Notes under the pieces: generated by a model | Databases searched by the model: none | Told to the model about the DNA's origin: nothing | The model's input: only the letters and a program-made list of their open reading frames with translations | Shown here: piece by piece, positions 1 through 64,000 of the stretch | How the letters are laid out: each line of letters begins with the position of its first letter | Numbering within the stretch: position 1 is the first letter of the stretch | Translations under genes and position numbers: made by a program | DNA from: Halarcobacter sp. | GTDB taxonomy: Bacteria > Campylobacterota > Campylobacteria > Campylobacterales > Arcobacteraceae | Assembly (NCBI GenBank): GCA_963676565.1 | Contig: OY781089.1 | Coordinates: 3,168,001 to 3,232,000, forward strand | DNA length: 64,000 bases | Reading direction: 5' to 3'

Positions 1-632
1 CTTCCACTGTGGCAGTATAAAATAATTGGTAACTCTTTTTTATCTTCAATTTGATCTAATGACTGATAAAAAGAAGTTGTAGGAACTAAATAATCAGTCC
101 CTTTAATTCTTGTACCAACCCATTCCATCCATTCCCTTGTATCAACAAGTAAAAAGTCAACAAACCCTAATTCTCTTGCTTCTAATAAAGCTTCAACTTC
201 AGAAGCATTAACCTGAGATTTTGTTAACAACGCTTCGCATTCTTCCTTTGAGATACCCTTTGAATGAATAATCTCTTCTTTTAAATCACTTTTATCTTCT
301 AATGATTTAGCATATTCAGGAGTACAGAAAATTGCACAGTGACAGTGTCCTTGAGTAGGGATCTCTTTAGTTAATGCAGGGGTACAGGGACAAAGTCTAT
401 TATCCTCTTTTTCTCTTTGCTCAGCAGTTTCACCAACAACCATAAAACATGGGCAAAATCTTTGATTATATATAAGTTTGTTTCTTGTTAGTCCCATTTG
501 AATAGATTCATTTACATCCATTTCAGGATTATAAACAAAACCATGTTCCTCACAAACTTTATCTGTAAATTGTTTTGTTAATTCAAGTTGAACTTGAAAT
601 TCTTCACTCTCAACATCAATTTTTTTTATCAT
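1..632 (-). CDS. Ferredoxin:thioredoxin reductase catalytic-domain / rhodanese fusion protein (3' end runs off the window)
   Basis: Not in the ORF track. Hand translation from ATG at 632 (AGGA RBS upstream): MIKKIDVESEEF...GLTRNKLIYNQRFCPC...RLCPC...GHCHCAIFC, which has the FTR catalytic CPC/CPC/CHC motifs. It continues LVDTREWMEW..TRIKG...PIILYCHSG, typical of a rhodanese domain and its active-site loop. Confidence 0.85.
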   Translation of the reverse strand, partial: MIKKIDVESEEFQVQLELTKQFTDKVCEEHGFVYNPEMDVNESIQMGLTRNKLIYNQRFCPCFMVVGETAEQREKEDNRLCPCTPALTKEIPTQGHCHCAIFCTPEYAKSLEDKSDLKEEIIHSKGISKEECEALLTKSQVNASEVEALLEARELGFVDFLLVDTREWMEWVGTRIKGTDYLVPTTSFYQSLDQIEDKKELPIILYCHSG

Positions 633-707
633 TATACGTCCTAATTTCAAATATAAAAGGAAGTATATAAAAGATTAGTTTATATTTAGTTGGTATATAA
701 AATTTAA

Positions 708-1115
708 TTAATTTGCTTCTATAAATTCTTTGAATATATCTAAGATATCATCTTTTGATTCTTCAAACTCTTCAGTTGTATTAAAACTTTTTAACTTCTC
801 GCTTTTAAAATCACTTAGATGTTTTACATTTTTATAACCCATAGACCATTTTGGGAAAAGTCTTTCATCAATATCCTCTTCAAATAAATCTATTATGTTG
901 GTATGTCTTTCGTCATTAGAAATTTTTTCATAGATACTTAATACATCATCTTTTTCACCCTCTAAACATTGTAAAAAAGTTCTTCCTTTTACAATTAAGA
1001 GTCCAGTAACCTCTTTTTTTTGATTATTGGTTCTAGATTTTTCAAGTATCTCTTCTAATTCTTTATCCTCAAAAATTTTTGTTGCGGAACTAGTATATAA
1101 GATTCTATACATCAT
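708..1115 (-). CDS. Stand-alone BLUF-domain (FAD blue-light sensor) protein
   Basis: BLUF signature LYTS...SRTNN...VTGLL...FLQCLEG...DERH...RLFPKWSM, with the photoactive Tyr, Gln and Trp-Ser-Met retained. Confidence 0.92.
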   Translation of the reverse strand: MMYRILYTSSATKIFEDKELEEILEKSRTNNQKKEVTGLLIVKGRTFLQCLEGEKDDVLSIYEKISNDERHTNIIDLFEEDIDERLFPKWSMGYKNVKHLSDFKSEKLKSFNTTEEFEESKDDILDIFKEFIEAN

Positions 1116-1190
1116 AAAACTCCATAGATGATTTATTTATATAATCATAACAAAAAAGTGTATTTAAATAGTATCAAAAATAAGAAAAAT

Positions 1191-1212
1191 AAAAAGAGGA
1201 AAACCTCTTTTT
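1191..1212 (-). terminator. Probable intrinsic terminator after the cytochrome c gene
   Basis: Perfect inverted repeat aaaaagagg-aaaa-cctcttttt immediately after the stop codon, with a U-rich tail on the minus strand. Confidence 0.7.
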
Positions 1213-1213
1213 A

Positions 1214-1867
1214 TTATAAAGTAGAAATAAATGTAGCTAATGCTTTTATATCATTGTCAGATAGATTTGTAACTTGGCTTTTCATTACACCTTTCATAGC
1301 TCCACCATAAGTGTCATTTTTATATCCATTTAAAGCATCAATTGTTTTTGAAACTTCCCAACCTTTTATAATTTGAGATTTTCCTAATGCAGGATTTTGT
1401 GCATTTGCACCATGACATGCAGCACACTTCATAAATAACCCTTGCCCTTTTGCAACTAAATCATCTTCACTTGCTGTTACTTCTTCTACTTTTGCTGCAA
1501 CTTCATTTACTGTTTGTGTAACTTTTTCTTTTGTTGTGTTAGCAGCTTCTTGAACCTCTTTTGTTACTTCTTCTGTAGTTGTAGCAACTTTTTCACTTAC
1601 ACTTTTAACTACAGGGCTTGCAGCATCAACAATCTTTTTTGACTCTTCCATAACTTTTGAAGCAACATTTGAAGTTGATTCTTTAACTTGATCAACTAAT
1701 TTTGATTCAGCAGATTTTTCTTCAGAAACCTCTTTTTCAACTTTAGGTTCTTGTTTTACTACCTCTTGTTTAGCATCTTCAACAACTTTAGATTCAGCAG
1801 TTTTATCTTCACCACATCCAGTTAATAACGCAATTGCAACTATAGAACTTAATAAAATTTTTTTCAT
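1214..1867 (-). CDS. Lipoprotein monoheme cytochrome c (c553-like) with a long low-complexity linker
   Basis: Lipobox LLTGC, then an E/K/V/T/A-rich spacer, then a C-terminal domain with CAACH and candidate axial Met (GAMKGVMK). Confidence 0.88.
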   Translation of the reverse strand: MKKILLSSIVAIALLTGCGEDKTAESKVVEDAKQEVVKQEPKVEKEVSEEKSAESKLVDQVKESTSNVASKVMEESKKIVDAASPVVKSVSEKVATTTEEVTKEVQEAANTTKEKVTQTVNEVAAKVEEVTASEDDLVAKGQGLFMKCAACHGANAQNPALGKSQIIKGWEVSKTIDALNGYKNDTYGGAMKGVMKSQVTNLSDNDIKALATFISTL

Positions 1868-1953
1868 TTAACCAACCTTTTAAAATAATTTAGAATTTTA
1901 CTTTTTTAAAATTAAAAAGATATTAATAACATATTATATATTTAATTGTGTAA

Positions 1954-4188
1954 CTATTGTGCTACAGCTTCTAAAGGTTTATATGTAAATTTAAACTCCT
2001 CTTTAACAAAATCAATTTTAACTTGACCACCTTTTTTAAGTCTTCCAAATAAAATCTCATCGGTAAGAACATTTTTAATTTTATCTGAAATAACTCGTCC
2101 AAGAGGTCTAGCTCCCATTGCTTTATCATAACCAAGTCTAGCAAGCTCATTTTTAGCCTTAGCAGTAATAGAAATCTTGATTTTTTTATTTACCAATTGT
2201 TTTTCTAAATCTTCTATAAATTTACCAGCAACTTGTGAAACAATATCAGGACTTAATGATGTAAAGCTAACCATTGCATCAAGTCTATTTCTAAACTCAG
2301 GAGCAAAGAATTTATTAACTGCTTTATTTTCATTTAATGAATCATCTTTAGCAAAGCCCATAACATTTGCTTCTGCTGCACCTAAATTTGATGTCATAAT
2401 TAAAATAACATTTTGGAAATCTGCTTTATTACCACTATTATCAGTTAATTCTGCATTATCCATAACTTGAAGTAGGATTGACATTAAGTCTGGGTGTGCT
2501 TTTTCAATTTCATCTAGAAGTAAAACACAATGTGGATGTTTCCTAATGGCTTCTGTTAATAATCCACCATTTTCAAATCCAACATATCCTGCAGGAGCTC
2601 CAATTAATCTTGAGATTGTATGAGCTTCCATATATTCACTCATATCAAATCTTTCAAAATGGATTCCTAATTGATTAGATAACTCTTTTGCAACTTCTGT
2701 TTTACCAACACCTGTAGGTCCTGTAAAAAGAAAACTTCCAATAGGTTTTTTATCAATATTAAGTCCTGCTTTGTTTCTTTTGATTGACTGTGCAATAGTA
2801 CTAATCGCACTATCTTGACCAAATACTCTTTTTTGCATTCTTTTTTCAAGATTCTTAAGTAATGAAACATCAGACTTAGTTGCAGCTTTTGATGGTATAT
2901 GTGCCATTCTTGCAACTGTATCTTCTACATCTTTTTGAGTAATTTTAATATTGCTTTTATTTACACTTGAGTATTGAATCTTTTTACTAGCACCAACCTC
3001 ATCAATAACATCAATGGCACTATCTGGTAAAAATCTATCAGTTATATATTTTTTACTAAGTTCAACTGCCATTTCAATTGCTGTTTTGTTGTATTGTACA
3101 CTATGATACTCTTCATATTTTGGTTTTAAACCTTCCAAAATAGCAACAGCATCTTCTAAAGATGGCTCATCTATATCAACTTTTGCGAATCTTCTTGATA
3201 AAGCTTTATCTTTTGAAAAATCATTTCTAAATTCTGCAAATGTTGTAGCCCCTATACATTTTAACTTTCCATTTGCTAGCATTGGTTTTAGTATATTAGA
3301 AGCATCCATAGCACTTCCACTAACACTTCCTGCCCCAACAATTGTATGAATCTCATCAATAAATAAAATTGCATTAGGGATTGCACTTACCTCTTTTAGT
3401 AAAGATTTTAATTTTTTCTCAAAATCTCCTCTATATTTAGTCCCTGCAACCATTGAACCCATATCTAAAGAGAATATCTTTGCATTTTCTAAAAACTCAG
3501 GAACTCTTTTATTTGCTATTTCTAAAGCTAATCCTTCTGCAATTGCAGTTTTACCAACTCCAGGTTCACCAACTAAAATTGGGTTATTTTTCTTTCTTCT
3601 TCCTAAGATTTGAATAACCCTTTGGATTTCATTTACCCTTCCAATAACTGGATCTATTTCACCTTTGTGTGCAAGGGCAACTAACTCTGTTGAGTTTTTA
3701 TCTAATACTTTATTCTCTTTTTCAAGCCCTGGTTTAGAACCAATTTCACCCTCTTCTAAATCATCTTCTTTATGAGAGATTTCCTCAAGAATATCAACCC
3801 TTTCAACACCTGCTGATTTTAAAATAAAAGTAGCATATGATTTTTCATCTTTTAAAATAGCTACAAACATATCTTCAACACTTGCATTTCTTCTTCCACT
3901 TGCTTGTGCACTTGCAACCATATTCTCAATAATTGAAGTTAAAGTAATAGTTTCTATTGGCTCATCTTCAACATTTTCAGGATATATTGGTGTGTTTTCA
4001 TCAATATGTTTTTTTATATCATTGAATATTTTATTTTGATCAAGTCCTAAATCATTAAATAAATTCTCAATAACTTCATCATGAATCAACATTAAAAAAA
4101 TATGTTCAATGGTTAAATATTCATGTCTACTTTTTTTTGCATAGCCAACAGCTTGTGCAAATATATTTCTTAATTCTTTACTAATCAT
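1954..4188 (-). CDS. clpA: ATP-dependent Clp protease ATP-binding subunit ClpA
   Basis: Clp N-domain, two AAA+ modules (GEPGVGKT, GPTGVGKT), no ClpB middle coiled coil, directly downstream of clpS. Confidence 0.95.
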   Translation of the reverse strand: MISKELRNIFAQAVGYAKKSRHEYLTIEHIFLMLIHDEVIENLFNDLGLDQNKIFNDIKKHIDENTPIYPENVEDEPIETITLTSIIENMVASAQASGRRNASVEDMFVAILKDEKSYATFILKSAGVERVDILEEISHKEDDLEEGEIGSKPGLEKENKVLDKNSTELVALAHKGEIDPVIGRVNEIQRVIQILGRRKKNNPILVGEPGVGKTAIAEGLALEIANKRVPEFLENAKIFSLDMGSMVAGTKYRGDFEKKLKSLLKEVSAIPNAILFIDEIHTIVGAGSVSGSAMDASNILKPMLANGKLKCIGATTFAEFRNDFSKDKALSRRFAKVDIDEPSLEDAVAILEGLKPKYEEYHSVQYNKTAIEMAVELSKKYITDRFLPDSAIDVIDEVGASKKIQYSSVNKSNIKITQKDVEDTVARMAHIPSKAATKSDVSLLKNLEKRMQKRVFGQDSAISTIAQSIKRNKAGLNIDKKPIGSFLFTGPTGVGKTEVAKELSNQLGIHFERFDMSEYMEAHTISRLIGAPAGYVGFENGGLLTEAIRKHPHCVLLLDEIEKAHPDLMSILLQVMDNAELTDNSGNKADFQNVILIMTSNLGAAEANVMGFAKDDSLNENKAVNKFFAPEFRNRLDAMVSFTSLSPDIVSQVAGKFIEDLEKQLVNKKIKISITAKAKNELARLGYDKAMGARPLGRVISDKIKNVLTDEILFGRLKKGGQVKIDFVKEEFKFTYKPLEAVAQ

Positions 4189-4192
4189 AATC

Positions 4193-4492
4193 TTACTCTT
4201 CTTCCATTATAGCTTTTAGAGGGAAACCCTTTTCTCTAGCCAATGTTTTAACCTGAGCTACTTTTGTAGAGGCAATCTCATGGGTATAAATCCCACATAC
4301 TTCTTTGCCATTATTATGAATATTAAGCATTATTTGAGTAGCTTGGTCAACTGTTTTTCTGAAAATCCTTGTTAATACATCAATAACAAAATCCATAGTT
4401 GAATAATCATCATTCAACAATAAAACCTTAAATTTTTTAGGTTCTGCTACTTCTAAGTTACTATCTAATTCAATTTCTAATTCGTTTGCCAA
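4193..4492 (-). CDS. clpS: Clp protease adaptor ClpS
   Basis: Motifs VLLLNDDYSTMDFV and FPLKAIME. The start is probably TTG at 4492 (GAAGG RBS) rather than ATG 4513, which lies only ~12 nt below the -10 box. Confidence 0.93.
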   Translation of the reverse strand: MANELEIELDSNLEVAEPKKFKVLLLNDDYSTMDFVIDVLTRIFRKTVDQATQIMLNIHNNGKEVCGIYTHEIASTKVAQVKTLAREKGFPLKAIMEEE

Positions 4493-4524
4493 AATAATAC
4501 CTTCTAAATTCATTTATTGTATAT

Positions 4525-4533
4525 ATTATAACA
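4525..4533 (-). promoter_or_regulatory. Extended -10 sigma70 promoter for clpS-clpA
   Basis: TGTTATAAT on the minus strand in an AT-rich intergenic region. Confidence 0.6.
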
Positions 4534-4596
4534 AAAAACTCCTAATGAAGGTAAAACAAATTGTTTATTAAATAATTTAAAGATTTTTTTATTTTT

Positions 4597-4605
4597 TGAT
4601 ATAAT
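4597..4605 (+). promoter_or_regulatory. Extended -10 sigma70 promoter for bioD
   Basis: TGATATAAT ~25 nt upstream of the ATG; GGAG RBS. Confidence 0.6.
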
Positions 4606-4630
4606 CCCCTTTTTAATATATTGGAGATAT

Positions 4631-5236
4631 ATGATTTTATTTATTAGTGCAACAAATACTGATGTAGGTAAAACCTATGCCTGTGAAAAAATTTTAAAAC
4701 ATTATTCAAATAAGGGTTTAAAGGTTGGATATTTTAAACCATGCGAAACCGGCGTAATTAATACGCCACTTGATGGAACAAAAATGCTTAATTTAGTAAA
4801 AAAGCTTAACCCCGATTTTGATTTAGATATAAATGAAGTAGTTCCCTATCAATTTGAACTACCAGCGGCACCCTATGTAGCAAAAAAAGATTCTGATATA
4901 GATATAGACTTTTTAAAAAAGCAAATAATATACTTAAAATCTTTTTGTGATGTATTGGTTATTGAAGGGGCAGGAGGACTTATGGTTCCCATAAAAAAAG
5001 ATTTATTTATAATTGATTTAATTAAAGAGTTTGAGGCAAAAGCTGTATTAATAAGTCCTTCGAAGCTTGGTTGTATAAATGACACCCTACTTTCAATTGA
5101 AGCTTTAAAAAATAGAAATATCGATTTTGATTGGTATATAAATCTTTATCAAGATAAAGATAGTTTTAATGAAGTAAGTAGACCTTTTTTAGAAGATTAT
5201 TTTAAAGAATTAAAGTTTTTGAAGGATTTAGATTAA
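4631..5236 (+). CDS. bioD: Dethiobiotin synthase
   Basis: Motifs ATNTDVGKT, YFKP, IEGAGG and LGCINDTLL. Confidence 0.95.
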   Translation: MILFISATNTDVGKTYACEKILKHYSNKGLKVGYFKPCETGVINTPLDGTKMLNLVKKLNPDFDLDINEVVPYQFELPAAPYVAKKDSDIDIDFLKKQIIYLKSFCDVLVIEGAGGLMVPIKKDLFIIDLIKEFEAKAVLISPSKLGCINDTLLSIEALKNRNIDFDWYINLYQDKDSFNEVSRPFLEDYFKELKFLKDLD

Positions 5237-5238
5237 CT

Positions 5239-6420
5239 CTAAATCCTCTCTTTTATTTTTGTATAATAGTATGCAAATACAAAAAATCCCATACCTATAA
5301 AAATTGTAATTAATTCTAAAGAGATTAAATCTGCCATAATTCCTATAAAAAATGTTGTTAAAATATTTGAAACCATAAAAATCATATCATTATAAGAAAT
5401 TACTCTTCCTAAGTATTTTTGTTCAACATTTTCTTGAATTAACGCATAAGTATATGACCAAATAGTTGTTGTCATAAAGCCTGTTAAAAAAACTGCAAAT
5501 AAAGCATAATAAAAATTAAACTGGAAAACTCCCCAAAGAATAATTGCAACTCCTTGGAAAATGAAAATATAAGTTAAAGTATCTTTATTGACTTTATTTG
5601 TTATAAAAAATGGTCCTATCATAAGTGCAAGGGCACGTATTGCGTTTGTAATACCAATTGCTAGAGGAACAGCAATGATTGTTCTATATTCATTTTTTGC
5701 TAAAAGAGTAACCAAAGTATCAAAGGCAGTTAAACCAACAGAAGAGTGAAGAATTATCAAATGTAAAACTATTTTATGGTTTTTTATATATAAAAAACCA
5801 TCTTTTATCATTGATGAAATTTTCTCTTTAGTATGAATAATCTCTACTTTAAATTCAATATTCAAAAATATAATTATTGCAGCTAGAAAAAATAAAATAT
5901 CAATAACAATTGCAGTTTTTATTCCATAAGCATTTACAACTAAACCACTAATTCCCATACCAGCTGCATATGTAAATGACCATATTATTGAATGTATCTC
6001 ATTTGTTTTTTGTAAAGCTTTTCCACTAACTAACTTTGGAAGTAAAGACATCTCCGTTGAAAAGAACATTGAGGCACTGCCCATTCTAATAAATATTAAA
6101 ATCATCAAAATCCAAATCTCATCTTTTGAATCAATAGTTAAAAGTAAGACCGTCATAATAAGTTCAGTTGATAACAATACAAACATCAAAGATTTAATCT
6201 TAAACCTATCAATTATTGCACCTGAAAGGGGAGCTATTAATATAGCAGGAAGAAGATGCATAGCTGTTACAACTGAAATAGCAAGAGCAGATGAACCAAA
6301 CTCTACAAGCATAGTATAAATTGCAACATTTGAGAACCATGCACCAAAATATGCAACAAATTGCAGAAGTGTAAGTTTTCTAATAATGGGATTATTGGCT
6401 AATAATTCATAATAATTCAA
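5239..6420 (-). CDS. MFS transporter (DHA3/H+ antiporter-like)
   Basis: About 12 hydrophobic segments, motif A-like GAIIDRF, and a second-half YLGRV motif. Confidence 0.88.
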   Translation of the reverse strand: MNYYELLANNPIIRKLTLLQFVAYFGAWFSNVAIYTMLVEFGSSALAISVVTAMHLLPAILIAPLSGAIIDRFKIKSLMFVLLSTELIMTVLLLTIDSKDEIWILMILIFIRMGSASMFFSTEMSLLPKLVSGKALQKTNEIHSIIWSFTYAAGMGISGLVVNAYGIKTAIVIDILFFLAAIIIFLNIEFKVEIIHTKEKISSMIKDGFLYIKNHKIVLHLIILHSSVGLTAFDTLVTLLAKNEYRTIIAVPLAIGITNAIRALALMIGPFFITNKVNKDTLTYIFIFQGVAIILWGVFQFNFYYALFAVFLTGFMTTTIWSYTYALIQENVEQKYLGRVISYNDMIFMVSNILTTFFIGIMADLISLELITIFIGMGFFVFAYYYTKIKERI

Positions 6421-8119
6421 GTCGTACTAAAGCCTCTTGGAATATTGCAGAATTTGATAATTCATCACTTTTGTGGCTTGTAAGGTAGTTTGCTTTTTTA
6501 TTTCCTGCATATAACGCTATACAATTTTCTTTTATATCATCATCAAGTTTGACAATAAAATTTGCTTCTCCAAATGATGTTGAAGCTTTCACTTCATCAC
6601 CCTCTTCAAAACCACAATTTGAATTTAAATATAAATAATTATCATATATAAATTGTGAATTTAAATTCTCTTTTCTCTTTCTAAAAAGCAAATAAAATTG
6701 ACCTTCATTTTTATCTTCATATAAATTATCAACTTCTAAATCTTCAAGAAAATCAAAATTTTCTATATATGAATCTCTTTGAGGTTCAAAATTTTTATAA
6801 TAGTTTATTACTTCATCTTCAGATATCAAATCATCAAAACCAAAGTTCTTAAAAAGATATTCTGTAAGTTCATATTCTGAAATTGTATTTGTATTTTTGT
6901 TTTCTATAATATTTGAAACTGCTTTAAACTCATGACCATAAGAAAGTCTAACATCTTTTTTTGCTTTAAAATTTGTTGCAGGGATAATAACATCTGCATA
7001 TTCACAGGTATCATTAAAAGTAGTCCCAAAAAATATAACAAAACTATTTTTTAGTCCCTCTATAACTCTTTTTGTATTTGGAGCTGAAACTACAGGATTA
7101 GCTCCTTGTATAAAAACTAAATCATATTTTGAAAAGTCAACCTGTGGTAAATCAACTTTATTACTTGTTTTAGCTTCAAACTTTTTTTCATATCCAAAAT
7201 TTGAATCACTTAGATACCAAACTCCACCTTTATCTTTATTATGAAGACCAATAAAAGCTGCAAAAGAATCTATTGCTCTAAAAATATTTGCACCTTCATA
7301 ATATTTTTGTGGTCCAATTCCTAAAAGTATAGAAACTGATTTTCCTTTGATTAGTTCAAACATTTTAGAAACATCACTTAATGAAATCCCTGTAGTAGCC
7401 TCATAAGAAATTATAGGTCTTTCTTTTGATAATTCAAAAAAATCTTCTGCTCCATTTGAATTATTTTGTATAAATTCTTCATCTTCTAAATCTTCCATAT
7501 AAGCAAATCGAGTAAATAAAAGTGCCAATTCATGGTCAGTTTTGGGATTAATTTGAAAGTGTATTTCGCTTTTTTTAGCAATTTTTGTTTTTACAGGATC
7601 AATAGTAATAAAAGTCTTATCTTTAATAAGATTATACATATGAGGAGATGTAACACTTAGATTTCTTCCCCAAACAATAATAATATCTGAATCAATTAGA
7701 TTTTGAGTTGGTGGGTTTAGATTAAAACCTCTACCTAAAGAGATACCTTTATCTCCAACACCATTACATAAACTTCCTTTTGTAAGTGTTGCACCATATT
7801 TTGCAAAAAAAGTTTTAGGTGAACTTTGCATAACTCCTAAATTTCCAGCACCTTTATAGTAAAGCACCTTTTTAGGCTCAGTCTCTTTTAGTTTTTTTCT
7901 TAGTAAATTAAGTGATTCATCTAAATTAACTTTTTGCTTATCTATAAATGAATTCTCTAAAAAATTTTCTTTTAATAGATTTGCAAAATTTATACAAAGT
8001 TTTGATTTTGTAATTGGGTGTTCTTTATTTGCCTTAATATTTTCACCATCAAAAACTGCTTCACAGGTATCAAAGCAATCAAGTGGGCAGGCAATAGTAT
8101 TTAAACTATTTGAATTCAA
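6407..8119 (-). CDS. Molybdopterin-dependent oxidoreductase (compact)
   Basis: N-terminal CPLDCFDTC...LC 4Fe-4S motif, IIVWGRN, IDPVKT, QGANP, TCEYADVIIPA, and a C-terminal molybdopterin-dinucleotide-binding region (LNSQF). Confidence 0.85.
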   Translation of the reverse strand: MNSNSLNTIACPLDCFDTCEAVFDGENIKANKEHPITKSKLCINFANLLKENFLENSFIDKQKVNLDESLNLLRKKLKETEPKKVLYYKGAGNLGVMQSSPKTFFAKYGATLTKGSLCNGVGDKGISLGRGFNLNPPTQNLIDSDIIIVWGRNLSVTSPHMYNLIKDKTFITIDPVKTKIAKKSEIHFQINPKTDHELALLFTRFAYMEDLEDEEFIQNNSNGAEDFFELSKERPIISYEATTGISLSDVSKMFELIKGKSVSILLGIGPQKYYEGANIFRAIDSFAAFIGLHNKDKGGVWYLSDSNFGYEKKFEAKTSNKVDLPQVDFSKYDLVFIQGANPVVSAPNTKRVIEGLKNSFVIFFGTTFNDTCEYADVIIPATNFKAKKDVRLSYGHEFKAVSNIIENKNTNTISEYELTEYLFKNFGFDDLISEDEVINYYKNFEPQRDSYIENFDFLEDLEVDNLYEDKNEGQFYLLFRKRKENLNSQFIYDNYLYLNSNCGFEEGDEVKASTSFGEANFIVKLDDDIKENCIALYAGNKKANYLTSHKSDELSNSAIFQEALVRLELL

Positions 8120-8813
8120 CTTTTACTAACCTAGAAAAAACTTTTGGATTATCAATAACAATTTCAACTTTATAAGATGAGATATGTTTTTCATCTGCTA
8201 CTTTAAATATTTTGTTTATTTTTAAAGAGCTTTCTTTTCCATCTAAATATATTTTTTTAGATTGAATTTTTTCAATCTCATCAATTGGAACAAAAATCTC
8301 TAATTTCCCTTTACTTAAATCTTTTGATTCATAAAGAAGAGTACCTGGAGTAACATAAGTTCCCTCTTTAACTGCTATGTTATAAATATAATTGTTTTTT
8401 TCAATAAGTCTTTTATTTTTTATACTATCTTTTAAATTTGCAATTTTTATTTCAATATCAGCTTTTGTTACTTGATAATTTATCACTTTGATTTTTTGAT
8501 TATCTTTTTCATATCCAGATTTAGAAGTAACCTTTAAAAGTCTATTATAGTTTTTTTCTTCAACCTTCATCATCTCTTCAATAGCTTTTAACTTCATTTT
8601 TGATTGTTCTAAATCTATTCTGTCAACATAAGAATCTATTTCAATTATCTTTGTATTTTTTGCTTTTTTACCCTCAATTTCACTATTAGAAAATATCACT
8701 TTACCACTAACTGAAGATTTTACTTCAAAACTTTCAATAGGCTGTAATTTTGCATAATATTCAGTTGCAAATGCTGAACTTAACATAACTAATACTACTA
8801 ATAAATATCTCAT
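8106..8813 (-). CDS. HlyD/membrane-fusion-family periplasmic adaptor-like protein
   Basis: Signal peptide; split lipoyl motifs VKSSVSGKV and VKEGTYVTPGTLL flanking a coiled-coil hairpin. Confidence 0.72.
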   Translation of the reverse strand: MRYLLVVLVMLSSAFATEYYAKLQPIESFEVKSSVSGKVIFSNSEIEGKKAKNTKIIEIDSYVDRIDLEQSKMKLKAIEEMMKVEEKNYNRLLKVTSKSGYEKDNQKIKVINYQVTKADIEIKIANLKDSIKNKRLIEKNNYIYNIAVKEGTYVTPGTLLYESKDLSKGKLEIFVPIDEIEKIQSKKIYLDGKESSLKINKIFKVADEKHISSYKVEIVIDNPKVFSRLVKVEFK

Positions 8814-8822
8814 ATTTACCTC

Positions 8823-10280
8823 TTATAAATTTAATTGCGTAATTTTTTCTAAAACTTTCTTTTTTAGAACTTTAAATTCTAAATTAGATTTTTCACATTC
8901 AAAAATTAGATTATCAAGTTCATTATCCCTTTTCAAATAAGGAATTAGAATTTTCAATAAATCCAATCTATCTTTGGAAGACTTAATCAACTTACTTAAA
9001 GATGTTTCTTTTATTTTCTTTTTTGATTTTTGAAGTTTAACGTAAATATATAAACAAAATATTAATAAAATAGATAATGCTCCAAATAAAAAGTATTTAA
9101 TTTTTTCAATTAAAGGAAACTCTTTTTCTACAAGAACTTTTTCCTCTTTCTCAATAGGCTTTTGTAATATTTCATCTTTATGTTTTTTACCATTTACTTT
9201 AATTTTAAAACTTTTAGTTTTTAAAACTTTAACTTTGTTCTCTTCTTTATTGAAAAACTTCAATTCAAATGGGGGAATTTCAAGTGAAGTATTTGGAACT
9301 ATTGAAAATACTTTTGAGTATTTCCCTTGATATTTATCATCTTCAAATTTAGTTTCAATTTTTGCTTCATTATCATAAATTGTTGTATTTGGGATATCAA
9401 GTTTAAAATCTTCTATATCATCAAAATTTCCAAAACCAGTAATCTCTAGTCTGTAATTTATTGATTCCCCTAGATTTATTTCATTTTTATCAATAGTTAC
9501 ATTTAAAGTAAAATCACCAATTAAAGTTACATCATTGGGAAGAGCTTTTACATTCAAACTTAAACTGTTTGAATATATTTTTTTTAATTTTGGAGCTGAA
9601 CTAAAAAATGTAAAATTAGAAGAGCTTGTTGTATCAACCATTTGAACATCAACCCTCAAAGGTTTAATTTCTAAAGTCCCACTTTTTTGAGGGAATAAAA
9701 GAAAATCCAACTCTTGAACCATATATCCATTTTCTTCATATCTTTTATTTGAATTATCAATTTTTTTATACCAAAAGTTTTCAAAATGGGGTGGTTCAAA
9801 ACCTAAATTTGTTATTTTCAAACCCCTTTTATATTTAAAAGTTAATTTTACTATTAATGATTCACCAACATAAAGTTGCTTTTTAGAAGGTGCAATTGTT
9901 AAATCAAAATCATCGGAATTTGTTTTTTGAATCTTTCTTTCTATTACTTTTTTCTCTTCCGATTTAACTTCTTTATCATCTATTTTAAAAATAAAAGAAG
10001 GAATTGTAAAGTTTTTATTAGGGAATATTCTAAATCTTTTTAAAATCTTTTCATCATAATTACCATTTATTATTTGTAAAGACCTTGAGGTACCTAAATC
10101 TTCAACAATAAAACCATCAATTTGTTTAATCTCAGGAAAATCTACAGAACTTCCTACTGCTTCATATTCAAAAATATAAGATTCTCCATTTATAAAAGTA
10201 TCTGGAGCCTTAAGTGTTACACTCGCTTGTAAAAAAAATGGAAATAAAATAAATGAAAAAAAGAAAAAAAGCTTTTTCAT
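8823..10280 (-). CDS. batD: BatD family protein
   Basis: Signal peptide, tandem Ig-like beta domains (TSRSLQIING, LYVGE, LFPQKSG, ITGFGNF) and a C-terminal TM helix. Confidence 0.8.
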   Translation of the reverse strand: MKKLFFFFSFILFPFFLQASVTLKAPDTFINGESYIFEYEAVGSSVDFPEIKQIDGFIVEDLGTSRSLQIINGNYDEKILKRFRIFPNKNFTIPSFIFKIDDKEVKSEEKKVIERKIQKTNSDDFDLTIAPSKKQLYVGESLIVKLTFKYKRGLKITNLGFEPPHFENFWYKKIDNSNKRYEENGYMVQELDFLLFPQKSGTLEIKPLRVDVQMVDTTSSSNFTFFSSAPKLKKIYSNSLSLNVKALPNDVTLIGDFTLNVTIDKNEINLGESINYRLEITGFGNFDDIEDFKLDIPNTTIYDNEAKIETKFEDDKYQGKYSKVFSIVPNTSLEIPPFELKFFNKEENKVKVLKTKSFKIKVNGKKHKDEILQKPIEKEEKVLVEKEFPLIEKIKYFLFGALSILLIFCLYIYVKLQKSKKKIKETSLSKLIKSSKDRLDLLKILIPYLKRDNELDNLIFECEKSNLEFKVLKKKVLEKITQLNL

Positions 10281-12400
10281 TAGAACTCCAATGTTCCCTC
10301 AATAGCAAAATTTGCTCTTGAATCTAATTCTGCATGGGATAAAACTGCTACTTGTAAACCAAATTTTTCATAAATTTCTGAAATTCTTTTTCTTAATAGT
10401 GGGTCTACAACCATAGCAACCTTACTAAACCCTTTTGCCTCAACTTGTTCTAACATCTCTTTTGTTTTTGTTACAAGACTATTTATCTCGGCAATTGATA
10501 ACATAAGTTGAGAAACTCCGTGCTGTTCTTGAAGCTTTCCAATAAATTGTTGTTCAATTTCAGGTTTTATTGTAATAATATGTAAGGTATTATCTGTATC
10601 TTTAAATCTAGCAGTAATAAGTCTATAAAGTTTACTTCTCACATGCTCTAAAAGAACATCAGGGGCCTTTGTAAACTCTGCAATATCTGCAATTGCTTCA
10701 ACAATAGTTAACATATCGACAATTGGTATTTTTTCATGGAGTAAATCTTTACAAACTTTTAATAAAGAGCCATAAGATGTAACTTTCATTGCTTCTTCTA
10801 CAACAATTGGGAAATCTTTTTTCAAGCCATCAATTATATCAACAATATCTTGTCTAGTAATAATATCTTCAGCATGTTTTTTTATAATTTCTGAGATATG
10901 TGTTGAAATAATTGTTGGAGCATCGACAACTGTAAAACCTTTCATTAAGGCATCCTCTTTTTGCTCCACGTCAATCCATGTAGCATCAAGATTAAATACA
11001 GGTTCTTTTACCCTTAAGCCTTTTAATTTTTCATTTCCTACTCCACCCATGGCAAGAAGTTTATTAATTTCAACTCTTCCTTTTGCAATGGGTATTCTTT
11101 TTAGATAAAGTTCATACTCATTTGGTGATAGATTAGGATCATCTGCAATTCTTATTTGTGGAATTATAAATCCAAGTTCAGATGCAATAGTTTTTCTAAT
11201 AGCTCTAATCTTATCGAGAAGTTCAGAATCCCCTTGAACAAGTTGTAATAGTCTGATACCCAGCTTTAATTCTAAAACTTCAAGCTTCATGATATTTTCC
11301 ATAACTTGTTTCTCATCAGGAGCGGCAGCTTTTCTCTTTTTCTCTTTTAAATCATTAATGTCTGCACTTGGTTCAATTTTAGATGTTGATTTAGTTGCTG
11401 GTTTTATTAATCTAGTAATTGCATTATCTTGATTATCTTCAACCATATAAATTGCGTATCCAATAAAGATTAAAAAAAGTCCCATTATCATCAAAATACC
11501 AGTTGGGAAACCTGGAACAAAACCAAAAAGAACCATACCAATTCCAACTAAAATTAATGATTTTGAATCTTTAACAAGTTGAGCAACTGATTGATTTGCA
11601 AATTTATCTTCATCCATATTAGAACGAGTAATAATAATGGCTGTTGCAGTTGAAAGAATAAGAGCTGGAATTTGTGCTACAAGTCCATCACCTATAGTTA
11701 GAATCGTATATATCTCACCACTCTCACTAACCGTCATGTCATGTTGAAAAAGACCAATTAAAAGTCCACCAATTAAGTTTACAAGAGTAATAATAATACC
11801 AGCAACTGCATCACCTTTTACAAACTTTGAAGACCCATCCATTGCCCCATAAAAATTTGCTTCAGTTATAAGCTCTTTTCTTCTTTGTTGTGCCTCTTTA
11901 TCATCAATAAATCCTGCATTTAAATCCGCATCAATTGCCATTTGTTTACCAGGCATAGAATCAAGAGTAAACCTTGCAGTAACCTCAGCAACCCTTGTGG
12001 CACCTTTTGTTACTACCATAAAGTTAATAAGTACAAGGATAATAAATACAATAATACCAATTACCATATTTCCACCAACAACAAAGTCTCCAAAGGCAGA
12101 AATTATAGAACTTACTGCTTCAGGACCATTATGTCCCTCACTTAAAATTGATCTTGTGGTTGCAATATTTAAAGATAACCTAAATAGGGCTAAAATAAGT
12201 ATTATTGTAGGGAAAGTTGTTAAATCTGCTGGTTTTTGAATATATAATGAAATAAGTAAAATAAGTAAAGACAAAGATAAAGAAACTATCAAAAAGAAAT
12301 CTAGTGCACCTTTTGGTAAAGGAACGATAATAATCGTTAATATAGACACAAAAAGTGCAACTACAAATAAATCTTTTGAAAAAAACCTTTTTAAATTCAT
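10280..12400 (-). CDS. flhA: Flagellar export gate protein FlhA
   Basis: FHIPEP motifs RVAEVTARFTLDSMPGKQMAIDADL and FYGAMDG. Confidence 0.97.
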   Translation of the reverse strand: MNLKRFFSKDLFVVALFVSILTIIIVPLPKGALDFFLIVSLSLSLLILLISLYIQKPADLTTFPTIILILALFRLSLNIATTRSILSEGHNGPEAVSSIISAFGDFVVGGNMVIGIIVFIILVLINFMVVTKGATRVAEVTARFTLDSMPGKQMAIDADLNAGFIDDKEAQQRRKELITEANFYGAMDGSSKFVKGDAVAGIIITLVNLIGGLLIGLFQHDMTVSESGEIYTILTIGDGLVAQIPALILSTATAIIITRSNMDEDKFANQSVAQLVKDSKSLILVGIGMVLFGFVPGFPTGILMIMGLFLIFIGYAIYMVEDNQDNAITRLIKPATKSTSKIEPSADINDLKEKKRKAAAPDEKQVMENIMKLEVLELKLGIRLLQLVQGDSELLDKIRAIRKTIASELGFIIPQIRIADDPNLSPNEYELYLKRIPIAKGRVEINKLLAMGGVGNEKLKGLRVKEPVFNLDATWIDVEQKEDALMKGFTVVDAPTIISTHISEIIKKHAEDIITRQDIVDIIDGLKKDFPIVVEEAMKVTSYGSLLKVCKDLLHEKIPIVDMLTIVEAIADIAEFTKAPDVLLEHVRSKLYRLITARFKDTDNTLHIITIKPEIEQQFIGKLQEQHGVSQLMLSIAEINSLVTKTKEMLEQVEAKGFSKVAMVVDPLLRKRISEIYEKFGLQVAVLSHAELDSRANFAIEGTLEF

Positions 12401-12416
12401 CTACTACTTTTTTATT

Positions 12417-13769
12417 CTATCTAACAAAATTAACTAAAGATAATTCATTCATCTTGTTTATTGTTGAATAAAGTGCAGTGTATGTTAACTCCAATGCTTT
12501 TGCTTCAACAGCTACCTTTGATAAATCAGCAGCTCCAACTTCTTGAGATAATATATTATATTGAGTAACTTTTGCAGAAACTCTTTCAAGTGAAATGTCA
12601 AAAACTTGATTTCTTCCACCAAGTTTTCCATGGGCAATATTCATACCATCATAAGCTTCACCAATCTCATCTAAACCATTTTGTAAAGTTGCTCTTGCAA
12701 CATCATCTTCAATTGGATTACCATCAGAATCAAGTTTTTTAAGAGCATTAATTATAGAATCCATTGTATCAAAAATATTTTCTTTTGCTTCAAATTTTGT
12801 TCCATCTACATTTGGAGCAATTACAGTAAAAGCATCAGGTGAACTACCAGATATAGTTAGAGTTTCACCACTTACATCTCCATTTGGCTTATATTCTACT
12901 AATTGTATTGTTGAAAAACTACTTATTGTACTTGAAGATGTAGTTGTTGCTGGTAAGTTTATAGAATAAGGATCAGACTCTGTTCCTGTTCCTGAAATAT
13001 TACCTGAAGCTATTGTATCGCCATTATCATTGACAAGTTCTCCAGAACCATTGATATTCCAAACAGTACCATTATTATCAATTACAGATTGTCCAGAAGT
13101 AAATGTTAATGCTCCACTTGTAACTTCAGAAGAAGTTTCAAGTTTCCACTCATCACCATCTTGATCAACAATTCTTTGATTTTCTGTAAACTCTAGGGTA
13201 TCACCTTTATAAGCACTACTTGTTGAATAGAAAAAAGCTTCAAAACCATTTACACCTCTTTCTCTATATTCACCATCTTCAACAGCTACTTTTCTTAATA
13301 GTGCATCGCCATTATATGTTACTTTTCCAGTAGATTCGTCCATTGAAAAAGCTTGAACTGAAGAATCAGAACCAGCAAATAAATATTCACCCTCAACCTC
13401 TTCATTTGCTAACATGTATAAGTTTTGTTTTACACCTTCTAAGTTTGTAGCTATGGCAAGTCTTGCAGTGTCGTCGGTTGTTGCATTTAAAGCTTTAATA
13501 ACCTCTGTTTTTGTATAAGAAACTAAATCTTTTGCATCTGCAAGTGTTGAATCACTTGAGTTATTTTGCGCAGTTGTTTTTTCAATTTGGAATTTTAAGC
13601 CCTCATACATTCTGATTTTATCATCAATGTAAACTTCCCTTGAATAGATATTAGCATCATCACTACCGTCTTGAAGTTTTTTACCAGTACTCATCTGATA
13701 ACTAATTCTCTGTTGTTCATTGTTAAGATTATCCAATCTATACATTGTCGTTTGTGTTGACCTTATCAT
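12417..13769 (-). CDS. flgL: Flagellar hook-filament junction protein FlgL
   Basis: Flagellin-family N-terminus (QMSTGKK..SDD), GEYLFAG, and FlgL-type C-terminus (ALYSTINKMNELSLVNFVR). Confidence 0.88.
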   Translation of the reverse strand: MIRSTQTTMYRLDNLNNEQQRISYQMSTGKKLQDGSDDANIYSREVYIDDKIRMYEGLKFQIEKTTAQNNSSDSTLADAKDLVSYTKTEVIKALNATTDDTARLAIATNLEGVKQNLYMLANEEVEGEYLFAGSDSSVQAFSMDESTGKVTYNGDALLRKVAVEDGEYRERGVNGFEAFFYSTSSAYKGDTLEFTENQRIVDQDGDEWKLETSSEVTSGALTFTSGQSVIDNNGTVWNINGSGELVNDNGDTIASGNISGTGTESDPYSINLPATTTSSSTISSFSTIQLVEYKPNGDVSGETLTISGSSPDAFTVIAPNVDGTKFEAKENIFDTMDSIINALKKLDSDGNPIEDDVARATLQNGLDEIGEAYDGMNIAHGKLGGRNQVFDISLERVSAKVTQYNILSQEVGAADLSKVAVEAKALELTYTALYSTINKMNELSLVNFVR

Positions 13770-15073
13770 TTGAATACCTCCTTAAACTTGTGTACTATCT
13801 CATTAAAATTATACTGTTCTTTCATACTTTGTGTCAAGAAATCTCTAACTTTATCTTTTCTAGCCAATGCATCATCTAGCTCAGGGTCCATTCCTGCTTT
13901 ATATGCTCCAACTCTAACTAGAACTTCATTCTCTTTTATTAGTGATAATATCCTTTTTAGCTTTAAAAAGTCATTATAATGGTCATCACTAACAACTTTG
14001 TCCATTACCCTTGACGCTGATTTTAGAATATTTATAGGTGGATAAAAACCTTGTTCGGTTAAATCTCTTGTTAATACAATATGTCCATCTAAAATAGACC
14101 TACTTTGATCTGCAATTGGATCATTCATATCATCACCATCAACTAAAACTGTAAAAAATGCAGTAATTGAACCCTTTGCATTATTTCCTGCACGCTCCAT
14201 TAATTGGGGTAAAAGTGCAAAAACTGAAGGTGGATATCCACGGCTAACTGGTGGTTCACCGGTACTTAATCCAATTTCCCTTTGTGCCATTGCAAATCTT
14301 GTTACAGAATCCATCATTAAAAGTACATCATGCCCTTTATCCCTAAAAAACTCAGCAATTGCCATTGCTGTAAAGGCACCATATTTTCTCATTAAGGCTG
14401 ATTCATCTGAAGTTGCAGCAACAATAATTGTATTTTCCAAATCATCATTTAGATTATAGTGTATAAACTCAGGGATTTCACGTCCCCTTTCACCAATTAA
14501 TGCTACAACTTTTATCTGTGCTTCACAACCTTTTACAATCATACCCATTAAAGTTGATTTACCAACACCAGAACCTGCAAAAATTCCAACTTTTTGTCCC
14601 TTCCCTGATGTTAACATTGAATCAATTGGTTTAACTCCTGTTGAGAATCTTTTATCAATAATTCCCCTCTCAAGTGCAGGCATTGAGACTTTATTTATTG
14701 CTGAGCTTTCTTCAAGATTTGTAATTTTACCTTTATCATCAATTGGTTCACCTAGTGCATTTACAACACGACCTAATAAACCATATCCACTTTTAACAGA
14801 TAAACCCTCTTTTTGTAAATAAACCTTATCATGAATTCTAAAACCATCAATAAAAGAAAAAGGTACAATTGTGAAATCTGATGATTCAATTGAAGCTACC
14901 ATTCCTAAAACAGTATAAAGATGTGCTTGAGACTCAATTTTTACAATATCACCAACAGCAACTTCTATACCTGTTGCCTTTATTGTAGTTGTTGAGATAT
15001 GTTTAATTCTACCAAAAGGTATTGATAAATCTTTTGTTTCAATACTATTTAAAAGTGACTCAATATCTACCAT
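13766..15073 (-). CDS. fliI: Flagellar export ATPase FliI
   Basis: Motifs GIFAGSGVGKST, ALIGERGRE, DSVTRFAMAQREIG. Confidence 0.97.
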   Translation of the reverse strand: MVDIESLLNSIETKDLSIPFGRIKHISTTTIKATGIEVAVGDIVKIESQAHLYTVLGMVASIESSDFTIVPFSFIDGFRIHDKVYLQKEGLSVKSGYGLLGRVVNALGEPIDDKGKITNLEESSAINKVSMPALERGIIDKRFSTGVKPIDSMLTSGKGQKVGIFAGSGVGKSTLMGMIVKGCEAQIKVVALIGERGREIPEFIHYNLNDDLENTIIVAATSDESALMRKYGAFTAMAIAEFFRDKGHDVLLMMDSVTRFAMAQREIGLSTGEPPVSRGYPPSVFALLPQLMERAGNNAKGSITAFFTVLVDGDDMNDPIADQSRSILDGHIVLTRDLTEQGFYPPINILKSASRVMDKVVSDDHYNDFLKLKRILSLIKENEVLVRVGAYKAGMDPELDDALARKDKVRDFLTQSMKEQYNFNEIVHKFKEVFK

Positions 15074-17067
15074 TACATCTCATCACACATTTTTTTATAA
15101 AGACTATCTTTTGTATTTTCAATATCCTTACACTTATTAATATATTCATCTTTTTTAATGTTATTATCAAATTCTTCATATAATTTTATAATAGAATAAT
15201 ATGTTTGTGCAAGGTCATTTGGTTTTATCCTTCTTGCATTTTCAATTGATTTTAAAAGTAAGTCTAAAGCTTTTTTGTTGTTATTATTGGTTTGTTCAAT
15301 TTTTGATAATTCTAACTCAACAAATGGAGAATAAACATAAGCTTTTAAAGCATTTTGTTTATCATAAAGCTTTATTAATATCTCTTTTGCCTTTTCTTTC
15401 ATATCTTTTTTTATAAGATATAAATAATAGTTGTAATAAAAATCAATAATCATTGGATTATCTCTATTATCTTCTATAAAATCTTCATTTTTTGAAGCAA
15501 AATTAAAATACCTATCAAGAGCAACAGAATCATTTTTTTGCTTTAAAAGTAAAAACTTATATAAAAACTCTTTACTTAAAACTTTTTTATCATCTACCAT
15601 TTCAACTTTATTTGAATAATTTTCTGCTTCCTCAAAATCCCTTAATGAAATAGCCATTCTTTCTAAGTATAAATATATGTTTGCATCTCTTGTTGAATTA
15701 AAAGTATCTTTTATAAGTAAAAAAGATTTTTCAGAAGGAGCTTCAACCATACACTCAAAAAACTTATATTTTAACTCTTCATCTTTTATTAAAAGTTCTA
15801 GAGTCTCATTTCTTGATGTTTCTAAAGCATCTTTTAGTAAAAAACATTTACCTGTTCTTAGATAGTTTTTTATCATCTCAATATTAACTTCATCAAAAAT
15901 TGCATTTACAGAATCATAACCAAACCTATTTGCTATTGTATTTGATATTTTTCTGTACACTTTTTTCGATTTTAAAATAAGCTCATATTTTTTTTTGGCT
16001 TTATCATTAAGCAACTCTTGTAATAAAACTTTTTGTTGCATAGCTTCAGAAGATTGATATTTCGTTGCTAAAACAGCAGGTTCTATTTTCCCTTCTCTCA
16101 TGACAATTTCATCAAGATACATTTTTGACTTTTCAAAATATATCCCATCGGGAAAATCATTTATAATATCTTTATACAATTCTTTTGCCTTTAAAAGATA
16201 TTTATCAGTTCTATCATACATACTCATGTAAGTGTCTGCAAGTTTAAACTTAAAATCTTCAATTGATGAGGGTTTATTAGTTCTTTGTAAAAGCTCTTCT
16301 AAAATCTCAACTGCAAATTCAGGCATACCAACCTTAGTAAGTCTATTTACTTTTTCTAAAGCAAGATAGGAGTCATCTGCGTAATAATCCATATTTTTTT
16401 GAAGAACTTTTGAGATTAACTCATAAGCTTTTTCTCTTTTTCCATCTAAAATATATACATCAAATAGCTCATCTGCAACAATTGTAGCAACTAAAACATC
16501 AGTTGTTTCAGTTAAAATCTTGTATAAAATATTGATTGCTTTTCCATAATCCCTTTGATGTTTATAGATTTTTGCTAAATAGATTTTTCCATAAGCTTTT
16601 GTAACAGGATTATTAAAATTGTTTATAATAATATTTGCAAAATATATTGCATCTTTTGATTTGTTTGTATTTAGTTTTAATTCAATTAAAACCATATAAG
16701 CTCTTGCTAAATCCTCTTCGTAAATTTTTGAGTCATTAATTGCTTGCTCTAACTCTTTTGAAGCTTCTAATATTAATCTTTTTGTTTTCTTTTTTAATGC
16801 AAGTTCTGAATATACTACAATAAGTGCAGAATCTAATATTTTAATTGTATTTTGCCCTTTAAAGGCTTCAATTTGAGTATAAGCTTCATCAATTTTACCC
16901 TCTTTTGCAAGTTGTCTTGCATGGTTAATAATCTCGAAGCCATCTGATATTGCGCGTTTTCTTCTCTGAGAAATTTGCTCCCCTGAAGAATCAATAAAAC
17001 CATAATAAAAATCTTTTTTTGCAAATAATGTTGAAAATAACAAAATAAATATTATTAGTAACTTCAA
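15073..17067 (-). CDS. Periplasmic TPR protein, PflA-like motor scaffold
   Basis: Signal peptide and TPR-like helical repeats. The segment KAINILYKILTETTD..VA...LQKNMDYY resembles Campylobacter PflA as I recall it. Lies inside the flagellar operon, overlapping fliI. Confidence 0.65.
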   Translation of the reverse strand: MKLLIIFILLFSTLFAKKDFYYGFIDSSGEQISQRRKRAISDGFEIINHARQLAKEGKIDEAYTQIEAFKGQNTIKILDSALIVVYSELALKKKTKRLILEASKELEQAINDSKIYEEDLARAYMVLIELKLNTNKSKDAIYFANIIINNFNNPVTKAYGKIYLAKIYKHQRDYGKAINILYKILTETTDVLVATIVADELFDVYILDGKREKAYELISKVLQKNMDYYADDSYLALEKVNRLTKVGMPEFAVEILEELLQRTNKPSSIEDFKFKLADTYMSMYDRTDKYLLKAKELYKDIINDFPDGIYFEKSKMYLDEIVMREGKIEPAVLATKYQSSEAMQQKVLLQELLNDKAKKKYELILKSKKVYRKISNTIANRFGYDSVNAIFDEVNIEMIKNYLRTGKCFLLKDALETSRNETLELLIKDEELKYKFFECMVEAPSEKSFLLIKDTFNSTRDANIYLYLERMAISLRDFEEAENYSNKVEMVDDKKVLSKEFLYKFLLLKQKNDSVALDRYFNFASKNEDFIEDNRDNPMIIDFYYNYYLYLIKKDMKEKAKEILIKLYDKQNALKAYVYSPFVELELSKIEQTNNNNKKALDLLLKSIENARRIKPNDLAQTYYSIIKLYEEFDNNIKKDEYINKCKDIENTKDSLYKKMCDEM

Positions 17068-17070
17068 ACT

Positions 17071-18129
17071 TTACCTTCTTTTTTTATTCTTTAACTCATA
17101 TACATATGAAAATATCTCAGCCATGGCTTTATAAAATTCACTAGGTATTTCTTGATCTATTTCTATTTGTGAATAAATAGATCTTGCCAATGAGGGATTT
17201 TCAATAATTGGGATATTATTTTCCCTTGCTATATCTTTTATTTTTAAAGCAATAAAATCTATCCCTTTAGCAACAACTTTTGGTGCATTATCTACTTTAT
17301 TATCATATTTCAATGCAACAGCATAATGTGTAGGGTTTGTTATTACAACATCAGCATCAGGTACATCAGACATCATTCTTTTCATTGCCATTTGCATCTG
17401 AATTTTACGGATTCGCCCTTTTACTTGAGGGTCCCCTTCCATATTTTTATACTCATCTTTTATCTCTTGTTTACTCATTCTAAGAGACTTAAAATAGTAA
17501 TACCTTGTGAAATAAAAATCTATTATAGCAAAAATAATTATAATTAAAAGTATGGCTGCAAGGAAATAAACTACCAATTCAACAATTGAATTAATGGTAT
17601 TCATTAACTCCTTATCCATCATTGCTAAAAATGATTTATATGTAAACATCAAAACAATAAACATCACTATTACAATAATAGTAAGTTTTAATGTCAACTT
17701 TAAAGCCTCCAATGCTTTTTTTAAACCAAAAATATTTTTTAAACCTTTTATGGGATCAAGTTTTTGTAAATCAAATTTCAAAGGAGTTACTAAAAAACCA
17801 AATTGTGCCCAGTTTGTTATAAGCGCAAGCAAAATCACTAAAGTAAAAATAGGTAATAATGTCTGTATAACTGTAATTACAGTAGTGTAGCCAATTGAAT
17901 AAAATGCATTTCCTGTTAATTCTTGACCAATAAAATTGTATGTGTATATCATTAATTTTCTAATTGCATCAACTGCTGACCCAGAAAAAAATAATAAATA
18001 AACTGAACCAAAAAGTAAGATAGCTGCCCCTGTAACTTCCATAGATTTAGGGACATTACCTTCTTTTTGGGCATCTTCAATTTTTTTGGAGGTGGGTTCT
18101 TCGGTTTTCTCTTCTTCTTCGCCAGCCAT
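17071..18129 (-). CDS. flhB: Flagellar export switch protein FlhB
   Basis: EKTEEPT N-terminus and NPTH autocleavage motif. Confidence 0.97.
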   Translation of the reverse strand: MAGEEEEKTEEPTSKKIEDAQKEGNVPKSMEVTGAAILLFGSVYLLFFSGSAVDAIRKLMIYTYNFIGQELTGNAFYSIGYTTVITVIQTLLPIFTLVILLALITNWAQFGFLVTPLKFDLQKLDPIKGLKNIFGLKKALEALKLTLKLTIIVIVMFIVLMFTYKSFLAMMDKELMNTINSIVELVVYFLAAILLIIIIFAIIDFYFTRYYYFKSLRMSKQEIKDEYKNMEGDPQVKGRIRKIQMQMAMKRMMSDVPDADVVITNPTHYAVALKYDNKVDNAPKVVAKGIDFIALKIKDIARENNIPIIENPSLARSIYSQIEIDQEIPSEFYKAMAEIFSYVYELKNKKRR

Positions 18130-18878
18130 TACTCAAACTTTGTTATAAGATAATTTGTAAAGCTATCTGCAAATACTTCCATTGCAAGTATTAAGAATAC
18201 AAATATTAATGCAAATTTTAGCTGAAATGTGATTACAAATGGTGAAAATGCAGGCATTGACTTTGTTCCATAACCATAATATATATCCATAATAAAACCA
18301 ATAAAAAATAAAGGTAAGGCAAAGGCAAAGGCAAAGGCAAACATCCTTTTAATCTCATCAATTGCTATTTGAATACCATCATAAGAGAAAATATCAAATG
18401 AACCTAAATGGATAATAGAAAAGCTTTTTGATAAGATTACAATTGTCATCTCATACATACCTGTTTCAAAAAAAAGCATCAAAGCAACCCAATATAAAAG
18501 TCTACTAATTAAACCTTCATTTGAACCAGTTGCAGGGTCAAACATACTTGCCATAGACAAAGCAGTTGAATAACCTACAAAATCTCCAATAATTCTTACA
18601 GAAGCAAAAACAACATTTAAAAACATTGCAGCAATTAAACCTAATGTAATCTCAGTTACAATTGCACCTAGAAATGCTTCTTGAGTAAAAACACCTTGTA
18701 AATTAACTATTGGATATAAAAAAATTGTAATATAAAAAGCTATCCCAACTCTAATTGTTGCAGAGATTGAAGTATGTCCAAAAATTGGCATAAAGGCACA
18801 AAAAGCTAAAATTCTCGCAAAGAGAAGTAAAAAAGAATAAAGAGTTTGCTCATTGAGCAATGATATTAACTCTAACAT
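18129..18878 (-). CDS. fliR: Flagellar export protein FliR
   Basis: Highly hydrophobic; motifs FARI...MPIFG, EITLG, ASMFDP, ALP; adjacent to flhB. Confidence 0.93.
   Translation of the reverse strand: MLELISLLNEQTLYSFLLLFARILAFCAFMPIFGHTSISATIRVGIAFYITIFLYPIVNLQGVFTQEAFLGAIVTEITLGLIAAMFLNVVFASVRIIGDFVGYSTALSMASMFDPATGSNEGLISRLLYWVALMLFFETGMYEMTIVILSKSFSIIHLGSFDIFSYDGIQIAIDEIKRMFAFAFAFALPLFFIGFIMDIYYGYGTKSMPAFSPFVITFQLKFALIFVFLILAMEVFADSFTNYLITKFE
18316..18339. repeat. In-frame hexamer tandem repeat (AAGGCA)x4 in fliR
   Basis: Four exact copies; reads TTT GCC x4 (FAFAFAFA) on the coding strand. Confidence 0.9.
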
Positions 18879-21437
18879 CTACATATAATTTAAATCTTCA
18901 GTTGCATCCTTATTTTGAATAATAGATTCAATTACTTCATCTGAAGAGTGGGTTTGTGGATTATTCTCATTATTTGAATTTTGCTCATTAGAGGATTGAT
19001 TATTTGAACTCTCATTTTGCATATTAAAATCAAGAGTAACTGTTGTTTGTGGATTATTAAAGTTTCTATTTATAGCATCCCTTAACATAGATTGATTTTC
19101 AACAAAAGCATCATGAGTAGAAGATTGAGATAAATTCATACTAATAGATATAGCATTCTCTTTATCAGCTTTCATTAAAATTGCAATATGTCCTAATTGA
19201 GCAGGGAATAAATTTATTCTAAATGCAGTTACAGGAGGTTTATAGTTTTCATACATATTTCTAGCTACATCAGACATCATACTTGACATTTGTTGTTGTG
19301 CACCAATAATTCTATTTTGAATTGTCATTGCTAAATTTGGATTCACATTTAAATTAACACTATTTGTCTCACTTGTAGAATTTGTATTTGTGCTTGTAGA
19401 AGAGGAATTAGTTACACTATTTGAAGCAATTTTTTGAGACTCTAAATTTTCTGCCGCTTTTTTAAGTAATTCTTCCACATTTAAATTTTTATTAAAAGCT
19501 AATTTATCCAATAAAGAAATTTTTTCTAAGTTTGGTTTAGTATTAGCTTGAGGTTCGGCTTTTACTGAACTTTCATCAACCTCAACTGATGTATCTTCTA
19601 AATTCAAATTTAAAATATTTGCACCTTTTTTTACATCTTCAATAGAAGATCCATCTTTTACAGTTTTAACACCCTCAGTTTTATTCGAAAGCATTTGATT
19701 ATATATTGAATTTTTTTGAGAACTTAAATATATATTTGTTGCAATATCATTATTGTTTTTATTTATAGTTCCTGGTTCAGGTGAAAGATTCTCTTGTAAA
19801 TTTGGATTTTTAGTAGATATTGTTTGAGCTTTTGCATTATCAAATAATCTATCCATCAATGATTTAGATTCTTGTTTTGGACTTTGAGCTTTAATATTTT
19901 CATCTTTGTTTGAAGATTCATTTAACTTTGAGATATCATCTTTTTTTAGATTTATTGTTTCATCGTTAGTATTTAAAGCTTGATTATCTAAATCAGAAAG
20001 CTTATTTTGAGTTGACCCAGAACTTACTTGTGAATTTGACTGTGAATTTGTATTATTTTGTTGTGTTGTATTTTTATCCGTTGATATATTTGTTTCTTGA
20101 GAACTATTATTTGCAACTTTTGTATTAGTATTATTTATTTCACTTTTTAGTTCAGTTTTAATCTCTTCTTTATTTGAAACACTTGACTTAGAATCCTCTT
20201 TTGAAATTGTAGTTTCAATATTCTCTTTTTTATTTAAGCTTATATCTTTTTCAACTTTTTTAGTATCATTTACAACTTCATCATCTAATTGTATATTTTG
20301 ATTTGGACTAGGTTTACTTTCTGTTTCTACCTTAGTTTTGATATCTTTTTTTAGTGGTTGAGATTCATCTGTTTTAGATTCTTGTGGTTTAGAATCTATT
20401 TTTTCAAGTTCATCAAAATTTATCTCCACTTGAGTTTGTGTAGAATTTATAGTTTTTGAATTATTTTCTTCTACTTTTTTAGTATCACTTGCATCTATAT
20501 CTTTTTTTGCTTCATTTACTAATTTATCTAATAATGAATTTGAATTTTCTGCTTTTGTCTCAGTTGATGGAGAAGAAGAATTCTGTTTTTCTTTTTTTGT
20601 CTCAGTTGTTGCATTTGTAGGAGAAGTACTATTTTGTTTTTCTTCTTTATTCTCACCTTTATTTTCTACAGTTTTTAAGTTTATTTCATCTTTTGCTTTT
20701 GAAACTAGCTTATCTAATAAAGAAGAATCTGACTTATTATCTTTAGTAGTTTTATTTTCTGTTTGTGCATCTTTTTCTTCTGGAACAACTTCTTTTATAC
20801 TTACTTTTTCATTTTCCTTTGAAGTTTCAATATTTGTCTTATCAACTATATTTAAATTTTTTTCTTCTGTTTTATTAACTTCTTGTTTAGTACTATTTAA
20901 ATCTTTTTCAATAGTTTGCCCTTTTGGCTCAACTTTTTCAGTGCTATTTTCTTTTATCTCAACACTATTTTTATTATTTGATTTTGTTTTTTGATTTGCT
21001 TCTAAAACCATTCTATCTAACATAGAATTTTTATTGATTGAAGGTTCACTAACCTTAGATTCTAAGTTTTTCTCTTTAGAGTCATTTGTACTAAGATTCT
21101 TAACTTCTTCTTTTGATTCTTTATTTTCAGAAGTTTTATTTTGAGATACTTTATTCTCTTGAGTTTTATCTATATTCTCATTTTTTGTTTGTGCTTGTTT
21201 ATTTTCAGTTTTATTATTAGTTTCAGCACTTGTTATTTGTTTTGATAAATCAGTATTTTGTTTAGATTTTTCATCTGATAAGTTTGTATTTTTGCTTTGA
21301 ATCTCATCTTTTGAACTAGTTAGTAAAGAATCAAAAAGAGATAATCCCTCTTTTTTTTCAGTTCCACTACTTTTTGTTCCAGAAGAAGCATTACTATCAG
21401 TTTTTGATAATGATAAAAAATCTATTTCTTTTGTCAT
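18879..21437 (-). CDS. fliK: Flagellar hook-length control protein FliK
   Basis: Long polar low-complexity region followed by a C-terminal T3S4-like domain (FRINLFPAQLGHIAI...LRDAI) and an N/Q/S-rich tail; flagellar context. Confidence 0.85.
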   Translation of the reverse strand: MTKEIDFLSLSKTDSNASSGTKSSGTEKKEGLSLFDSLLTSSKDEIQSKNTNLSDEKSKQNTDLSKQITSAETNNKTENKQAQTKNENIDKTQENKVSQNKTSENKESKEEVKNLSTNDSKEKNLESKVSEPSINKNSMLDRMVLEANQKTKSNNKNSVEIKENSTEKVEPKGQTIEKDLNSTKQEVNKTEEKNLNIVDKTNIETSKENEKVSIKEVVPEEKDAQTENKTTKDNKSDSSLLDKLVSKAKDEINLKTVENKGENKEEKQNSTSPTNATTETKKEKQNSSSPSTETKAENSNSLLDKLVNEAKKDIDASDTKKVEENNSKTINSTQTQVEINFDELEKIDSKPQESKTDESQPLKKDIKTKVETESKPSPNQNIQLDDEVVNDTKKVEKDISLNKKENIETTISKEDSKSSVSNKEEIKTELKSEINNTNTKVANNSSQETNISTDKNTTQQNNTNSQSNSQVSSGSTQNKLSDLDNQALNTNDETINLKKDDISKLNESSNKDENIKAQSPKQESKSLMDRLFDNAKAQTISTKNPNLQENLSPEPGTINKNNNDIATNIYLSSQKNSIYNQMLSNKTEGVKTVKDGSSIEDVKKGANILNLNLEDTSVEVDESSVKAEPQANTKPNLEKISLLDKLAFNKNLNVEELLKKAAENLESQKIASNSVTNSSSTSTNTNSTSETNSVNLNVNPNLAMTIQNRIIGAQQQMSSMMSDVARNMYENYKPPVTAFRINLFPAQLGHIAILMKADKENAISISMNLSQSSTHDAFVENQSMLRDAINRNFNNPQTTVTLDFNMQNESSNNQSSNEQNSNNENNPQTHSSDEVIESIIQNKDATEDLNYM

Positions 21438-21440
21438 TTT

Positions 21441-21899
21441 TTATGCTTTTAAAATCTCTAATGTTTTAGAATCAATATTCTTATGAGTATTGAAAGTTGC
21501 AACATTAGCTTCATATGACCGCATAGCCTCAATTAAATCAACCATCTCAACAACTGGGTTGATATTTGGGTATGCAACATAACCATCTTCATTTGCATCG
21601 GGATGAGAAGGTTCGTATTTCATAACTGGTTCAGCATCATTTTCTACTATAGATTTTACACCTACACCTCTTAATTCAGCACTAGTATTTTTATTATTTG
21701 TTTCTTGTAAGTTATTATTAAGATTTTTAGTATTATTAACTAAAAGTTCTTCAAATACAACATTTTGTTTTTTATATGGTCCACCAGCTTCTGTATGAGT
21801 AGTCTTTGCATTTGCAATATTTGCACTTACTACATTAATTCTTGTTCTTTGTGCACCCATTCCAGAAGAAGCAATATTATATCCATCAAATAAACCCAT
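21441..21899 (-). CDS. flgC: Basal-body rod protein FlgC
   Basis: Motifs SANIANA, YEPSHPDANEDGYVAYPNIN, RSYEAN. Confidence 0.97.
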   Translation of the reverse strand: MGLFDGYNIASSGMGAQRTRINVVSANIANAKTTHTEAGGPYKKQNVVFEELLVNNTKNLNNNLQETNNKNTSAELRGVGVKSIVENDAEPVMKYEPSHPDANEDGYVAYPNINPVVEMVDLIEAMRSYEANVATFNTHKNIDSKTLEILKA

Positions 21900-21912
21900 C
21901 TAAAGCCTCCAA

Positions 21913-22209
21913 TTAAACTTGCATCTTACTGATTTCTTTATATGCATTTATAGCTTTATTTTTTACTTCTAATGCTAATTTTAAAGATAACTCAGCTTCT
22001 TCTATTTTTTGAACAGCTTCTTGAAGATTCTTAACATTTCCAGTTGCGATACCTTCCATAGCTTTATAACCTTCAACTTGACTAGTATTAACTTCTTTCA
22101 TAGCATCATTTAACATCCCAGAAAAAGTTGCACCATCATTTTTTTGAGTAGGATTTGCTTGGTTTTTTGTTAATGAACCTATTGAGTTTGCGATTGAAGA
22201 AATATTCAT
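21913..22209 (-). CDS. fliE: Hook-basal body protein FliE
   Basis: C-terminal LEVKNKAINAYKEISKMQV signature. Confidence 0.96.
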   Translation of the reverse strand: MNISSIANSIGSLTKNQANPTQKNDGATFSGMLNDAMKEVNTSQVEGYKAMEGIATGNVKNLQEAVQKIEEAELSLKLALEVKNKAINAYKEISKMQV

Positions 22210-22217
22210 CTAAATCC

Positions 22218-22541
22218 TTAATTTGTTTTCTTACCAACATTTTGTGCATCTTGCACACCAAGTTCAGCCATCATTGCATTTATTTTTTCTTCATTATATT
22301 TAAAGTTTAGTTCTTCTCTTCTATTATCTAAGTTAAAAAGTAAAATTATTAAAGAAAGCATCATATTTGAAACTCCCTTAAGTACAATAGTTACACCAAT
22401 AATACCAAAAATCATCTCTAAGGGTGTGTATAAATCTGCATTAATCACAAAAAATATTAAAGTGGCAAAAAAGCCAGTGGCAATATAAAGTCTAAAAACA
22501 CCACTATTAATTACATTTTGTGAAAATCTTTCTACTACCAT
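22218..22541 (-). CDS. Small two-TM flagellar membrane protein, FlgV-like
   Basis: Two hydrophobic helices (GFFATLIFFVI...) and a short cytoplasmic tail; lies immediately after flhF-flhG, where flgV sits in Campylobacter/Helicobacter. Confidence 0.6.
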   Translation of the reverse strand: MVVERFSQNVINSGVFRLYIATGFFATLIFFVINADLYTPLEMIFGIIGVTIVLKGVSNMMLSLIILLFNLDNRREELNFKYNEEKINAMMAELGVQDAQNVGKKTN

Positions 22542-22597
22542 AGACTACCTATGTAAAATAAAAAAATATTTGATATTGATGCACACACAAATAAACC

Positions 22598-23413
22598 TTA
22601 CTTTAAATCGTTTAGTAATGTGTCAATCACCTTTTGTAGTTCTCTAGTTATTTGATCATTTTGGAACTCATGAACAAATAATTTTCTTAATCTTGACGTC
22701 GTAGATATATTAGCTGATGTTGAAACATTACCTATATATTTTACCATAAAATTTGAATTTAACAAATTTTTTTTAGCTAAATTAACTAAAGATTTAGAAA
22801 TTGTCTCACCAATTTGGTAACTTTTTGTATGATTAAAGCATAATAATAAACTTTTTTTATCAATTGAAAGTAATTTCATCAATGCATACACATCAGTTAA
22901 GGCAGATGGGTCAGTTGTTGTAAGAGCTAAAATATTATCTGAAACCGATAAAAATTCCTGAACATATTCATTTAATCCTGCACCTGTGTCAATTAAAACA
23001 ATATCATAATTATTATATTCTTTAATATCCTGAACAATTCTACTTAAAACAAGTGAGTTACTTAAACTAGCATACTGATAGCCACTTTTTCCTGCAATCA
23101 AAGATAAATTTGCATAAGCTGTGTTTGAGACAACTTCACTAATTGAATTTCTACCTTCAATATAATCAAATAGAGTTAGTTTTGGCTTTAAATCAAATAA
23201 AACTTGTAAGTTTGCTAATCCTATATCTGCATCAACTACCACAACTTTAAAACCTCGTTTAGCTAATAAATAGGCGATATTTGCTGTGAAAGTTGATTTA
23301 CCAACTCCCCCTTTTCCAGAGGTAATTGTAATAACCTTTGTTTTACTAATATTATTTTTAGGTTTTGTTAAATTAATTAATTTACTAGCTTGAGAAGAGA
23401 TCGAATTAAACAA
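22598..23413 (-). CDS. flhG: MinD-like flagellar number regulator FlhG
   Basis: Motifs SGKGGVGKS, DADIGLANL, DTGAG, DPSALTDVYALMK; follows flhF. Confidence 0.95.
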   Translation of the reverse strand: MFNSISSQASKLINLTKPKNNISKTKVITITSGKGGVGKSTFTANIAYLLAKRGFKVVVVDADIGLANLQVLFDLKPKLTLFDYIEGRNSISEVVSNTAYANLSLIAGKSGYQYASLSNSLVLSRIVQDIKEYNNYDIVLIDTGAGLNEYVQEFLSVSDNILALTTTDPSALTDVYALMKLLSIDKKSLLLCFNHTKSYQIGETISKSLVNLAKKNLLNSNFMVKYIGNVSTSANISTTSRLRKLFVHEFQNDQITRELQKVIDTLLNDLK

Positions 23414-23416
23414 ATG

Positions 23417-24568
23417 TTATCTCCTAGCACAAGCATTATTCATAAAACAATCAATTAAAAAAGATGAGTCAGAAACAATTAAATCATCTGGTACATTTTG
23501 ACCAATAGAAAAATATGTAATTGATTTTTTAGTTTTATGAGCGAAAGAGATTAAATTCCCAAAACTTCTAGTTTCATCTAGTTTTGTAAAGGTTAAAAAA
23601 TCAATATTTAATCTTGAATAATTTGTATAAATATCAATTAAATCACTATGCTTTACATTTGCTGGTAAAACTAAAACTTTTTCAATAGGTAACTCACTTA
23701 CTCTATTTTGAAACTCATTTACAAGTTCAATTTTATCAACATCATATTGACTAGATCCAGCTGTATCTATAAAAATATAATTACAATCTTTTAGTCTTAA
23801 TAAAGCTTCAACTAACTCTTCTGGTTTTTTTACAACCTCTAAAGGAAGTCTCATAATATTTGTATATGCTTGTAGTTGTTCTATTGCACCAACTCTAAAT
23901 GAATCTAAAGTTACAATTCCTACTTTATAGTTTTGTCCTAATTTATAAGCATATCTTGCAGCTAATTTTGCAATAGTCGTTGTCTTTCCAACTCCAGTTG
24001 GTCCAACCATCATTATGATTTTTCTTTGATGTTTTCTTAATGGAATCTCTTGTTTAATAGGTATAATTCTTCTTAAAATCAATTTGAAAAAATCGTTTAC
24101 CTTTTTAGGATTTGCTTTCAAAGCAACAGGTAGCTGTCTTATTGTCTTTTTCATAATTGTATAAGTCATTTCTTGATCAAATTCATTTTGCTCGAAAAGA
24201 TTATAAATGTCAACAAACTCTGGAGGTATAGTTAAATCATACAATTGACTTTTAGGATCCCATAAACTTTTTTGAACCTGAACAATGGCATCTTGCATCT
24301 TAAGAATTTCTTCTCTAAAGTCGTAAACTTTTGCATTAAAGTTTGTTTGTCCAGCTTGCTTTGGTTTTACAGAGATTTGTTTAGTAGGAATAGTTGATTG
24401 CTTGTATTCATCTTCAATGGCAACAACAACTTCATACATATCCTTTGTACCATCATTTGCACTTGATATTTTTTTTGTTGATACTACAATTGCATCCTCT
24501 CCACACTCATCTTGAGCATTTTTTAGAGCAATAGTTGGTGTCTCACCTAAAAAAGAGAGCATATTCAT
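23417..24568 (-). CDS. flhF: SRP-type GTPase FlhF
   Basis: Motifs GPTGVGKTTTIAKLA, DTAG, TKLDET, GQNVPDD. Confidence 0.96.
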   Translation of the reverse strand: MNMLSFLGETPTIALKNAQDECGEDAIVVSTKKISSANDGTKDMYEVVVAIEDEYKQSTIPTKQISVKPKQAGQTNFNAKVYDFREEILKMQDAIVQVQKSLWDPKSQLYDLTIPPEFVDIYNLFEQNEFDQEMTYTIMKKTIRQLPVALKANPKKVNDFFKLILRRIIPIKQEIPLRKHQRKIIMMVGPTGVGKTTTIAKLAARYAYKLGQNYKVGIVTLDSFRVGAIEQLQAYTNIMRLPLEVVKKPEELVEALLRLKDCNYIFIDTAGSSQYDVDKIELVNEFQNRVSELPIEKVLVLPANVKHSDLIDIYTNYSRLNIDFLTFTKLDETRSFGNLISFAHKTKKSITYFSIGQNVPDDLIVSDSSFLIDCFMNNACARR

Positions 24569-24963
24569 TGTAGTCTTCCATCTTTATAAATTTTTTCAAT
24601 TTTTCCATCAATCTTTTTTATTTTAATATATTCATCATTTTCATAAATAACTTCACCAGGTCTTTCCACTTCAATAGCTCCAAAATTAAATAAAACTGAT
24701 TTTTTTGTATACTCTTCAACATCCTTTGAACATAAAACTGTACCTTTTCTTAAATATCTTTTTGCCAATAATTTATTTGATTTAAAATCTGATATTTCCA
24801 AAGGAATACAATATTTTTTTACACTTGATACATTTGCAGGTATTAGCATTGAAGCATCAATAACTTCATGAAAATCAATATCTTTTGTTGTTTTAACAAC
24901 TTCAATTGCATATAAATTTATAGAAAAAAAAGTAATGAGCAAAAGGGTTTTAAGCCTTAACAT
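24565..24963 (-). CDS. Short FlgA-like (SAF-domain) P-ring chaperone
   Basis: Likely start is ATG 24963 (signal peptide MLRLKTLLLITFFSINLYA, G-rich RBS). SAF-like VVKTTKDI...LAKRYLRKGTVL..DV is followed by an FlgA-like C-terminal beta region. Confidence 0.6.
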   Translation of the reverse strand: MLRLKTLLLITFFSINLYAIEVVKTTKDIDFHEVIDASMLIPANVSSVKKYCIPLEISDFKSNKLLAKRYLRKGTVLCSKDVEEYTKKSVLFNFGAIEVERPGEVIYENDEYIKIKKIDGKIEKIYKDGRLQ

Positions 24964-25327
24964 TAAAAAAGTTACCCCCGTTGTTATCTGTAATTTCATC
25001 TACTATATCTTTATACATTTGTTGAATTGGTTGAACAATCATAGCTAGTTTTCTATTTAATTCATAAAGTCTTTTTAACTCGGCTTCTAAATTATCTACT
25101 TGGTCTCTATAAATATTTACATCAACGCCATTTTGTAATTCGTTAACAATCTCTTGATTTAAACGTTTCTTATAAAGAGTTATTTTCTCAATCATATCTT
25201 GTTTTTCATCATTTCGATTTAAAAGTTGGGTATGTTTTGCTTGTTTTATATCTTCTATATCTTGAAGTATAAAATTTTGCATTTTGTTTACAAGTTCAAT
25301 CATCTCTTTTACAATAGTTTCAACCAT
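24950..25327 (-). CDS. flgN: FlgN-like flagellar export chaperone
   Basis: Helical 125-aa protein with DIEDIKQAKH..L..RN..K and LYELNRKL patterns typical of Campylobacterota FlgN; next to flgJ. Confidence 0.7.
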   Translation of the reverse strand: MVETIVKEMIELVNKMQNFILQDIEDIKQAKHTQLLNRNDEKQDMIEKITLYKKRLNQEIVNELQNGVDVNIYRDQVDNLEAELKRLYELNRKLAMIVQPIQQMYKDIVDEITDNNGGNFFNVKA

Positions 25328-25339
25328 AATTTACTCTTT

Positions 25340-25639
25340 TTACTTTCGTTCTGATAAAAAATTATAAAGCATATCGCTTAAGCCAACTGTACCTGTAGAT
25401 TGTCTTGCAACTGCTTCTGTATATAAACCTTTTATAATATCAGAGCCACTTCCTTCACCTGCAATTGGAGTAGATTTTAGTGAAATATCTAAAAGTTGTT
25501 GCATAAAAAAAGCTTCAAAATCATCTGTAACTTTTCTTAAAGAATCATCTTGCAATTTTGAACTATCAATGTTCTTATATTTATCCGTTGGATTAGTTTT
25601 AATAGTGTTTATATCAACTAAATTTGTATTTATTTCCAT
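25340..25639 (-). CDS. flgJ: Rod-binding protein FlgJ (short form, no muramidase domain)
   Basis: Rod-binding motif LRKVTDDFEAFFMQQLL...GSDIIKGLY...GLSDMLY. Confidence 0.88.
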   Translation of the reverse strand: MEINTNLVDINTIKTNPTDKYKNIDSSKLQDDSLRKVTDDFEAFFMQQLLDISLKSTPIAGEGSGSDIIKGLYTEAVARQSTGTVGLSDMLYNFLSERK

Positions 25640-25641
25640 TT

Positions 25642-26415
25642 CTACTCCACTCTGTCAAAGAAGTTTTCTTCACTTAAAAGTTCTTCTTGATTATCTTGAG
25701 AGAAAAATCTCATCTCAACTCTTCTATTATCAGATGCCTTTTCACTTTTTGGATGATAAGAAGCATATGCAGAAACTTTTAAAATAGAAGGGTCTATTCT
25801 ATTTTTAATAAGCTCTTTTACAACTTCAATTGAACGCAAGGCAGAAATATCCCAGTTATCTCTAGGAATTTTATCATCACTATACGGACTTGCAGAGGTA
25901 TGTCCTATAACTTCAATATTGTAAGTTTGAGGCATCGTTCTAATAACTCTTGCAATTTTAGCAATAAATCTTTTTGCATTTGAATTTGTTAAAAGATATT
26001 CTCCCTCTTCAAAAATTATAGTTGATGGAATATCTAATGTAAACTCATTTTTCCCTTTTTCTAATTTAATTTGCTCAGTCTCTTCGGCATTATTTTCATT
26101 TATTTGTTCAACTAAATCAGAAACTTCCTCTGCAGCTTGTTGCATAGAATTATCTGTTGAATCTACACTATCATCTTGAGAGCTACTATTTTGGGTTGAA
26201 TATTTTTCAGATTGAGTTTCAACATCAGTTGAAGCATCAATAAAACCCATTGCTTTTCTCATTACATCAAAATACTCTTCTACTTTTTTCTTATCCATAA
26301 CTGCCATAGATAAAAGTAAAATAAAAAAAGTAAGTAAAAGTGACATTAAGTCACCAAATTGAACTAACCAACCTGGTAAACATTTTGGACACTCAGGACA
26401 TTTATCTTTTGCCAT
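25642..26415 (-). CDS. motB: Flagellar stator B subunit (MotB/PomB family)
   Basis: TM helix WLVQFGDLMSLLLTFFILL with the conserved Asp; OmpA-like domain (GHT, NWDISALR, NRRVE). Confidence 0.95.
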   Translation of the reverse strand: MAKDKCPECPKCLPGWLVQFGDLMSLLLTFFILLLSMAVMDKKKVEEYFDVMRKAMGFIDASTDVETQSEKYSTQNSSSQDDSVDSTDNSMQQAAEEVSDLVEQINENNAEETEQIKLEKGKNEFTLDIPSTIIFEEGEYLLTNSNAKRFIAKIARVIRTMPQTYNIEVIGHTSASPYSDDKIPRDNWDISALRSIEVVKELIKNRIDPSILKVSAYASYHPKSEKASDNRRVEMRFFSQDNQEELLSEENFFDRVE

Positions 26416-26426
26416 AAGTTTTTTTT

Positions 26427-27182
26427 CTACTCTTCAATTTCAACAAGAATCGAATTTAGTTGCATTTTAATATTTCCAATTGATTCTTCAGCTGCAATCA
26501 TAGTTGCACCTTTTATTATAACTTCACAAGTATCAACTTCTTTTTTATGCTTTTGAGCAAGCTTACTCTCAATAATACCAGCAAATAAAGTACCAACTAA
26601 TGCACCATACATTGTTGTAAGTAAAGCAACCGCCATAGCTGGACCAACAGCAGCTGGATCTGAAAGGTTAGCAAGCATTGCAACTAGACCAACAAGAGTA
26701 CCAATCATTCCCATTGCCCCTGCGGTACCACCTACATTACCAAATAAACCAATCATAGTTTCATGTCTTTTTGACATATATTCTAATTTTGTTTCTAATA
26801 AAGGTTGAAGAGTTTCAGCTTTTGTACCATCAACTAATAACTGAAAAGCTTCTTTGAAAAAAGGATTTGATTCTTCTAAAACTTTTTGCTCAATATGCAT
26901 TACGCCATGTTTTTTAATCTCTGTAGCATAAAAAGTGATTTTTTCAACTAATTCAGGTAATGGTTCAAATTTCACTTCATTTAAAGCAACTTTCATTGCA
27001 GGAGTAACTCTTTTTAAATCACTTCCTTCAAATTGACCTGCCGTTACAGCTATTGTACCACCAAGAACAATAACAACAGAAGGGATATCAATATAAGGAC
27101 CAAATCCTACACCACCTAATATAATTGCAAGGGCAACAAGGGCCCAACCACCACCTAAACCACCAGCTGTACTCTTATCCAT
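26427..27182 (-). CDS. motA: Flagellar stator A subunit (MotA/PomA family)
   Basis: Motifs MGMIGTLVGLVAML and GPAMAVALLTTMYG. Confidence 0.95.
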   Translation of the reverse strand: MDKSTAGGLGGGWALVALAIILGGVGFGPYIDIPSVVIVLGGTIAVTAGQFEGSDLKRVTPAMKVALNEVKFEPLPELVEKITFYATEIKKHGVMHIEQKVLEESNPFFKEAFQLLVDGTKAETLQPLLETKLEYMSKRHETMIGLFGNVGGTAGAMGMIGTLVGLVAMLANLSDPAAVGPAMAVALLTTMYGALVGTLFAGIIESKLAQKHKKEVDTCEVIIKGATMIAAEESIGNIKMQLNSILVEIEE

Positions 27183-27185
27183 ATG

Positions 27186-28085
27186 CTAAAATCCTATTTG
27201 GCTTAATCTTGTTGAGCCATTTCCAATGTTTTTAACTTTTAAACCAAATTTTCCTTCAACAATTACGGCTTCACCTTCACCTATTTTAACACCATTTACT
27301 AATATTTCAAGGGGTTCATTAACCATTTGTTCTAATTCAATAATCTCACCAATATCCCATCTAAGAATATCTTTTAATAAAAAGTTTTTCGTACCTAACC
27401 TTACACTAAGCTTTAACTTTATATCAAATAACAATTGTAAGTTTTCAGCTGATTCTTCAGACAGTAAAGAACTAATCCCTAAAGGTGATGAAGAGCTTGA
27501 AGAAGTGTTTGTATTTTGTACATTATTGTTCGTTGGCGCTACCTTAGCTTCTGCTGTAGTTTCCTCTTTCCCTGTGATTCCAGACAAATATGGCAAAGCA
27601 AGTTCATCAAAAGCCACATAAATAGGTAGTTTTTCTCCATCTAAAGTTAAATCAAAAAAATAACTATTTTCTAAACCTTTTAATTCACTGCAATCTTTTA
27701 TAACAGAACCTAAAACTTCAGACTTTATTGATAATATATCAGCAAAACCTTGAGCATTAACGCTAGTACATAAACTTCCACAAACGTTTGCTATAATTTC
27801 ATTTACTGCATCAGTAATCTCATCATCAATATGTTCTTTTAGATCTCCCATACCACCTAACATAAAATATTCAAATTTTGTTGCAGTATTTGTTGGTATA
27901 AAAAATTTCCATATTGATGAAATATCTGAAAAGTCAAATTTAATTGATACTTCAATACACTGTGAATCTTCCAATTCCTGGGCTTTAGATTCATTTATTG
28001 AATCTATAATTACTTTTTTTGAAAGTAATTGCTCAAGGGTATTGGCTAATTCATCTTTTAAAAAACTTGATAAATCTGACGCCAA
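27186..28085 (-). CDS. fliY: C-ring protein FliY (CheC-like N-domain plus FliN/SpoA domain)
   Basis: C-terminal SpoA domain (LSVRLG...GEIIELEQMVNEPLEILVNGVKIGEGEAV); N-terminal degenerate CheC-like region (DAVNEIIAN). Confidence 0.8.
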   Translation of the reverse strand: MASDLSSFLKDELANTLEQLLSKKVIIDSINESKAQELEDSQCIEVSIKFDFSDISSIWKFFIPTNTATKFEYFMLGGMGDLKEHIDDEITDAVNEIIANVCGSLCTSVNAQGFADILSIKSEVLGSVIKDCSELKGLENSYFFDLTLDGEKLPIYVAFDELALPYLSGITGKEETTAEAKVAPTNNNVQNTNTSSSSSSPLGISSLLSEESAENLQLLFDIKLKLSVRLGTKNFLLKDILRWDIGEIIELEQMVNEPLEILVNGVKIGEGEAVIVEGKFGLKVKNIGNGSTRLSQIGF

Positions 28086-28105
28086 GAAATAACCTTTTTA
28101 TTTTA

Positions 28106-28423
28106 CTAATTGTCTTTTGATGACTTTTCTAATTCACTTAAGATAAAAGCTTTAACTTTCATCATATCTTCTGTTGGATATTTGTATTCAGCCTCACCTC
28201 TAGTTACTTTAACAAAAAAATCTTTTGAATTTTTGTTGTAACCAAATCTTACATTATCCAAAATAACTTCATTAGGCTCAGTACCTTGGGGACTACCTTG
28301 AACTTTTTTATATTGATCATCCTGAATCACTTTTTCCTTATCATCAACCTCTTTTACAGTCTTGATTTTCTCCACATGATTCGTTTTTGCTTGATCAATT
28401 TCAGCAATTCTTCCAATTTCCAT
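28106..28423 (-). CDS. flaG: FlaG-family protein
   Basis: NVRFGYN...FFVKV....KYPTEDMMK resembles the FlaG core. Confidence 0.7.
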   Translation of the reverse strand: MEIGRIAEIDQAKTNHVEKIKTVKEVDDKEKVIQDDQYKKVQGSPQGTEPNEVILDNVRFGYNKNSKDFFVKVTRGEAEYKYPTEDMMKVKAFILSELEKSSKDN

Positions 28424-28457
28424 AATACCCTCCTTTAAAAAGTATAGAGTTGTAGAT

Positions 28458-28466
28458 ATTATATCA
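28458..28466 (-). promoter_or_regulatory. Extended -10 sigma70 promoter for the flaG-fliY-motAB transcript
   Basis: TGATATAAT ~35 nt upstream of the ATG; strong AAGGAGG RBS. Confidence 0.65.
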
Positions 28467-28525
28467 AAAAAAGATTAAATTAATTTTTTAATTAATAAAA
28501 AATAATAAATATTATATGTATGAAG

Positions 28526-30523
28526 TTATAGAGATTCTAATAATTCATCGAATTTATCAATTTTAAAATCGATTAAATCATCTAAATAAGGTCGATTAAA
28601 GTATTGTGATACACTTCCAAGTTTTAATTCTTGAATCAATTGAACACCAGTTAAAAAATCTGCACTGCTATCTTTTAAAATAGCTTTAATTAAAGAGATT
28701 TGTAAAGATGCTTCATTTAATTTACCTGCTTCTAAATATGCAGCAACAATTAAATACATAGTATATTTATCTTCTAATTTATACTCTTTTTGCAAGTTTT
28801 CAAGGATTTTTAATGATTCTAAAGGCTTTCCTTCATGAAGAAGTGTTAAAGCCTTAGTTCTAAGATATGATGGATTTTCATTCTCATTAAGATTTAAATC
28901 TGCTTTATCAAAAAGACCTAAAGCTTTTAGCAAATCAATGTAATAACTAGTGATTACTATTGGTGCTTGTAAAAAATTACTATTTATTTTTAAAGGGGTA
29001 TTATCTTGTAATCTTGCAAAGTAATTATAATCATTTTCACCATCTCTTCTAATTGTTGATTTAACTAAATAAACAAGAGGATCTTTATAATGATCTTTAA
29101 ATAATGGATGATTGATATCAGCTTTATTTTCAGATAATTTTATTAAGTAATCTAAAGATTTATAAAAAATTGTATCCCTATAATTTAATGGTGCAAATTG
29201 ATTTTCAAATTTTTCATTTATAAAAATTTTATATACTTCCTGACCGAAATATCTATACATACCTTCATCACTTCTAATATTTTGCTCAATATAATCTAAA
29301 TCACTGATCTTTACATTTATTCTACTAGCACTGATTATTGTCATTACTGCATAAAGTTTATTTCCTGGATTTAGTTTGTATGCTTTTGTAAAAAAATTAT
29401 AAGCTTTATGAAAATCATCTATTTGTGCATAACATAAAGCAAGATTATAATATACATAGGAATTAGAATTATCAGTTATATAATCTTTTAATTTATTTAC
29501 CCTTGTAATTGGATCTTCTTTTAATATATCAATAAATCTAGAATTATATTTAACCATTCTCTCAAGACTTTCAACATTTTGCCTGTTTTTAAATATAAAC
29601 CCCTTTGAAATATCATATAAAATCTCTTCATTATCAGAAAAAATAAATGGTGCAAAGTAAAATAAAAAATCTATTTTTCTATTAGTATCAAGCTGAGTTA
29701 CAAATTTTAAGTATTCTTTTGTTGTATATTTATTTTTATTAAAATATATCTCTAAGGGATACTCCAAATTTGTTTTAAAATATTCTTTAACTTTTCTAAT
29801 CTCTTCAATATGTTCTTTTAATTTTTCAAGTTGATTTGATTTTAAATCTCTGTATACCATTAACCATAAAATAATATTTTTTCTTTCAGGGTTTAATGTT
29901 TCAGCCTTTGCTTTTTCAAGTCTTTGTTCTGCACTTGAGTAGTCATGAAGTTTCAAATACAGCATGGCAATTTTAAGCTGCATTGGGAACTCCATTGAGT
30001 TTAGTATTTTTAAAGCCCTTTCATAATCTTTTAAAATAATATATGTGTCTGCTACCATTCTTTTAGAATGTTCCGTTAAATTTTTAAATTTACTTGTAAC
30101 TTCAATAATAGTTTCAAGATATTTTCTTTCTTTTTTTATTTGATAAAGATAAAAACATGTTGAGATATAAGAATATGTATTTGTTCTTTCAGCATCTTTA
30201 AACTCGAAAATATTATTTAAATACAATAAGGCATTTTCTATTTGATTTAATTTATAATATGCTATTCCAATATTTAAAAAAGATGGTATTTTCAATAAAG
30301 AAGAGGTCTCTTTAAATATCTTTATTGCTTCTTTATATTCCCCTTTTTCTAAGTGTAATATCCCTTTATTAAATTCTAATTGTAGTCTAAACTTTTCTTG
30401 AGTTTTTTTTAGATTGTCAAATTTAAAAAGTATCTCAGGTTGAGATTCAGTTAATTCATCTTTTGAAAGTAAATCACTTGAAAATGTTAAAATTATTAAA
30501 AAAACAAATAAAACTTTTCTCAA
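28526..30523 (-). CDS. Periplasmic TPR protein, PflB-like motor scaffold
   Basis: N-terminal hydrophobic segment and TPR repeats (FLNIGIAYYKL; YYNLALCYAQ...AYKLNPGN). DFLFYFAP and the DFKID C-terminus match Campylobacter PflB as I recall it. Confidence 0.7.
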   Translation of the reverse strand: MRKVLFVFLIILTFSSDLLSKDELTESQPEILFKFDNLKKTQEKFRLQLEFNKGILHLEKGEYKEAIKIFKETSSLLKIPSFLNIGIAYYKLNQIENALLYLNNIFEFKDAERTNTYSYISTCFYLYQIKKERKYLETIIEVTSKFKNLTEHSKRMVADTYIILKDYERALKILNSMEFPMQLKIAMLYLKLHDYSSAEQRLEKAKAETLNPERKNIILWLMVYRDLKSNQLEKLKEHIEEIRKVKEYFKTNLEYPLEIYFNKNKYTTKEYLKFVTQLDTNRKIDFLFYFAPFIFSDNEEILYDISKGFIFKNRQNVESLERMVKYNSRFIDILKEDPITRVNKLKDYITDNSNSYVYYNLALCYAQIDDFHKAYNFFTKAYKLNPGNKLYAVMTIISASRINVKISDLDYIEQNIRSDEGMYRYFGQEVYKIFINEKFENQFAPLNYRDTIFYKSLDYLIKLSENKADINHPLFKDHYKDPLVYLVKSTIRRDGENDYNYFARLQDNTPLKINSNFLQAPIVITSYYIDLLKALGLFDKADLNLNENENPSYLRTKALTLLHEGKPLESLKILENLQKEYKLEDKYTMYLIVAAYLEAGKLNEASLQISLIKAILKDSSADFLTGVQLIQELKLGSVSQYFNRPYLDDLIDFKIDKFDELLESL

Positions 30524-30531
30524 AATATAAC

Positions 30532-30873
30532 CTACACCATTGTATTAACTTGAGCATAAAGTTCTTCTGTTCTTTTCTCTAAAAGCTCAACTTCATGTTT
30601 TAATTCTGTATTTTCAAGTTTTAATTTTTGTAAATCATCCCTTGCAACTTGTAAAGTATCTTGATTATTTTTAAGTGTACCGGCACTTACTTTAACTTGT
30701 TTTTCATATCGATCTATTATTGTTTGTAATTTTTTATTTTCTTCTTCTAAAATATTCTTTTCTTCATTTATTTTTCTATATAAAGATTTATAAACATTTG
30801 CACTTGAGAAAAAATATAAAAGTAAAACTCCAATAATAATAATTAGTAAAAAATTATCCAATTTAGTCCTCAT
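30532..30873 (-). CDS. Membrane-anchored coiled-coil hypothetical protein
   Basis: One N-terminal hydrophobic helix and ~85 aa of heptad-rich sequence; tightly packed upstream of the pflB-like gene. Confidence 0.7.
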   Translation of the reverse strand: MRTKLDNFLLIIIIGVLLLYFFSSANVYKSLYRKINEEKNILEEENKKLQTIIDRYEKQVKVSAGTLKNNQDTLQVARDDLQKLKLENTELKHEVELLEKRTEELYAQVNTMV

Positions 30874-30875
30874 AG

Positions 30876-30903
30876 TAATATAAGAGGAAAACCTCTTATA
30901 TTA
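30876..30903. terminator. Perfect 12-bp hairpin after the long flgE (terminator or mRNA stabiliser)
   Basis: taatataagagg-aaaa-cctcttatatta fills almost the whole intergenic gap. Confidence 0.6.
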
Positions 30904-30905
30904 AA

Positions 30906-33308
30906 TTATCTTTTTAAGTTAATTAAAGTATTTAATAACTCATCTGATGTTGTGATAGATTTAGCATTTGCTTCAAATGCTCTTTGAAATACCATTAAGT
31001 TTACTAAACTCTCACTTAAATCTGCTGTAGAAAGTTCTAAGGTTTGACCTTCAATCTTAGCAGTTTTGTCATTATTTAAATTATAAATTGGCTCACCAGA
31101 TTCATTTGTTTTTCTTAATAAGTTATCCCCTGATGGTTCTAGTCCTCTATTGTTATTAAATAAAGCAACAGAGATTTGACCAATAGCAAATTCAGCACCA
31201 TCTTGTTTCATATAGATTATACCTGCACTATCAACAGAAAATTCTCCAAAAGCAGAATCTGAGATTCCTAAGGCATCAAGTTTTAATTGTAAAGAGCTTT
31301 GTGTTGTTGTTTGATCAATTGTATTAACTAATTCAATAAACTCTGCTCCAGCACCTTGTCTCCCACTATAATCATTATTTTTATCTAATGGAGTATAATC
31401 TAAATAAGTAGTATTTGCACCTACTGTATCTGCATTATCGCCTTTAGTTTTCATTGAACCACTAAATTCAACATCATAATTTTCATTTTTAGTTTCAATA
31501 ACAAGATTACCATTAATATTTTTAGCAACTACATAATCTGATAGATTAAATGAACTTGCTGTTTGATTACTACCATCACTTGATAATTTATAATCGTATG
31601 CTGTAGTGCCATTTATTGCTGCAACTATATCATCAATTGATGTTGCATTATTAATAAAAATATCTAATGGAGTTTCAGGAGTTGTTGAACTTAATCCTGG
31701 AACTGGAATTATTTTTTCTAAATCTTTATCATAAATAGTAATTCCATAAGTAAAATCTATAGTAGAACTTCCATCTAATCCAAGATCTGATGGAGTATAA
31801 ACATCTTGTTGTTTACCTGTGATTGCTTTAGCTAATGCATCTCTAGCACTTTGTAAAGCTCCTATTCCTGAACCTTCAACTGCATTTGTACCTGTTTGGT
31901 AAGATCCTGCAACAGTATTATTCCCTGATGATTCACCTACTTCACTAATAGTAAAAGTTTCACCGGGAATTAAAGATTCGATTTGAATCATACCTTTTAT
32001 CATATCTGTATTTTTAGTAGATAAATTAAATGATTCACTTTCTTGAAGAACATCATTATTAGTACCAGTAAAATCACTTTCGTCAACTGTATAAGCTCTT
32101 AATCCAGATATTTCAGAAATTGTATCGGCTAAACCTCTATATGTAGCAATCCTACTTGCTGCAATATCTGCATTAATTGTTAATGAACTACTATATGAAG
32201 CTTCTGATATTGTAGTTGGAGAAATACCTAACTCAACTGTTGTTGCAGTTGTTGAAAGTGTACCACCATAAGTTGAATTTAGTGCAGTATTAGATGAAAT
32301 TGCATCAGCTAAACCTTGAACTATTTCTGCAACAGTTGCATTTTCATCAGAAATATAAGATACTGTTTCACCATCAATAGTTAACTCATATTTTGCATTA
32401 TTTTCAGCTGTATCTATGCTAATTTGGTCATTTGTACCTGCATTATTCGCTAATGACATTGAACCACTATCTGTAGATGTATCTAAAAAACTTTCTTTAA
32501 ACTCATCTGTTGCAACTGTTGCTACATAATTTTGTGAATACTTATTTCCATTTATATAAACATAAACCTGATCACCATCTTTTGATATTAAAGCATCATT
32601 TCCAGATTTAAAGTTTATTTGTGAGACTTGAGCAGTTGAACTTGCACTTCCACCATCTGGCTCATCTTGTAATTTTGACAACCAAGAAGCATAGTTTGAA
32701 ACAAGTGCTTCAACATCTGCAATTTTTGCAGATTTACTTTTTGCACCAGCCCCTTCAAAAATTACACTTGAATCTGCTTTTGCTGTAGCTGTATAATCTG
32801 TAGCTTTTGCTGTAATAGTTTCCACATAAGTTGAGTGACTTACAACTTTTGATGTTAATAATTTAGTATAATCATTTGTAAACATATCAACATTAGGATT
32901 TGTACTTACTACATCTTGGCCAGGATCAAGTGCTCGCATAGCCCATCCTTGAACCTCATTTCCAGCTGCATCTTGTAAGGTACCATTATCACCCATTCTA
33001 AGATTTCCTGCTCTAGTATACATGTTTTCACCAGAAACACTATTTTTAACAGTAAAAAATCCATCTCCACTAAGAGCCATATCATAATCAACTCCAGTTA
33101 GTTTCAGATTTCCTTGTACATATAATTTTTCTGCATCAAGTATTTTAGACCCTTTACCAATTCTATCTTGGTACATTTGGTCTGCAAAAGATATCCTAGA
33201 TGCCTTATAACCTACTGTATTTACGTTTGCTATATTGTGTGACTCATTATCTAACGCCGTTTGATGAGACGAAAGTCCTGAGATTCCTGTCCATAATGCT
33301 CCGATCAT
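30906..33308 (-). CDS. flgE: Flagellar hook protein FlgE (long paralogue)
   Basis: N-terminal NIANVNTVGYK, DMALSGDGFF, YTRAGN; C-terminal LELSTADLSESLVNLMVFQRAFEANAKSITTSD. Confidence 0.9.
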   Translation of the reverse strand: MIGALWTGISGLSSHQTALDNESHNIANVNTVGYKASRISFADQMYQDRIGKGSKILDAEKLYVQGNLKLTGVDYDMALSGDGFFTVKNSVSGENMYTRAGNLRMGDNGTLQDAAGNEVQGWAMRALDPGQDVVSTNPNVDMFTNDYTKLLTSKVVSHSTYVETITAKATDYTATAKADSSVIFEGAGAKSKSAKIADVEALVSNYASWLSKLQDEPDGGSASSTAQVSQINFKSGNDALISKDGDQVYVYINGNKYSQNYVATVATDEFKESFLDTSTDSGSMSLANNAGTNDQISIDTAENNAKYELTIDGETVSYISDENATVAEIVQGLADAISSNTALNSTYGGTLSTTATTVELGISPTTISEASYSSSLTINADIAASRIATYRGLADTISEISGLRAYTVDESDFTGTNNDVLQESESFNLSTKNTDMIKGMIQIESLIPGETFTISEVGESSGNNTVAGSYQTGTNAVEGSGIGALQSARDALAKAITGKQQDVYTPSDLGLDGSSTIDFTYGITIYDKDLEKIIPVPGLSSTTPETPLDIFINNATSIDDIVAAINGTTAYDYKLSSDGSNQTASSFNLSDYVVAKNINGNLVIETKNENYDVEFSGSMKTKGDNADTVGANTTYLDYTPLDKNNDYSGRQGAGAEFIELVNTIDQTTTQSSLQLKLDALGISDSAFGEFSVDSAGIIYMKQDGAEFAIGQISVALFNNNRGLEPSGDNLLRKTNESGEPIYNLNNDKTAKIEGQTLELSTADLSESLVNLMVFQRAFEANAKSITTSDELLNTLINLKR

Positions 33309-33346
33309 GATTTATCCTTTTAGATAAATTTTCAAACACTTTCACA

Positions 33347-33398
33347 TGTTCAAATATTAATGCTCTCTAATAAATGTTTAAGCACTAATATTTAAACA
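33347..33398 (-). other. 18-bp RNA stem-loop between the two flgE genes
   Basis: On the minus strand UGUUUAAAUAUUAGUGCU pairs fully with AGCAUUAAUAUUUGAACA; both DNA-level mismatches are G-U pairs in the mRNA. Confidence 0.7.
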
Positions 33399-33411
33399 AT
33401 TAAGATGAAAA

Positions 33412-34857
33412 CTATTTTTTCATCTCAATTGCAGTTCTTAAAAACTCATCTGATGTAGTTACTGATTTTGAACTAGCTTCAAATGCTCTTTGATATACCA
33501 TCAAATCAACTAAACTTTCACTAAAATTTGTATTACTTAATTCTATTGACCCACCAGTTAATGTATTTAAATTATCAGCATTATAAGGATTTCCTGTATC
33601 TTTACCAATTGTATATAATGTTTCACCTTTTGGTTCTAAAGATTCAGGGTTTTGAAATGTAACAGTTTCTAATTTTCCAATCAAAAATTTGTTATCTTGA
33701 TCTTTTGCATAGATAAGACCATCTTCAATAGATAATAGTCCAAATACATTTTCAGATATATTCAAATCATCAAGTTTTAATTGAAGTTCCCCTATTCCTG
33801 CAAGTGTAGGACCAGCATCATTAATTGTATTAGTTACCTCTAAAAACTCTCCTCCAGCAGTAACAATTGCATCTCTTAAAGCATCCCTTACACTATTAAC
33901 AGCTGCATATCCTGTCCCAGAAACTGGTGAAACAATTTCATTTATACCATAACCATTTGAATTAATTGCAGCACCTGTTATTCTGTTATCTCGACCAGGG
34001 ATCAAAGAACTTATTGTTAGAAGCCCAGTGTTATCAACAGTTGCACTCATACCAGCTACATTTGAAATCTTATCAGCAAATAGATTCATAGTTGTTTGAG
34101 CATCTGTTTCAAAAGGTTGTTTTATTGAATCGTTATTAATATAAATTTCAATATATCCACTTGTTAATTCTGTAGAAAAATCTGAAAAGCTAACTTGTGT
34201 AACTTGAGAAGTTGAAGCAGTACCATCTACAGGATTTGCGGAATATAAATCTAATTGAACATTATATTCTGCAGATAATTCTCTTATGTCATTTAATAAA
34301 GCACTTGAACTTTTAAAACCTTGTCCACTGATTCCTGTATCAACTGCGGTTAATGTATAATCTGTAGCTTTTGCATTAATAGTTCTTGAAAAGCCAACTC
34401 CATTGATTGGTTCTGTTGCAATAAATTCTGTGTAGTTATTATTGTAAGTTTGAGTACCATCAGTACTTACTATACTAGAAAAAGTTGTAGGACTTCCATA
34501 AATTTTATCACCATAAGCAGTTTGCAAAGTTCCATCAGTTCCCATTTTGAAGTTACCTGCTCTAGTGTATAAGGTTTCCCCTGTTTTTACATCATTTACA
34601 ATAAAAAAACCTTGTCCATCAATTGCTACATCAAGTGTGTTATTGGTTACTTTTAAATTTCCTTGTTCAAAGTTTTTCTCTACATTTTGAATTTTAACAC
34701 CATTACCATATCTTGATTGATACATCAAATCTTCAAAAGATACATCATCTTTTTTATGGGCAATTGTATTTGAGTTTGTAACATTATTAGACTGAGTATT
34801 TAATGCTCTTTCAAAAGTATTTAACCCCGTAACACCATTCCATAATCCACTAATCAT
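33412..34857 (-). CDS. Flagellar hook/basal-body protein, FlgE short paralogue
   Basis: Motifs DVAIDGQGFF, YTRAGNF, ELSNTNFSESLVDLMVYQRAFEA; directly after flgD; colinear motifs with the long flgE. Confidence 0.85.
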   Translation of the reverse strand: MISGLWNGVTGLNTFERALNTQSNNVTNSNTIAHKKDDVSFEDLMYQSRYGNGVKIQNVEKNFEQGNLKVTNNTLDVAIDGQGFFIVNDVKTGETLYTRAGNFKMGTDGTLQTAYGDKIYGSPTTFSSIVSTDGTQTYNNNYTEFIATEPINGVGFSRTINAKATDYTLTAVDTGISGQGFKSSSALLNDIRELSAEYNVQLDLYSANPVDGTASTSQVTQVSFSDFSTELTSGYIEIYINNDSIKQPFETDAQTTMNLFADKISNVAGMSATVDNTGLLTISSLIPGRDNRITGAAINSNGYGINEIVSPVSGTGYAAVNSVRDALRDAIVTAGGEFLEVTNTINDAGPTLAGIGELQLKLDDLNISENVFGLLSIEDGLIYAKDQDNKFLIGKLETVTFQNPESLEPKGETLYTIGKDTGNPYNADNLNTLTGGSIELSNTNFSESLVDLMVYQRAFEASSKSVTTSDEFLRTAIEMKK

Positions 34858-34866
34858 ATTAAGCCT

Positions 34867-35538
34867 TTAAAATATTCTAGTGATTGCACTAAAAGGAATC
34901 GAAGTTAACTGATCTGAATAGATAGGCATAACACTTCCATCCACTGTATATCCTGAATCTTCAATTATTTCATTATTTTCATCTAATATTACAGGATTAC
35001 CTTTTTCATCAATTATTACTTTTCCAGGATCTTCTAGAGCAACTTTTTTTCCGGTAGCTTTACCATCTTCATCTAATATTTCACCTTTTATATTATAAAA
35101 AACGTAATCACCATCTTTATCTCTTACTTGATCTTCAATATATAATATTTGTTGGGCATTAACTGTAACTTCACCATCTTGACTTTCAACAGATCTAACC
35201 GTATAAGCTTTGTTAACTCCATTTTCACCAATATTACCATCTTCAATATTCTGACCAATTACATTTGAAGCATTGGCAAGAGCAGATTGAGAAAAAGTAC
35301 TCACTAAGGCTTCCATAGTCTCTATTGTCTTTAGATTTGTATTGATTGTAGACATCTGCATTTGTGTATCCATCATTCTTTGTGAATCCATTGGAGCAGT
35401 TGGGTCTTGAAGTTTTAATTCAGTTAACATCAACTGTAAAAAATCTTCAGTTGTTAACTGATCATTACTAACAGAAGTTGTATAGGTACTTCCATCTACA
35501 CCTGTTGCTGACTTAACTGTAACATTATCTACTGACAT
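34867..35538 (-). CDS. flgD: Hook capping protein FlgD
   Basis: Motif DFLQLMLTELKLQDPTAPMDS. Confidence 0.95.
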   Translation of the reverse strand: MSVDNVTVKSATGVDGSTYTTSVSNDQLTTEDFLQLMLTELKLQDPTAPMDSQRMMDTQMQMSTINTNLKTIETMEALVSTFSQSALANASNVIGQNIEDGNIGENGVNKAYTVRSVESQDGEVTVNAQQILYIEDQVRDKDGDYVFYNIKGEILDEDGKATGKKVALEDPGKVIIDEKGNPVILDENNEIIEDSGYTVDGSVMPIYSDQLTSIPFSAITRIF

Positions 35539-35546
35539 ATTAACTC

Positions 35547-35840
35547 CTAACTCATGTTTTCTTCAAAGAAATATCTTACTACATTATCTGAGTCCATGGC
35601 CTCTTGAACTCTTACAGCAAGTTTTTCATCAATTACTATGATATCACCTGTTCCTATAATTCTTTTGTTGACATAGATATCTCCACCAGAACCAGCTGGT
35701 TTGTCAAGGGATAATATATCGCCAGAGCTTAACTCCAAGAACTCCTTGATTGTTATATTTGCACTTCCAAGCATCACATCAACAATAATCTCAGTATCAA
35801 CTAATAAATCATAATCTCTTTCAGTAATTTCCATAGGCAC
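35547..35840 (-). CDS. fliN: C-ring protein FliN
   Basis: Single SpoA domain (VMLGSA...GDILSLDKPAG...IGTGDIIVID). Confidence 0.88.
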   Translation of the reverse strand: MPMEITERDYDLLVDTEIIVDVMLGSANITIKEFLELSSGDILSLDKPAGSGGDIYVNKRIIGTGDIIVIDEKLAVRVQEAMDSDNVVRYFFEENMS

Positions 35841-35860
35841 ACTTTTTTATATATTGCTAG

Positions 35861-35869
35861 ATTATACCA
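35861..35869 (-). promoter_or_regulatory. Extended -10 sigma70 promoter upstream of fliN-flgD-flgE
   Basis: TGGTATAAT in the AT-rich gap between fliH and fliN. Confidence 0.6.
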
Positions 35870-35923
35870 TAAAATTAGATTAATTTTGGTTATTTAAATA
35901 TTTTAATTATAAATTAGGAGATT

Positions 35924-36589
35924 TTAAACTATTACGTCCAAAGATTCAAGCATTGTACTAACCTTTGACTCAATATTCCCATCAAAGTTTCCAAGATCAC
36001 TTGCAATAACTACACCACCAGCAGTAACATTAGCATCCTCTACTAACTCAATATGATTTTCTAAATTTAATTGATTTTTTAATATTTCATAATCTTTTGG
36101 ATTTAAATGAATTCTAATCTTAGAAGCATTTTTTATCTTCTCAAATAGATGTGTTATAGTTTGTTTAGCAATATTAGCTGAGTTTTCACCAATTTCAATT
36201 GCGATAATTTTTTGTGCAATTGCAATTGAAGTTTTTAGAAGTTTTGTTTCCATCTGGAAAGTTGCTTGCTCAAAAAAGTTTGCATATTGTTTTAAGTCTT
36301 TTATAGCTTGAACAACTTGAGCATCAATATCTTTTTGTGTTAAACCATTTTGTTGAAGAAGTGTTACTTTTTGATTTAATTCTTGTATTTGAACGCTTAG
36401 ATTTTGTACCTCTTTTAATGTAGCTTCAGAAGATATTAAAGTTTGAGTATTTACAATCCCTGTATTAGGTGTTATATTGGTTTGTTTATCATCATTTCCA
36501 TCTTGAACAAAAGTACCTAATTGATAACTTTGTATATCATCATTGGAATTTACAATTTTTGCACTTGAATATACGTTATTTTTATCCAT
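35924..36589 (-). CDS. fliH: Flagellar export regulator FliH
   Basis: Motifs IHLNPKD and GGVVIASDLGNFDG; follows fliF-fliG. Confidence 0.92.
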   Translation of the reverse strand: MDKNNVYSSAKIVNSNDDIQSYQLGTFVQDGNDDKQTNITPNTGIVNTQTLISSEATLKEVQNLSVQIQELNQKVTLLQQNGLTQKDIDAQVVQAIKDLKQYANFFEQATFQMETKLLKTSIAIAQKIIAIEIGENSANIAKQTITHLFEKIKNASKIRIHLNPKDYEILKNQLNLENHIELVEDANVTAGGVVIASDLGNFDGNIESKVSTMLESLDVIV

Positions 36590-36591
36590 TT

Positions 36592-37596
36592 TTATTCATC
36601 CATATCTCTATCAATTACACCCTCTTCTATCATTTTTTGGGCTACATCTAACATCTTTCTTTGAGCTGATTCAATATCTTTAATTTTGACTTTTGTTAAC
36701 ATCTCAAACTCTTCTTTAAATCTTTCACTTGCTCTTTGAGACATTGCACCTGTAATTTTTGTCATATCTTCATCAGTTGCATTTTTCATAGCAACTGCTA
36801 CATCAGCGGTATCAACATTTTGTAAAATTTTCATTATATATTCAGATTCTAAGTTTAATAAATCTTCAAATACAAACATATTTTCTTTAATTTTTGTTGC
36901 TAATGTTGTATCAACACCATTAATGTTTTTAAGGATATCTTGAGCTTTTGGTCCCATTCTATTTAACATATCTGCAACAACCTTAACCCCACCAACATCG
37001 ACAATAGATGACAACAATGATTCTAATTTTTTCTCTAAAACTAAAGAAATTGTTCTGACAACATCAGGAGAAACATCTTTAATTGTTGCCATTTGCATAG
37101 TTACTTTAACTTTTATATCCTCTTCAAGCTGTTGTAAAACTTCAGCGGCTTTAGGAGGTTCTAAGTGTGATAAAATAACTGCAATTGTTTGGGGAGATTC
37201 ATCTTTAATAAAGTCAGATAATTGCTTTGGATTAATCCCATCTAAATAAGCAAATGATTGAGCTGCAAGCTTCATTCTAGATAATTTTGCTAAAACTTCA
37301 TCTGCCTCATTTTTTCCTAATGATTTATATAAAATATCTTTAGCATAATCATATCCACCTGAACTAATAAATGCTTTTGATCTAGTAAATAAATGAAACT
37401 CTTCTAAGATAGCCAAAGAAGTTTCTTTATCAATAGAATTAATCATTGTAATATGTGTTGAGATATCTTCTACCATTTGTTTTGGTAGATGTTGAAAAAT
37501 TTTTACAGTTGACTCTTCCCCAATAAGAACACAAAAATGTGCTACTTTATCAAGCATCGCCATACCTTTTAATATCTCTTTTACACTTTCATCCAT
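36592..37596 (-). CDS. fliG: Motor switch protein FliG
   Basis: Motifs ESPQTIAVILS, GGVKVVADMLN, MFVFEDL, MSQRA. Confidence 0.97.
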   Translation of the reverse strand: MDESVKEILKGMAMLDKVAHFCVLIGEESTVKIFQHLPKQMVEDISTHITMINSIDKETSLAILEEFHLFTRSKAFISSGGYDYAKDILYKSLGKNEADEVLAKLSRMKLAAQSFAYLDGINPKQLSDFIKDESPQTIAVILSHLEPPKAAEVLQQLEEDIKVKVTMQMATIKDVSPDVVRTISLVLEKKLESLLSSIVDVGGVKVVADMLNRMGPKAQDILKNINGVDTTLATKIKENMFVFEDLLNLESEYIMKILQNVDTADVAVAMKNATDEDMTKITGAMSQRASERFKEEFEMLTKVKIKDIESAQRKMLDVAQKMIEEGVIDRDMDE

Positions 37597-37604
37597 TTTA
37601 AACC

Positions 37605-39341
37605 TTATTTAAACTTTCCACTACCCTCAGTTAATAGCAATTCTATCATTCTTGCTATCTCTTCTGGGTTACTATTTATCTCTTTATCTAAAGCCTCAAT
37701 CAACACTTCATATTTTGCAGCATTTTCTTCATCTAAACCTTCTAGATTATTCATGATTTGACTTTTTACTTTTGCTTTCAATCTACCTTGTGCAGTTGAA
37801 GCATCAAATTCATCCTCATAATTTGACATAAATTCATCCATAAATTTATCATCAATAGGATTTCCATCTTTATCTATTTTTTGAGGTTGTCCATTCTCAC
37901 CAATAACAACAACTTCGTGATTTACTATAAATTTCTTATAAAAAACAAAAAGTAAGATTGCTGCAATAAGATATTGAAAATATTCACTAAAATCTCTTAA
38001 AATTGATTTTACCATAGCCAAGGTATCTACAACATCGCCATCGGATGCACTACTTTGAACTGCATTTCCATTGACATCAACTTGTTGATTTCCTGTTGTT
38101 GCAGTATTCAAAAATTTAAAATCTCTTACTGTGATTTTATCACCTCTATTTTCATCAAAACCAATTGTATCTTGAACTACAGATTCAATTGAAGCTAAAA
38201 ACTCGTCTCTATTTTGCACATCAGCTAAAATTGATGAGTCAAAGGTAACTGCAGCTGTAACTCTTTTAACTTGTGAATAATTATTACTTTTTTCTTCAAT
38301 TAATTTTTTTGAAATTTCGTAATTAGTTATAGTTTTCGCACTCTCGTTATTTGATTGACTAGAATTATTTCCATTAGCACCATCTGGAGTTTGAATATTG
38401 TTTTCAACCCCCGCTGTTCCACCAGTTTGGGTACCATTACCAGAAGAACTTGCTGTACTTTCTGTTGTTTGTTGACTTCTAATTGTCCCTTCAGGTTCAT
38501 ATATCTCTTCTTGAATATGTCTTTTTTTAAATTCTAAATCTAAAGAAACCCTTGCAACGACTCTTCCTACACCAACAAAAGGTTCAAGTAATGCAACTAT
38601 TTTATCTTCATAATCCTCTTCAAGCTTTTGTTTATATTTATTTTGTGTAAGAGATTTTTGATTTTCCATATCATCTGAAGACATTTGAAGTAAAGCTCCA
38701 TCTTGATCAATCAATTGGATATTTTCAACTTTTAAATTTGATACAGCAGATGAAATGAAATTTTTAATCCCGTCAATTTGTTTTTGTGTTAAAAAAACAC
38801 CTGGTTTTAATGAAATAACAGCTGATGCAGTTGGATCAGTTTTTCTTTCTGTAAATATTGTTTCTTTTGGAATTGCGACTTTAACACTTGCTCTTAAAAT
38901 CCCAGATAAAGATTCCAAAGATCTTGATAATTCACCCTCAAGGGCTCTTAAATATTTAACTTTATTTTCAAAGTTTGTTGTTCCTAAAGAAGATTTTTCA
39001 AAAATCTCCCAACCTGCATGATTACTTGTAGCAGCTTCACTTGTAACAAGTTTTATTTTTGCAATATTTACAAAATCTTTAGATGTTTTTAATGTTAAAT
39101 TATCACCACTACCTATAACTGAAAACTGAATACCTGAAGCTTCTAACTCATTTGATGCTAACATAACTTGGTTTTTTGTTAAATTTGTTGCAATGGTGTA
39201 ATTTAATTTTTTATCTTGGGCTTTTATATTTGAGTAAACTAACAATCCAATTAAGAGTATAAATAATACTGAAAATCCTCCTATAATTACAGCTCTTTGG
39301 GCAGCATTTAGATTGTTAATAAACTTTAAAAGTTGATCCAT
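37605..39341 (-). CDS. fliF: MS-ring protein FliF
   Basis: Two TM helices; motifs GWEIF, YLRALEGELSRS, PTASA, NYEISK, RGDKITV. Confidence 0.96.
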   Translation of the reverse strand: MDQLLKFINNLNAAQRAVIIGGFSVLFILLIGLLVYSNIKAQDKKLNYTIATNLTKNQVMLASNELEASGIQFSVIGSGDNLTLKTSKDFVNIAKIKLVTSEAATSNHAGWEIFEKSSLGTTNFENKVKYLRALEGELSRSLESLSGILRASVKVAIPKETIFTERKTDPTASAVISLKPGVFLTQKQIDGIKNFISSAVSNLKVENIQLIDQDGALLQMSSDDMENQKSLTQNKYKQKLEEDYEDKIVALLEPFVGVGRVVARVSLDLEFKKRHIQEEIYEPEGTIRSQQTTESTASSSGNGTQTGGTAGVENNIQTPDGANGNNSSQSNNESAKTITNYEISKKLIEEKSNNYSQVKRVTAAVTFDSSILADVQNRDEFLASIESVVQDTIGFDENRGDKITVRDFKFLNTATTGNQQVDVNGNAVQSSASDGDVVDTLAMVKSILRDFSEYFQYLIAAILLFVFYKKFIVNHEVVVIGENGQPQKIDKDGNPIDDKFMDEFMSNYEDEFDASTAQGRLKAKVKSQIMNNLEGLDEENAAKYEVLIEALDKEINSNPEEIARMIELLLTEGSGKFK

Positions 39342-39357
39342 ATATAAATTATCCTAA

Positions 39358-39765
39358 TTAATTTTTTTGTGATGATTCAATTACAGATCTGAACAATCTT
39401 GAATCCTTTGTAATAGATGATTGTAATGCATCGAAAATCATTTTATTTTTTGACATCTCACTCATTTGAGTATCTAAATTTACATTATTACCATCTGTTT
39501 GTTCTTCTAAACCTTTTACTTGCGTAAGTGTAGCTTGATTTTTGTTAGTAGTTTCATTAAATCCACTCATATGCATTGAATTTGTTTTTGACATTTGTAA
39601 GTCTTTACCCAAATCAACTTTTTGCAATTCATGTTCAAAAACTAAATCTTTTGTTTTATATCCAGGAGTATTTATATTCGCAATATTACTTGAAATTACT
39701 TTTTGTCTATCACTTCTAAAACTTAACTGATTAAAAAGTAAATCTGTTACTGTACTAGGTTTCAT
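39358..39765 (-). CDS. flgB: Basal-body rod protein FlgB
   Basis: Motifs RQKVISSNIANINTPGYK and DGNNVNLDTQM. Confidence 0.97.
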   Translation of the reverse strand: MKPSTVTDLLFNQLSFRSDRQKVISSNIANINTPGYKTKDLVFEHELQKVDLGKDLQMSKTNSMHMSGFNETTNKNQATLTQVKGLEEQTDGNNVNLDTQMSEMSKNKMIFDALQSSITKDSRLFRSVIESSQKN

Positions 39766-40493
39766 TATTTAGTGTTACTTCCTATTTTTTCTATTAAGCT
39801 TCCATTTAACTCATCAATTGTTTTTACAGCTCTTTGTGCTTGATCAAACCGTCTATGAGCATCTATTAATTCTACCATTGTAGTTACACTATTAACATTT
39901 GATTTTTCAATCGATCCTTGTCTTAATTGTCCATCATTATTCTCAAAAACTTGAATAAAGGCTCCATTTTCTTTCTCTTTAAAATTATTGTCTTTAAACT
40001 TTTCTAATTCATTAAAATCAATTTTAGCAACTGAAATTTGATTAATAAAACCTTCCTCTTCAACTGCAATTGCTTCATTGTCAACACTTAAAACATATTG
40101 TCCATTAGAATCAACTAATAAACCTTCTGCATTAATTTTAAAAGCTCCATCTCTAGTGTAAACTATCTCTCCACTTTCATCTTGAATTCTAAAAAATGTA
40201 TCTGATTGACTTAATGAAAAATCTAAAGTATTACCTGTAGTTACAATTGCACCTTTTTCTTCATTTACAAATTTTGTATCCATTTTTGGTATTGTATTAG
40301 TAACTTCATTTATTTTTGTAGGGGCAAAGCCCTCATTTCTAGCTCTTTGTAAATAATAATTAAATGAACCTTCACTTGTACCCTCTTGCTTAAAACCATT
40401 TGTTGTACTATTTGCTAAATTATTAGAAATCATATCAATTCTATTGATTTGATTAATCATTGAAGCAGCTAGTGGGTAAGTACCTTGATTCAT
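39765..40493 (-). CDS. flgF: Basal-body rod protein FlgF
   Basis: Motifs ISNNLANSTTNGFK, YTRDGAF, EKSNVNSVTTMVELI; 242 aa. Confidence 0.85.
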   Translation of the reverse strand: MNQGTYPLAASMINQINRIDMISNNLANSTTNGFKQEGTSEGSFNYYLQRARNEGFAPTKINEVTNTIPKMDTKFVNEEKGAIVTTGNTLDFSLSQSDTFFRIQDESGEIVYTRDGAFKINAEGLLVDSNGQYVLSVDNEAIAVEEEGFINQISVAKIDFNELEKFKDNNFKEKENGAFIQVFENNDGQLRQGSIEKSNVNSVTTMVELIDAHRRFDQAQRAVKTIDELNGSLIEKIGSNTK

Positions 40494-40505
40494 TTATTCT
40501 CCTTA

Positions 40506-41540
40506 TTATTTATTAAATTCAGCAATTAACGCTTCTAAATCGTCATCACCAACTAAATCATCATTTTTATCACCATGGATATGTTTAGCTATGGCAACCT
40601 CTTCTCTATTATTCTCATCTTCAAATAGATTGTTTAAATATGTTGATAGTTTTCTAATTACTGACATTACTCTTTCAATCTTTTGTCTGTTGATATCATG
40701 ATATTGCATTAATTCCATTGCTTGAAATATCTCTGTACTTCCATCATTTATTTTTTCATTTGCATCATTTATATATGCTGCCATTTGATTTGCTTGTTCT
40801 AAATTTTGTTGAAAAGCATTAATATTTGGAAACTTTTGACTCAAAGATGATAACATAGCTATTTGCTTTTCATTAAAGCCACTTAAAGCTTGTATATCAT
40901 TTTGAATTGCATTATTATAATCTAATATATTACTTAATACATCAAAGATTTTTGTTGCTTTCTCTTCTGAATCATTTGCAACGGCACTTAATTGGTTTAC
41001 AACTTTTGTATCCTCTTCAACAGGGAATGGAAATACTCCTGAATTTATCTTATAATCTAAATTATCTTCATCTTCTTCTTTTGAAGGAGTTTCCATTTGT
41101 GCTTGAATAGAAGGTGTTTCTTCACTAATGCCTTCAATTGAATTTAAAATATCATCAAAGTTTTCTTCAGGTGCTTGAGTAATTGATTCTTCTTTTATGT
41201 CCTCAACAATTTTGTCTTCAGAAATATCATCATTGTTATTGCCAATATCCAATTCTTTCAAAATATCGTCAATATTAGTTTCTTCTTGACTTGTACTCTC
41301 ATCTTCATTTTCAGAAGACTCTAAACTTGAAAGTATCTCATCTATGCTTTCATCTTTTGCAGCATCTGAGAAAACTGCCTCATTTGAAGCTTCTTCAGTT
41401 TCTTCTATTAATTTATTAATATCATCTTCGGACATACTTTCATGGGATTCAATCTCTTCATTAGTCTGTTCTTCTGATTCACCCTCATTGAAATCTAAGC
41501 CATTCATCAAAGATTCTATTTCTTCTTGACTCATACTCAT
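40506..41540 (-). CDS. cheZ: Campylobacterota-type CheZ phosphatase with an extended acidic N-terminus
   Basis: Catalytic D-x3-Q motif in MQYHDINRQKIERV; C-terminal DDLEALIAEF CheY-binding helix; adjacent to cheY. Confidence 0.85.
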   Translation of the reverse strand: MSMSQEEIESLMNGLDFNEGESEEQTNEEIESHESMSEDDINKLIEETEEASNEAVFSDAAKDESIDEILSSLESSENEDESTSQEETNIDDILKELDIGNNNDDISEDKIVEDIKEESITQAPEENFDDILNSIEGISEETPSIQAQMETPSKEEDEDNLDYKINSGVFPFPVEEDTKVVNQLSAVANDSEEKATKIFDVLSNILDYNNAIQNDIQALSGFNEKQIAMLSSLSQKFPNINAFQQNLEQANQMAAYINDANEKINDGSTEIFQAMELMQYHDINRQKIERVMSVIRKLSTYLNNLFEDENNREEVAIAKHIHGDKNDDLVGDDDLEALIAEFNK

Positions 41541-41566
41541 AACTACACCTCGTTAATTGAAATTAT

Positions 41567-41938
41567 TTATTTTTTTAAAACTCCGTCAAGTTTTTCTTTT
41601 AAAATTTGTGCATTAAATGGCTTAACAATATAATTATTTACCCCAGCTTTAAGTGCTGTGATAACCTCTCCTTTACCACCTTCAGTAGTAATCATAATAA
41701 TTGGAGTTTTCTGATGATTTCCCTCAGACCTAACTTTTTTAACTAAATCAAGTCCATTCATATTTGGCATGTTCCAGTCAGTTAAGATAATATCGTACTG
41801 TGTTTCAGTTAACAATTTCCATGCTTTAACACCATCTTCAGCTTCATCAAACTCTTCTTTTGAATAACCAAGTTGCATTACAACATTACCTATAATCCTT
41901 CTCATAGTGGAACTATCGTCAACTATTAAAATTCTCAT
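41567..41938 (-). CDS. cheY: Chemotaxis response regulator CheY
   Basis: Single receiver domain: VDDSSTMRRI, TDWNMPNMNG, MITTEG, YIVKPF. Confidence 0.95.
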   Translation of the reverse strand: MRILIVDDSSTMRRIIGNVVMQLGYSKEEFDEAEDGVKAWKLLTETQYDIILTDWNMPNMNGLDLVKKVRSEGNHQKTPIIMITTEGGKGEVITALKAGVNNYIVKPFNAQILKEKLDGVLKK

Positions 41939-41976
41939 ATCTATACCTTTTTTTAAACTATTCTCAAAATCCCATT

Positions 41977-42066
41977 ATTATATATTATTTGTTTTAAATT
42001 TACACTTAATATCATTCTTAATAAAATTATCATTTTATCTAATTTTAAAAATTCTTTAAATATAAT
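41977..42066. promoter_or_regulatory. Divergent sigma70-type promoter region for cheY (minus) and flgG (plus)
   Basis: TATAAT on the minus strand at 41982-41977 and on the plus strand at 42061-42066, each ~30-40 nt from its start codon. Confidence 0.55.
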
Positions 42067-42094
42067 CTAAGAAATTAGTAAAAAGGATAAAGCT

Positions 42095-42883
42095 ATGATT
42101 AGAGGTTTATACACAGCTGCAACAGGAATGACTGCAAATCAACATAGTATTGATGTAACATCAAACAATATAGCAAATGTTAATACAATGGGGTTCAAAC
42201 AAGATAGAGCAGAATTTCAAGACTTAATGTATGAATCTTTAAACTTCACAGCAGGACAAACTTCAGAAATATCTACAAACCCGACTGGAATGGATGTTGG
42301 ACTTGGTGTAAGAGTTTCTGGTATCCAAAAAAACTTTTTACAAGGTGATTTAAAATTAACCTCAAATACTCTTGATTTAGCTATTGAAGGTAACGGATTT
42401 TTCCAAGTTACTATGCCTGATGGTGAGATTGGTTATACAAGGAATGGTGCTTTTAAGCTTGATGCAGAAGGAAACATAGTAAATGGAAATGGTTACCTTT
42501 TAGAACCTCAAATAACTATTCCTGAAAACTTAACTAATCTTTCAATAGGTAGTGATGGAACAGTTACAGCAGAAGATCCTACTACAGGTGCAGTTACTAA
42601 TCTTGGTCAAATTACTCTTGTAGACTTTATTAATCCTGCAGGATTAACACCAGCAGGTGAATCTTTATTTAGAGTAAGTGAAGCTTCAGGTGAACCTATA
42701 GAAGGAGTAGCAACAGAAGATCAATTTGGTTCAATCAACCAAGGTATGGTTGAGTTATCAAACGTAAAGCTTGTTAATGAAATGGTTGATCTTATTACTG
42801 CACAAAGAGCCTATGAAGCAAACTCAAAAGCAATAACAACTGCTGATAGTATGCTTGATACTGTTAATACATTAAAAAGATAA
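42095..42883 (+). CDS. flgG: Distal rod protein FlgG
   Basis: Motifs SNNIANVNTMGFK, EFQDLMY, DLAIEGNGFF, EMVDLITAQRAYEANSKAI; 262 aa. Confidence 0.97.
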   Translation: MIRGLYTAATGMTANQHSIDVTSNNIANVNTMGFKQDRAEFQDLMYESLNFTAGQTSEISTNPTGMDVGLGVRVSGIQKNFLQGDLKLTSNTLDLAIEGNGFFQVTMPDGEIGYTRNGAFKLDAEGNIVNGNGYLLEPQITIPENLTNLSIGSDGTVTAEDPTTGAVTNLGQITLVDFINPAGLTPAGESLFRVSEASGEPIEGVATEDQFGSINQGMVELSNVKLVNEMVDLITAQRAYEANSKAITTADSMLDTVNTLKR

Positions 42884-42899
42884 TTTCTAAATTAGCTTC

Positions 42900-43343
42900 A
42901 TGTCACTAAATTTAGAAGAGCTAAAAAAACTTCGAGAAGAAAACTTTAAGAAGCATAAAAACAAAAAAAGAGAGTACTATTTAAAAAGTAAAGAAAAAAG
43001 TACTGATCCTAAATACAAAAATTATAAAGAGATTGATTACGCACAAGAACTTAATAATGAAAACTTTGAAAAAAACATTAAATTAATTGCAAAAAAGCAA
43101 AAAGCTCATATTGATGATAGAAAAGATCAAATTGTTCAAAAAATAGAAGAATATCGGGAAAAGAAACAAACTTATTATCAAAAAAACCGAGAAAAAAGAT
43201 TAGAATATGATAAAGAATATAGAGAGAAGAAAAAAGAGCAATTAAAAGAGTACAGAAGAGAATATTACAAAAGAAATAAAGAAAAAATTTTACAAAAACA
43301 AAAAGAAAAAAGAAAATCACTAAAAGAAGAAAACAATGGCTGA
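42900..43343 (+). CDS. Highly charged K/E/R/Y-rich hypothetical protein
   Basis: 147-aa ORF packed between flgG and the next gene (8-bp overlap); recurring YYxxNxEK-type segments. Confidence 0.7.
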   Translation: MSLNLEELKKLREENFKKHKNKKREYYLKSKEKSTDPKYKNYKEIDYAQELNNENFEKNIKLIAKKQKAHIDDRKDQIVQKIEEYREKKQTYYQKNREKRLEYDKEYREKKKEQLKEYRREYYKRNKEKILQKQKEKRKSLKEENNG

Positions 43344-44502
43344 AAAAACAGATGAAGAGATTATAGAGGAATTATCACTTGAAGCAAGTAATGATATTTC
43401 AGATGAAGCGGCTTTAGAAGAACTTACAATAAAAGATGACACAATAGACGACACTAATATTACCCCTAAATCTACTAATAAAACAAATGAGAAAGTAGAA
43501 ACAACAAATGAAAATGTAATTGAGAATGAAGATAAAGATGATGCTGAACTATCGTCAAAAAAAGAGGACTTAAATCCTGATGAAATTCCTGTCCAGAAAA
43601 AACAATCTAAACTACAAAAAATACTTATTGGTGTAGTTTCATTTTTAGTTTTAATTCTTATACTTGGTACTATTTTATATTTTACTGGTTTTTTTGATCC
43701 AGAGCCTATAAAAAAAGTTGAACAAGTTGTACAAAAGAAACCAGAACCTCAAATTGTTTTTGATGAAGATGAAATTAATAAAAAATCCCTTAATAAAAAA
43801 CTTACAAGATTAACAAAAACAGAAATAATGAATAAAGAAGAATTAGAAGCAGAAGAACAAAGAATAAAAGAAGAAGAAAGAAAGAAAAAAGAAGAAGAGC
43901 AAAAAGCTATCGAAGAAAAGAAAAAAGAAGAAGAGGCAAAATTAGCAGCACAATTTGCAAAAATAGAAGCAGAGAAACAAGCATTAAAAGAGCAACAAGA
44001 TAAAATAAAACAAGAACAAGAAAACTTCTTAAAACTTCAAGAGGAAGCTACAAAAGAGTTCGAAAAGAAAAAAAATGAATTATTAAGCAGTTTAGAAAAC
44101 AATTCAAACGATACTATGCAAAAGCAAGAGACAACTACTGAAGTAAATCAAAATGAGTCTATAAAAGAAGATCAAAATCAAGAAGAAGATTTATATTCAG
44201 AAGAAGCAATGAATAATCAAAAAATTGAAGAAACTAAAGAGATTAATACATTTTTATCATTTATAAATGTAGCAACAATAGAAGGAGAATTATACAAATC
44301 ATTTCTAGATAAAGTAACAAAAATAGATAATAATGTATCTTTATGTAGAGATAATAAAAATAGAGTTGAGATTTATTTTGGCCCATATTATTCAAATAAT
44401 GAAAGGGAAAAAGTCTTAAATAATTTATTAGAAAATGGTTTTAAATATTCATATTCAGTAGATTTCACTCAAGAAGAGTATAATAAAAGATGTAAGTATT
44501 AG
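43336..44502 (+). CDS. Bitopic membrane protein with an E/K-rich helix and a C-terminal SPOR-like domain
   Basis: Acidic N-terminus, one TM helix (ILIGVVSFLVLILILGTILYF), long charged helix, C-terminal VEIYFGPY...EKVLNNL..NGF. Confidence 0.7.
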   Translation: MAEKTDEEIIEELSLEASNDISDEAALEELTIKDDTIDDTNITPKSTNKTNEKVETTNENVIENEDKDDAELSSKKEDLNPDEIPVQKKQSKLQKILIGVVSFLVLILILGTILYFTGFFDPEPIKKVEQVVQKKPEPQIVFDEDEINKKSLNKKLTRLTKTEIMNKEELEAEEQRIKEEERKKKEEEQKAIEEKKKEEEAKLAAQFAKIEAEKQALKEQQDKIKQEQENFLKLQEEATKEFEKKKNELLSSLENNSNDTMQKQETTTEVNQNESIKEDQNQEEDLYSEEAMNNQKIEETKEINTFLSFINVATIEGELYKSFLDKVTKIDNNVSLCRDNKNRVEIYFGPYYSNNEREKVLNNLLENGFKYSYSVDFTQEEYNKRCKY

Positions 44503-44509
44503 AAACTTT

Positions 44510-45040
44510 TTATGAGTTTTCTAATATTTCAAAAGAGTTTTTAACTTCAATTCTTTTATTATCAACATCCATATTAATAACATAATTTTCAAATTTAAAA
44601 GGTATTAAGAAGTTTTTAGGAAGGTTCTCTTTTACTAATGATTCATCTGTATCAATTTCCATATAATCATCAAGTGGAAACCTATGCATCTCTTTTACAA
44701 TACCTAAAATTTTTCCATCTTCAAAAACTTTACATCCAACAATATCAAACCAGAAAAATTCATTTTCATCAAGTTGACAATTGTTTTTTGTTTCCTCTAC
44801 TGAAGCATAAAGTTCTTGATTAGTTAATTTTTTAGCAATATCCATATCATCATAATTTTCAAATTTTATTAAATCACGTGAAGGAATATATTCTGAAACT
44901 TTTAGAGTTATTTTTTTATTTGTAGTAAAAGTTACACCTTTTTTAAATTGCTCAGGAAAGTCAGAGTCAATAAAAAGTCTTAAATGACCTTTTAAGCCAA
45001 CTGCCTTTCCTAATTTTGCAACATAAATTTTATCAGTCAT
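44510..45040 (-). CDS. rimM: Ribosome maturation factor RimM
   Basis: Motifs VAKLGKAVGLKG and EFFWFDIVGC; rpsP-khpA-rimM synteny. Confidence 0.95.
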   Translation of the reverse strand: MTDKIYVAKLGKAVGLKGHLRLFIDSDFPEQFKKGVTFTTNKKITLKVSEYIPSRDLIKFENYDDMDIAKKLTNQELYASVEETKNNCQLDENEFFWFDIVGCKVFEDGKILGIVKEMHRFPLDDYMEIDTDESLVKENLPKNFLIPFKFENYVINMDVDNKRIEVKNSFEILENS

Positions 45041-45050
45041 AACTTGTTAA

Positions 45051-45293
45051 TTAAGAGTTTGCAAGAACTTGTATTTTATAAGATACACCATCTTTAGCTT
45101 TACAACCATTAGCCATAGTTTTTAAAGCATTAATCATATTTCCATTTTTGCCAATTAGCTTTCCAATATCTGAAGAATCTGCTTTTATTGTAATTTCAGT
45201 AAAAGTATCATCAACTTTTTTTGTACTAATAGTAATATCATTAGGTTTACTAACAATAAGTTTTGCGTAGTTCTCTATAAAATTTGTAATCAT
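45051..45293 (-). CDS. khpA: KH-domain RNA-binding protein KhpA
   Basis: KH motif DIGKLIGKNG; lies between rpsP and rimM. Confidence 0.9.
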   Translation of the reverse strand: MITNFIENYAKLIVSKPNDITISTKKVDDTFTEITIKADSSDIGKLIGKNGNMINALKTMANGCKAKDGVSYKIQVLANS

Positions 45294-45312
45294 GTTATAT
45301 TGTATAATAAAA

Positions 45313-45543
45313 TTACTTTTGAGATGCTAATTTTTTAACTTTTTCAGATGGTTTAGCACCAACACCTAACCAATAGTTATATCTCTCTTCATCAATTTTT
45401 AATACTTTTGGTTCAGAAACTGGGTTATAGTATCCAATTGATTCAATCCAACCTGAATCTCTTCTTTTTCTTGAGTCTGTTACAACGATTCTATAAAATG
45501 GTTTTTTGTTTCTTCCCATTCTTGTTAATCTAATTACTGTCAT
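45313..45543 (-). CDS. rpsP: 30S ribosomal protein S16
   Basis: [22 protein letters not shown]...IGYYNP. Confidence 0.98.
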
Positions 45544-45569
45544 ATTTTCTTTCCTTGTTAATTTATATT

Positions 45570-45631
45570 TTAGTATTGAATTCTAAACTCTATCCTTTAT
45601 AAAAATAAAAGAGTTTACAACTCAATACTAA
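45570..45631 (-). other. Long (~22-bp) imperfect stem-loop between ffh and rpsP
   Basis: Arms 45570-45591 and 45610-45631 are inverted repeats, with one G-U and one G-G on the mRNA strand. Confidence 0.7.
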
Positions 45632-45642
45632 TTAAGTTTTAC

Positions 45643-47004
45643 CTATCTTGGTAAATTAAGTCCCCCTGGACCACCTTGACCTTGCATTTGATTAAGCATG
45701 TTTTGCATACCTTTCATTCCACCTTTAGTTGAAAGTTTTTTAGCCATTTTAGAAGCATTTTTAAACTGCTTAAGTATTTTATTAATTTGAACCTCTGAAA
45801 GCCCAGAACCTTTAGCAATTCTTTTCTTTCTACTTGGATTCATTAAGTTTGGAGTTTCTCTTTCTTTTGGCGTCATAGAACTAATTAAAGCTTTGATATT
45901 TTTAATCTCATCTGAGTTTTCTAAGTCCATATCTTTTAGTTGACTTGACATACCCGAAAGGCCAGGAATCATTCCAATAATAGATTTCATAGAACCTAAT
46001 TTGCTCATCATTGATAATTGATCTAAAAAGTCATTAAAGTTAAATTCACCCTTTTTAATCTTTTTAGTTACAGCTTTTGCTTTTTTCTCATCAATTACTG
46101 CAGAAGTTTTTTCTGCAAGACCTTCAATATCCCCTGCACCCATAAGTCTAGAAACAATTCTATCAGGAATAAATACTTCAAGGTCTGGCATCTTTTCACC
46201 AATACCAATAAATCTTAATGGAACTCCAACTTGATGAGCAATTGAAATAGCAACCCCACCTTTTGTATCACCATCATATTTAGATAAAATTACTCCATCA
46301 ATACCAATTTTTTCTTTAAAGGTTGTTGCAGTTTTAGTCGCATCATGACCTGTTAAAGAATCAGCAACATAAAAAATTTCATCTGGTTTCACTTCGTTTC
46401 TAACATTTTCTAATTGAAGCATTAATTCATCATCAATAGCAAGTCGTCCAGCTGTATCTATTAAAAGAACATCATACAATTCTTTAGTAGCTTTTTCTTT
46501 TGCAGCAAGGGCAATTTTTACAGGATCTTTTTCTTCATCATCATAATAAATATCAACTTCTATTTGAGCAGCAATTTGTTTTAACTGTTCAACAGCAGCT
46601 AATCTTTGTAAATCGGCAGCTGCAACTAAAACTTTTTTCTTTCTAAGTTTTAAATAGTTTGCTAGTTTACCAGTTGTTGTTGTTTTACCAGAACCTTGAA
46701 GTCCTGTCATTAAAATAGTTGTTGGAGGAGTACTTGAGAAAACAAAACCTTGATTTCCTTCAGTAGTTAATACATTTGTTAATTCATTTCTTAATGCTTT
46801 TAGGAATGAGTCTTGTCCTATTCCTAATCTTTTTGTTTCTAATTCAATTGCAGTTACTAATTCTTTTGTAGTTTTATGATGAACATCAGCTTTTAAAAGT
46901 GATTTTTTTAATTCTGTTATTGCTTTTTTTAATGAGGCAATATCATCTTTATGTCTAATTTTATTTACTGCATTTTTTATCGAACCGGTTATTGAATCAA
47001 ACAA
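45643..47004 (-). CDS. ffh: Signal recognition particle protein Ffh
   Basis: Motifs GLQGSGKTTT, DTAGR, DGDTKGG and a Met-rich M domain; likely start TTG at 47004 after a GGAG RBS. Confidence 0.97.
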   Translation of the reverse strand: MFDSITGSIKNAVNKIRHKDDIASLKKAITELKKSLLKADVHHKTTKELVTAIELETKRLGIGQDSFLKALRNELTNVLTTEGNQGFVFSSTPPTTILMTGLQGSGKTTTTGKLANYLKLRKKKVLVAAADLQRLAAVEQLKQIAAQIEVDIYYDDEEKDPVKIALAAKEKATKELYDVLLIDTAGRLAIDDELMLQLENVRNEVKPDEIFYVADSLTGHDATKTATTFKEKIGIDGVILSKYDGDTKGGVAISIAHQVGVPLRFIGIGEKMPDLEVFIPDRIVSRLMGAGDIEGLAEKTSAVIDEKKAKAVTKKIKKGEFNFNDFLDQLSMMSKLGSMKSIIGMIPGLSGMSSQLKDMDLENSDEIKNIKALISSMTPKERETPNLMNPSRKKRIAKGSGLSEVQINKILKQFKNASKMAKKLSTKGGMKGMQNMLNQMQGQGGPGGLNLPR

Positions 47005-47106
47005 AATTAACTCCACTATTTTTAAATTTTGTGGATAATACTCTTTTTTTTCTTTAAGTAAGTTTAAATAGGTAGTGATTTAAGTTAAATTTAATTTATG
47101 TGTATT

Positions 47107-47135
47107 TTAGAAATCCCATTTAATGGGACTTCTAA
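47107..47135. terminator. Hairpin downstream of the pseudouridine synthase gene
   Basis: Inverted repeat ttagaaatcccat-tta-atgggacttctaa (one G-U pair on the minus strand); weak U-tail. Confidence 0.5.
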
Positions 47136-47154
47136 TTTTTATGAAGCTTAAAAA

Positions 47155-47904
47155 TCAATTAAAGTCATACACTTTAAACTCTCTTGGTTCCTTTGCTTCA
47201 AAATCATAATCAAATATTTTAGTTCTTTTTGAGTGTAAAAGAACTCTATTTATATTTGCAGCTGCTTTACCATAAATAGTATCTCCAATAATTGGAAGTC
47301 CTGCATAATTTAGATGAACTCTAATTTGATGAGTTCTTCCTGTGTCAATCACAACTTTTACTTTTGATTTATTACCTTCAACTAGCATTGGATAAACAAT
47401 TGATTTAGCAGGTTTTCCTTTTTTGTCAACTTTAGACTTTGCTTGTCCTCTATCTTTTGTAGTTAAAATTGGTTTATCAATTTCTATCTCTTCAATAACT
47501 TTTCCGTCAACAATAGCAACATATTCTTTATAAACATTATTTGCTTTAAACTCTTTGATTGCTTTTTTCTGGAACTCTTCATTTTTGGCAAAAAGCATTA
47601 CTCCACTTGTTTCTTTATCAAGTCTATTTAACATAATAAAGTCAGGAAATTTACGTGCAACTTCATCACTTGTCATAAAACAAGGTTTGTCTAAAGCTAA
47701 TATATCATCATCTTGAAATATCACTTTAATGGGAGCTAACTCTTTTACTGAAAACTTCATATCAGTTGGTACGTCAGCTCTAGCAATAACAACTTTTCTT
47801 CCCATTGCTCTTACTAAACCTTTATCAATTAACTCTTTTGCCTTTGAATTTGAGATTCCCTCTTGCTTTGCTAATACTTTGTATGCCTTGTCGTATTCAG
47901 CCAT
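47155..47904 (-). CDS. RluA/RluD-family RNA pseudouridine synthase with an S4 domain
   Basis: Catalytic motif NRLDKETSG, GRTHQIRVH, PIIGDTIYG. Confidence 0.93.
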   Translation of the reverse strand: MAEYDKAYKVLAKQEGISNSKAKELIDKGLVRAMGRKVVIARADVPTDMKFSVKELAPIKVIFQDDDILALDKPCFMTSDEVARKFPDFIMLNRLDKETSGVMLFAKNEEFQKKAIKEFKANNVYKEYVAIVDGKVIEEIEIDKPILTTKDRGQAKSKVDKKGKPAKSIVYPMLVEGNKSKVKVVIDTGRTHQIRVHLNYAGLPIIGDTIYGKAAANINRVLLHSKRTKIFDYDFEAKEPREFKVYDFN

Positions 47905-49050
47905 TTATATTCCTTTTAATTCTTCTAGAATAGGTTTTATATCACCTGTTTGTTTTAAAGAAGATTTTTCTAAATTTTCTAAATCTTCTAATGTTTCTTT
48001 TAATTCATCATTTTCTATTATTTTATAGTTTTCAACACACTCAAATAAAGAGTGTTGATTAAAAATATTTTTTCCACTAATTAGTTTACAACCAAAATAT
48101 GCAGGTTCTACTGGATTATGTCCACCAATATTTTCAAAGGCTCCACCAAGAATAACAACATCTGAAATTGAATATATGTTATTCAACTCACCTAAAGTAT
48201 CAACTAATGTAATATCACAATCAAAACTGTTGTTTTTACTAAACCTATTATACGATAAATTTTTATTTTTAAGATACTCTTTTATAAGTTTATCAACTTT
48301 TTCAAATCTTTCTGGATGTCTTGGGACAATAACTAGTTTGCCAAATTCTCTTTTATAAGAATCTAATATTAACTTCTCTTCATTTTCATGGGTACTTCCA
48401 GCAGTGATTAGAATTTCATTTGGTTTTTTATACTCTTTTGTAACCTTTGGAAGAAGTGCTAATTTTATATTTCCTATAACTTGAATATTTTTTGCACCAA
48501 GTTCCTCTAAACGTTTTTTATCGATAGTTGTTTGTGCAAAAACCTTATCCACATTTTCAAATATCCTTTTGTAAAAAAAAGAAAATCTTTTATATGAAGC
48601 GTAGGATTTATCAGAAATCCTTGCATTTATTAAAAAAGTTTTTGCCCCTTTCTTTTTTGCAAATAAAAAAAGTAAATACCAAAGTTCTGCTTCCATAACA
48701 ACTAAAGCTTTTTGCTTATTTATCCAGAAAGGAAGAAAAATTTCAAAGGGTAAGTACCTTACATTCTTTGTTAATTTTTTAGCCTCTTGGAAACCTGTAT
48801 TTGTAATAACTGAAAGATTTACTGTACTAGTAAGATTTTCAACTAATGGTTTTATTGCTTTGGTTTCACCCATTGAACAAGTGTGAAACCAAATTCCCTC
48901 TTTTTCAAATGAAGGATTATCCCTAAAAAAGAATTTTGAAGGGATTGATACTTTATACTTATCTTTTCTTGATTTAAATAATAAAAAAGGGATTGCTAAT
49001 ATATAAACTAATATTAATAATAGATAGTAGATATAAGAAAAGAGGCTCAA
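47905..49050 (-). CDS. waaA: Kdo transferase WaaA
   Basis: Motifs WFHTCSMGE, EAELW, INARIS, GSTH, VPRHPERF, GGHNPVEPA. Confidence 0.96.
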   Translation of the reverse strand: MSLFSYIYYLLLILVYILAIPFLLFKSRKDKYKVSIPSKFFFRDNPSFEKEGIWFHTCSMGETKAIKPLVENLTSTVNLSVITNTGFQEAKKLTKNVRYLPFEIFLPFWINKQKALVVMEAELWYLLFLFAKKKGAKTFLINARISDKSYASYKRFSFFYKRIFENVDKVFAQTTIDKKRLEELGAKNIQVIGNIKLALLPKVTKEYKKPNEILITAGSTHENEEKLILDSYKREFGKLVIVPRHPERFEKVDKLIKEYLKNKNLSYNRFSKNNSFDCDITLVDTLGELNNIYSISDVVILGGAFENIGGHNPVEPAYFGCKLISGKNIFNQHSLFECVENYKIIENDELKETLEDLENLEKSSLKQTGDIKPILEELKGI

Positions 49051-49052
49051 TA

Positions 49053-49772
49053 TTAAGCCTCTTCAGTTTCTTCTTCTTTGTATAGAATTCTTCCACAATG
49101 AGGACAGTTGATAATCTCTTCTGATTTAATTACCTCAGAATAAGTCTTATCATTAATTTTCATAAAACATCCATAACAAGCTTGGTCTTTTACAGGAACT
49201 ACTGCTGTATCTTTAGCCCATCTTCTAATTTTCTCATAGAAAGTTAAAATTTTCTTATCAAATTTTTCTAATAATTGACCTCTTTCTTGAGATACAGTAT
49301 TTCTTTCTTGGTTAATCTCTTCAATAGCATTATCAACTGCAATTTGAATCTCTTTAATTGATTCTTCCTCTTCAGTTAATTTCTCTTGAAGTTCTTTTAA
49401 CTCTTCCTCTTTTGCAGCAGCAATCTCATCTAATCTAATAATCTCTTCATTTGCAAATGAAACTTGCTCTTTAGCAATCTCTTCTTCAAGTTGTAAAGCT
49501 TTTAATTCTTTTTCATTTGATACTTCATTATTCTTTTTAGAAATATCTTCTAACTTAGTTTTTAATTCTGCTAAGTGAATATTGTTTTTAGTTCTTTTTG
49601 ATTTTACATCATCAATTTGTGCATATGTATCATTTATTTGTGATTTAATAGACTCTGCTACTTCAACAAATGTAGATAATTTTGCTTTCTCATTCTCTAT
49701 CTTTGGCTCAAACATACTAATAGCAATGTCATATTTTGATAGTTTTACCAAATCTTCTAGATATTTATTCAA
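49053..49772 (-). CDS. Coiled-coil / C4 zinc-ribbon protein (HP0958/CT398-like)
   Basis: Long coiled coil followed by CYGC...CPHCGRILY; conserved Nif3-zinc ribbon-waaA synteny. Confidence 0.9.
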   Translation of the reverse strand: MNKYLEDLVKLSKYDIAISMFEPKIENEKAKLSTFVEVAESIKSQINDTYAQIDDVKSKRTKNNIHLAELKTKLEDISKKNNEVSNEKELKALQLEEEIAKEQVSFANEEIIRLDEIAAAKEEELKELQEKLTEEEESIKEIQIAVDNAIEEINQERNTVSQERGQLLEKFDKKILTFYEKIRRWAKDTAVVPVKDQACYGCFMKINDKTYSEVIKSEEIINCPHCGRILYKEEETEEA

Positions 49773-50535
49773 CCGTTTCTCCTTGTGTACAAAACTTAAA
49801 TGGATTTTTCGAACCTGTTATTATAGCTTGTAATTTATTTTTTTTCAAATAGTCTTCAATTAATCCCATCATTAAGGGACTAAAATGTCTTTCACTTTCA
49901 TAGTGTCTTATATCAATTAATGATATACCTCTTGCCTTCGCTTCCATAGCGTCATGATATTTAATATCTCCAGTTAGAAAACAATCTGCATCAACAGAAG
50001 ATATTAAAGACATACCAGCACCTGTTATAAGTGCAACTTTTTCAACTTTTTCATTACATTTTACATATTTGATATACTCTAAACCTAATCTTTTAGAAAC
50101 ATCATTGGCGAAACTTGAAAAAGTATCATTTACCTTTGCATAACAAATATAACCCTCACTATCAATTACATCAAGACCTAAAATCTCACTTGCAACATAT
50201 TTATTTAAATGAGTAGTGTCTATATTTGTGTGCATCGATATAAGTGCAATATTTTTTTGAATCAAAATTTTTAGTAATTTAGTACTATAAGAATCATAAT
50301 TTACTTTTTTTAAAGGTGAAAAGATTAATGGATGATGAGTAATTACTAAAGAGTTTTCATCCATCTGATTTAGATTCTCTTCATCTAAATCAATTGAAAT
50401 ATAAACCTTTGATATCTCATCTTCTAAACTTCCAACCAATAATCCTGAATTATCCCACTTTTCTTGTAACTCAAAGGGAGATAATTCATCTAAAAAATTA
50501 TAAATCTCTTTTAGTTTCAAACTATTTTCTTCCAA
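49765..50535 (-). CDS. Nif3-like dinuclear metal centre protein
   Basis: Motifs [34 protein letters not shown]; true start probably ~50520. Confidence 0.93.
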
Positions 50536-51406
50536 TTCTTTTTAATCTATCTTCTTCTTGTTCTTTGTATAAAACTGCACACCCTTGAGCTAATTCTCGC
50601 ACTTTTAAAATATAGTTTTGTCTTTCAGTAACTGAAATAGCTTTTCTAGCATCAAGTGTATTAAATGCATGTGAAGCAATCATACATTGGTCATATGCAG
50701 GAAGAGGTAAACCTTTTTCTAAACAAACTTTACATTCATTAAAGGCATCATCAAAATGTCTAAATAGCATCTCAGTATTAGCTACTTCGAAGTTATATGT
50801 TGAGAACTCATACTCACTCTCTTTGTGAACATCTGCATAAGTAGTAATTCCATGGTCGTTTTTATTCCAAACTATATCAAATACAGAATCTACACCTTGT
50901 AAATACATTGCTAGTCTTTCAGTTCCATATGTAATCTCAACTGCAACAGGATCACAAGGAAGACCACCAACTTGTTGGAAATAAGTAAATTGAGTTACTT
51001 CCATACCATCAAGCCAAACTTCCCATCCTAATCCCCAAGCACCAAGTGTTGGAGATTCCCAGTTGTCTTCAACAAATCTAATATCATGTTTTGAAAGATC
51101 TAATCCTAAAAACTCTAAAGATTGTAAATATAAATCTTGGATATTGTCTGGACTTGGTTTAATTAAAGTTTGAAATTGATAATAAGCCCCTAGTCTGTTT
51201 GGGTTTTCACCATATCTACCATCAGTTGGTCTTCTACTTGGTGCTACATAAGCAGTTGACCAAGGAGTTGAATCTAAACTTCTTAAAATAGTTGCAGGGT
51301 GAAAAGTCCCAGCTCCAGCTGGAATATCGTAAGGTTGAACAATATTACACCCTTGACTTGCCCAAAATTGTTGTAATTTTAATAGAATTTCTGAAAAAGT
51401 AACCAT
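50522..51406 (-). CDS. glyQ: Glycine-tRNA ligase alpha subunit
   Basis: Motifs [34 protein letters not shown]. Confidence 0.98.
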
Positions 51407-51640
51407 CTATTTAATCCCTAATGCTTTATTTATTTTATTTTTATCAAAACCACAAATCCATGTATTTTCTATCAAAACAACAGGTGCTCCACTGCAACCA
51501 TGTTTTTTACAATCATTTAAAGCTTTTTTGTTTGTGGAAAGATCAATTAAATTGTATCTGATCTTTTTTGCCTTGAAATAAGCCTTTGCCTCATTGCACC
51601 ATTTACATTTTGGTAAAGTAAAAAGTGCAACTTGCTTCAT
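51407..51640 (-). CDS. Glutaredoxin/NrdH-like protein
   Basis: CKWC active site, GAPVVLI cis-Pro motif, GF; 77 aa. Confidence 0.88.
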   Translation of the reverse strand: MKQVALFTLPKCKWCNEAKAYFKAKKIRYNLIDLSTNKKALNDCKKHGCSGAPVVLIENTWICGFDKNKINKALGIK

Positions 51641-52134
51641 TAAAGAATTACTTCAATTGTAGCTGAGTCACTCTCAACTTTTTTAGCTTGAACAATTCTG
51701 TCCTCTTTTAGTTTTACTGCTAATTCTTTATCACTTATTGATAAAATTTGCATTGCAAAGTATGCAGCGTTAACTGCACCACTTCTTCCAAGGGCAACAG
51801 TACCAACAGGCATCCCAGCAGGCATTTGAACAGTTGAAAGCATAGCATCCATACCATCCATAGCTCCACCTTTCATTGGAACACCAATTACAGGTTTAGT
51901 TGTAGTCGCAGCTATAGCACCAGCCAAGTGAGCAGCCATACCAGCAGCAGCTATAAATGCAACAGCACCTTTTTCTTCTGCTTCCTTAATATAGTTTTTT
52001 GTTCTTTCTGGGCTTCTATGAGCTGAAGAGATAATAATTTCATATTTTACATCAAACTTTTCTAAAGTATCAGCACAGTGTTTCATAATTTCATAATCAG
52101 ATTTACTACCCATTATGATAGATACAAAATTCAT
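51640..52134 (-). CDS. purE: N5-carboxyaminoimidazole ribonucleotide mutase
   Basis: Motifs MGSKSD, SAHRSP, AGMAAHL, VQMPAG. Confidence 0.97.
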   Translation of the reverse strand: MNFVSIIMGSKSDYEIMKHCADTLEKFDVKYEIIISSAHRSPERTKNYIKEAEEKGAVAFIAAAGMAAHLAGAIAATTTKPVIGVPMKGGAMDGMDAMLSTVQMPAGMPVGTVALGRSGAVNAAYFAMQILSISDKELAVKLKEDRIVQAKKVESDSATIEVIL

Positions 52135-52173
52135 TGATTTTCCTTAAATATTCTTAAAATGGGTAATATTATA

Positions 52174-53481
52174 TCAAAAAGTTTCTAACAGTTTAATAAT
52201 CTGTGATGATTTAAGCTTATTCCACCCTGTAAACTTGTATAAAACCAAGGAATCATTTTCAAAAATAAATTTACTGAAATTTTTTGATTCATCTTCTATA
52301 TACAAAGCTTTAGAGTTTGAATAGATATTAGAGTTTTCACTCTCCTTTGCGTTTGTAAATAAAACAACAGTTGGTATAAAAAAAGCCTCTGCAATATGGT
52401 ATGTTGAAGTGTCAACAGTAACAACTTTTGACATATTAGCAACAATATATGAGAAATCTAAAAAGTTTTGAGAAGAAGCTGATAAATCAACATATCTATC
52501 ATCATCAATCTTTGAGTCGATTTTAATTGTTGAAACAATGGTATATTCAGGTAATTCTTCAATCAAATCTTTTAAAATACGTACGGCTATCTCTTTTGGT
52601 ATTGATTTACTTAAATTTGCTGAATAAGGATGAAAAAGTATTGTTTCACCTTTAAGCTTTAATCTATTTATTTTCTCTTTTAATTCATTTTTTGCTTTAT
52701 ATGACCCAATATTTATAGTGTTAAATTTTTCCTTTTCATCAACTTTTCTATAGTCTATTCCAAGTTTATATAAAAAGGCATCGATTTTTGACAGATGTTT
52801 AAAATAACTTCTATTTGTTACTGAACTAAAATCTACAAAGAAATCATAGGCACAAAAAGATTTTACATCAACAGAAAGAGGATTAACGCTATTGATAAAA
52901 TCTTGATTAGAAAAAATCATTTTATCCCTAGAGTAAAATTTATTTTCTGAAGCATTCAAGTATATATCAAGTTTCACACTTTTGAATTTTTTTATCAGTT
53001 TTTCGTAAAAGATTCTTAATGAAGTACATCCACAAATCATTTCTGACATCGATAATCCAACATTTCCTAATATCATAATAGAAATATCTTTTTTTAGTGT
53101 TCCTTCTAATTGTTTATTTAAATCAACACTATCTTCATTTAGGTATGTTGATTTTATTTCATCTTCATTTATCTCTGCTTTATTTAAATTTTTATACGAA
53201 TAATCATATTTTTGAGTTAAAAAATGTTCATTTAAATTTGTAACCCCTAATTCCCTAGGAAATTGACTTAAATACCTTATTTTAGTTTCATCTATAACTC
53301 TAGCTTTATATTTAGCTCCAACATTTAAAAAAACTTTTTTTATATCTTCAAAGTCTTCAAATGTTGTTATATAAACAGTTTCATTAAAAAGATTAGATGG
53401 TCCCTTTAGTTTAGAATATTTAACTAAGGTACCATCAGTTGTTTTTATATTTATATTTTCAGTAACTCTAAATATAACCAT
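52174..53481 (-). CDS. Glycosyltransferase family 9 (heptosyltransferase)-like protein
   Basis: C-terminal GT9 signature VVTVDTSTYHIAEAFFIPTVVLF and ILFHP..A...K; divergent N-terminus. Confidence 0.7.
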   Translation of the reverse strand: MVIFRVTENINIKTTDGTLVKYSKLKGPSNLFNETVYITTFEDFEDIKKVFLNVGAKYKARVIDETKIRYLSQFPRELGVTNLNEHFLTQKYDYSYKNLNKAEINEDEIKSTYLNEDSVDLNKQLEGTLKKDISIMILGNVGLSMSEMICGCTSLRIFYEKLIKKFKSVKLDIYLNASENKFYSRDKMIFSNQDFINSVNPLSVDVKSFCAYDFFVDFSSVTNRSYFKHLSKIDAFLYKLGIDYRKVDEKEKFNTINIGSYKAKNELKEKINRLKLKGETILFHPYSANLSKSIPKEIAVRILKDLIEELPEYTIVSTIKIDSKIDDDRYVDLSASSQNFLDFSYIVANMSKVVTVDTSTYHIAEAFFIPTVVLFTNAKESENSNIYSNSKALYIEDESKNFSKFIFENDSLVLYKFTGWNKLKSSQIIKLLETF

Positions 53482-53483
53482 TA

Positions 53484-54815
53484 TTAATTACTACATGCAC
53501 TTTCTTCTAATATCTCTTCAGTGTTTTCAACTCTAAGCATTGTTAAATAAGGTAATTTCCCTGGTAATTGGATTTTATTTGTATTTCCACTATGAACTGA
53601 TTCAAGTTCTTTTCCAGTTTCTGTTAAAATCTTTTTAAATGAAATATAGTATTTACCATTATCTTTTTTGTAGATTTTTCCTATCTCATTTTCACACTCT
53701 TCAATTTGAGAATTCAATGGGGCAAAAATCTCTGTCTCTTCATTTGGATAAGTTTTATATTTACACATAAAATGTTTCTCATCTGAAGTTACTAAACCAC
53801 TAACTTCATAGCTACCTTTACTTAATGCATACTCGTGGTTTTGTGTATTAGTTCTATCAAAAGGCCTATGTACTAAATATGCATCAGTAAACCCTCTATT
53901 CTTTGTTGTAGCTAATTCTTCTTGGTATTTATCTGCTTCAAATTTCCCAGCTTCATAATCATCAATTGCTTTTCTATATGCGTATGCTGTTACTGCCGCA
54001 TAATATGGAGATTTTGTTCTACCTTCAATTTTAATAGAATCAACTGCTCCACTTTCTAAAATCTCATCAACATGAGATGCTAAATTCATATCTTTTGCAT
54101 TAAAGATGTAAGTTCCTACACCTGGTTCTTCTTCAAGTCTAAATAAAGTACTATGGTCTTCATTTGCTGCGTATAAAGTATATTCAAATCTACAATCGTT
54201 GGCACAACTTCCTCTATTTGGAACTCTTCCCATTTGTACAGCAGACACTAAGCATCTACCACTATAAGCAAAACACATAGAACCATGAACAAAAATCTCA
54301 ATCTCCATATCAGGTAGATGTTGTTTAATCTCTTTTACATCTTTTAAAGATATTTCACGTGCAGCAATAATTCTTCTAACACCCATATCCCAAAATACTT
54401 GGGCATCTAAATAGTTTAATACATTTGCTTGTGTTGATAGATGAATTGGTATTTGAGGAGCTAGTTCTCTACAAAGTTTTACAACTCCAGGAGCTGCTAC
54501 AATAAATGCATCTGGTTCTAATTCTGCCATTTTAATAATATGTTTTTTTAATAAATCTATTTGAGAGTTAAAAGGGAAACCATTAATTGTCGCATAAACT
54601 TGCTTACCTCTAGCATGGGCATAATCAATACCCTCTTTAAAAGTTTCAAAGTTAAACTCTTTTCCACTTCTAATTCTTAAACTAAAGTGGCTTACACCAC
54701 CATAAACTGCATCGGCACCATAGGCAAAGGCAATTTTTAATTTTTCCAAATTACCTGCAGGGGAAAGCAGTTCTACTTTATTATTTTTATCCATCATATT
54801 CCTTTGTGTTTCCAA
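53484..54815 (-). CDS. Peptidase U32 family protein (TrhP-like tRNA hydroxylation)
   Basis: Motifs ELLSPAG, YGADAVY, HLSTQAN, FVHGSMC..YSGRC, NRGSCANDCR, KIEGR; real start probably ~54797. Confidence 0.92.
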   Translation of the reverse strand: METQRNMMDKNNKVELLSPAGNLEKLKIAFAYGADAVYGGVSHFSLRIRSGKEFNFETFKEGIDYAHARGKQVYATINGFPFNSQIDLLKKHIIKMAELEPDAFIVAAPGVVKLCRELAPQIPIHLSTQANVLNYLDAQVFWDMGVRRIIAAREISLKDVKEIKQHLPDMEIEIFVHGSMCFAYSGRCLVSAVQMGRVPNRGSCANDCRFEYTLYAANEDHSTLFRLEEEPGVGTYIFNAKDMNLASHVDEILESGAVDSIKIEGRTKSPYYAAVTAYAYRKAIDDYEAGKFEADKYQEELATTKNRGFTDAYLVHRPFDRTNTQNHEYALSKGSYEVSGLVTSDEKHFMCKYKTYPNEETEIFAPLNSQIEECENEIGKIYKKDNGKYYISFKKILTETGKELESVHSGNTNKIQLPGKLPYLTMLRVENTEEILEESACSN

Positions 54816-54916
54816 GACACTGTTTTTAAAACGTGATTATATCAAAAATTTCTATAGTTTAAAGTTTAAAAAAAATTAGTTAGATTTTATAAGATTTTAC
54901 TTATGAAGATGAAGAA

Positions 54917-54938
54917 GGAAAGCTTTTAAAAGCTTTCC
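54917..54938. terminator. 22-bp perfect palindrome overlapping the MCP stop codon (probable terminator)
   Basis: ggaaagcttttaaaagctttcc, extendable by gatgaa/ttcatc. Confidence 0.6.
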
Positions 54939-57844
54939 CATTCATCGTCATCATTATTGTTTGAAGTAATTGTTTTTGAAGTAGTTGTTGTTGAAACTTT
55001 TACAGGAGTTGGAGCTGTTGTTTTATTTTCAATCTTTGTTTCTACTTTAACAGGTTTTGGTCTTGAAATTTCTATATTTTTAGGCTCATTTTCTTTTCTA
55101 CCTTGAATAGAGCAATTTTCAGCTTTGATTCTATCCATTGCTCTAAATAATTCTTCAGTTGTAGTTTCTAATTCTGAAGATATTTTTTCTAATTCTTCAT
55201 TAGAAACTCTTTTTGAATTTAGATCAATATATTCACCAACTAAGTTATGAACTTTTTCATGGTATTCTTTCATTTTATTCCAAGAAGATGAATTACAAAA
55301 CTCTTTTCTTTGGCTTTCTTGTTCTAAAATCCATCTACCAAAATCACACTCTTTTGGCGAAGTTACATTCCAAGAATTAAAAGTTCCAACTTGTGCAAAG
55401 TTTTTGTTTTTGAAAACGATATGATCATTTTTTAGTTTTGACATTGTAAAAACTAAATCTACATCACAAATCTCTTCTTGTTTTCCTTTATCAAAATTTG
55501 CCCTTTCTGCAATATCAAGTAAACTAGCAGATAGTTCAGAAACTTCTGTTGCAAGATTACTAATTTGTGTTGCAGATGATGCATTAACTTGTGTTGCTTG
55601 GTCTAAAGAATTAATAACATCATTAATCTGAACAATACCTGTCTCTTGCTCTTTAGAAGCAGAATCAACATCTGCAATTAATTCAATTGTTTCACTAACT
55701 TTACTATTTAAATCAGAATATCCTTTAATCATATTATCAGCAATTGTTTTACCTTCATTTGCTTTTGTTGTAGCATTTTCAACTAAATTTTTAATCTCTT
55801 TTGCTGCTTCCGCACTTCTACTTGCAAGGTTTCTTACCTCTTGGGCTACAACTGCAAATCCTTTTCCAGCTTCCCCTGCTGTTGCTGCTTCAACTGCTGC
55901 ATTTAAAGATAGAATATTTGTTTGGAAAGCAATTTGATCAATAACAGTAATTGCATCATTAATAGCTTGAACTTGCGTATCAATATCATCCATAGCTGAA
56001 GTTGTTTTAGTTGCTAAACTTTCTCCATCACGTGCTGATTTATTTAAATCATTTGCTAAAATAGACATTCTATTTACTTTTTCATTACTTGATTTAATAA
56101 TTGATGTTATCTCTTCTACTGCTGCTGCTGTTTGTTCTAAAGATGCAGCTTGATCATTGGCTGAATCTGAAAGCTGACTAGAAGACGATGATAAGATATC
56201 GATATCTGCATTTAATTTTTCACCTGTTTTTGTTATCATTGATAAAAATTCTGATACTGTACCACCAAGTTCCCTTGTACTTGCAAATATTGAACCAATA
56301 ATACCATTAGAGCCTTTTTTAGCAGCTGTTAATGATGAATCGAAATTAGAATCTCCATACTCAAGTAAAACATTATTTATATCTTCTAATTTATCATTTG
56401 TTGAATCTATCATTGAATTAATTGATTCTCTTAGTTTTTGAATAGTAGGATTCTTTGATGTTTTTTCAACTTTATATACATAAAAACCATTTTTTATTTT
56501 TCTAATAACATCTTCTACTTCTTCAATCACTAAGGCATCTTGTGCATAGCCAGCTTTTAAGTTATCAACATAACCATTAAAGGCATCAACTAAAGATCCA
56601 ATCTCATCATCATTAGTTTTTCTTATTCTTTCACTAGTATCATTTCCTGAACCTAAATTTTCAACTGCTTCTTTTAAGTCTTCAATAGGTCTAATGATAA
56701 TTTTTTTAACTAAAAATGAATAAACTAAATAAATAATAATAATTGCTATAATAGTAAATACAGAGAAATAAATAATAATATCATTAATCTCTTTATCTGT
56801 TTTTTCTTGCATTGTTAAAATATTTTCTTCAATATCATCTACATAGGCACCAGTTCCTATAATCCAATCCCAAGGCTCGAACTTTTTCACATAAGAGTAT
56901 TTCAATTGAGGTGCATCTTTTCCTGGTTTTTCCCACATATAATCAACTAAACCACCTAGGTTTTCAGTTTTTGATACCTTAACCATTTCATTAAATAAAA
57001 ACTTTCCATTTGGATCTTTAACTTTTGATAGATTTTTACCATTTAATGATGGTTTTATAGGATGCATAATCATTTTTGGTTCTGAATCATTTATCCAAAA
57101 ATAACCACTTTTTCCATATCTCATTGCAGAAATAGATTTTAATGCCTCAGCTTTTAAATTTTCAGAAACATCAGAAACATATTCCCCTGTTCCTATAACC
57201 CATCCAAAAGGTTCAAAAAGTTTTACAAAAGATACTTTAGGTTGTGGTTTTTCAAATCCTGGTTTTGGCCAAACATAATCAACGAAACCTTCTTTACTAG
57301 CCTTTGCAACCGCTGCAAACTCTTTAAAGATTTGTTTTCCACCTTTATCTTTATAATTATATAAATCTTTCCCATCAAGTTGTGGCTTAATTGGATGCAT
57401 CACAATAACAGCATCTAAATCATTAATCCAGAAATAACCATTTTCCCCATATCTGGTACCCTGAACTATACTTTTTAGTCTTTGTTTTAATTCTTCTTCT
57501 GATAATAAATCTTTATTTTTTTCATATTCATGATTCAAAATTGAAAATATGAATTTCGCTTCAGATTTTAAAGTTTCTTGAACTTCAACTTTTACTTTAT
57601 CTATTGATGTTCTTTTATAATATGAATCAACAGTTTTTAAAGCTAATGAAACATAATTTTCAAGTTCTTTCTCCTTATTTGAGTAAGCCTCTTGTTTAAA
57701 GTTCTCAATTTTTTCTTTTGATACTTTTTTTAAAGTGTAAATTGACTGAGTTGCAATTAATACAGATACAATTACAATTGCAAGCAAAGATATAACTAAC
57801 AACTTTCCTTTGATTGATATTTTTGACAGCATGAACCTTCCCAT
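54926..57844 (-). CDS. Methyl-accepting chemotaxis protein: 2x Cache_2-type sensor, HAMP, signalling domain, CZB, C-terminal pentapeptide
   Basis: Two TM helices; duplicated RYG..GYFWIND...MHPIKP.L.GK repeats; [18 protein letters not shown]...CDFGRW...HEKVH; ends EWESF. Confidence 0.95.
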
Positions 57845-57966
57845 TTCCCATTATTTTGAACTTATTATAATGCTAATATATTAAAATGTCAAGTAAGTTT
57901 GCACTTGTAAATAATTATTATTTTATTTTATGTTATTATGCTAAAATAAGAAACTAAAGGATTTTT

Positions 57967-59895
57967 ATGATTAAAAAACTATTTAAAAAAGCAACTATTG
58001 ATGATTTATTAAAAGAGTTGAAAAGTTCAACTTTTAAAGAAGATAAAGTTGATTCTATGCTTGAACACCTAAATATTAATCATATAAATCAAAATAATGA
58101 AAATTTCTTACATCTCATGATTTTAGATAATAAAATAGAATCAGCAAAATGGCTTATAAAAAGAGGAATAGATATAAACTATCAAGACTCAAAGGGAAAT
58201 TCACCTTTGATGTTAGCTTCTAAAGATGGCTTTTTAAGTGCAATAGATTTATTACTTGAAAAAAATGCCGATGTTAATTTGGAAAATTACAGTGGCTATA
58301 CAGCAATTGATTTTGCCGCATATAATGGACATTTTGTTGCATATAAGAAACTAAAACCTTTTGTTAAAGATTTAAATAAAAAAAACAAGAAGAATGAATC
58401 AATTTTACATTTTGCAGTAAAATCGCAAAATCTAGAAATTATAGATGACTTATTAGAGGAAAAAAGATTTATAAATGATGATTCTATATTATTTTATAAA
58501 GAATCATTTGAAAATATTAATGTTTTAAATACCCTATTAGATAAATTTGATAGTTTAAATAAATTAGATCACAATGGAAGGAATCTACTTTTTTATGTGG
58601 TTGAAAATGGTTTTGAATGCCAAAATATTTTCCTAAAACTTCTTGAAGAGGGTTTAGATATAAACTGTATTGATAATAAAGGGAATAATATACTTTTACA
58701 CTTAATTGAGTATATAATCTACAAAGAAAACAATCTAGTTATTGATACAAAAGAAGATGTTGAAAAACATAAAAAAGATATAAAAAATCTAATTGACATA
58801 ATTCCAACAATAATTGAATCGCAAATTGATACAACAATATCAAACAATAACAATGAAACTATATTATCACTTCCTGTAAAAAACCAACATCTAGTACTTT
58901 TAAATCTACTTTTAGATTGTGAAGTACCCATTGATGTAGTTGACAGGAATAATAATACAGCATTAAGTTTAATAATTGAAAAAGGAAATAGTTATCTTGA
59001 GACAACTCATATCTTGCTTGATTATGGAATAAATCCAAATATTAAAGATTCAAATAATCATACAGTAATAGAAAAGCTAATTGATGCAATTTTAATTGTT
59101 AGAGAAGAGAAAAAAGCTAGACCTATTCAAAGGAAGAACCTTGATTTTAAAAGTGATTATGTATCTATTCTAGAAAGTGTTTTAGTAAATACTGATGTTA
59201 AACTAAAACAATATAATTCAAAGGGTGAGCCATATTTTTTTGAAGCATTAAGGTATGGAGCAACTGACATTGTTAAGCTTTTAATAAAATATGGTGCAGA
59301 TATAAATGCTCAAGATAAAGATGGCAATAATATTATCTATAAATATATGTTAGAGAATCAAGAGTTTAAAAAAGAGAAAGAGCAAAAAAACTATTATAAC
59401 AATTTACAAGCAATAATCATTATGGGAGCAAATGTAAATGCAAAAGATTCTTATGGTGGAATCACTTTACATAAAGCAATATTAGACTGCGATATGACAG
59501 TAATAAAAATGTTGTTACACAGTGGTGTGGATATGAATGCAATTGATAATAGGGGAAGACATATATTACATAATGCTGTTTGGAAAAATGATATTAAAAT
59601 ATTTAAGCTTATTTATTCTTATAATAAATCTTTATTAAATGAGCCAGATAAATTTGGTGTCTTACCAATAAACTATGCAGCTTTTTTAGGATATACAGAT
59701 ATGGTATTAGAATTCATTGAACTTAGTGCCCACGTTAATAACCCTTATAAAAAGACAAAATATATTTTAAATTTTTTAAAAAAATTTCATAAAAATTTAG
59801 ATACTTTGATATTAAATGCAAGAACAAAAATCCAAAAAGAGAAAATAAAAATTTTAGTAGAAAATATGAAAAAGGAGTTTGAAGTTAATTCTTAA
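57967..59895 (+). CDS. Ankyrin-repeat protein
   Basis: Many ankyrin units (GNSPLMLA, GYTAIDFA, GITLHKA, GRHILHNA, GADINAQD). Confidence 0.92.
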   Translation: MIKKLFKKATIDDLLKELKSSTFKEDKVDSMLEHLNINHINQNNENFLHLMILDNKIESAKWLIKRGIDINYQDSKGNSPLMLASKDGFLSAIDLLLEKNADVNLENYSGYTAIDFAAYNGHFVAYKKLKPFVKDLNKKNKKNESILHFAVKSQNLEIIDDLLEEKRFINDDSILFYKESFENINVLNTLLDKFDSLNKLDHNGRNLLFYVVENGFECQNIFLKLLEEGLDINCIDNKGNNILLHLIEYIIYKENNLVIDTKEDVEKHKKDIKNLIDIIPTIIESQIDTTISNNNNETILSLPVKNQHLVLLNLLLDCEVPIDVVDRNNNTALSLIIEKGNSYLETTHILLDYGINPNIKDSNNHTVIEKLIDAILIVREEKKARPIQRKNLDFKSDYVSILESVLVNTDVKLKQYNSKGEPYFFEALRYGATDIVKLLIKYGADINAQDKDGNNIIYKYMLENQEFKKEKEQKNYYNNLQAIIIMGANVNAKDSYGGITLHKAILDCDMTVIKMLLHSGVDMNAIDNRGRHILHNAVWKNDIKIFKLIYSYNKSLLNEPDKFGVLPINYAAFLGYTDMVLEFIELSAHVNNPYKKTKYILNFLKKFHKNLDTLILNARTKIQKEKIKILVENMKKEFEVNS

Positions 59896-61433
59896 ACTCT
59901 TTTTTCATCTAAAAGATTTTTAGCAAAAGAAAATGCATCTTTTGTAACACTTTCTCCACTTATCATCCTAGCAATTTCATTTACCCTTGATTCATCATCA
60001 AGTTTTTTTACAGTAGAAACACCATCTTTCTTATCAACTAAAAAATGCTGATGTGCTGTTGATGTTAATTGAGGCTGATGTGAGATTGCAAATATTTGAT
60101 AAGAACTTGATAGTTTATTTAAAACTGTTGCAATTGCAGAACTTTCTTTTCCACTTAAATTTGCATCAATCTCATCTAAAAATAAAATTCCATTATTTAC
60201 AATATCAAACTCACTAATAGAAGTTAAAAGTGCAAGTCTAAGTCTGTTGAATTCCCCTGAACTAATTGTCTCAAGGTTTACACCATTTAACTCAAAAATA
60301 ATCTCATCGATTCCATCTTTTGTTAAACTTTTTTCTTCAACTTTTATTTTTGCATTAGAAAGGTATAAAAATTTTAAATAGTAATTCATTCTCTCTTCTA
60401 GTACTTTTACTGCTTTTTTTCTATATTTACTAATATCTTTTGATAGAGCTTCAACCTCTATAGTGATTTTTTTATGTTTTTTTTCTAATACTGATTTTTC
60501 AAAGGAGATATTTTCATAAGATTCTAACTCTTTTACTTTATTATCTCTATATTCAATTGCCTCTTCAATTGAACCAAATCTTTTTTGCAAAGATGAAAGT
60601 TTTTCAATTCTATCTAATACAGTTTCAATATCTAACTCTTCTAATTCATATAAAGAATCATTAAACTTTTCATAGATATTATTTAACTCATTAATAGCCT
60701 CATCAAAAAAACTACTATCTTCATCTAATAAAGATAATGTTTCATTAACTGCTGATGTGTAATTAAAAATAGCTTGTGATTTTTCAATTGATTCTTCTAT
60801 CTTTTCTTTTTTAGATAATTTCTTTTTAATTAAAGCTAAATCTTCATACTCTCCAATTTGTGGATTTATTGAGTTGATTTTATCTATCTCAAATTTGGCA
60901 AACTCTTTTAAATCTTCAAGTTTTGACTCATCATTTCTAATTTTTTCTAACTCTTTTTGAATAGTCGAAAGCTCTTGATACTTTTCATCAAATTGTAATT
61001 TTATTGAACCATAGTCTTTCTCATACTTTTTACAATAAAAGTCTAAAAAGGCAATTAATTTTATTGAATCAAAATCTGAGTTATCTTTCAAATGTAAATG
61101 TCTAATAAGTGTTTTTGAAAATTGATTTAGGTTTTTTTTAGAGATAGTTTGAGCATTTAAAAAATACCTAGTTTTATCTTTTTTTATCTCTTTGATTATA
61201 ATGTCATCATTTTTTTGTATATCATAAGCTTCATCTTCAATACCCATATTACTTAAAGTAATTTCACCAAGTTTTGCTTTACACTCACCTATTCCAAATA
61301 AAGATAAGATTGATTGCATTAAAACAGATTTTCCAGCTCCACTAGGACCTGTAAAAACGACTAAACCTTTTTCTAGCTCTAGTTCAACATCCTTAAATGA
61401 TAAAAAATCATTTAAATAAATTCTATTAATCAA
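59892..61433 (-). CDS. recN: DNA repair protein RecN
   Basis: Motifs TGPSGAGKS, SSGEFNRL.L, LDEIDA, ISHQPQL, EIARMISG; follows NAD kinase. Confidence 0.93.
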   Translation of the reverse strand: MINRIYLNDFLSFKDVELELEKGLVVFTGPSGAGKSVLMQSILSLFGIGECKAKLGEITLSNMGIEDEAYDIQKNDDIIIKEIKKDKTRYFLNAQTISKKNLNQFSKTLIRHLHLKDNSDFDSIKLIAFLDFYCKKYEKDYGSIKLQFDEKYQELSTIQKELEKIRNDESKLEDLKEFAKFEIDKINSINPQIGEYEDLALIKKKLSKKEKIEESIEKSQAIFNYTSAVNETLSLLDEDSSFFDEAINELNNIYEKFNDSLYELEELDIETVLDRIEKLSSLQKRFGSIEEAIEYRDNKVKELESYENISFEKSVLEKKHKKITIEVEALSKDISKYRKKAVKVLEERMNYYLKFLYLSNAKIKVEEKSLTKDGIDEIIFELNGVNLETISSGEFNRLRLALLTSISEFDIVNNGILFLDEIDANLSGKESSAIATVLNKLSSSYQIFAISHQPQLTSTAHQHFLVDKKDGVSTVKKLDDESRVNEIARMISGESVTKDAFSFAKNLLDEKRV

Positions 61434-62302
61434 TTATTTCCCCACCCTAATTTTTCATTTAAAACTTTAAAGAAATCTCTTTTTGTTCTATGGATAAGTT
61501 TAGCCTTTTTATCTGCAATTGTAACTTTAATAATCGCTTCATTTTTTGCTTCTATAATATCTTGACCATCTATTAAAATAACAGCTCCTTGAGAATCTTT
61601 TATTTTAAATTCTATTTCTATTTCTGCTGGCATTACAAGTGGCCTTTGGGTCAAAGAATGAGATGCAACAGGAGTTATAATAAAAGCTTCAGTTAAAGGA
61701 TAGACAATTGGACCACCAACAGATAGGTTATATGCTGTTGAGCCTGTAGGTGTTGAGATAATTACACCATCACCATGATAAGAGTTAAAAGATTCACCAT
61801 TAATTTTTGCATTTACTTTTAACATAGATGAAACTGTTTTTCTAGAAAGTACTACATCATTAAAAGCTACATAGGTTTTATCACCAATTTTACACTCAAT
61901 TAACATTCTATTGTCAATTCTATAATTATCATTCATTAAATCATTTAAAAAAGAAGGTAGCTCTTCAAATACAATATCAGTTAGAAAACCTAAAGTTCCC
62001 ATATGAATACCCAAAATTGGAATATCATATTTAAAAGAACTTCTCACAACAGATAATAAAGTTCCATCGCCACCTATAGATAAAAGGATATCTGCTTCAT
62101 TACAAATCTCATCTAAACTTTTACCTTGGTCTTCATTAATCATCTTTGCTGAATTTTCTTCAAGAATAAATTCTATCTCATGAACATCAAAACATTTTTT
62201 TATTTTGTAAAAATCTTCTTTTATCTCAGGTGAATTAGGTTTTAAAAAAATCCCTGCCTTTTTTATAGATTTTAATCTTTCTGAACTTTTTGTTAATCTC
62301 AA
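61430..62302 (-). CDS. nadK: NAD(+) kinase
   Basis: Motifs GGDGT, GTLGFL, ND, DGVIISTPTGSTAY. Confidence 0.96.
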   Translation of the reverse strand: MRLTKSSERLKSIKKAGIFLKPNSPEIKEDFYKIKKCFDVHEIEFILEENSAKMINEDQGKSLDEICNEADILLSIGGDGTLLSVVRSSFKYDIPILGIHMGTLGFLTDIVFEELPSFLNDLMNDNYRIDNRMLIECKIGDKTYVAFNDVVLSRKTVSSMLKVNAKINGESFNSYHGDGVIISTPTGSTAYNLSVGGPIVYPLTEAFIITPVASHSLTQRPLVMPAEIEIEFKIKDSQGAVILIDGQDIIEAKNEAIIKVTIADKKAKLIHRTKRDFFKVLNEKLGWGNN

Positions 62303-62311
62303 TTAATTATC

Positions 62312-64000
62312 CTATTTAAATTCAATCATTTGAATTTGTTTCATTTCATTTTCCAAAACTCTTCCATATTTTTCAAGCTTTTTTTGTTGGCTTGAAATTC
62401 TTGAAACATATGGCTGATTTTCCCTCAAATCTTCACTTAAACTATTTATAGCTTCATTAGCTTCATCAAAGCTATCATAAACACCTTTAATTACTCTATA
62501 ATAACTATTTTGACTTCCTATTGGAAAAGCAAGAACCTCTTCATATAAGTTATTATATTCAAAAAACTTATCTACTCTCATATCATCTTTTAAAAATGTA
62601 ATTAATGTGATTGTATATTTTTTAGAATCTCTATTAAAGAATTCATCTTTTATTTTACTTTTACTATTTTCAAGCTTTGCATAAACACTTGAATAATCAA
62701 ACTCATACTTTTTAGTTTTAACTTGAGTATCATTTTTCTTACTATTATATATCATTTTATTTTTATGGTAAACTTTATATAGTTTTTGATGATTTTTTAT
62801 ATTACTAACTTTTAAATTTTTTAAACTTGTAACATTTAATTCTTCAATTGTCTTTTTTGCATCATCTTTAGTCTCAAACGCTCCATAAATAAGTCTTGCA
62901 TACTCTTTATTATCACCATATTTATATGCTAGTGCTTCGTTTTTAATTTTATTATTTATAAAAGATTGTTCAATTGTAGATTCTTTTAAATTTATTTCAC
63001 CAAAATCAATTGTAAAAAAAGAACTTCCATCATTTAAAAAAACTTCACTTAAAATATTAAACTCTCCATCCTCTTCAACATAAAAAACATCTACAAGTTT
63101 TGATTCTTTTAAAAATTTATTGTTGTTTTCTAATATTTTTGTTTTAGTTGTTTGTTTTTTTATTTTCTTTTTTATAGCTTTAGATTTTTTTTCTTCAACT
63201 TTTGGTTTTTCCTGTTTTACTTTAGCTATTTTTTCTTTTTTGGGTATTTCTTTTTTGGGTATATCTACGATTTTTATTTCATCACTTAATTTTACGTTTA
63301 CTTTTTTTTCTTCTTTTTTATCATTTATCTTTAATTCAACAATTGGATTATTTTCATCTTTAGAAATATTTTTCTTATAAAAACTTTGAAACTTTTCCAT
63401 TTTCATAGAATAAGGTTTATTACTTTTTAAATTATCATTAAACTCTTTAATTGCATTAATTGCTTCTGCTCTAGTTTTATACAAACCATATATAATTCTT
63501 GCTTTATCTTTATTTTTTCCATATAGGTGAGCTAAAGCTTCATCTCCTACGCCATAGGTTTGAAAGAATTTTTCAATACTACTTTGTTTTAAAGAAATAC
63601 TACCTAGTGCTATAGAATAAAATTGAGAATCATCATTTAAAAACTCTTCTTTTAGTTTTTTTGCTTCTTCTGAGTTATTAATAAAAATTGATTTAGAAGA
63701 TTTCTTAATAGGTTTTATTTCTTCTATCTTTTTTTTACTAGTAGTAGCCTTTTTAATATTTTCATTATATTCTGAAAAAAGTTCTTGATGTCTTTTTAAA
63801 TTCGCTGAGTAAGGTTTATTTCTAATTAATCTTGGATCCAAATCTTTTATTGCAGCAGTTGCTTCAGTACCAGTTTTATAAACACCTGAAATAATCCTAG
63901 CAAACTCTTTATTTTCACCAAATTTATAAGCTACAGCATTTGTCATATTAAAAGTTTTAAAATATTCTATTGGATCATATTTACTTAAATCTAAAGTGCA
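62312..64000 (-). CDS. Large protein with at least four tandem SPOR-like repeats (5' end outside the window)
   Basis: The frame stays open from 63946 to the window edge (CTLDLSKYDPIEYFKTFN-M). Repeating units (Y/F)(S/T)I...AR(I/L)I.G.(Y/F)....A..AI..L...L..N.PY resemble DamX-type SPOR domains. Confidence 0.75.
   Translation of the reverse strand, partial: CTLDLSKYDPIEYFKTFNMTNAVAYKFGENKEFARIISGVYKTGTEATAAIKDLDPRLIRNKPYSANLKRHQELFSEYNENIKKATTSKKKIEEIKPIKKSSKSIFINNSEEAKKLKEEFLNDDSQFYSIALGSISLKQSSIEKFFQTYGVGDEALAHLYGKNKDKARIIYGLYKTRAEAINAIKEFNDNLKSNKPYSMKMEKFQSFYKKNISKDENNPIVELKINDKKEEKKVNVKLSDEIKIVDIPKKEIPKKEKIAKVKQEKPKVEEKKSKAIKKKIKKQTTKTKILENNNKFLKESKLVDVFYVEEDGEFNILSEVFLNDGSSFFTIDFGEINLKESTIEQSFINNKIKNEALAYKYGDNKEYARLIYGAFETKDDAKKTIEELNVTSLKNLKVSNIKNHQKLYKVYHKNKMIYNSKKNDTQVKTKKYEFDYSSVYAKLENSKSKIKDEFFNRDSKKYTITLITFLKDDMRVDKFFEYNNLYEEVLAFPIGSQNSYYRVIKGVYDSFDEANEAINSLSEDLRENQPYVSRISSQQKKLEKYGRVLENEMKQIQMIEFK

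Follow-up and report, generated by a model that had tools for sequence, protein, structure and literature searches.

A fused ferredoxin:thioredoxin reductase–rhodanese protein of Campylobacterales as a candidate ferredoxin-dependent persulfide reductase

Enzymes of the ferredoxin:thioredoxin reductase (FTR) type are the textbook example of disulfide cleavage by an iron–sulfur cluster that receives one electron at a time. To our knowledge, their established substrates are thioredoxin-like only. In the classical FTR of the plant and cyanobacterial type, the catalytic subunit (FTRc) pairs with a variable subunit, FTRv (PF02941). The FDR of Methanosarcina acetivorans (PDB 4tpu) has an FTRc-like core that dispenses with a variable subunit and carries a rubredoxin module and a CYC motif, and in Desulfotalea psychrophila a glutaredoxin is fused to an FDR (7pwe), a protein on which our literature search found no paper. 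The two are precedents for fusing substrate or electron modules to FTR-type reductases. Among rhodaneses, Escherichia coli GlpE (1gmx) uses a dithiol acceptor, thioredoxin, that is a separate protein. The CoADR-rhodanese or NADH-dependent persulfide reductase (3ict), the kind to which Npsr of Shewanella belongs, joins a disulfide-reductase module, a flavoprotein using NAD(P)H and CoA, to a C-terminal rhodanese.

At the left edge of the window (the whole 64,000-nucleotide stretch of Halarcobacter sp. DNA that was analysed) lies a gene that encodes an FTR catalytic domain fused to a rhodanese. It starts at position 632 on the minus strand, the strand being a detail that the original prediction did not give, and leaves the window at its left edge, with the first 210 of its 247 codons at 1..632. 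Extension in the organism's own genome placed the remaining 37 codons, followed by the stop, to the left of the window (full gene G000:C1:3167892-3168632, minus strand) and gave a full protein of 247 aa. The original prediction had correctly remarked that the fusion was missed by the ORF track; the sole cause is that the gene crosses the window's left edge, and an ORF listing allowing open ends contains the frame at 3..650 (minus strand, 3′ end open). We place the start at the ATG at 632 because the homologues all open with MIKKID and because a putative Shine-Dalgarno-like AGGA, read by eye, stands 6 nt upstream (639..642, minus strand). A promoter scan found 5 promoter-like sites where shuffled sequences would lead one to expect 8.5, and is thus uninformative. 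No terminator-like site was detected between the BLUF gene and the fusion gene, and the two may be co-transcribed. Metatranscriptome libraries X16, X17 and X19 (two coded studies) contain contigs that are at least 99% alike and fall on positions 1876-2262 of locus L001; they are at most a weak hint of transcription in this region, as such libraries may contain DNA, and stretches without contigs carry no meaning.

A single frame holds the CPC/CPC/CHC set followed by a rhodanese with the motif LYCHSG, as first read from the window, and Pfam agrees. The window portion alone matched FeThRed_B (E 3.3e-34) and, in part, the rhodanese profile (positions 4-71 of 102; 25.3 bits, cut-off 22.2). The original prediction had proposed leftward extension and Pfam searches as a check. 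In the full protein, FeThRed_B (PF02943) covers aa 16-121 (270..587, minus strand; G000:C1:3168270-3168587) with 117.1 bits against a cut-off of 22 (profile 2-104 of 106), and the rhodanese (PF00581) is complete at aa 145-239 (G000:C1:3167916-3168200, minus strand) with 47.2 bits against 22.2. Of the latter, aa 145-210 lie at 3..200 and the remainder to the left of the window. A missing or truncated rhodanese, which had been named as the outcome that would speak against the fusion, was thus not what we found (profile 4-100 of 102). Pfam recognized no other domain in the protein, neither rubredoxin nor Pyr_redox, and the FeThRed_B domain is the sole one that a profile search found in the genome. 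Among 1726 candidates, longer fused forms (434-2000 aa, E <= 1e-10) were not found, a result to which we give little weight.

The fold model of the fusion (mean pLDDT 91.6, pTM 0.52) matches solved FTRc and FDR chains in a structure search, as well as rhodaneses such as GlpE and the corresponding domain of 3ict. The linker (aa 111-125) has low pLDDT, and the single-chain model leaves the relative orientation of the two domains free; both features fit a tether that might act as a swinging arm. When the FTR part (aa 1-122), supplied with a 4Fe-4S cluster, was docked to the rhodanese part (aa 123-247) using alignment A2, ipSAE came to 0.17 and 0.13, below the mark of 0.32; we count this neither for nor against domain binding.

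Conservation was assessed over 204 unique full-length homologues. Each of the six cysteines C60, C62, C81, C83, C97 and C99 is kept in 204/204 sequences, and all six align with cysteines of plant FTRc (7bzk) and of FDR (4tpu). They form a first CPC (Cys60-Pro-Cys62, 447..455), a second CPC (Cys81-Pro-Cys83, 384..392) and a CHC (Cys97-His98-Cys99, 336..344), all on the minus strand; His98 is kept in 203 of the 204. FTR structures suggest that Cys60 binds the cluster and that Cys62 is the exposed residue with redox activity. Cys81 and Cys83 are likewise predicted ligands, and homology predicts Cys97 as a ligand, His98 as the catalytic histidine and Cys99 as the second cysteine of the redox disulfide. 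In the rhodanese, Cys207 (12..14, minus strand) and Arg212 are each present in 204/204. The catalytic Cys207 opens the loop CHSGSRS, and the motif LYCHSG ends at window base 3; with Arg212 as its sixth residue, the loop is of the six-residue type opening with Cys, not the seven-residue Cdc25 type. A CX4R loop length denotes a sulfurtransferase and CX5R the Cdc25/Acr2 phosphatase or arsenate-reductase types. We reject a reading of the rhodanese as an arsenate reductase or phosphatase on account of this length. Because both catalytic centres are strictly constrained, a decayed, merely structural rhodanese is disfavoured.

Compared with the classical FTR, the fusion has the same Pfam family, an aligned CPC...CPC...CHC with its histidine and a fold match of TMt about 0.64. 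However, the sequences resemble each other only at E values of about 1e-4 to 1e-6, the stretches that separate the Cys motifs are longer by 2 and 5 residues, and the fusion adds the C-terminal rhodanese and an extra cysteine, Cys103, in CHCxIFCT (324..326, minus strand; 198/204 homologues). Classical FTRc and FDR lack this cysteine, the aligned residue being L in 7bzk and V in 4tpu. Whereas the classical enzyme is a heterodimer with FTRv, no PF02941 match was found in the organism's own genome (99.97% complete; a Synechococcus control was positive). The best FTR-type PDB sequence match is 4tpu (E 1.4e-6), with similar loop lengths, and FDR resembles the fusion in having a core without a variable subunit and an extra fused module. 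Its CYC and rubredoxin are replaced here by CHC and a rhodanese, and membership of the FDR group is ruled out, as the rubredoxin module is absent and His stands in place of Tyr. Trx5 and methanoredoxin are given as FDR substrates, to which a short mention in PMC6262447 refers. The fused thiol-redox partner of 7pwe is an N-terminal glutaredoxin, that of our protein a C-terminal rhodanese.

The rhodanese part matches GlpE at TMt 0.79 with about 20% identity and has the same six-residue, Cys-first loop, but unlike in GlpE the dithiol-bearing module sits on the same chain. The overall plan, a disulfide-reductase module followed by a C-terminal rhodanese, is that of CoADR-rhodanese, although the reductase modules are unrelated and the fusion would use an Fe-S/disulfide centre and presumably ferredoxin. 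Where persulfides or polysulfides are reduced, CoADR-rhodanese is the analogue closest in function. The fusion is an analogue and not a member, because it contains only FeThRed_B and rhodanese and no pyridine-nucleotide-disulfide oxidoreductase module. No NCBIfam equivalog was reached: the FtrB double-selenoprotein family NF041072 (FtrB_double_U) scored 58.1 bits, below its equivalog cut-off of 160, while the best matches of the rhodanese part, to MoeZ/MoeB rhodanese domains, and weak similarities to rhodanese_LYCAU and TsoB were all far below cut-off.

To describe the range of the fusion, a taxonomic survey was run, as had been suggested, across Campylobacterales families. Of 151 genomes sampled from its own family, 127 have the fusion, as do 69 of 87 from other families outside f2 and f3, but none of 214 from the two largest families; at the level of the phylum, full-length fusions are present in 69 of 301 sampled genomes. 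The named relatives are Halarcobacter, Arcobacter, Sulfurospirillum, Sulfurovum, Sulfurimonadaceae, Sulfuricurvum and Hydrogenimonas. Presence and absence divide free-living from apparently host-associated families; as these differ in many traits, the link of the pattern to sulfur is only correlative. In four genomes, the FTR and the rhodanese are separate, adjoining genes on the same strand, and Pfam confirmed three of these four pairs. That the order has such split genes as well as fused ones supports a functional partnership of the two domains. Six genomes have the FTR only, and in one family (f5) a stand-alone FTR paralogue adjoins the fusion, which suggests that this FTR clade is able to act on non-fused targets. 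The architecture is already annotated, being named by NCBI and JGI. The original prediction knew of no biochemical characterization; in agreement with this, the searchable literature yielded no paper on an FTR–rhodanese fusion, with Balsera et al. 2013 (Planta), Prakash et al. 2018 (JBC) and Kumar et al. 2015 (Biochemistry), which may list the architecture, outside the scope of the search.

The gene neighbourhood offers no constant partner. Neither Pfam analysis of 83 ORFs from 9 diverse loci nor tblastn of the window neighbours across 91 loci revealed a conserved partner gene; in eight further loci (L023-L030), inspection was confined to the FTR and rhodanese ORFs. Among the 91 loci, the window's permease adjoins the fusion in 27, its cytochrome c in 20 and the BLUF gene in 5. 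In the 9 Pfam-scanned loci, no sulfur-metabolism partner, ferredoxin or thioredoxin lies beside the fusion. The order ArgG-fusion-RplI-HslV-HslU-Era recurs in two loci from two families (L016 and L018). A PF03960 ArsC-family gene was seen near the split pairs in two loci, two genes off and on the opposite strand.

The genome encodes a canonical NADPH thioredoxin reductase (TrxB) and five thioredoxins, as well as 15 further rhodanese-domain matches. SoxB and SoxY score above cut-off, in line with the suggestion that the organism belongs to a sulfur-cycling lineage, for which Sox sulfur-oxidation genes were indeed found. For glutathione synthesis, neither an E. coli-type GshA nor a GshB above cut-off was detected in this genome.

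The original prediction had proposed a single-chain ferredoxin-dependent persulfide/polysulfide reductase or a sulfur-relay enzyme, and our results support it in part. We consider that the fusion may be a self-contained enzyme that draws on ferredoxin to reduce the sulfane sulfur (persulfide) bound to its rhodanese, by analogy to the NADH-dependent CoADR-rhodaneses; to this reading we assign a rough probability of 0.4. In this cycle, Cys207 would be loaded with sulfane sulfur, donated by thiosulfate, polysulfide or a persulfide either of low molecular weight or on a protein, giving Cys207-SSH. The FTR module would hold a [4Fe-4S] cluster on Cys60, Cys81, Cys83 and Cys97 beside the redox pair Cys62/Cys99 with His98, and reduced ferredoxin would deliver two successive single electrons to it. 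The exposed Cys62 thiol would then attack the persulfide on the flexibly tethered rhodanese, freeing HS− and regenerating Cys207. The FTR dithiol would stand in for the thioredoxin of GlpE-type enzymes, or for the flavin/CoA module of CoADR-rhodanese. We infer every step of this cycle: that a cluster is bound, that ferredoxin is the donor, that a persulfide forms, that the domains touch and that H2S is released. Its role might be to provide sulfide for assimilation or to clear surplus sulfane sulfur in sulfur-cycling Campylobacterales. Somewhat less probable is the stronger proposal that the fusion founds an enzyme class of its own, the single-chain ferredoxin:persulfide reductases (with sulfane sulfur or thiosulfate as substrate). 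An FTR-type [4Fe-4S]/disulfide centre would here directly resolve the persulfide of its own tethered rhodanese in two one-electron steps, opening a low-potential route from thiosulfate, polysulfide or persulfides to sulfide in glutathione-less sulfur-cycling Campylobacterales, and the further conserved Cys103, Cys132 and Cys216 might relay or switch between the cluster centre and the rhodanese centre.

The intact domains, the constrained active sites, the coexistence of fused and split forms, the flexible tether, the precedents of 4tpu and 7pwe, SoxB/SoxY and the CX4R loop all speak for persulfide reduction. In addition, since neither an E. coli-type GshA nor a GshB above cut-off was found, a protein-based persulfide reductant would be useful. 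Against it count the free orientation of the domains in the model, the FTR-only genomes and the merely correlative link to sulfur; the neighbourhood is not conserved between families and lacks sulfur-pathway genes in the scanned loci, and the other rhodaneses together with the NADPH/thioredoxin system could already reduce persulfides. Also against it stand the near-invariant cysteines C103, C132 and C216, which a simple model of the cycle leaves unexplained and which fit a disulfide switch or regeneration at least equally.

Cys132 and Cys216 are central to the leading alternative, one that we hold to be rather unlikely. Here, the rhodanese would be a sulfur relay (for tRNA thiolation, molybdopterin, thiamine or Fe-S assembly) or a redox-gated sulfurtransferase, the FTR electrons would only reopen a rhodanese disulfide or reverse its oxidation, and the output would be sulfur transfer, not sulfide. 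In ThiI, a Cys344-Cys456 disulfide must be reduced after each turnover. The candidate disulfides in the fusion are Cys207-Cys216, Cys207-Cys132 or Cys132-Cys216, whose reduction would regenerate or switch on the catalytic cysteine. Cys132 (237..239, minus strand), in a modelled helix (aa 129-135) before the rhodanese core, is kept in 197/204 homologues and Cys216 in 200/204. Cys216 is lost solely where Cys132 is lost too (4/4 sequences), and Cys132 alone three times. Three stand-alone rhodaneses (P0130, P0131 and P0133) retain both cysteines and a fourth (P0135) neither. The co-loss, however, comes from few, related sequences, and a counter-example, L024, has C132 but not C216. The resemblance to MoeZ/MoeB sulfur-carrier rhodanese domains points the same way, though short of the equivalog level, and the housekeeping-type context of L016 and L018 would fit a biosynthetic role; yet none of the 9 Pfam-scanned loci has a gene for a sulfur acceptor of the ThiS, MoaD, TusA or MnmA type next to the fusion.

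Clearly less probable, in our judgement improbable, is that the protein is an ordinary ferredoxin:thioredoxin (or other protein-disulfide) reductase acting on external proteins, with the rhodanese as an accessory that shields the cluster in place of the variable subunit, or docks or senses. The retention of all catalytic residues in the FTR domain, including the His of true FTRs, the missing PF02941, the availability of five thioredoxins and the related stand-alone FTRs within Campylobacterales all speak for this. But invariant Cys207 and Arg212 would be needless for a shield or dock, and the long low-confidence linker disfavours a fixed shield. Moreover, with TrxB and the thioredoxins already present, the need for a further plain thioredoxin reductase is not evident. 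It is very improbable that the ferredoxin electrons serve to reduce a different chalcogen or an oxyanion, as in selenite/selenide delivery or with tellurite or arsenate: the similarity to the selenoprotein-related FtrB_double_U (58 vs 160 bits), rhodanese_LYCAU and TsoB that suggests it stays below cut-off in each case, the loop is CX4R, not CX5R, and neither sel nor ars genes adjoin the fusion in the 9 Pfam-scanned loci.

If persulfide reduction is indeed what the fusion does, a hard-wired rhodanese would carry FTR chemistry over to persulfides, and the ferredoxin pool would be directly tied to the handling of sulfane sulfur. Should the FTR only regenerate or gate the rhodanese, the protein would nonetheless be a new point at which ferredoxin controls sulfur trafficking. 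The persulfide reductase, if true, would give a function to a gene that almost every sampled free-living member of Campylobacterales has, among them abundant sulfur oxidizers of vents, sediments and wastewater.

The fusion gene lies on the minus strand and is absent from the ordinary ORF list because its frame leaves the window at the left end; when open ends were allowed, the frame was found at 3..650. Since the window corresponds to G000:C1:3168001-3232000 of the organism's own genome (G000), the gene could be extended leftward, where it occupies G000:C1:3167892-3168632 (minus strand) and encodes a protein of 247 aa (P0001). The ATG at window position 632 was taken as the start codon because the homologues all start with MIKKID and because it is preceded, 6 nt upstream, by an AGGA. 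For the part inside the window, Pfam recognised the catalytic domain of ferredoxin:thioredoxin reductase (FTR; FeThRed_B, E 3.3e-34) and a partial rhodanese match ending at profile position 71 of 102, since the active-site loop coincides with the window end. Read from the sequence (minus strand), the first CPC motif is at window 447-455, the second at 384-392 and the CHC motif at 336-344, and the final codon of LYCHSG falls on window bases 3-5. The original prediction had placed an FTR catalytic domain and a rhodanese in one frame, and Pfam finds both on the whole protein: FeThRed_B at aa 16-121 (117.1 bits, cut-off 22) and rhodanese at aa 145-239 (47.2 bits, cut-off 22.2), the latter domain being whole in the genome (profile positions 4-100 of 102). 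By profiles and motifs, the protein is a member of both superfamilies.

In a PDB sequence search, the cysteine motifs of P0001 aligned with those of the plant catalytic FTR subunit 7bzk (CPC, CPC, CHC) and of the Methanosarcina ferredoxin:disulfide reductase 4tpu (CPC, CPC, CYC). The inter-motif loops are longer than in 7bzk by 2 and 5 residues, and P0001 keeps the His of true FTRs. The rhodanese active-site loop, C207-H-S-G-S-R-S, is by its sequence of the six-residue sulfurtransferase type, on a loop-length rule that we assume to hold. An AlphaFold2 model from a 33-sequence alignment had a mean pLDDT of 91.6, with both domains above 90, a poorly modelled linker (aa 111-125) and a pTM of only 0.52; each domain is thus well predicted, while their relative orientation is not fixed by the model. 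Foldseek searches of the PDB matched the rhodanese half to 6mxv and GlpE 1gmx (TMt 0.79), and also to the persulfide-dioxygenase-rhodanese fusions 5ve3-5 and the CoA-disulfide reductase-rhodanese fusion (CoADR-RHD) 3ict. The FTR half matched 7c3f_D (TMt 0.64), 1dj7 and 4tpu, and also 7pwe, a glutaredoxin/ferredoxin:disulfide reductase fusion from Desulfotalea psychrophila.

Three known types were ruled out: the classical FTR, as the own genome lacks the variable subunit (no PF02941 match there, with a positive control in Synechococcus); the Methanosarcina-type ferredoxin:disulfide reductase, as the fusion lacks the rubredoxin module and carries His in place of Tyr; and CoADR-RHD, as it has no flavoprotein module. 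No NCBIfam equivalog for the fusion was found, the top match being the FtrB double-selenoprotein family (58 bits, cut-off 160). The architecture is already annotated, since databases carry the names 'ferredoxin-thioredoxin reductase catalytic domain-containing protein', 'sulfurtransferase' and, at JGI, 'ferredoxin-thioredoxin reductase catalytic subunit/rhodanese-related sulfurtransferase', but they assign no function, which we infer here. The survey of Balsera et al. 2013 is the one most likely to have catalogued this architecture, and one abstract, of Balsera et al. 2013 or Prakash et al. 2018, reportedly mentions 'structural diversification' of the catalytic subunit in bacteria and archaea. 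The searchable full-text literature yielded no paper on an FTR-rhodanese fusion, and within that literature the earlier statement that no biochemical characterisation of it is known holds.

A word-indexed search returned 1361 matches. Both Pfam domains are present throughout the best 120 of these, of which 118 measure 240-250 aa (the other two are given as 202 and 240 aa); organisms named among them are Halarcobacter, Arcobacter, Aliarcobacter and Malaciobacter. When 1.84 billion representatives (50 % identity) were searched exhaustively, 861 matches came up at E <= 1e-3, with only about five full-length fusion clusters (P0121, P0122, P0123, P0125 and P0126, the last named uncultured Sulfurovum), so that the fusion family is compact. 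The rest were lone rhodaneses (115-155 aa, 40-54 % identity) and lone proteins like the catalytic FTR subunit (~118 aa), one lone-protein cluster being named Campylobacterota. No fused forms of at least 434 aa were found, which is weak evidence. Species-representative genomes contained at least 506 relatives, and the best 80 of them, all full-length, bear the names Halarcobacter, Arcobacter, Poseidonibacter, Aliarcobacter, Malaciobacter, Candidatus Marinarcus, Sulfurospirillum, Sulfurovum, Sulfurimonadaceae, Sulfuricurvum, Hydrogenimonas and unclassified Campylobacterales/Campylobacterota.

Within the own family, 137 of 151 genomes gave a match and 127 of 151 carry the full-length fusion (counted from the table). 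One genus in that family, g16 (G015, G036, G053 and G081), is without it, having the FTR part only, the rhodanese part only or both on separate contigs; the rhodanese-only part contains one in-frame TAG in G015 and G081. Across a phylum sample of 301 genomes, each at least 90 % complete, the full-length fusion was counted from the table in 69. By family, it was present in 16/16 genomes of f1 (which includes the own genome), 10/12 of f4, 5/7 of f5, 1/3 of f6, 23/23 of f7, 2/6 of f8, 2/2 of f9, 7/11 of f11 and 3/4 of f12, and in 0/1 each of f10, f13 and f14. It was found in 0/90 genomes of f2, where one match was FTR-only, and in 0/124 of f3, two families that we infer, judging by family size and by how small the genomes are, to be the host-associated Campylobacteraceae and Helicobacteraceae. 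Full-length fusions also occur on five MAG contigs (L102, L118, L126, L129 and L135) labelled 'Helicobacter pylori PMSS1', 'uncultured Helicobacter sp.' or 'Planctomycetota bacterium'; isolate-type f3 genomes had it in 0/124, and these labels or the binning look doubtful. One genome, G432, has an intact copy at G432:C1:103506-104240 and a second at G432:C1:1722866-1723624 with 5 stop codons (1 TAG, 4 TAA), an apparent pseudogene.

The two halves also occur as separate genes. In four genomes of the 301, a lone FTR-like gene is followed directly by a lone rhodanese gene on the same strand. Pfam confirms both members in G424 (L021; FTR 114 aa, rhodanese 151 aa), G407 (L028; 122 and 121 aa) and G431 (L023; 130 and 127 aa), while the pair of G426 is known from search matches only; at another site in G424 and G426 there is a full-length fusion as well. 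Fusion and adjacency of this kind are a classical sign that two domains are functional partners. In f5, a lone FTR paralogue lies immediately upstream of the fusion in G155, G157, G180, G193 and G251, and Pfam confirms it at locus L020. At L020:4023-5085 and in G157, G180, G193 and G251 this paralogue is 115 aa long and its gene runs a few bases into the beginning of that of the fusion; further downstream comes a conserved DUF7897 protein carrying an HEFGH motif. Six genomes of the sample (G163, G181, G182, G188, G237 and G357) have the FTR part only, so the rhodanese partnership is not obligatory for the FTR clade of the fusion.

Upstream of the fusion, all on the minus strand, lie genes for a BLUF photoreceptor-domain protein (window 708-1115, 135 aa, 75 bp away, with no terminator-like site found in the interval by sequence scan), a predicted cytochrome c lipoprotein (1214-1867, 217 aa) and ClpA (1954-4188). 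The lipoprotein has a long Lys/Glu/Val-rich low-complexity region, then, at the C-terminus, a cytochrome c domain of the mono-haem type with CAACH. A permease-like membrane protein is convergent downstream. Among 91 loci from relatives, adjacency to the fusion was seen in 27 for the permease, 20 for the cytochrome and 5 for the BLUF gene. By Pfam, the neighbours at nine loci from other families are unrelated among themselves: YchF and a NarJ-like chaperone with a molybdopterin oxidoreductase; Band 7 and FKBP; the order ArgG-fusion-RplI-HslV-HslU-Era in two families; MgsA; AlaRS; PII/Amt and a DUF7897 protein; and, for split pairs, an M20 peptidase. No pathway can therefore be assigned from the neighbourhood. 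At one locus only, in a Sulfurospirillum-like family (L014:4971-8452), the fusion lies next to, and divergent from, a NarJ-like chaperone, a molybdopterin oxidoreductase and a 4Fe-4S dicluster protein, a trio resembling the polysulfide or thiosulfate reductase type.

The fusion holds the only FeThRed_B domain of its genome, which has 16 rhodanese-domain matches. The inventory further includes a canonical TrxB (354.5 bits, cut-off 343), five thioredoxins above cut-off, SoxB (833 bits) and SoxY (154 bits), and thus marks the organism as a sulfur oxidiser of the Sox type whose thioredoxin system uses NADPH. No E. coli-type GshA was found and the top GshB match reached 72.5 bits (cut-off 299), so that by these queries the genome appears to lack glutathione synthesis genes.

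Conservation was assessed on 204 unique full-length fusions, drawn from the homologue proteins and the ORFs of loci L003-L013 and L056-L135, leaving out sequences <215 aa or >320 aa and the fragment P0124. C60, C62, C81, C83, C97, C99, C207 and R212 are each present in 204/204, and H98 in 203/204. On a residue mapping after the established chemistry of FTR, which reportedly goes back to the structures of Dai, Schürmann and Eklund, C60, C81, C83 and C97 are presumably the [4Fe-4S] ligands, and we take C62 and C99 to be the redox-active disulfide, with H98 assisting catalysis. In FTR, ferredoxin gives two one-electron transfers and the disulfide is reduced via a cluster-bound intermediate. We propose, with a probability of about 0.4, that the fusion may be a reductase resolving its own rhodanese persulfide with ferredoxin electrons: Cys207 would carry the persulfide, and the reduced FTR dithiol would resolve Cys207-SSH of the tethered rhodanese domain and free sulfide (net, sulfane sulfur + 2 reduced ferredoxin -> HS-). 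Thioredoxin is the acceptor of GlpE-type rhodaneses, and CoADR-rhodanese persulfide reductases join a disulfide-reductase module to a C-terminal rhodanese; both analogies support the persulfide-reductase reading.

Three further cysteines lie outside both textbook active sites: C103 in CHCxIFCT (window 324-326, minus strand; 198/204), C132 in the helix preceding the rhodanese core (window 237-239, minus strand; 197/204) and C216, nine residues past C207 and left of the window (200/204). They could form a relay or a disulfide switch, and are better accounted for by a somewhat less probable alternative, in which the output is sulfur transfer and the FTR module merely re-reduces or gates a disulfide of C207, C216 or C132. 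Within the 204 sequences, loss of C216 is always accompanied by loss of C132 (4/4), and C132 alone was lost three times; because the sequences are related, this co-loss is suggestive at most. The fusion of L024, outside this set, keeps C132 and is without C216. A plain thioredoxin-type reductase with the rhodanese domain as an accessory is improbable, being disfavoured by the invariant rhodanese active site, and handling of selenium, tellurium or arsenic is very improbable.

As to the proposed reduction of persulfide with ferredoxin electrons, the potential of the thiosulfate/(sulfide + sulfite) couple is strongly negative (about -400 mV), and for it a ferredoxin donor would be better suited than NAD(P)H. 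The fusion gene itself is real, intact, strongly conserved and typical for free-living Campylobacterales.

Follow-up and report, generated by a model that had tools for sequence, protein, structure and literature searches.

The DNA analysed here, called the window below, is a stretch of 64,000 nucleotides from Halarcobacter sp. (contig OY781089.1). Flagellar genes were found between positions 10280 and 39341 and encode FlhA, FliI, FlhB, FliR, FlgC, FliE, FlhG, FlhF, MotB, MotA, FliY, FlgE, FlgD, FliN, FliH, FliG and FliF. The motA and motB genes of this cluster encode an intact stator of the MotA/MotB type (Table 1). The MotA protein matched PF01618 with 88.2 bits, above the Pfam cut-off of 22.9, and the MotB protein contained the PF13677 MotB_plug (residues 8-56, 53.4 bits) and PF00691 OmpA (residues 135-234, 47.7 bits) domains of Pfam. 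The two genes are the only flagellar stator genes of the genome, a single contig of 99.97% completeness with a single flagellar-size MotA and a single MotB_plug match; two long MotA_ExbB proteins encoded elsewhere in the genome were Zorya-like.

Table 1. Stator genes, their neighbours and the residues discussed in the text, in order of position in the window.
Feature	Position	Strand	Basis
Small gene, rod-binding-like protein, downstream of motB	25340..25639	-	PF10135 8.7e-4, below cut-off
motB/pomB-like stator B subunit, 257 aa: TM helix with Asp22, plug, OmpA-like domain	25642..26415	-	
MotB L33 = PomB L35 (Asp+11)	26317..26319	-	Leu in 67/67 loci; Ala in 21/21 C. jejuni-type
MotB D22, ion-binding Asp, = PomB D24	26350..26352	-	Alignment and codon check
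MotB V18 at the PomB G20 position	26362..26364	-	Val in 67/67 loci
MotB N-terminal CPECPKC (C6, C9, C12)	26380..26400	-	All three Cys in 67/67 loci
motA/pomA-like stator A subunit, 251 aa	26427..27182	-	PF01618; best PDB match PomA
MotA I203 replacing PomA P199 (E. coli P222)	26574..26576	-	Alignment and codon check
MotA T189-T190 = PomA T185-T186	26613..26618	-	Kept in 68/68 Arcobacteraceae-like loci
MotA T162 = PomA T158	26697..26699	-	Thr in 68/68 Arcobacteraceae-like loci; Ala in 21/21 C. jejuni-type
MotA G155 replacing PomA P151 (E. coli P173)	26718..26720	-	Alignment and codon check
fliY, directly upstream of motA	27186..28085	-	PRK08432 153 bits, under cut-off 219; PF01052 match
TPR protein, candidate PflB stator scaffold	28526..30523	-	TPR Pfam matches and weak PflB match

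The TPR protein aligned with PflB over nearly its full length but weakly (9leq_B, 1e-08, residues 50-645 against 3-628; C. jejuni PflB 9hmf_L, 3.3e-08). Unlike PomAB, the window stator adjoins a PflB-like scaffold gene, and homologues of MotX, MotY and FlgT were not found in epsilon-proteobacteria (Chaban 2018). The C. jejuni MotAB (6YKM), which comes from the same phylum and belongs to the same overall 5:2 family, probably has a PflB-type scaffold partner. An 852-aa protein of the cluster (18879-21437) was without a PDB or Pfam match, and its identification as PflA was therefore dropped. The small rod-binding-like gene was a syntenic neighbour of motB in related genomes as well.

The PDB was searched with phmmer to identify proteins similar to the two subunits. 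The top match of MotA was V. alginolyticus PomA (E-value of 1.6e-39, 139 bits), with Paenibacillus MotA1 (9lu9) at 4.7e-31 and C. jejuni MotA at 2.9e-11 (46.7 bits), and the top match of MotB was PomB (8bri_F, 4e-18). PomA/PomB (8BRD, 8BRI, 8ZYV) was thus the best structural match of both window subunits, and the TM3 core was identical. The NCBIfam models for PomA (NF006527), MotP (NF005383) and the Campylobacter/Helicobacter type (PRK08456) gave 169.5, 154.2 and 91.6 bits with MotA, under their respective cut-offs of 341, 394 and 380.

The alignment of MotA with PomA (8brd/8bri) was gapless across TM3-TM4, where MotA numbering runs four ahead of that of PomA, and the codons were checked. The stretches 'amgmigtlvglvaml' and 'gpamavalltt' were identical between the two proteins. 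The earlier note on this DNA had equated three threonines of MotA with PomA T158, T185 and T186 and had itself named this mapping as a point at which its reading could fail; the gapless alignment places the triad at exactly these positions, and the observation on the window stator was confirmed. Its statement that the residue eleven positions after the MotB aspartate is Leu, as in PomB, also held. Additionally, the C. jejuni MotA motifs that it had given proved right, as the 6ykm_A row reads 'tmGLVGAvfgl' and 'gaFTATvtgi'. The C. jejuni residues were read through the alignment of a relative, and the residue-by-residue PDB reading for window MotA covered the PomA and Aquifex MotA chains.

As described by Nishikino 2024 (PMC11725901), nine residues form Cavity-I, namely PomA L162, M165, L166, M179 and L183 and PomB L28, C31, F32 and L35, and M165, M179 and L35 are Na+-type markers. 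Eight of the nine were identical in the window stator, and the ninth, PomB C31, was Thr, a change (C31T) that left Vibrio motility unaffected according to the same paper. The further published Na+-type markers M165, M179, A190 and PomB S27, L28 and L35 were all present. The window MotB also shares D24, F32 and a Cys-rich N-terminus with PomB, and the rotor-facing charges K90, K91 and E98 of MotA are present. In contrast, C. jejuni MotA contains P151, A158, A185, I190, A165 and I179, and its MotB contains Ala at L35; at the sites from A158 to I179 in this list, the window MotA residues are T, T, A, M and M. The A, I and A at M165, M179 and L35 were found in all 21 C. jejuni-type loci.

The window stator and PomAB were similar but not identical. 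In particular, P151, P199, N194, D148 and T33 of PomA were replaced by G, I, T, G and P, the last being Pro34 at the proposed entry site, and G20, M19, T21, L17 and C31 of PomB were replaced by V, L, Q, G and T. The window MotB was also shorter than PomB (257 versus 315 residues). The triad, G155 and MotB L33 were invariant among Arcobacteraceae-like loci (68/68 for MotA, and 67/67 for MotB with the N-terminus present), so the residue pattern is not due to chance.

Two prolines of MotA, P173 and P222 in E. coli, are textbook conserved residues linked to torque generation. The earlier note had described the replacement of the proline before TM3 by Gly, which the alignment and the codons bear out (G155 at P151), and had missed the loss of P199. 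This second conserved proline is gone as well in the Arcobacteraceae form, and window MotA has no Pro beyond residue 181. Gly was found at position 151 in all 68 Arcobacteraceae-like loci and in all 20 sister-type loci of other Campylobacteria, whereas 131 of the 138 nearest cluster representatives contain Pro. At position 199, the 68 Arcobacteraceae-like loci contain I, L or V, whereas Pro is invariant across the other three types (44 class-level loci). Both prolines were described as conserved and important for torque in a preprint (Deme 2020), a role for which Deme 2020 and Islam 2023 cite Braun 1999, and the P151 carbonyl was described as helping to bind Na+ at site 1 (Hu 2023, PMC10374538). 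A family without P173 and P222 offers a natural test of the function of both.

The PomAB-like stator is not peculiar to the window genome. It was present in 138 of the 184 Arcobacteraceae genomes searched, of which 13 encoded a C. jejuni-type pair in addition to the PomAB-like one; 23 genomes had a C. jejuni-type pair only. From its slot in the latter group, the PomAB-like pair was cleanly absent in the three genomes examined. In three genera, the C. jejuni-type MotAB was located outside the flagellar cluster. Outside the family, a sister form with Gly151, the triad and Pro199 was found in many other Campylobacteria, and Gly151 together with the triad occurred in 20 of the 45 aligned class-level loci, including genera in the two family codes of the C. 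jejuni-type clade. The description of the stator as unlike those of Campylobacter and Helicobacter therefore stood for the C. jejuni-type clade but not for the class as a whole.

A tree was built with representatives of 50%-identity clusters. The window clade grouped with the Gly151 sequences of other Campylobacteria (SH-aLRT 93), in a clade different from that of P0012, the sole representative over the PomA cut-off, and horizontal transfer from Vibrio was rejected on this basis. The C. jejuni-type sequences were set apart from the window type by the longest branch. Labelling the tree by ion type through NCBIfam equivalogs was abandoned: only one of the 75 scanned representatives (P0012) passed the PomA model and none passed any other, so the tree carries residue signatures instead of ion labels.

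The residues on the ion path show the stator of this marine-type Arcobacteraceae genome to be PomA/PomB-like, as judged by alignment, at most known positions. From this pattern, we infer with moderate confidence that Na+ is the main coupling ion. T158, T185 and T186 were described together with A190 as the ligands of Na+ site 2, and in H+ stators T158 and T185 were described as replaced by Ala, with an Ile in the vicinity of A190 (Hu 2023, PMC10374538). Rotation with PomA was still driven by Na+ when the B subunit contained M19L and G20A (Nishikino 2024, PMC11725901). The window stator is best explained as an ion-driven rotary unit of the MotA5MotB2 type from a PomA/MotP-like lineage. Hydrated Na+ would enter the PomAB-like hydrophobic Cavity-I, lose its water at MotB S25 and T29, bind MotA T162, T189 and T190, move to MotB D22 and exit to the cytoplasm. 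The cytoplasmic exit is remodelled by the changes P151 to Gly, PomB G20 to Val, M19 to Leu and T21 to Gln, and N194 to Thr, and the proline of TM4 is gone; together, these changes make the stator a distinct variant that is probably insensitive to phenamil. As possible sources of a Na+ gradient, the genome encodes three NhaA proteins (447-496 bits) and the beta subunit of a Na+-pumping decarboxylase (508 bits against a cut-off of 190.6); nqrB and nqrF of the primary Na+ pump NQR were looked for in the genome, and neither was found.

The threonine triad is insufficient for a Na+ assignment. Nishikino 2024 (PMC11725901) describes the H+-driven R. sphaeroides MotAB as retaining the triad along with the remainder of the pathway, and residue matching therefore cannot settle the ion. 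The claim of a sodium-coupled motor was partly upheld: the Na+-type markers match, but the triad is shared with an H+-driven stator and V18 points the other way. V18, the Gly in place of P151, Pro34 in place of T33, the missed NCBIfam PomA cut-off and the missing nqrB and nqrF speak against Na+, and the sodium reading is plausible without being proven. A stator driven by protons and related to the PomA/MotP-like lineage by descent alone, as in R. sphaeroides, is improbable in our estimate. The R. sphaeroides MotAB is a PomA-like stator with the triad outside Vibrio, as is that of the window, and its identity to PomA was given as 40% (PMC11725901). The triad was also found in 131 of the 138 nearest cluster representatives, and it is improbable that every one of these is a Na+ motor. 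V18, the loss of P151 and the missing nqrB and nqrF fit a proton-driven stator as well, and close relatives are publicly named plain 'MotA' and 'MotB'. However, R. sphaeroides MotB differs from PomB at S27, L28 and C31, by the description in that paper, and at these sites the window MotB is PomB-like (S25, L26) or carries the neutral change (T29). M169, M183 and L33 are likewise of the Na+ type. The 13 related genomes with a second, C. jejuni-type pair alongside the window-type pair also argue against this alternative, since keeping a second pair makes more sense if each serves a different ion or range of loads.

A promiscuous stator that uses both Na+ and H+, like PotB-G20V or the dual-ion Bacillus clausii MotAB, is unlikely too. 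The intact periplasmic filter would admit Na+, and protons would in addition get through on the cytoplasmic side, which is remodelled at V18 and G155. Ridone 2022 (PMC9683732) reported that PotB G20V gives Na+-independent, phenamil-resistant rotation; V18 corresponds to this V20, the sole G20 substitution among those tested there that rotated without Na+, yet rotation was faster with Na+. The PomA/PotB-G20V stator, like that of the window, combines a PomA-type A subunit with Val at position 20 of the B subunit, and this Val was invariant in 67 of 67 loci; in the sister lineage of other Campylobacteria, the position varies (Ala in 14, Gly in 4 and Val in 2 of 20). PotB-G20V is a laboratory point mutant and was tested in a Vibrio/E. 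coli chimera only, whereas the window Val is a fixed natural state that occurs with Gly151. Furthermore, among 82 MotB sequences from across the tree, the same report counted Val at position 20 in 41 and Gly in only 7, all from Vibrio, so Val is the common ancestral state rather than a switch specific to ion use. Every residue of the Cavity-I size filter in the window stator is of the Na+ type. Coupling to K+, Rb+ or a divalent cation, which Onoue 2019 lists for some Bacillus and Paenibacillus stators, is highly improbable: Paenibacillus MotA1 was among the PDB matches, but Cavity-I, the size filter proposed to act against hydrated K+, equals that of PomAB except for the neutral C31T. Literature searches found no experiment on any member of the lineage of the window stator.

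Insensitivity to phenamil had been offered as a refutation of the sodium motor, which is unsafe. Four phenamil-contact residues differ in the window stator, and insensitivity would therefore not refute Na+ coupling. This mismatch warns against phenamil as the sole test for a Na+ motor.

The motors of Campylobacterota are usually treated as high-torque machines powered by protons. If a second, PomAB-like stator lineage extends across the class, a different ion gradient would have to be assumed behind the motility of marine, vent and some host-associated members. We tentatively propose, as a possible joint reading, that most Arcobacteraceae and many Gly151 Campylobacteria swim with a Na+ PomAB-like stator on a PflB-type scaffold, that the Arcobacteraceae form runs without either 'invariant' MotA proline, and that the rotor cluster of three genera has been refitted with a C. 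jejuni-type H+ stator, the Na+ pair having been cleanly deleted in the three examined of the 23 genomes. If true, this would be a natural swap of ion and stator. Shewanella oneidensis is a single-flagellum bacterium with dual stators, PomAB and MotAB; the 13 of 184 Arcobacteraceae genomes with two types of pair resemble it in gene content. The dual-type genomes and their single-type close relatives, which share the same syntenic cluster, form a tractable system for rotor-stator compatibility and ion switching. In the one dual-stator genome examined (G154), the flagellar cluster was of the same type as that of the window.

A phmmer search of the PDB revealed that the window MotA was most similar to V. 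alginolyticus PomA (139 bits, E = 1.6e-39), and C. jejuni MotA was the last of its PDB matches (46.7 bits, 2.9e-11). The alignment of TM3-TM4 to PomA contained no gaps, and the residue mapping was therefore unambiguous: MotA T162 corresponded to PomA T158, T189 and T190 to T185 and T186, A194 to A190, G155 to P151, and I203 to P199. In a separate PDB alignment to PomB, MotB D22, L33 and V18 corresponded to D24, L35 and G20; the window codons for all mapped residues were checked. The earlier note had described a PomA-type threonine triad, a leucine 11 residues after the catalytic aspartate, and a glycine in place of the proline before TM3, and each was recovered at the aligned position; the C. 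jejuni MotA motifs that it had given were also present in the 6ykm_A alignment row. To its observation we add that the second conserved proline (PomA P199) was also gone.

Passages of Hu 2023 (PMC10374538) describe Na+ site 2 as built from PomA T158, T185 and T186 together with the G154 and A182 carbonyls; both T158 and T185 are Ala in the MotA of C. jejuni and of B. subtilis. Site 1 is formed partly by the carbonyls of P151 and PomB G20, and near it H+ stators have Ile in place of Ala or a polar residue. The window stator was identical to PomA at G154, M155, T158, L159, A182, T185, T186, G189 and A190, and to PomB at F22, D24, S27 and L28. In passages of Nishikino 2024 (PMC11725901), the size filter is the hydrophobic Cavity-I (PomA L162, M165, L166, M179 and L183; PomB L28, C31, F32 and L35), M165, M179 and L35 mark the Na+ type (H+ types carry Ala, Ile and Val there), and motility is unaffected by C31S or C31T. 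Eight of the nine Cavity-I sites were identical in the window, with Thr at C31. Of the three B-subunit positions that were swapped between MotB and MotS of B. subtilis (Onoue 2019), two were of the Na+ type (L33 and S36). The cytoplasmic 'short tunnel' and exit differed from PomAB (PomA P151G and N194T; PomB M19L, G20V and T21Q), as did the phenamil contacts (PomA D148G; PomB L17G, M19L and G20V). By this residue-by-residue comparison, the pathway is PomAB-like in its periplasmic half and remodelled in its cytoplasmic half.

A Na+ reading of the window stator is reasonable on these alignments, and its main coupling ion is somewhat more probably Na+ than not. We hold this preference at a modest level because H+-driven R. 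sphaeroides MotAB, which according to passages of Nishikino 2024 (PMC11725901) has the triad and departs from the PomAB pathway only at PomB S27, L28 and C31, shows that residue matching can mislead. Use of H+ only, as in that stator, is unlikely for the window pair, in which S27 and L28 are retained. Use of both Na+ and H+ is about as unlikely; in passages of Ridone 2022 (PMC9683732), PotB G20V allowed rotation without Na+ and with phenamil present, 41 of 82 MotB sequences carry Val at the PomB-20 site, and Gly there is confined to 7 Vibrio PomB sequences. A PomB N-terminal swap including M19L and G20A was still Na+-driven and had become phenamil-resistant (Nishikino 2024, PMC11725901, in part). 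The genome encodes three NhaA proteins and the beta subunit of a Na+-pumping decarboxylase; nqrB and nqrF were sought in it and neither was found. Arcobacter anaerophilus is now classed in Halarcobacter. In passages of Roalkvam 2015 (PMC4584990), its strain IR-1 bears one polar flagellum, fails to grow at 0% NaCl and grows best at 2%.

According to passages of a preprint (Deme 2020), E. coli MotA P173 and P222, which are equivalent to PomA P151 and P199, are conserved and important for torque: P222 makes contacts between MotA monomers, P173 and Y217 form a ring touching MotB W26, and the MotA chains flex at P173/P222. In the window, W26 was kept as MotB W16, whereas P173, Y217 and P222 were replaced by Gly, Thr198 and Ile, respectively. 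Glycine at the P173 site may preserve backbone flexibility; at the P222 site of the window MotA, there was no obvious substitute for the lost proline.

The window's genome is a single contig of 3.34 Mb (99.97% complete), and motA/motB is its sole flagellar stator. Among seven MotA_ExbB matches in the genome, four were ExbB/TolQ-sized and two were longer and Zorya-like; only one genome match resembled the window MotA, and the only MotB_plug match lay inside motB. The window occupies 3168001-3232000 of this contig; the G+C content is ~28%, and the closest named record is a Halarcobacter sp. MAG (MotA identity 99%). Both stator genes lie inside one large minus-strand flagellar cluster in the order FlhA, flagellin-like protein, FliI, FlhB, FliR, FlgC, FliE, FlhG, FlhF, three small ORFs, MotB, MotA, FliY, TPR protein, two FlgE-like proteins, FlgD, FliN, FliH, FliG and FliF. 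The 852-aa and 664-aa cluster proteins are candidate lineage-specific motor parts. Elsewhere on the same contig were two Zorya-like defence modules related to MotA/MotB (G000:C1 ~2903800-2905500, L007, and ~2041000-2043150, L006); one contained a 558-aa ZorA2 (PADLOC 633 bits) adjoining a WYL/WCX protein, and in the other a 360-aa ZorA-like protein preceded an OmpA protein resembling ZorB1 (149 bits).

Coordinates of the stator genes and other features in the window
Feature	Position	Strand	Description
664-aa protein	15073-17067	-	no Pfam family at E<=1e-5; sole trace TPR_12, below cut-off (E 9.4e-4)
852-aa protein	18879-21437	-	no Pfam family at E<=1e-5; no match in PDB search
motB	25642-26415	-	257 aa, intact; MotB_plug and OmpA matches
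MotB CPECPKC	26380-26400	-	residues 6-12, cytoplasmic N-terminus
motA	26427-27182	-	251 aa, intact; PF01618 match
TPR protein	28526-30523	-	weak near-full-length match to PflB chains (9leq_B, 1e-08; C. jejuni 9hmf_L, 3.3e-08)
FlgE-like hook gene	30906-33308	-	800 aa; adjacent to the next
FlgE-like hook gene	33412-34857	-	481 aa
344-aa protein	40506-41540	-	adjoins CheY-like receiver gene; CheZ sub-threshold (20.5 bits, cut-off 30.7)

We found 79 related loci, namely 68 Arcobacteraceae-like loci (MotA identity 64-99%), nine distant loci (35-38%), mostly from Planctomycetota-titled MAGs and with the triad and both prolines, and two contig-end fragments that were dropped from the counts. The triad, G155, M169, M183 and A194 were invariant across the 68 loci, and position 203 was Ile in 44, Leu in 13 and Val in 11; MotB V18, L33 and three N-terminal cysteines were kept in 67/67 loci, one further row being without its N-terminus. 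A class-wide search gave a match in 144 of 151 genomes, and 45 loci of ~146 matches, one to four per genus code, were aligned. At PomA 151, 158, 185, 186, 190 and 199, the C. jejuni type (P, A, A, T, I, P) was found in 21 of these loci, a sister type (G, T, T, T, A/S, P) in 20, the combination P, T, T, T, A, P in three and the window type in one. The sister type spans nine family codes, including genera that share family codes with genera g14 and g18 (g14 MotB against C. jejuni MotB, 284 bits; g18 MotA against 6ykm_A, 333 bits). Among the nearest 150 representatives at 50% identity, the 138 full-length ones were aligned; Pro151 was present in 131, Gly151 in 7 and the triad in 131.

A quick maximum-likelihood tree was built from 100 rows (9 Arcobacteraceae, 20 sister type, 3 of family f8, 56 representatives and 4 distant loci, with 8 of the 21 C. 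jejuni-type rows as outgroup). All 36 Gly151 rows lay to the same side of a branch whose SH-aLRT was 93 (not starred), the Arcobacteraceae clade had a support of 99, and the sole PomA-equivalog representative was placed outside the window's part of the tree. From the distribution and the tree, Gly151 seems to have arisen once, long ago, in Campylobacteria, and P199 to have been lost once, later, in Arcobacteraceae. Nested in the Arcobacteraceae clade was a long-branch representative, P0002 (247 aa), in which Pro occupies the T185 position and the TM3 glycine zipper is degraded ('GMIVTLILL'); this protein may be a paralogue that has diverged or a copy in decay.

Searching 184 Arcobacteraceae genomes with the window MotA and a C. 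jejuni-type MotA from genome G009 revealed the window type in 138 and the C. jejuni type in 36; 125 genomes had the window type only, 13 had both, 23 had the C. jejuni type only, and 23, many of them incomplete, had neither. The C. jejuni type occurred in genera g2 (32/44), g3 (3/11) and g56 (1/5), and the 19 remaining genera among these genomes lacked it; in the window's genus, the counts were 24/24 for the window type and 0/24 for the C. jejuni type. In G154, which has both, the window-type pair occupied the syntenic slot (FlhF, small ORFs, MotB, MotA, FliY, small ORF, TPR protein, FlgE), and the C. jejuni-type pair lay 40 kb away; the C. jejuni-type pairs of G154, G160 and G009 had no neighbour resembling any window flagellar-cluster protein. 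In three of the 23 genomes with the C. jejuni type only, the slot was examined (G009, L165; G033, L166; G185, L164): the flagellar cluster was intact and syntenic, and FliY abutted a rod-binding-like gene (gap 0 to 108 bp) with no motAB between. The Arcobacteraceae C. jejuni-type rows formed their own long branch, and the tree fits either a gain or an old paralogue.

Literature searches on Arcobacter, Epsilonproteobacteria and Campylobacterota stators, sodium, PomA and phenamil yielded no statement on the Arcobacteraceae coupling ion or this stator lineage. Chaban 2018 and Mo 2022 handle MotA/MotB generically, with neither 'sodium' nor 'PomA' occurring in the text of the latter, and in Miller 2007 no passage matched for MotA/MotB or for Na+ in the role of coupling ion. 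In one metatranscriptome paper, 'PomA' appears as an annotation label in a list of Campylobacterales transcripts, and public proteins in the same 90% clusters are named 'flagellar motor protein MotA', 'chemotaxis protein MotA/MotB' or 'OmpA/MotB family protein'. The window stator is a real, conserved variation on a known kind of machine; the finding is lineage-wide and thus broader than the earlier note had seen, and it is also richer, as it takes in the two missing prolines and the exchange of stators.

At least two of the MotB N-terminal cysteines were also kept in sister-type B subunits, C. jejuni-type B subunits and PomB. As each stator has two B chains, six thiols would lie beneath the MotA ring, and this cluster is a possible metal or redox site.
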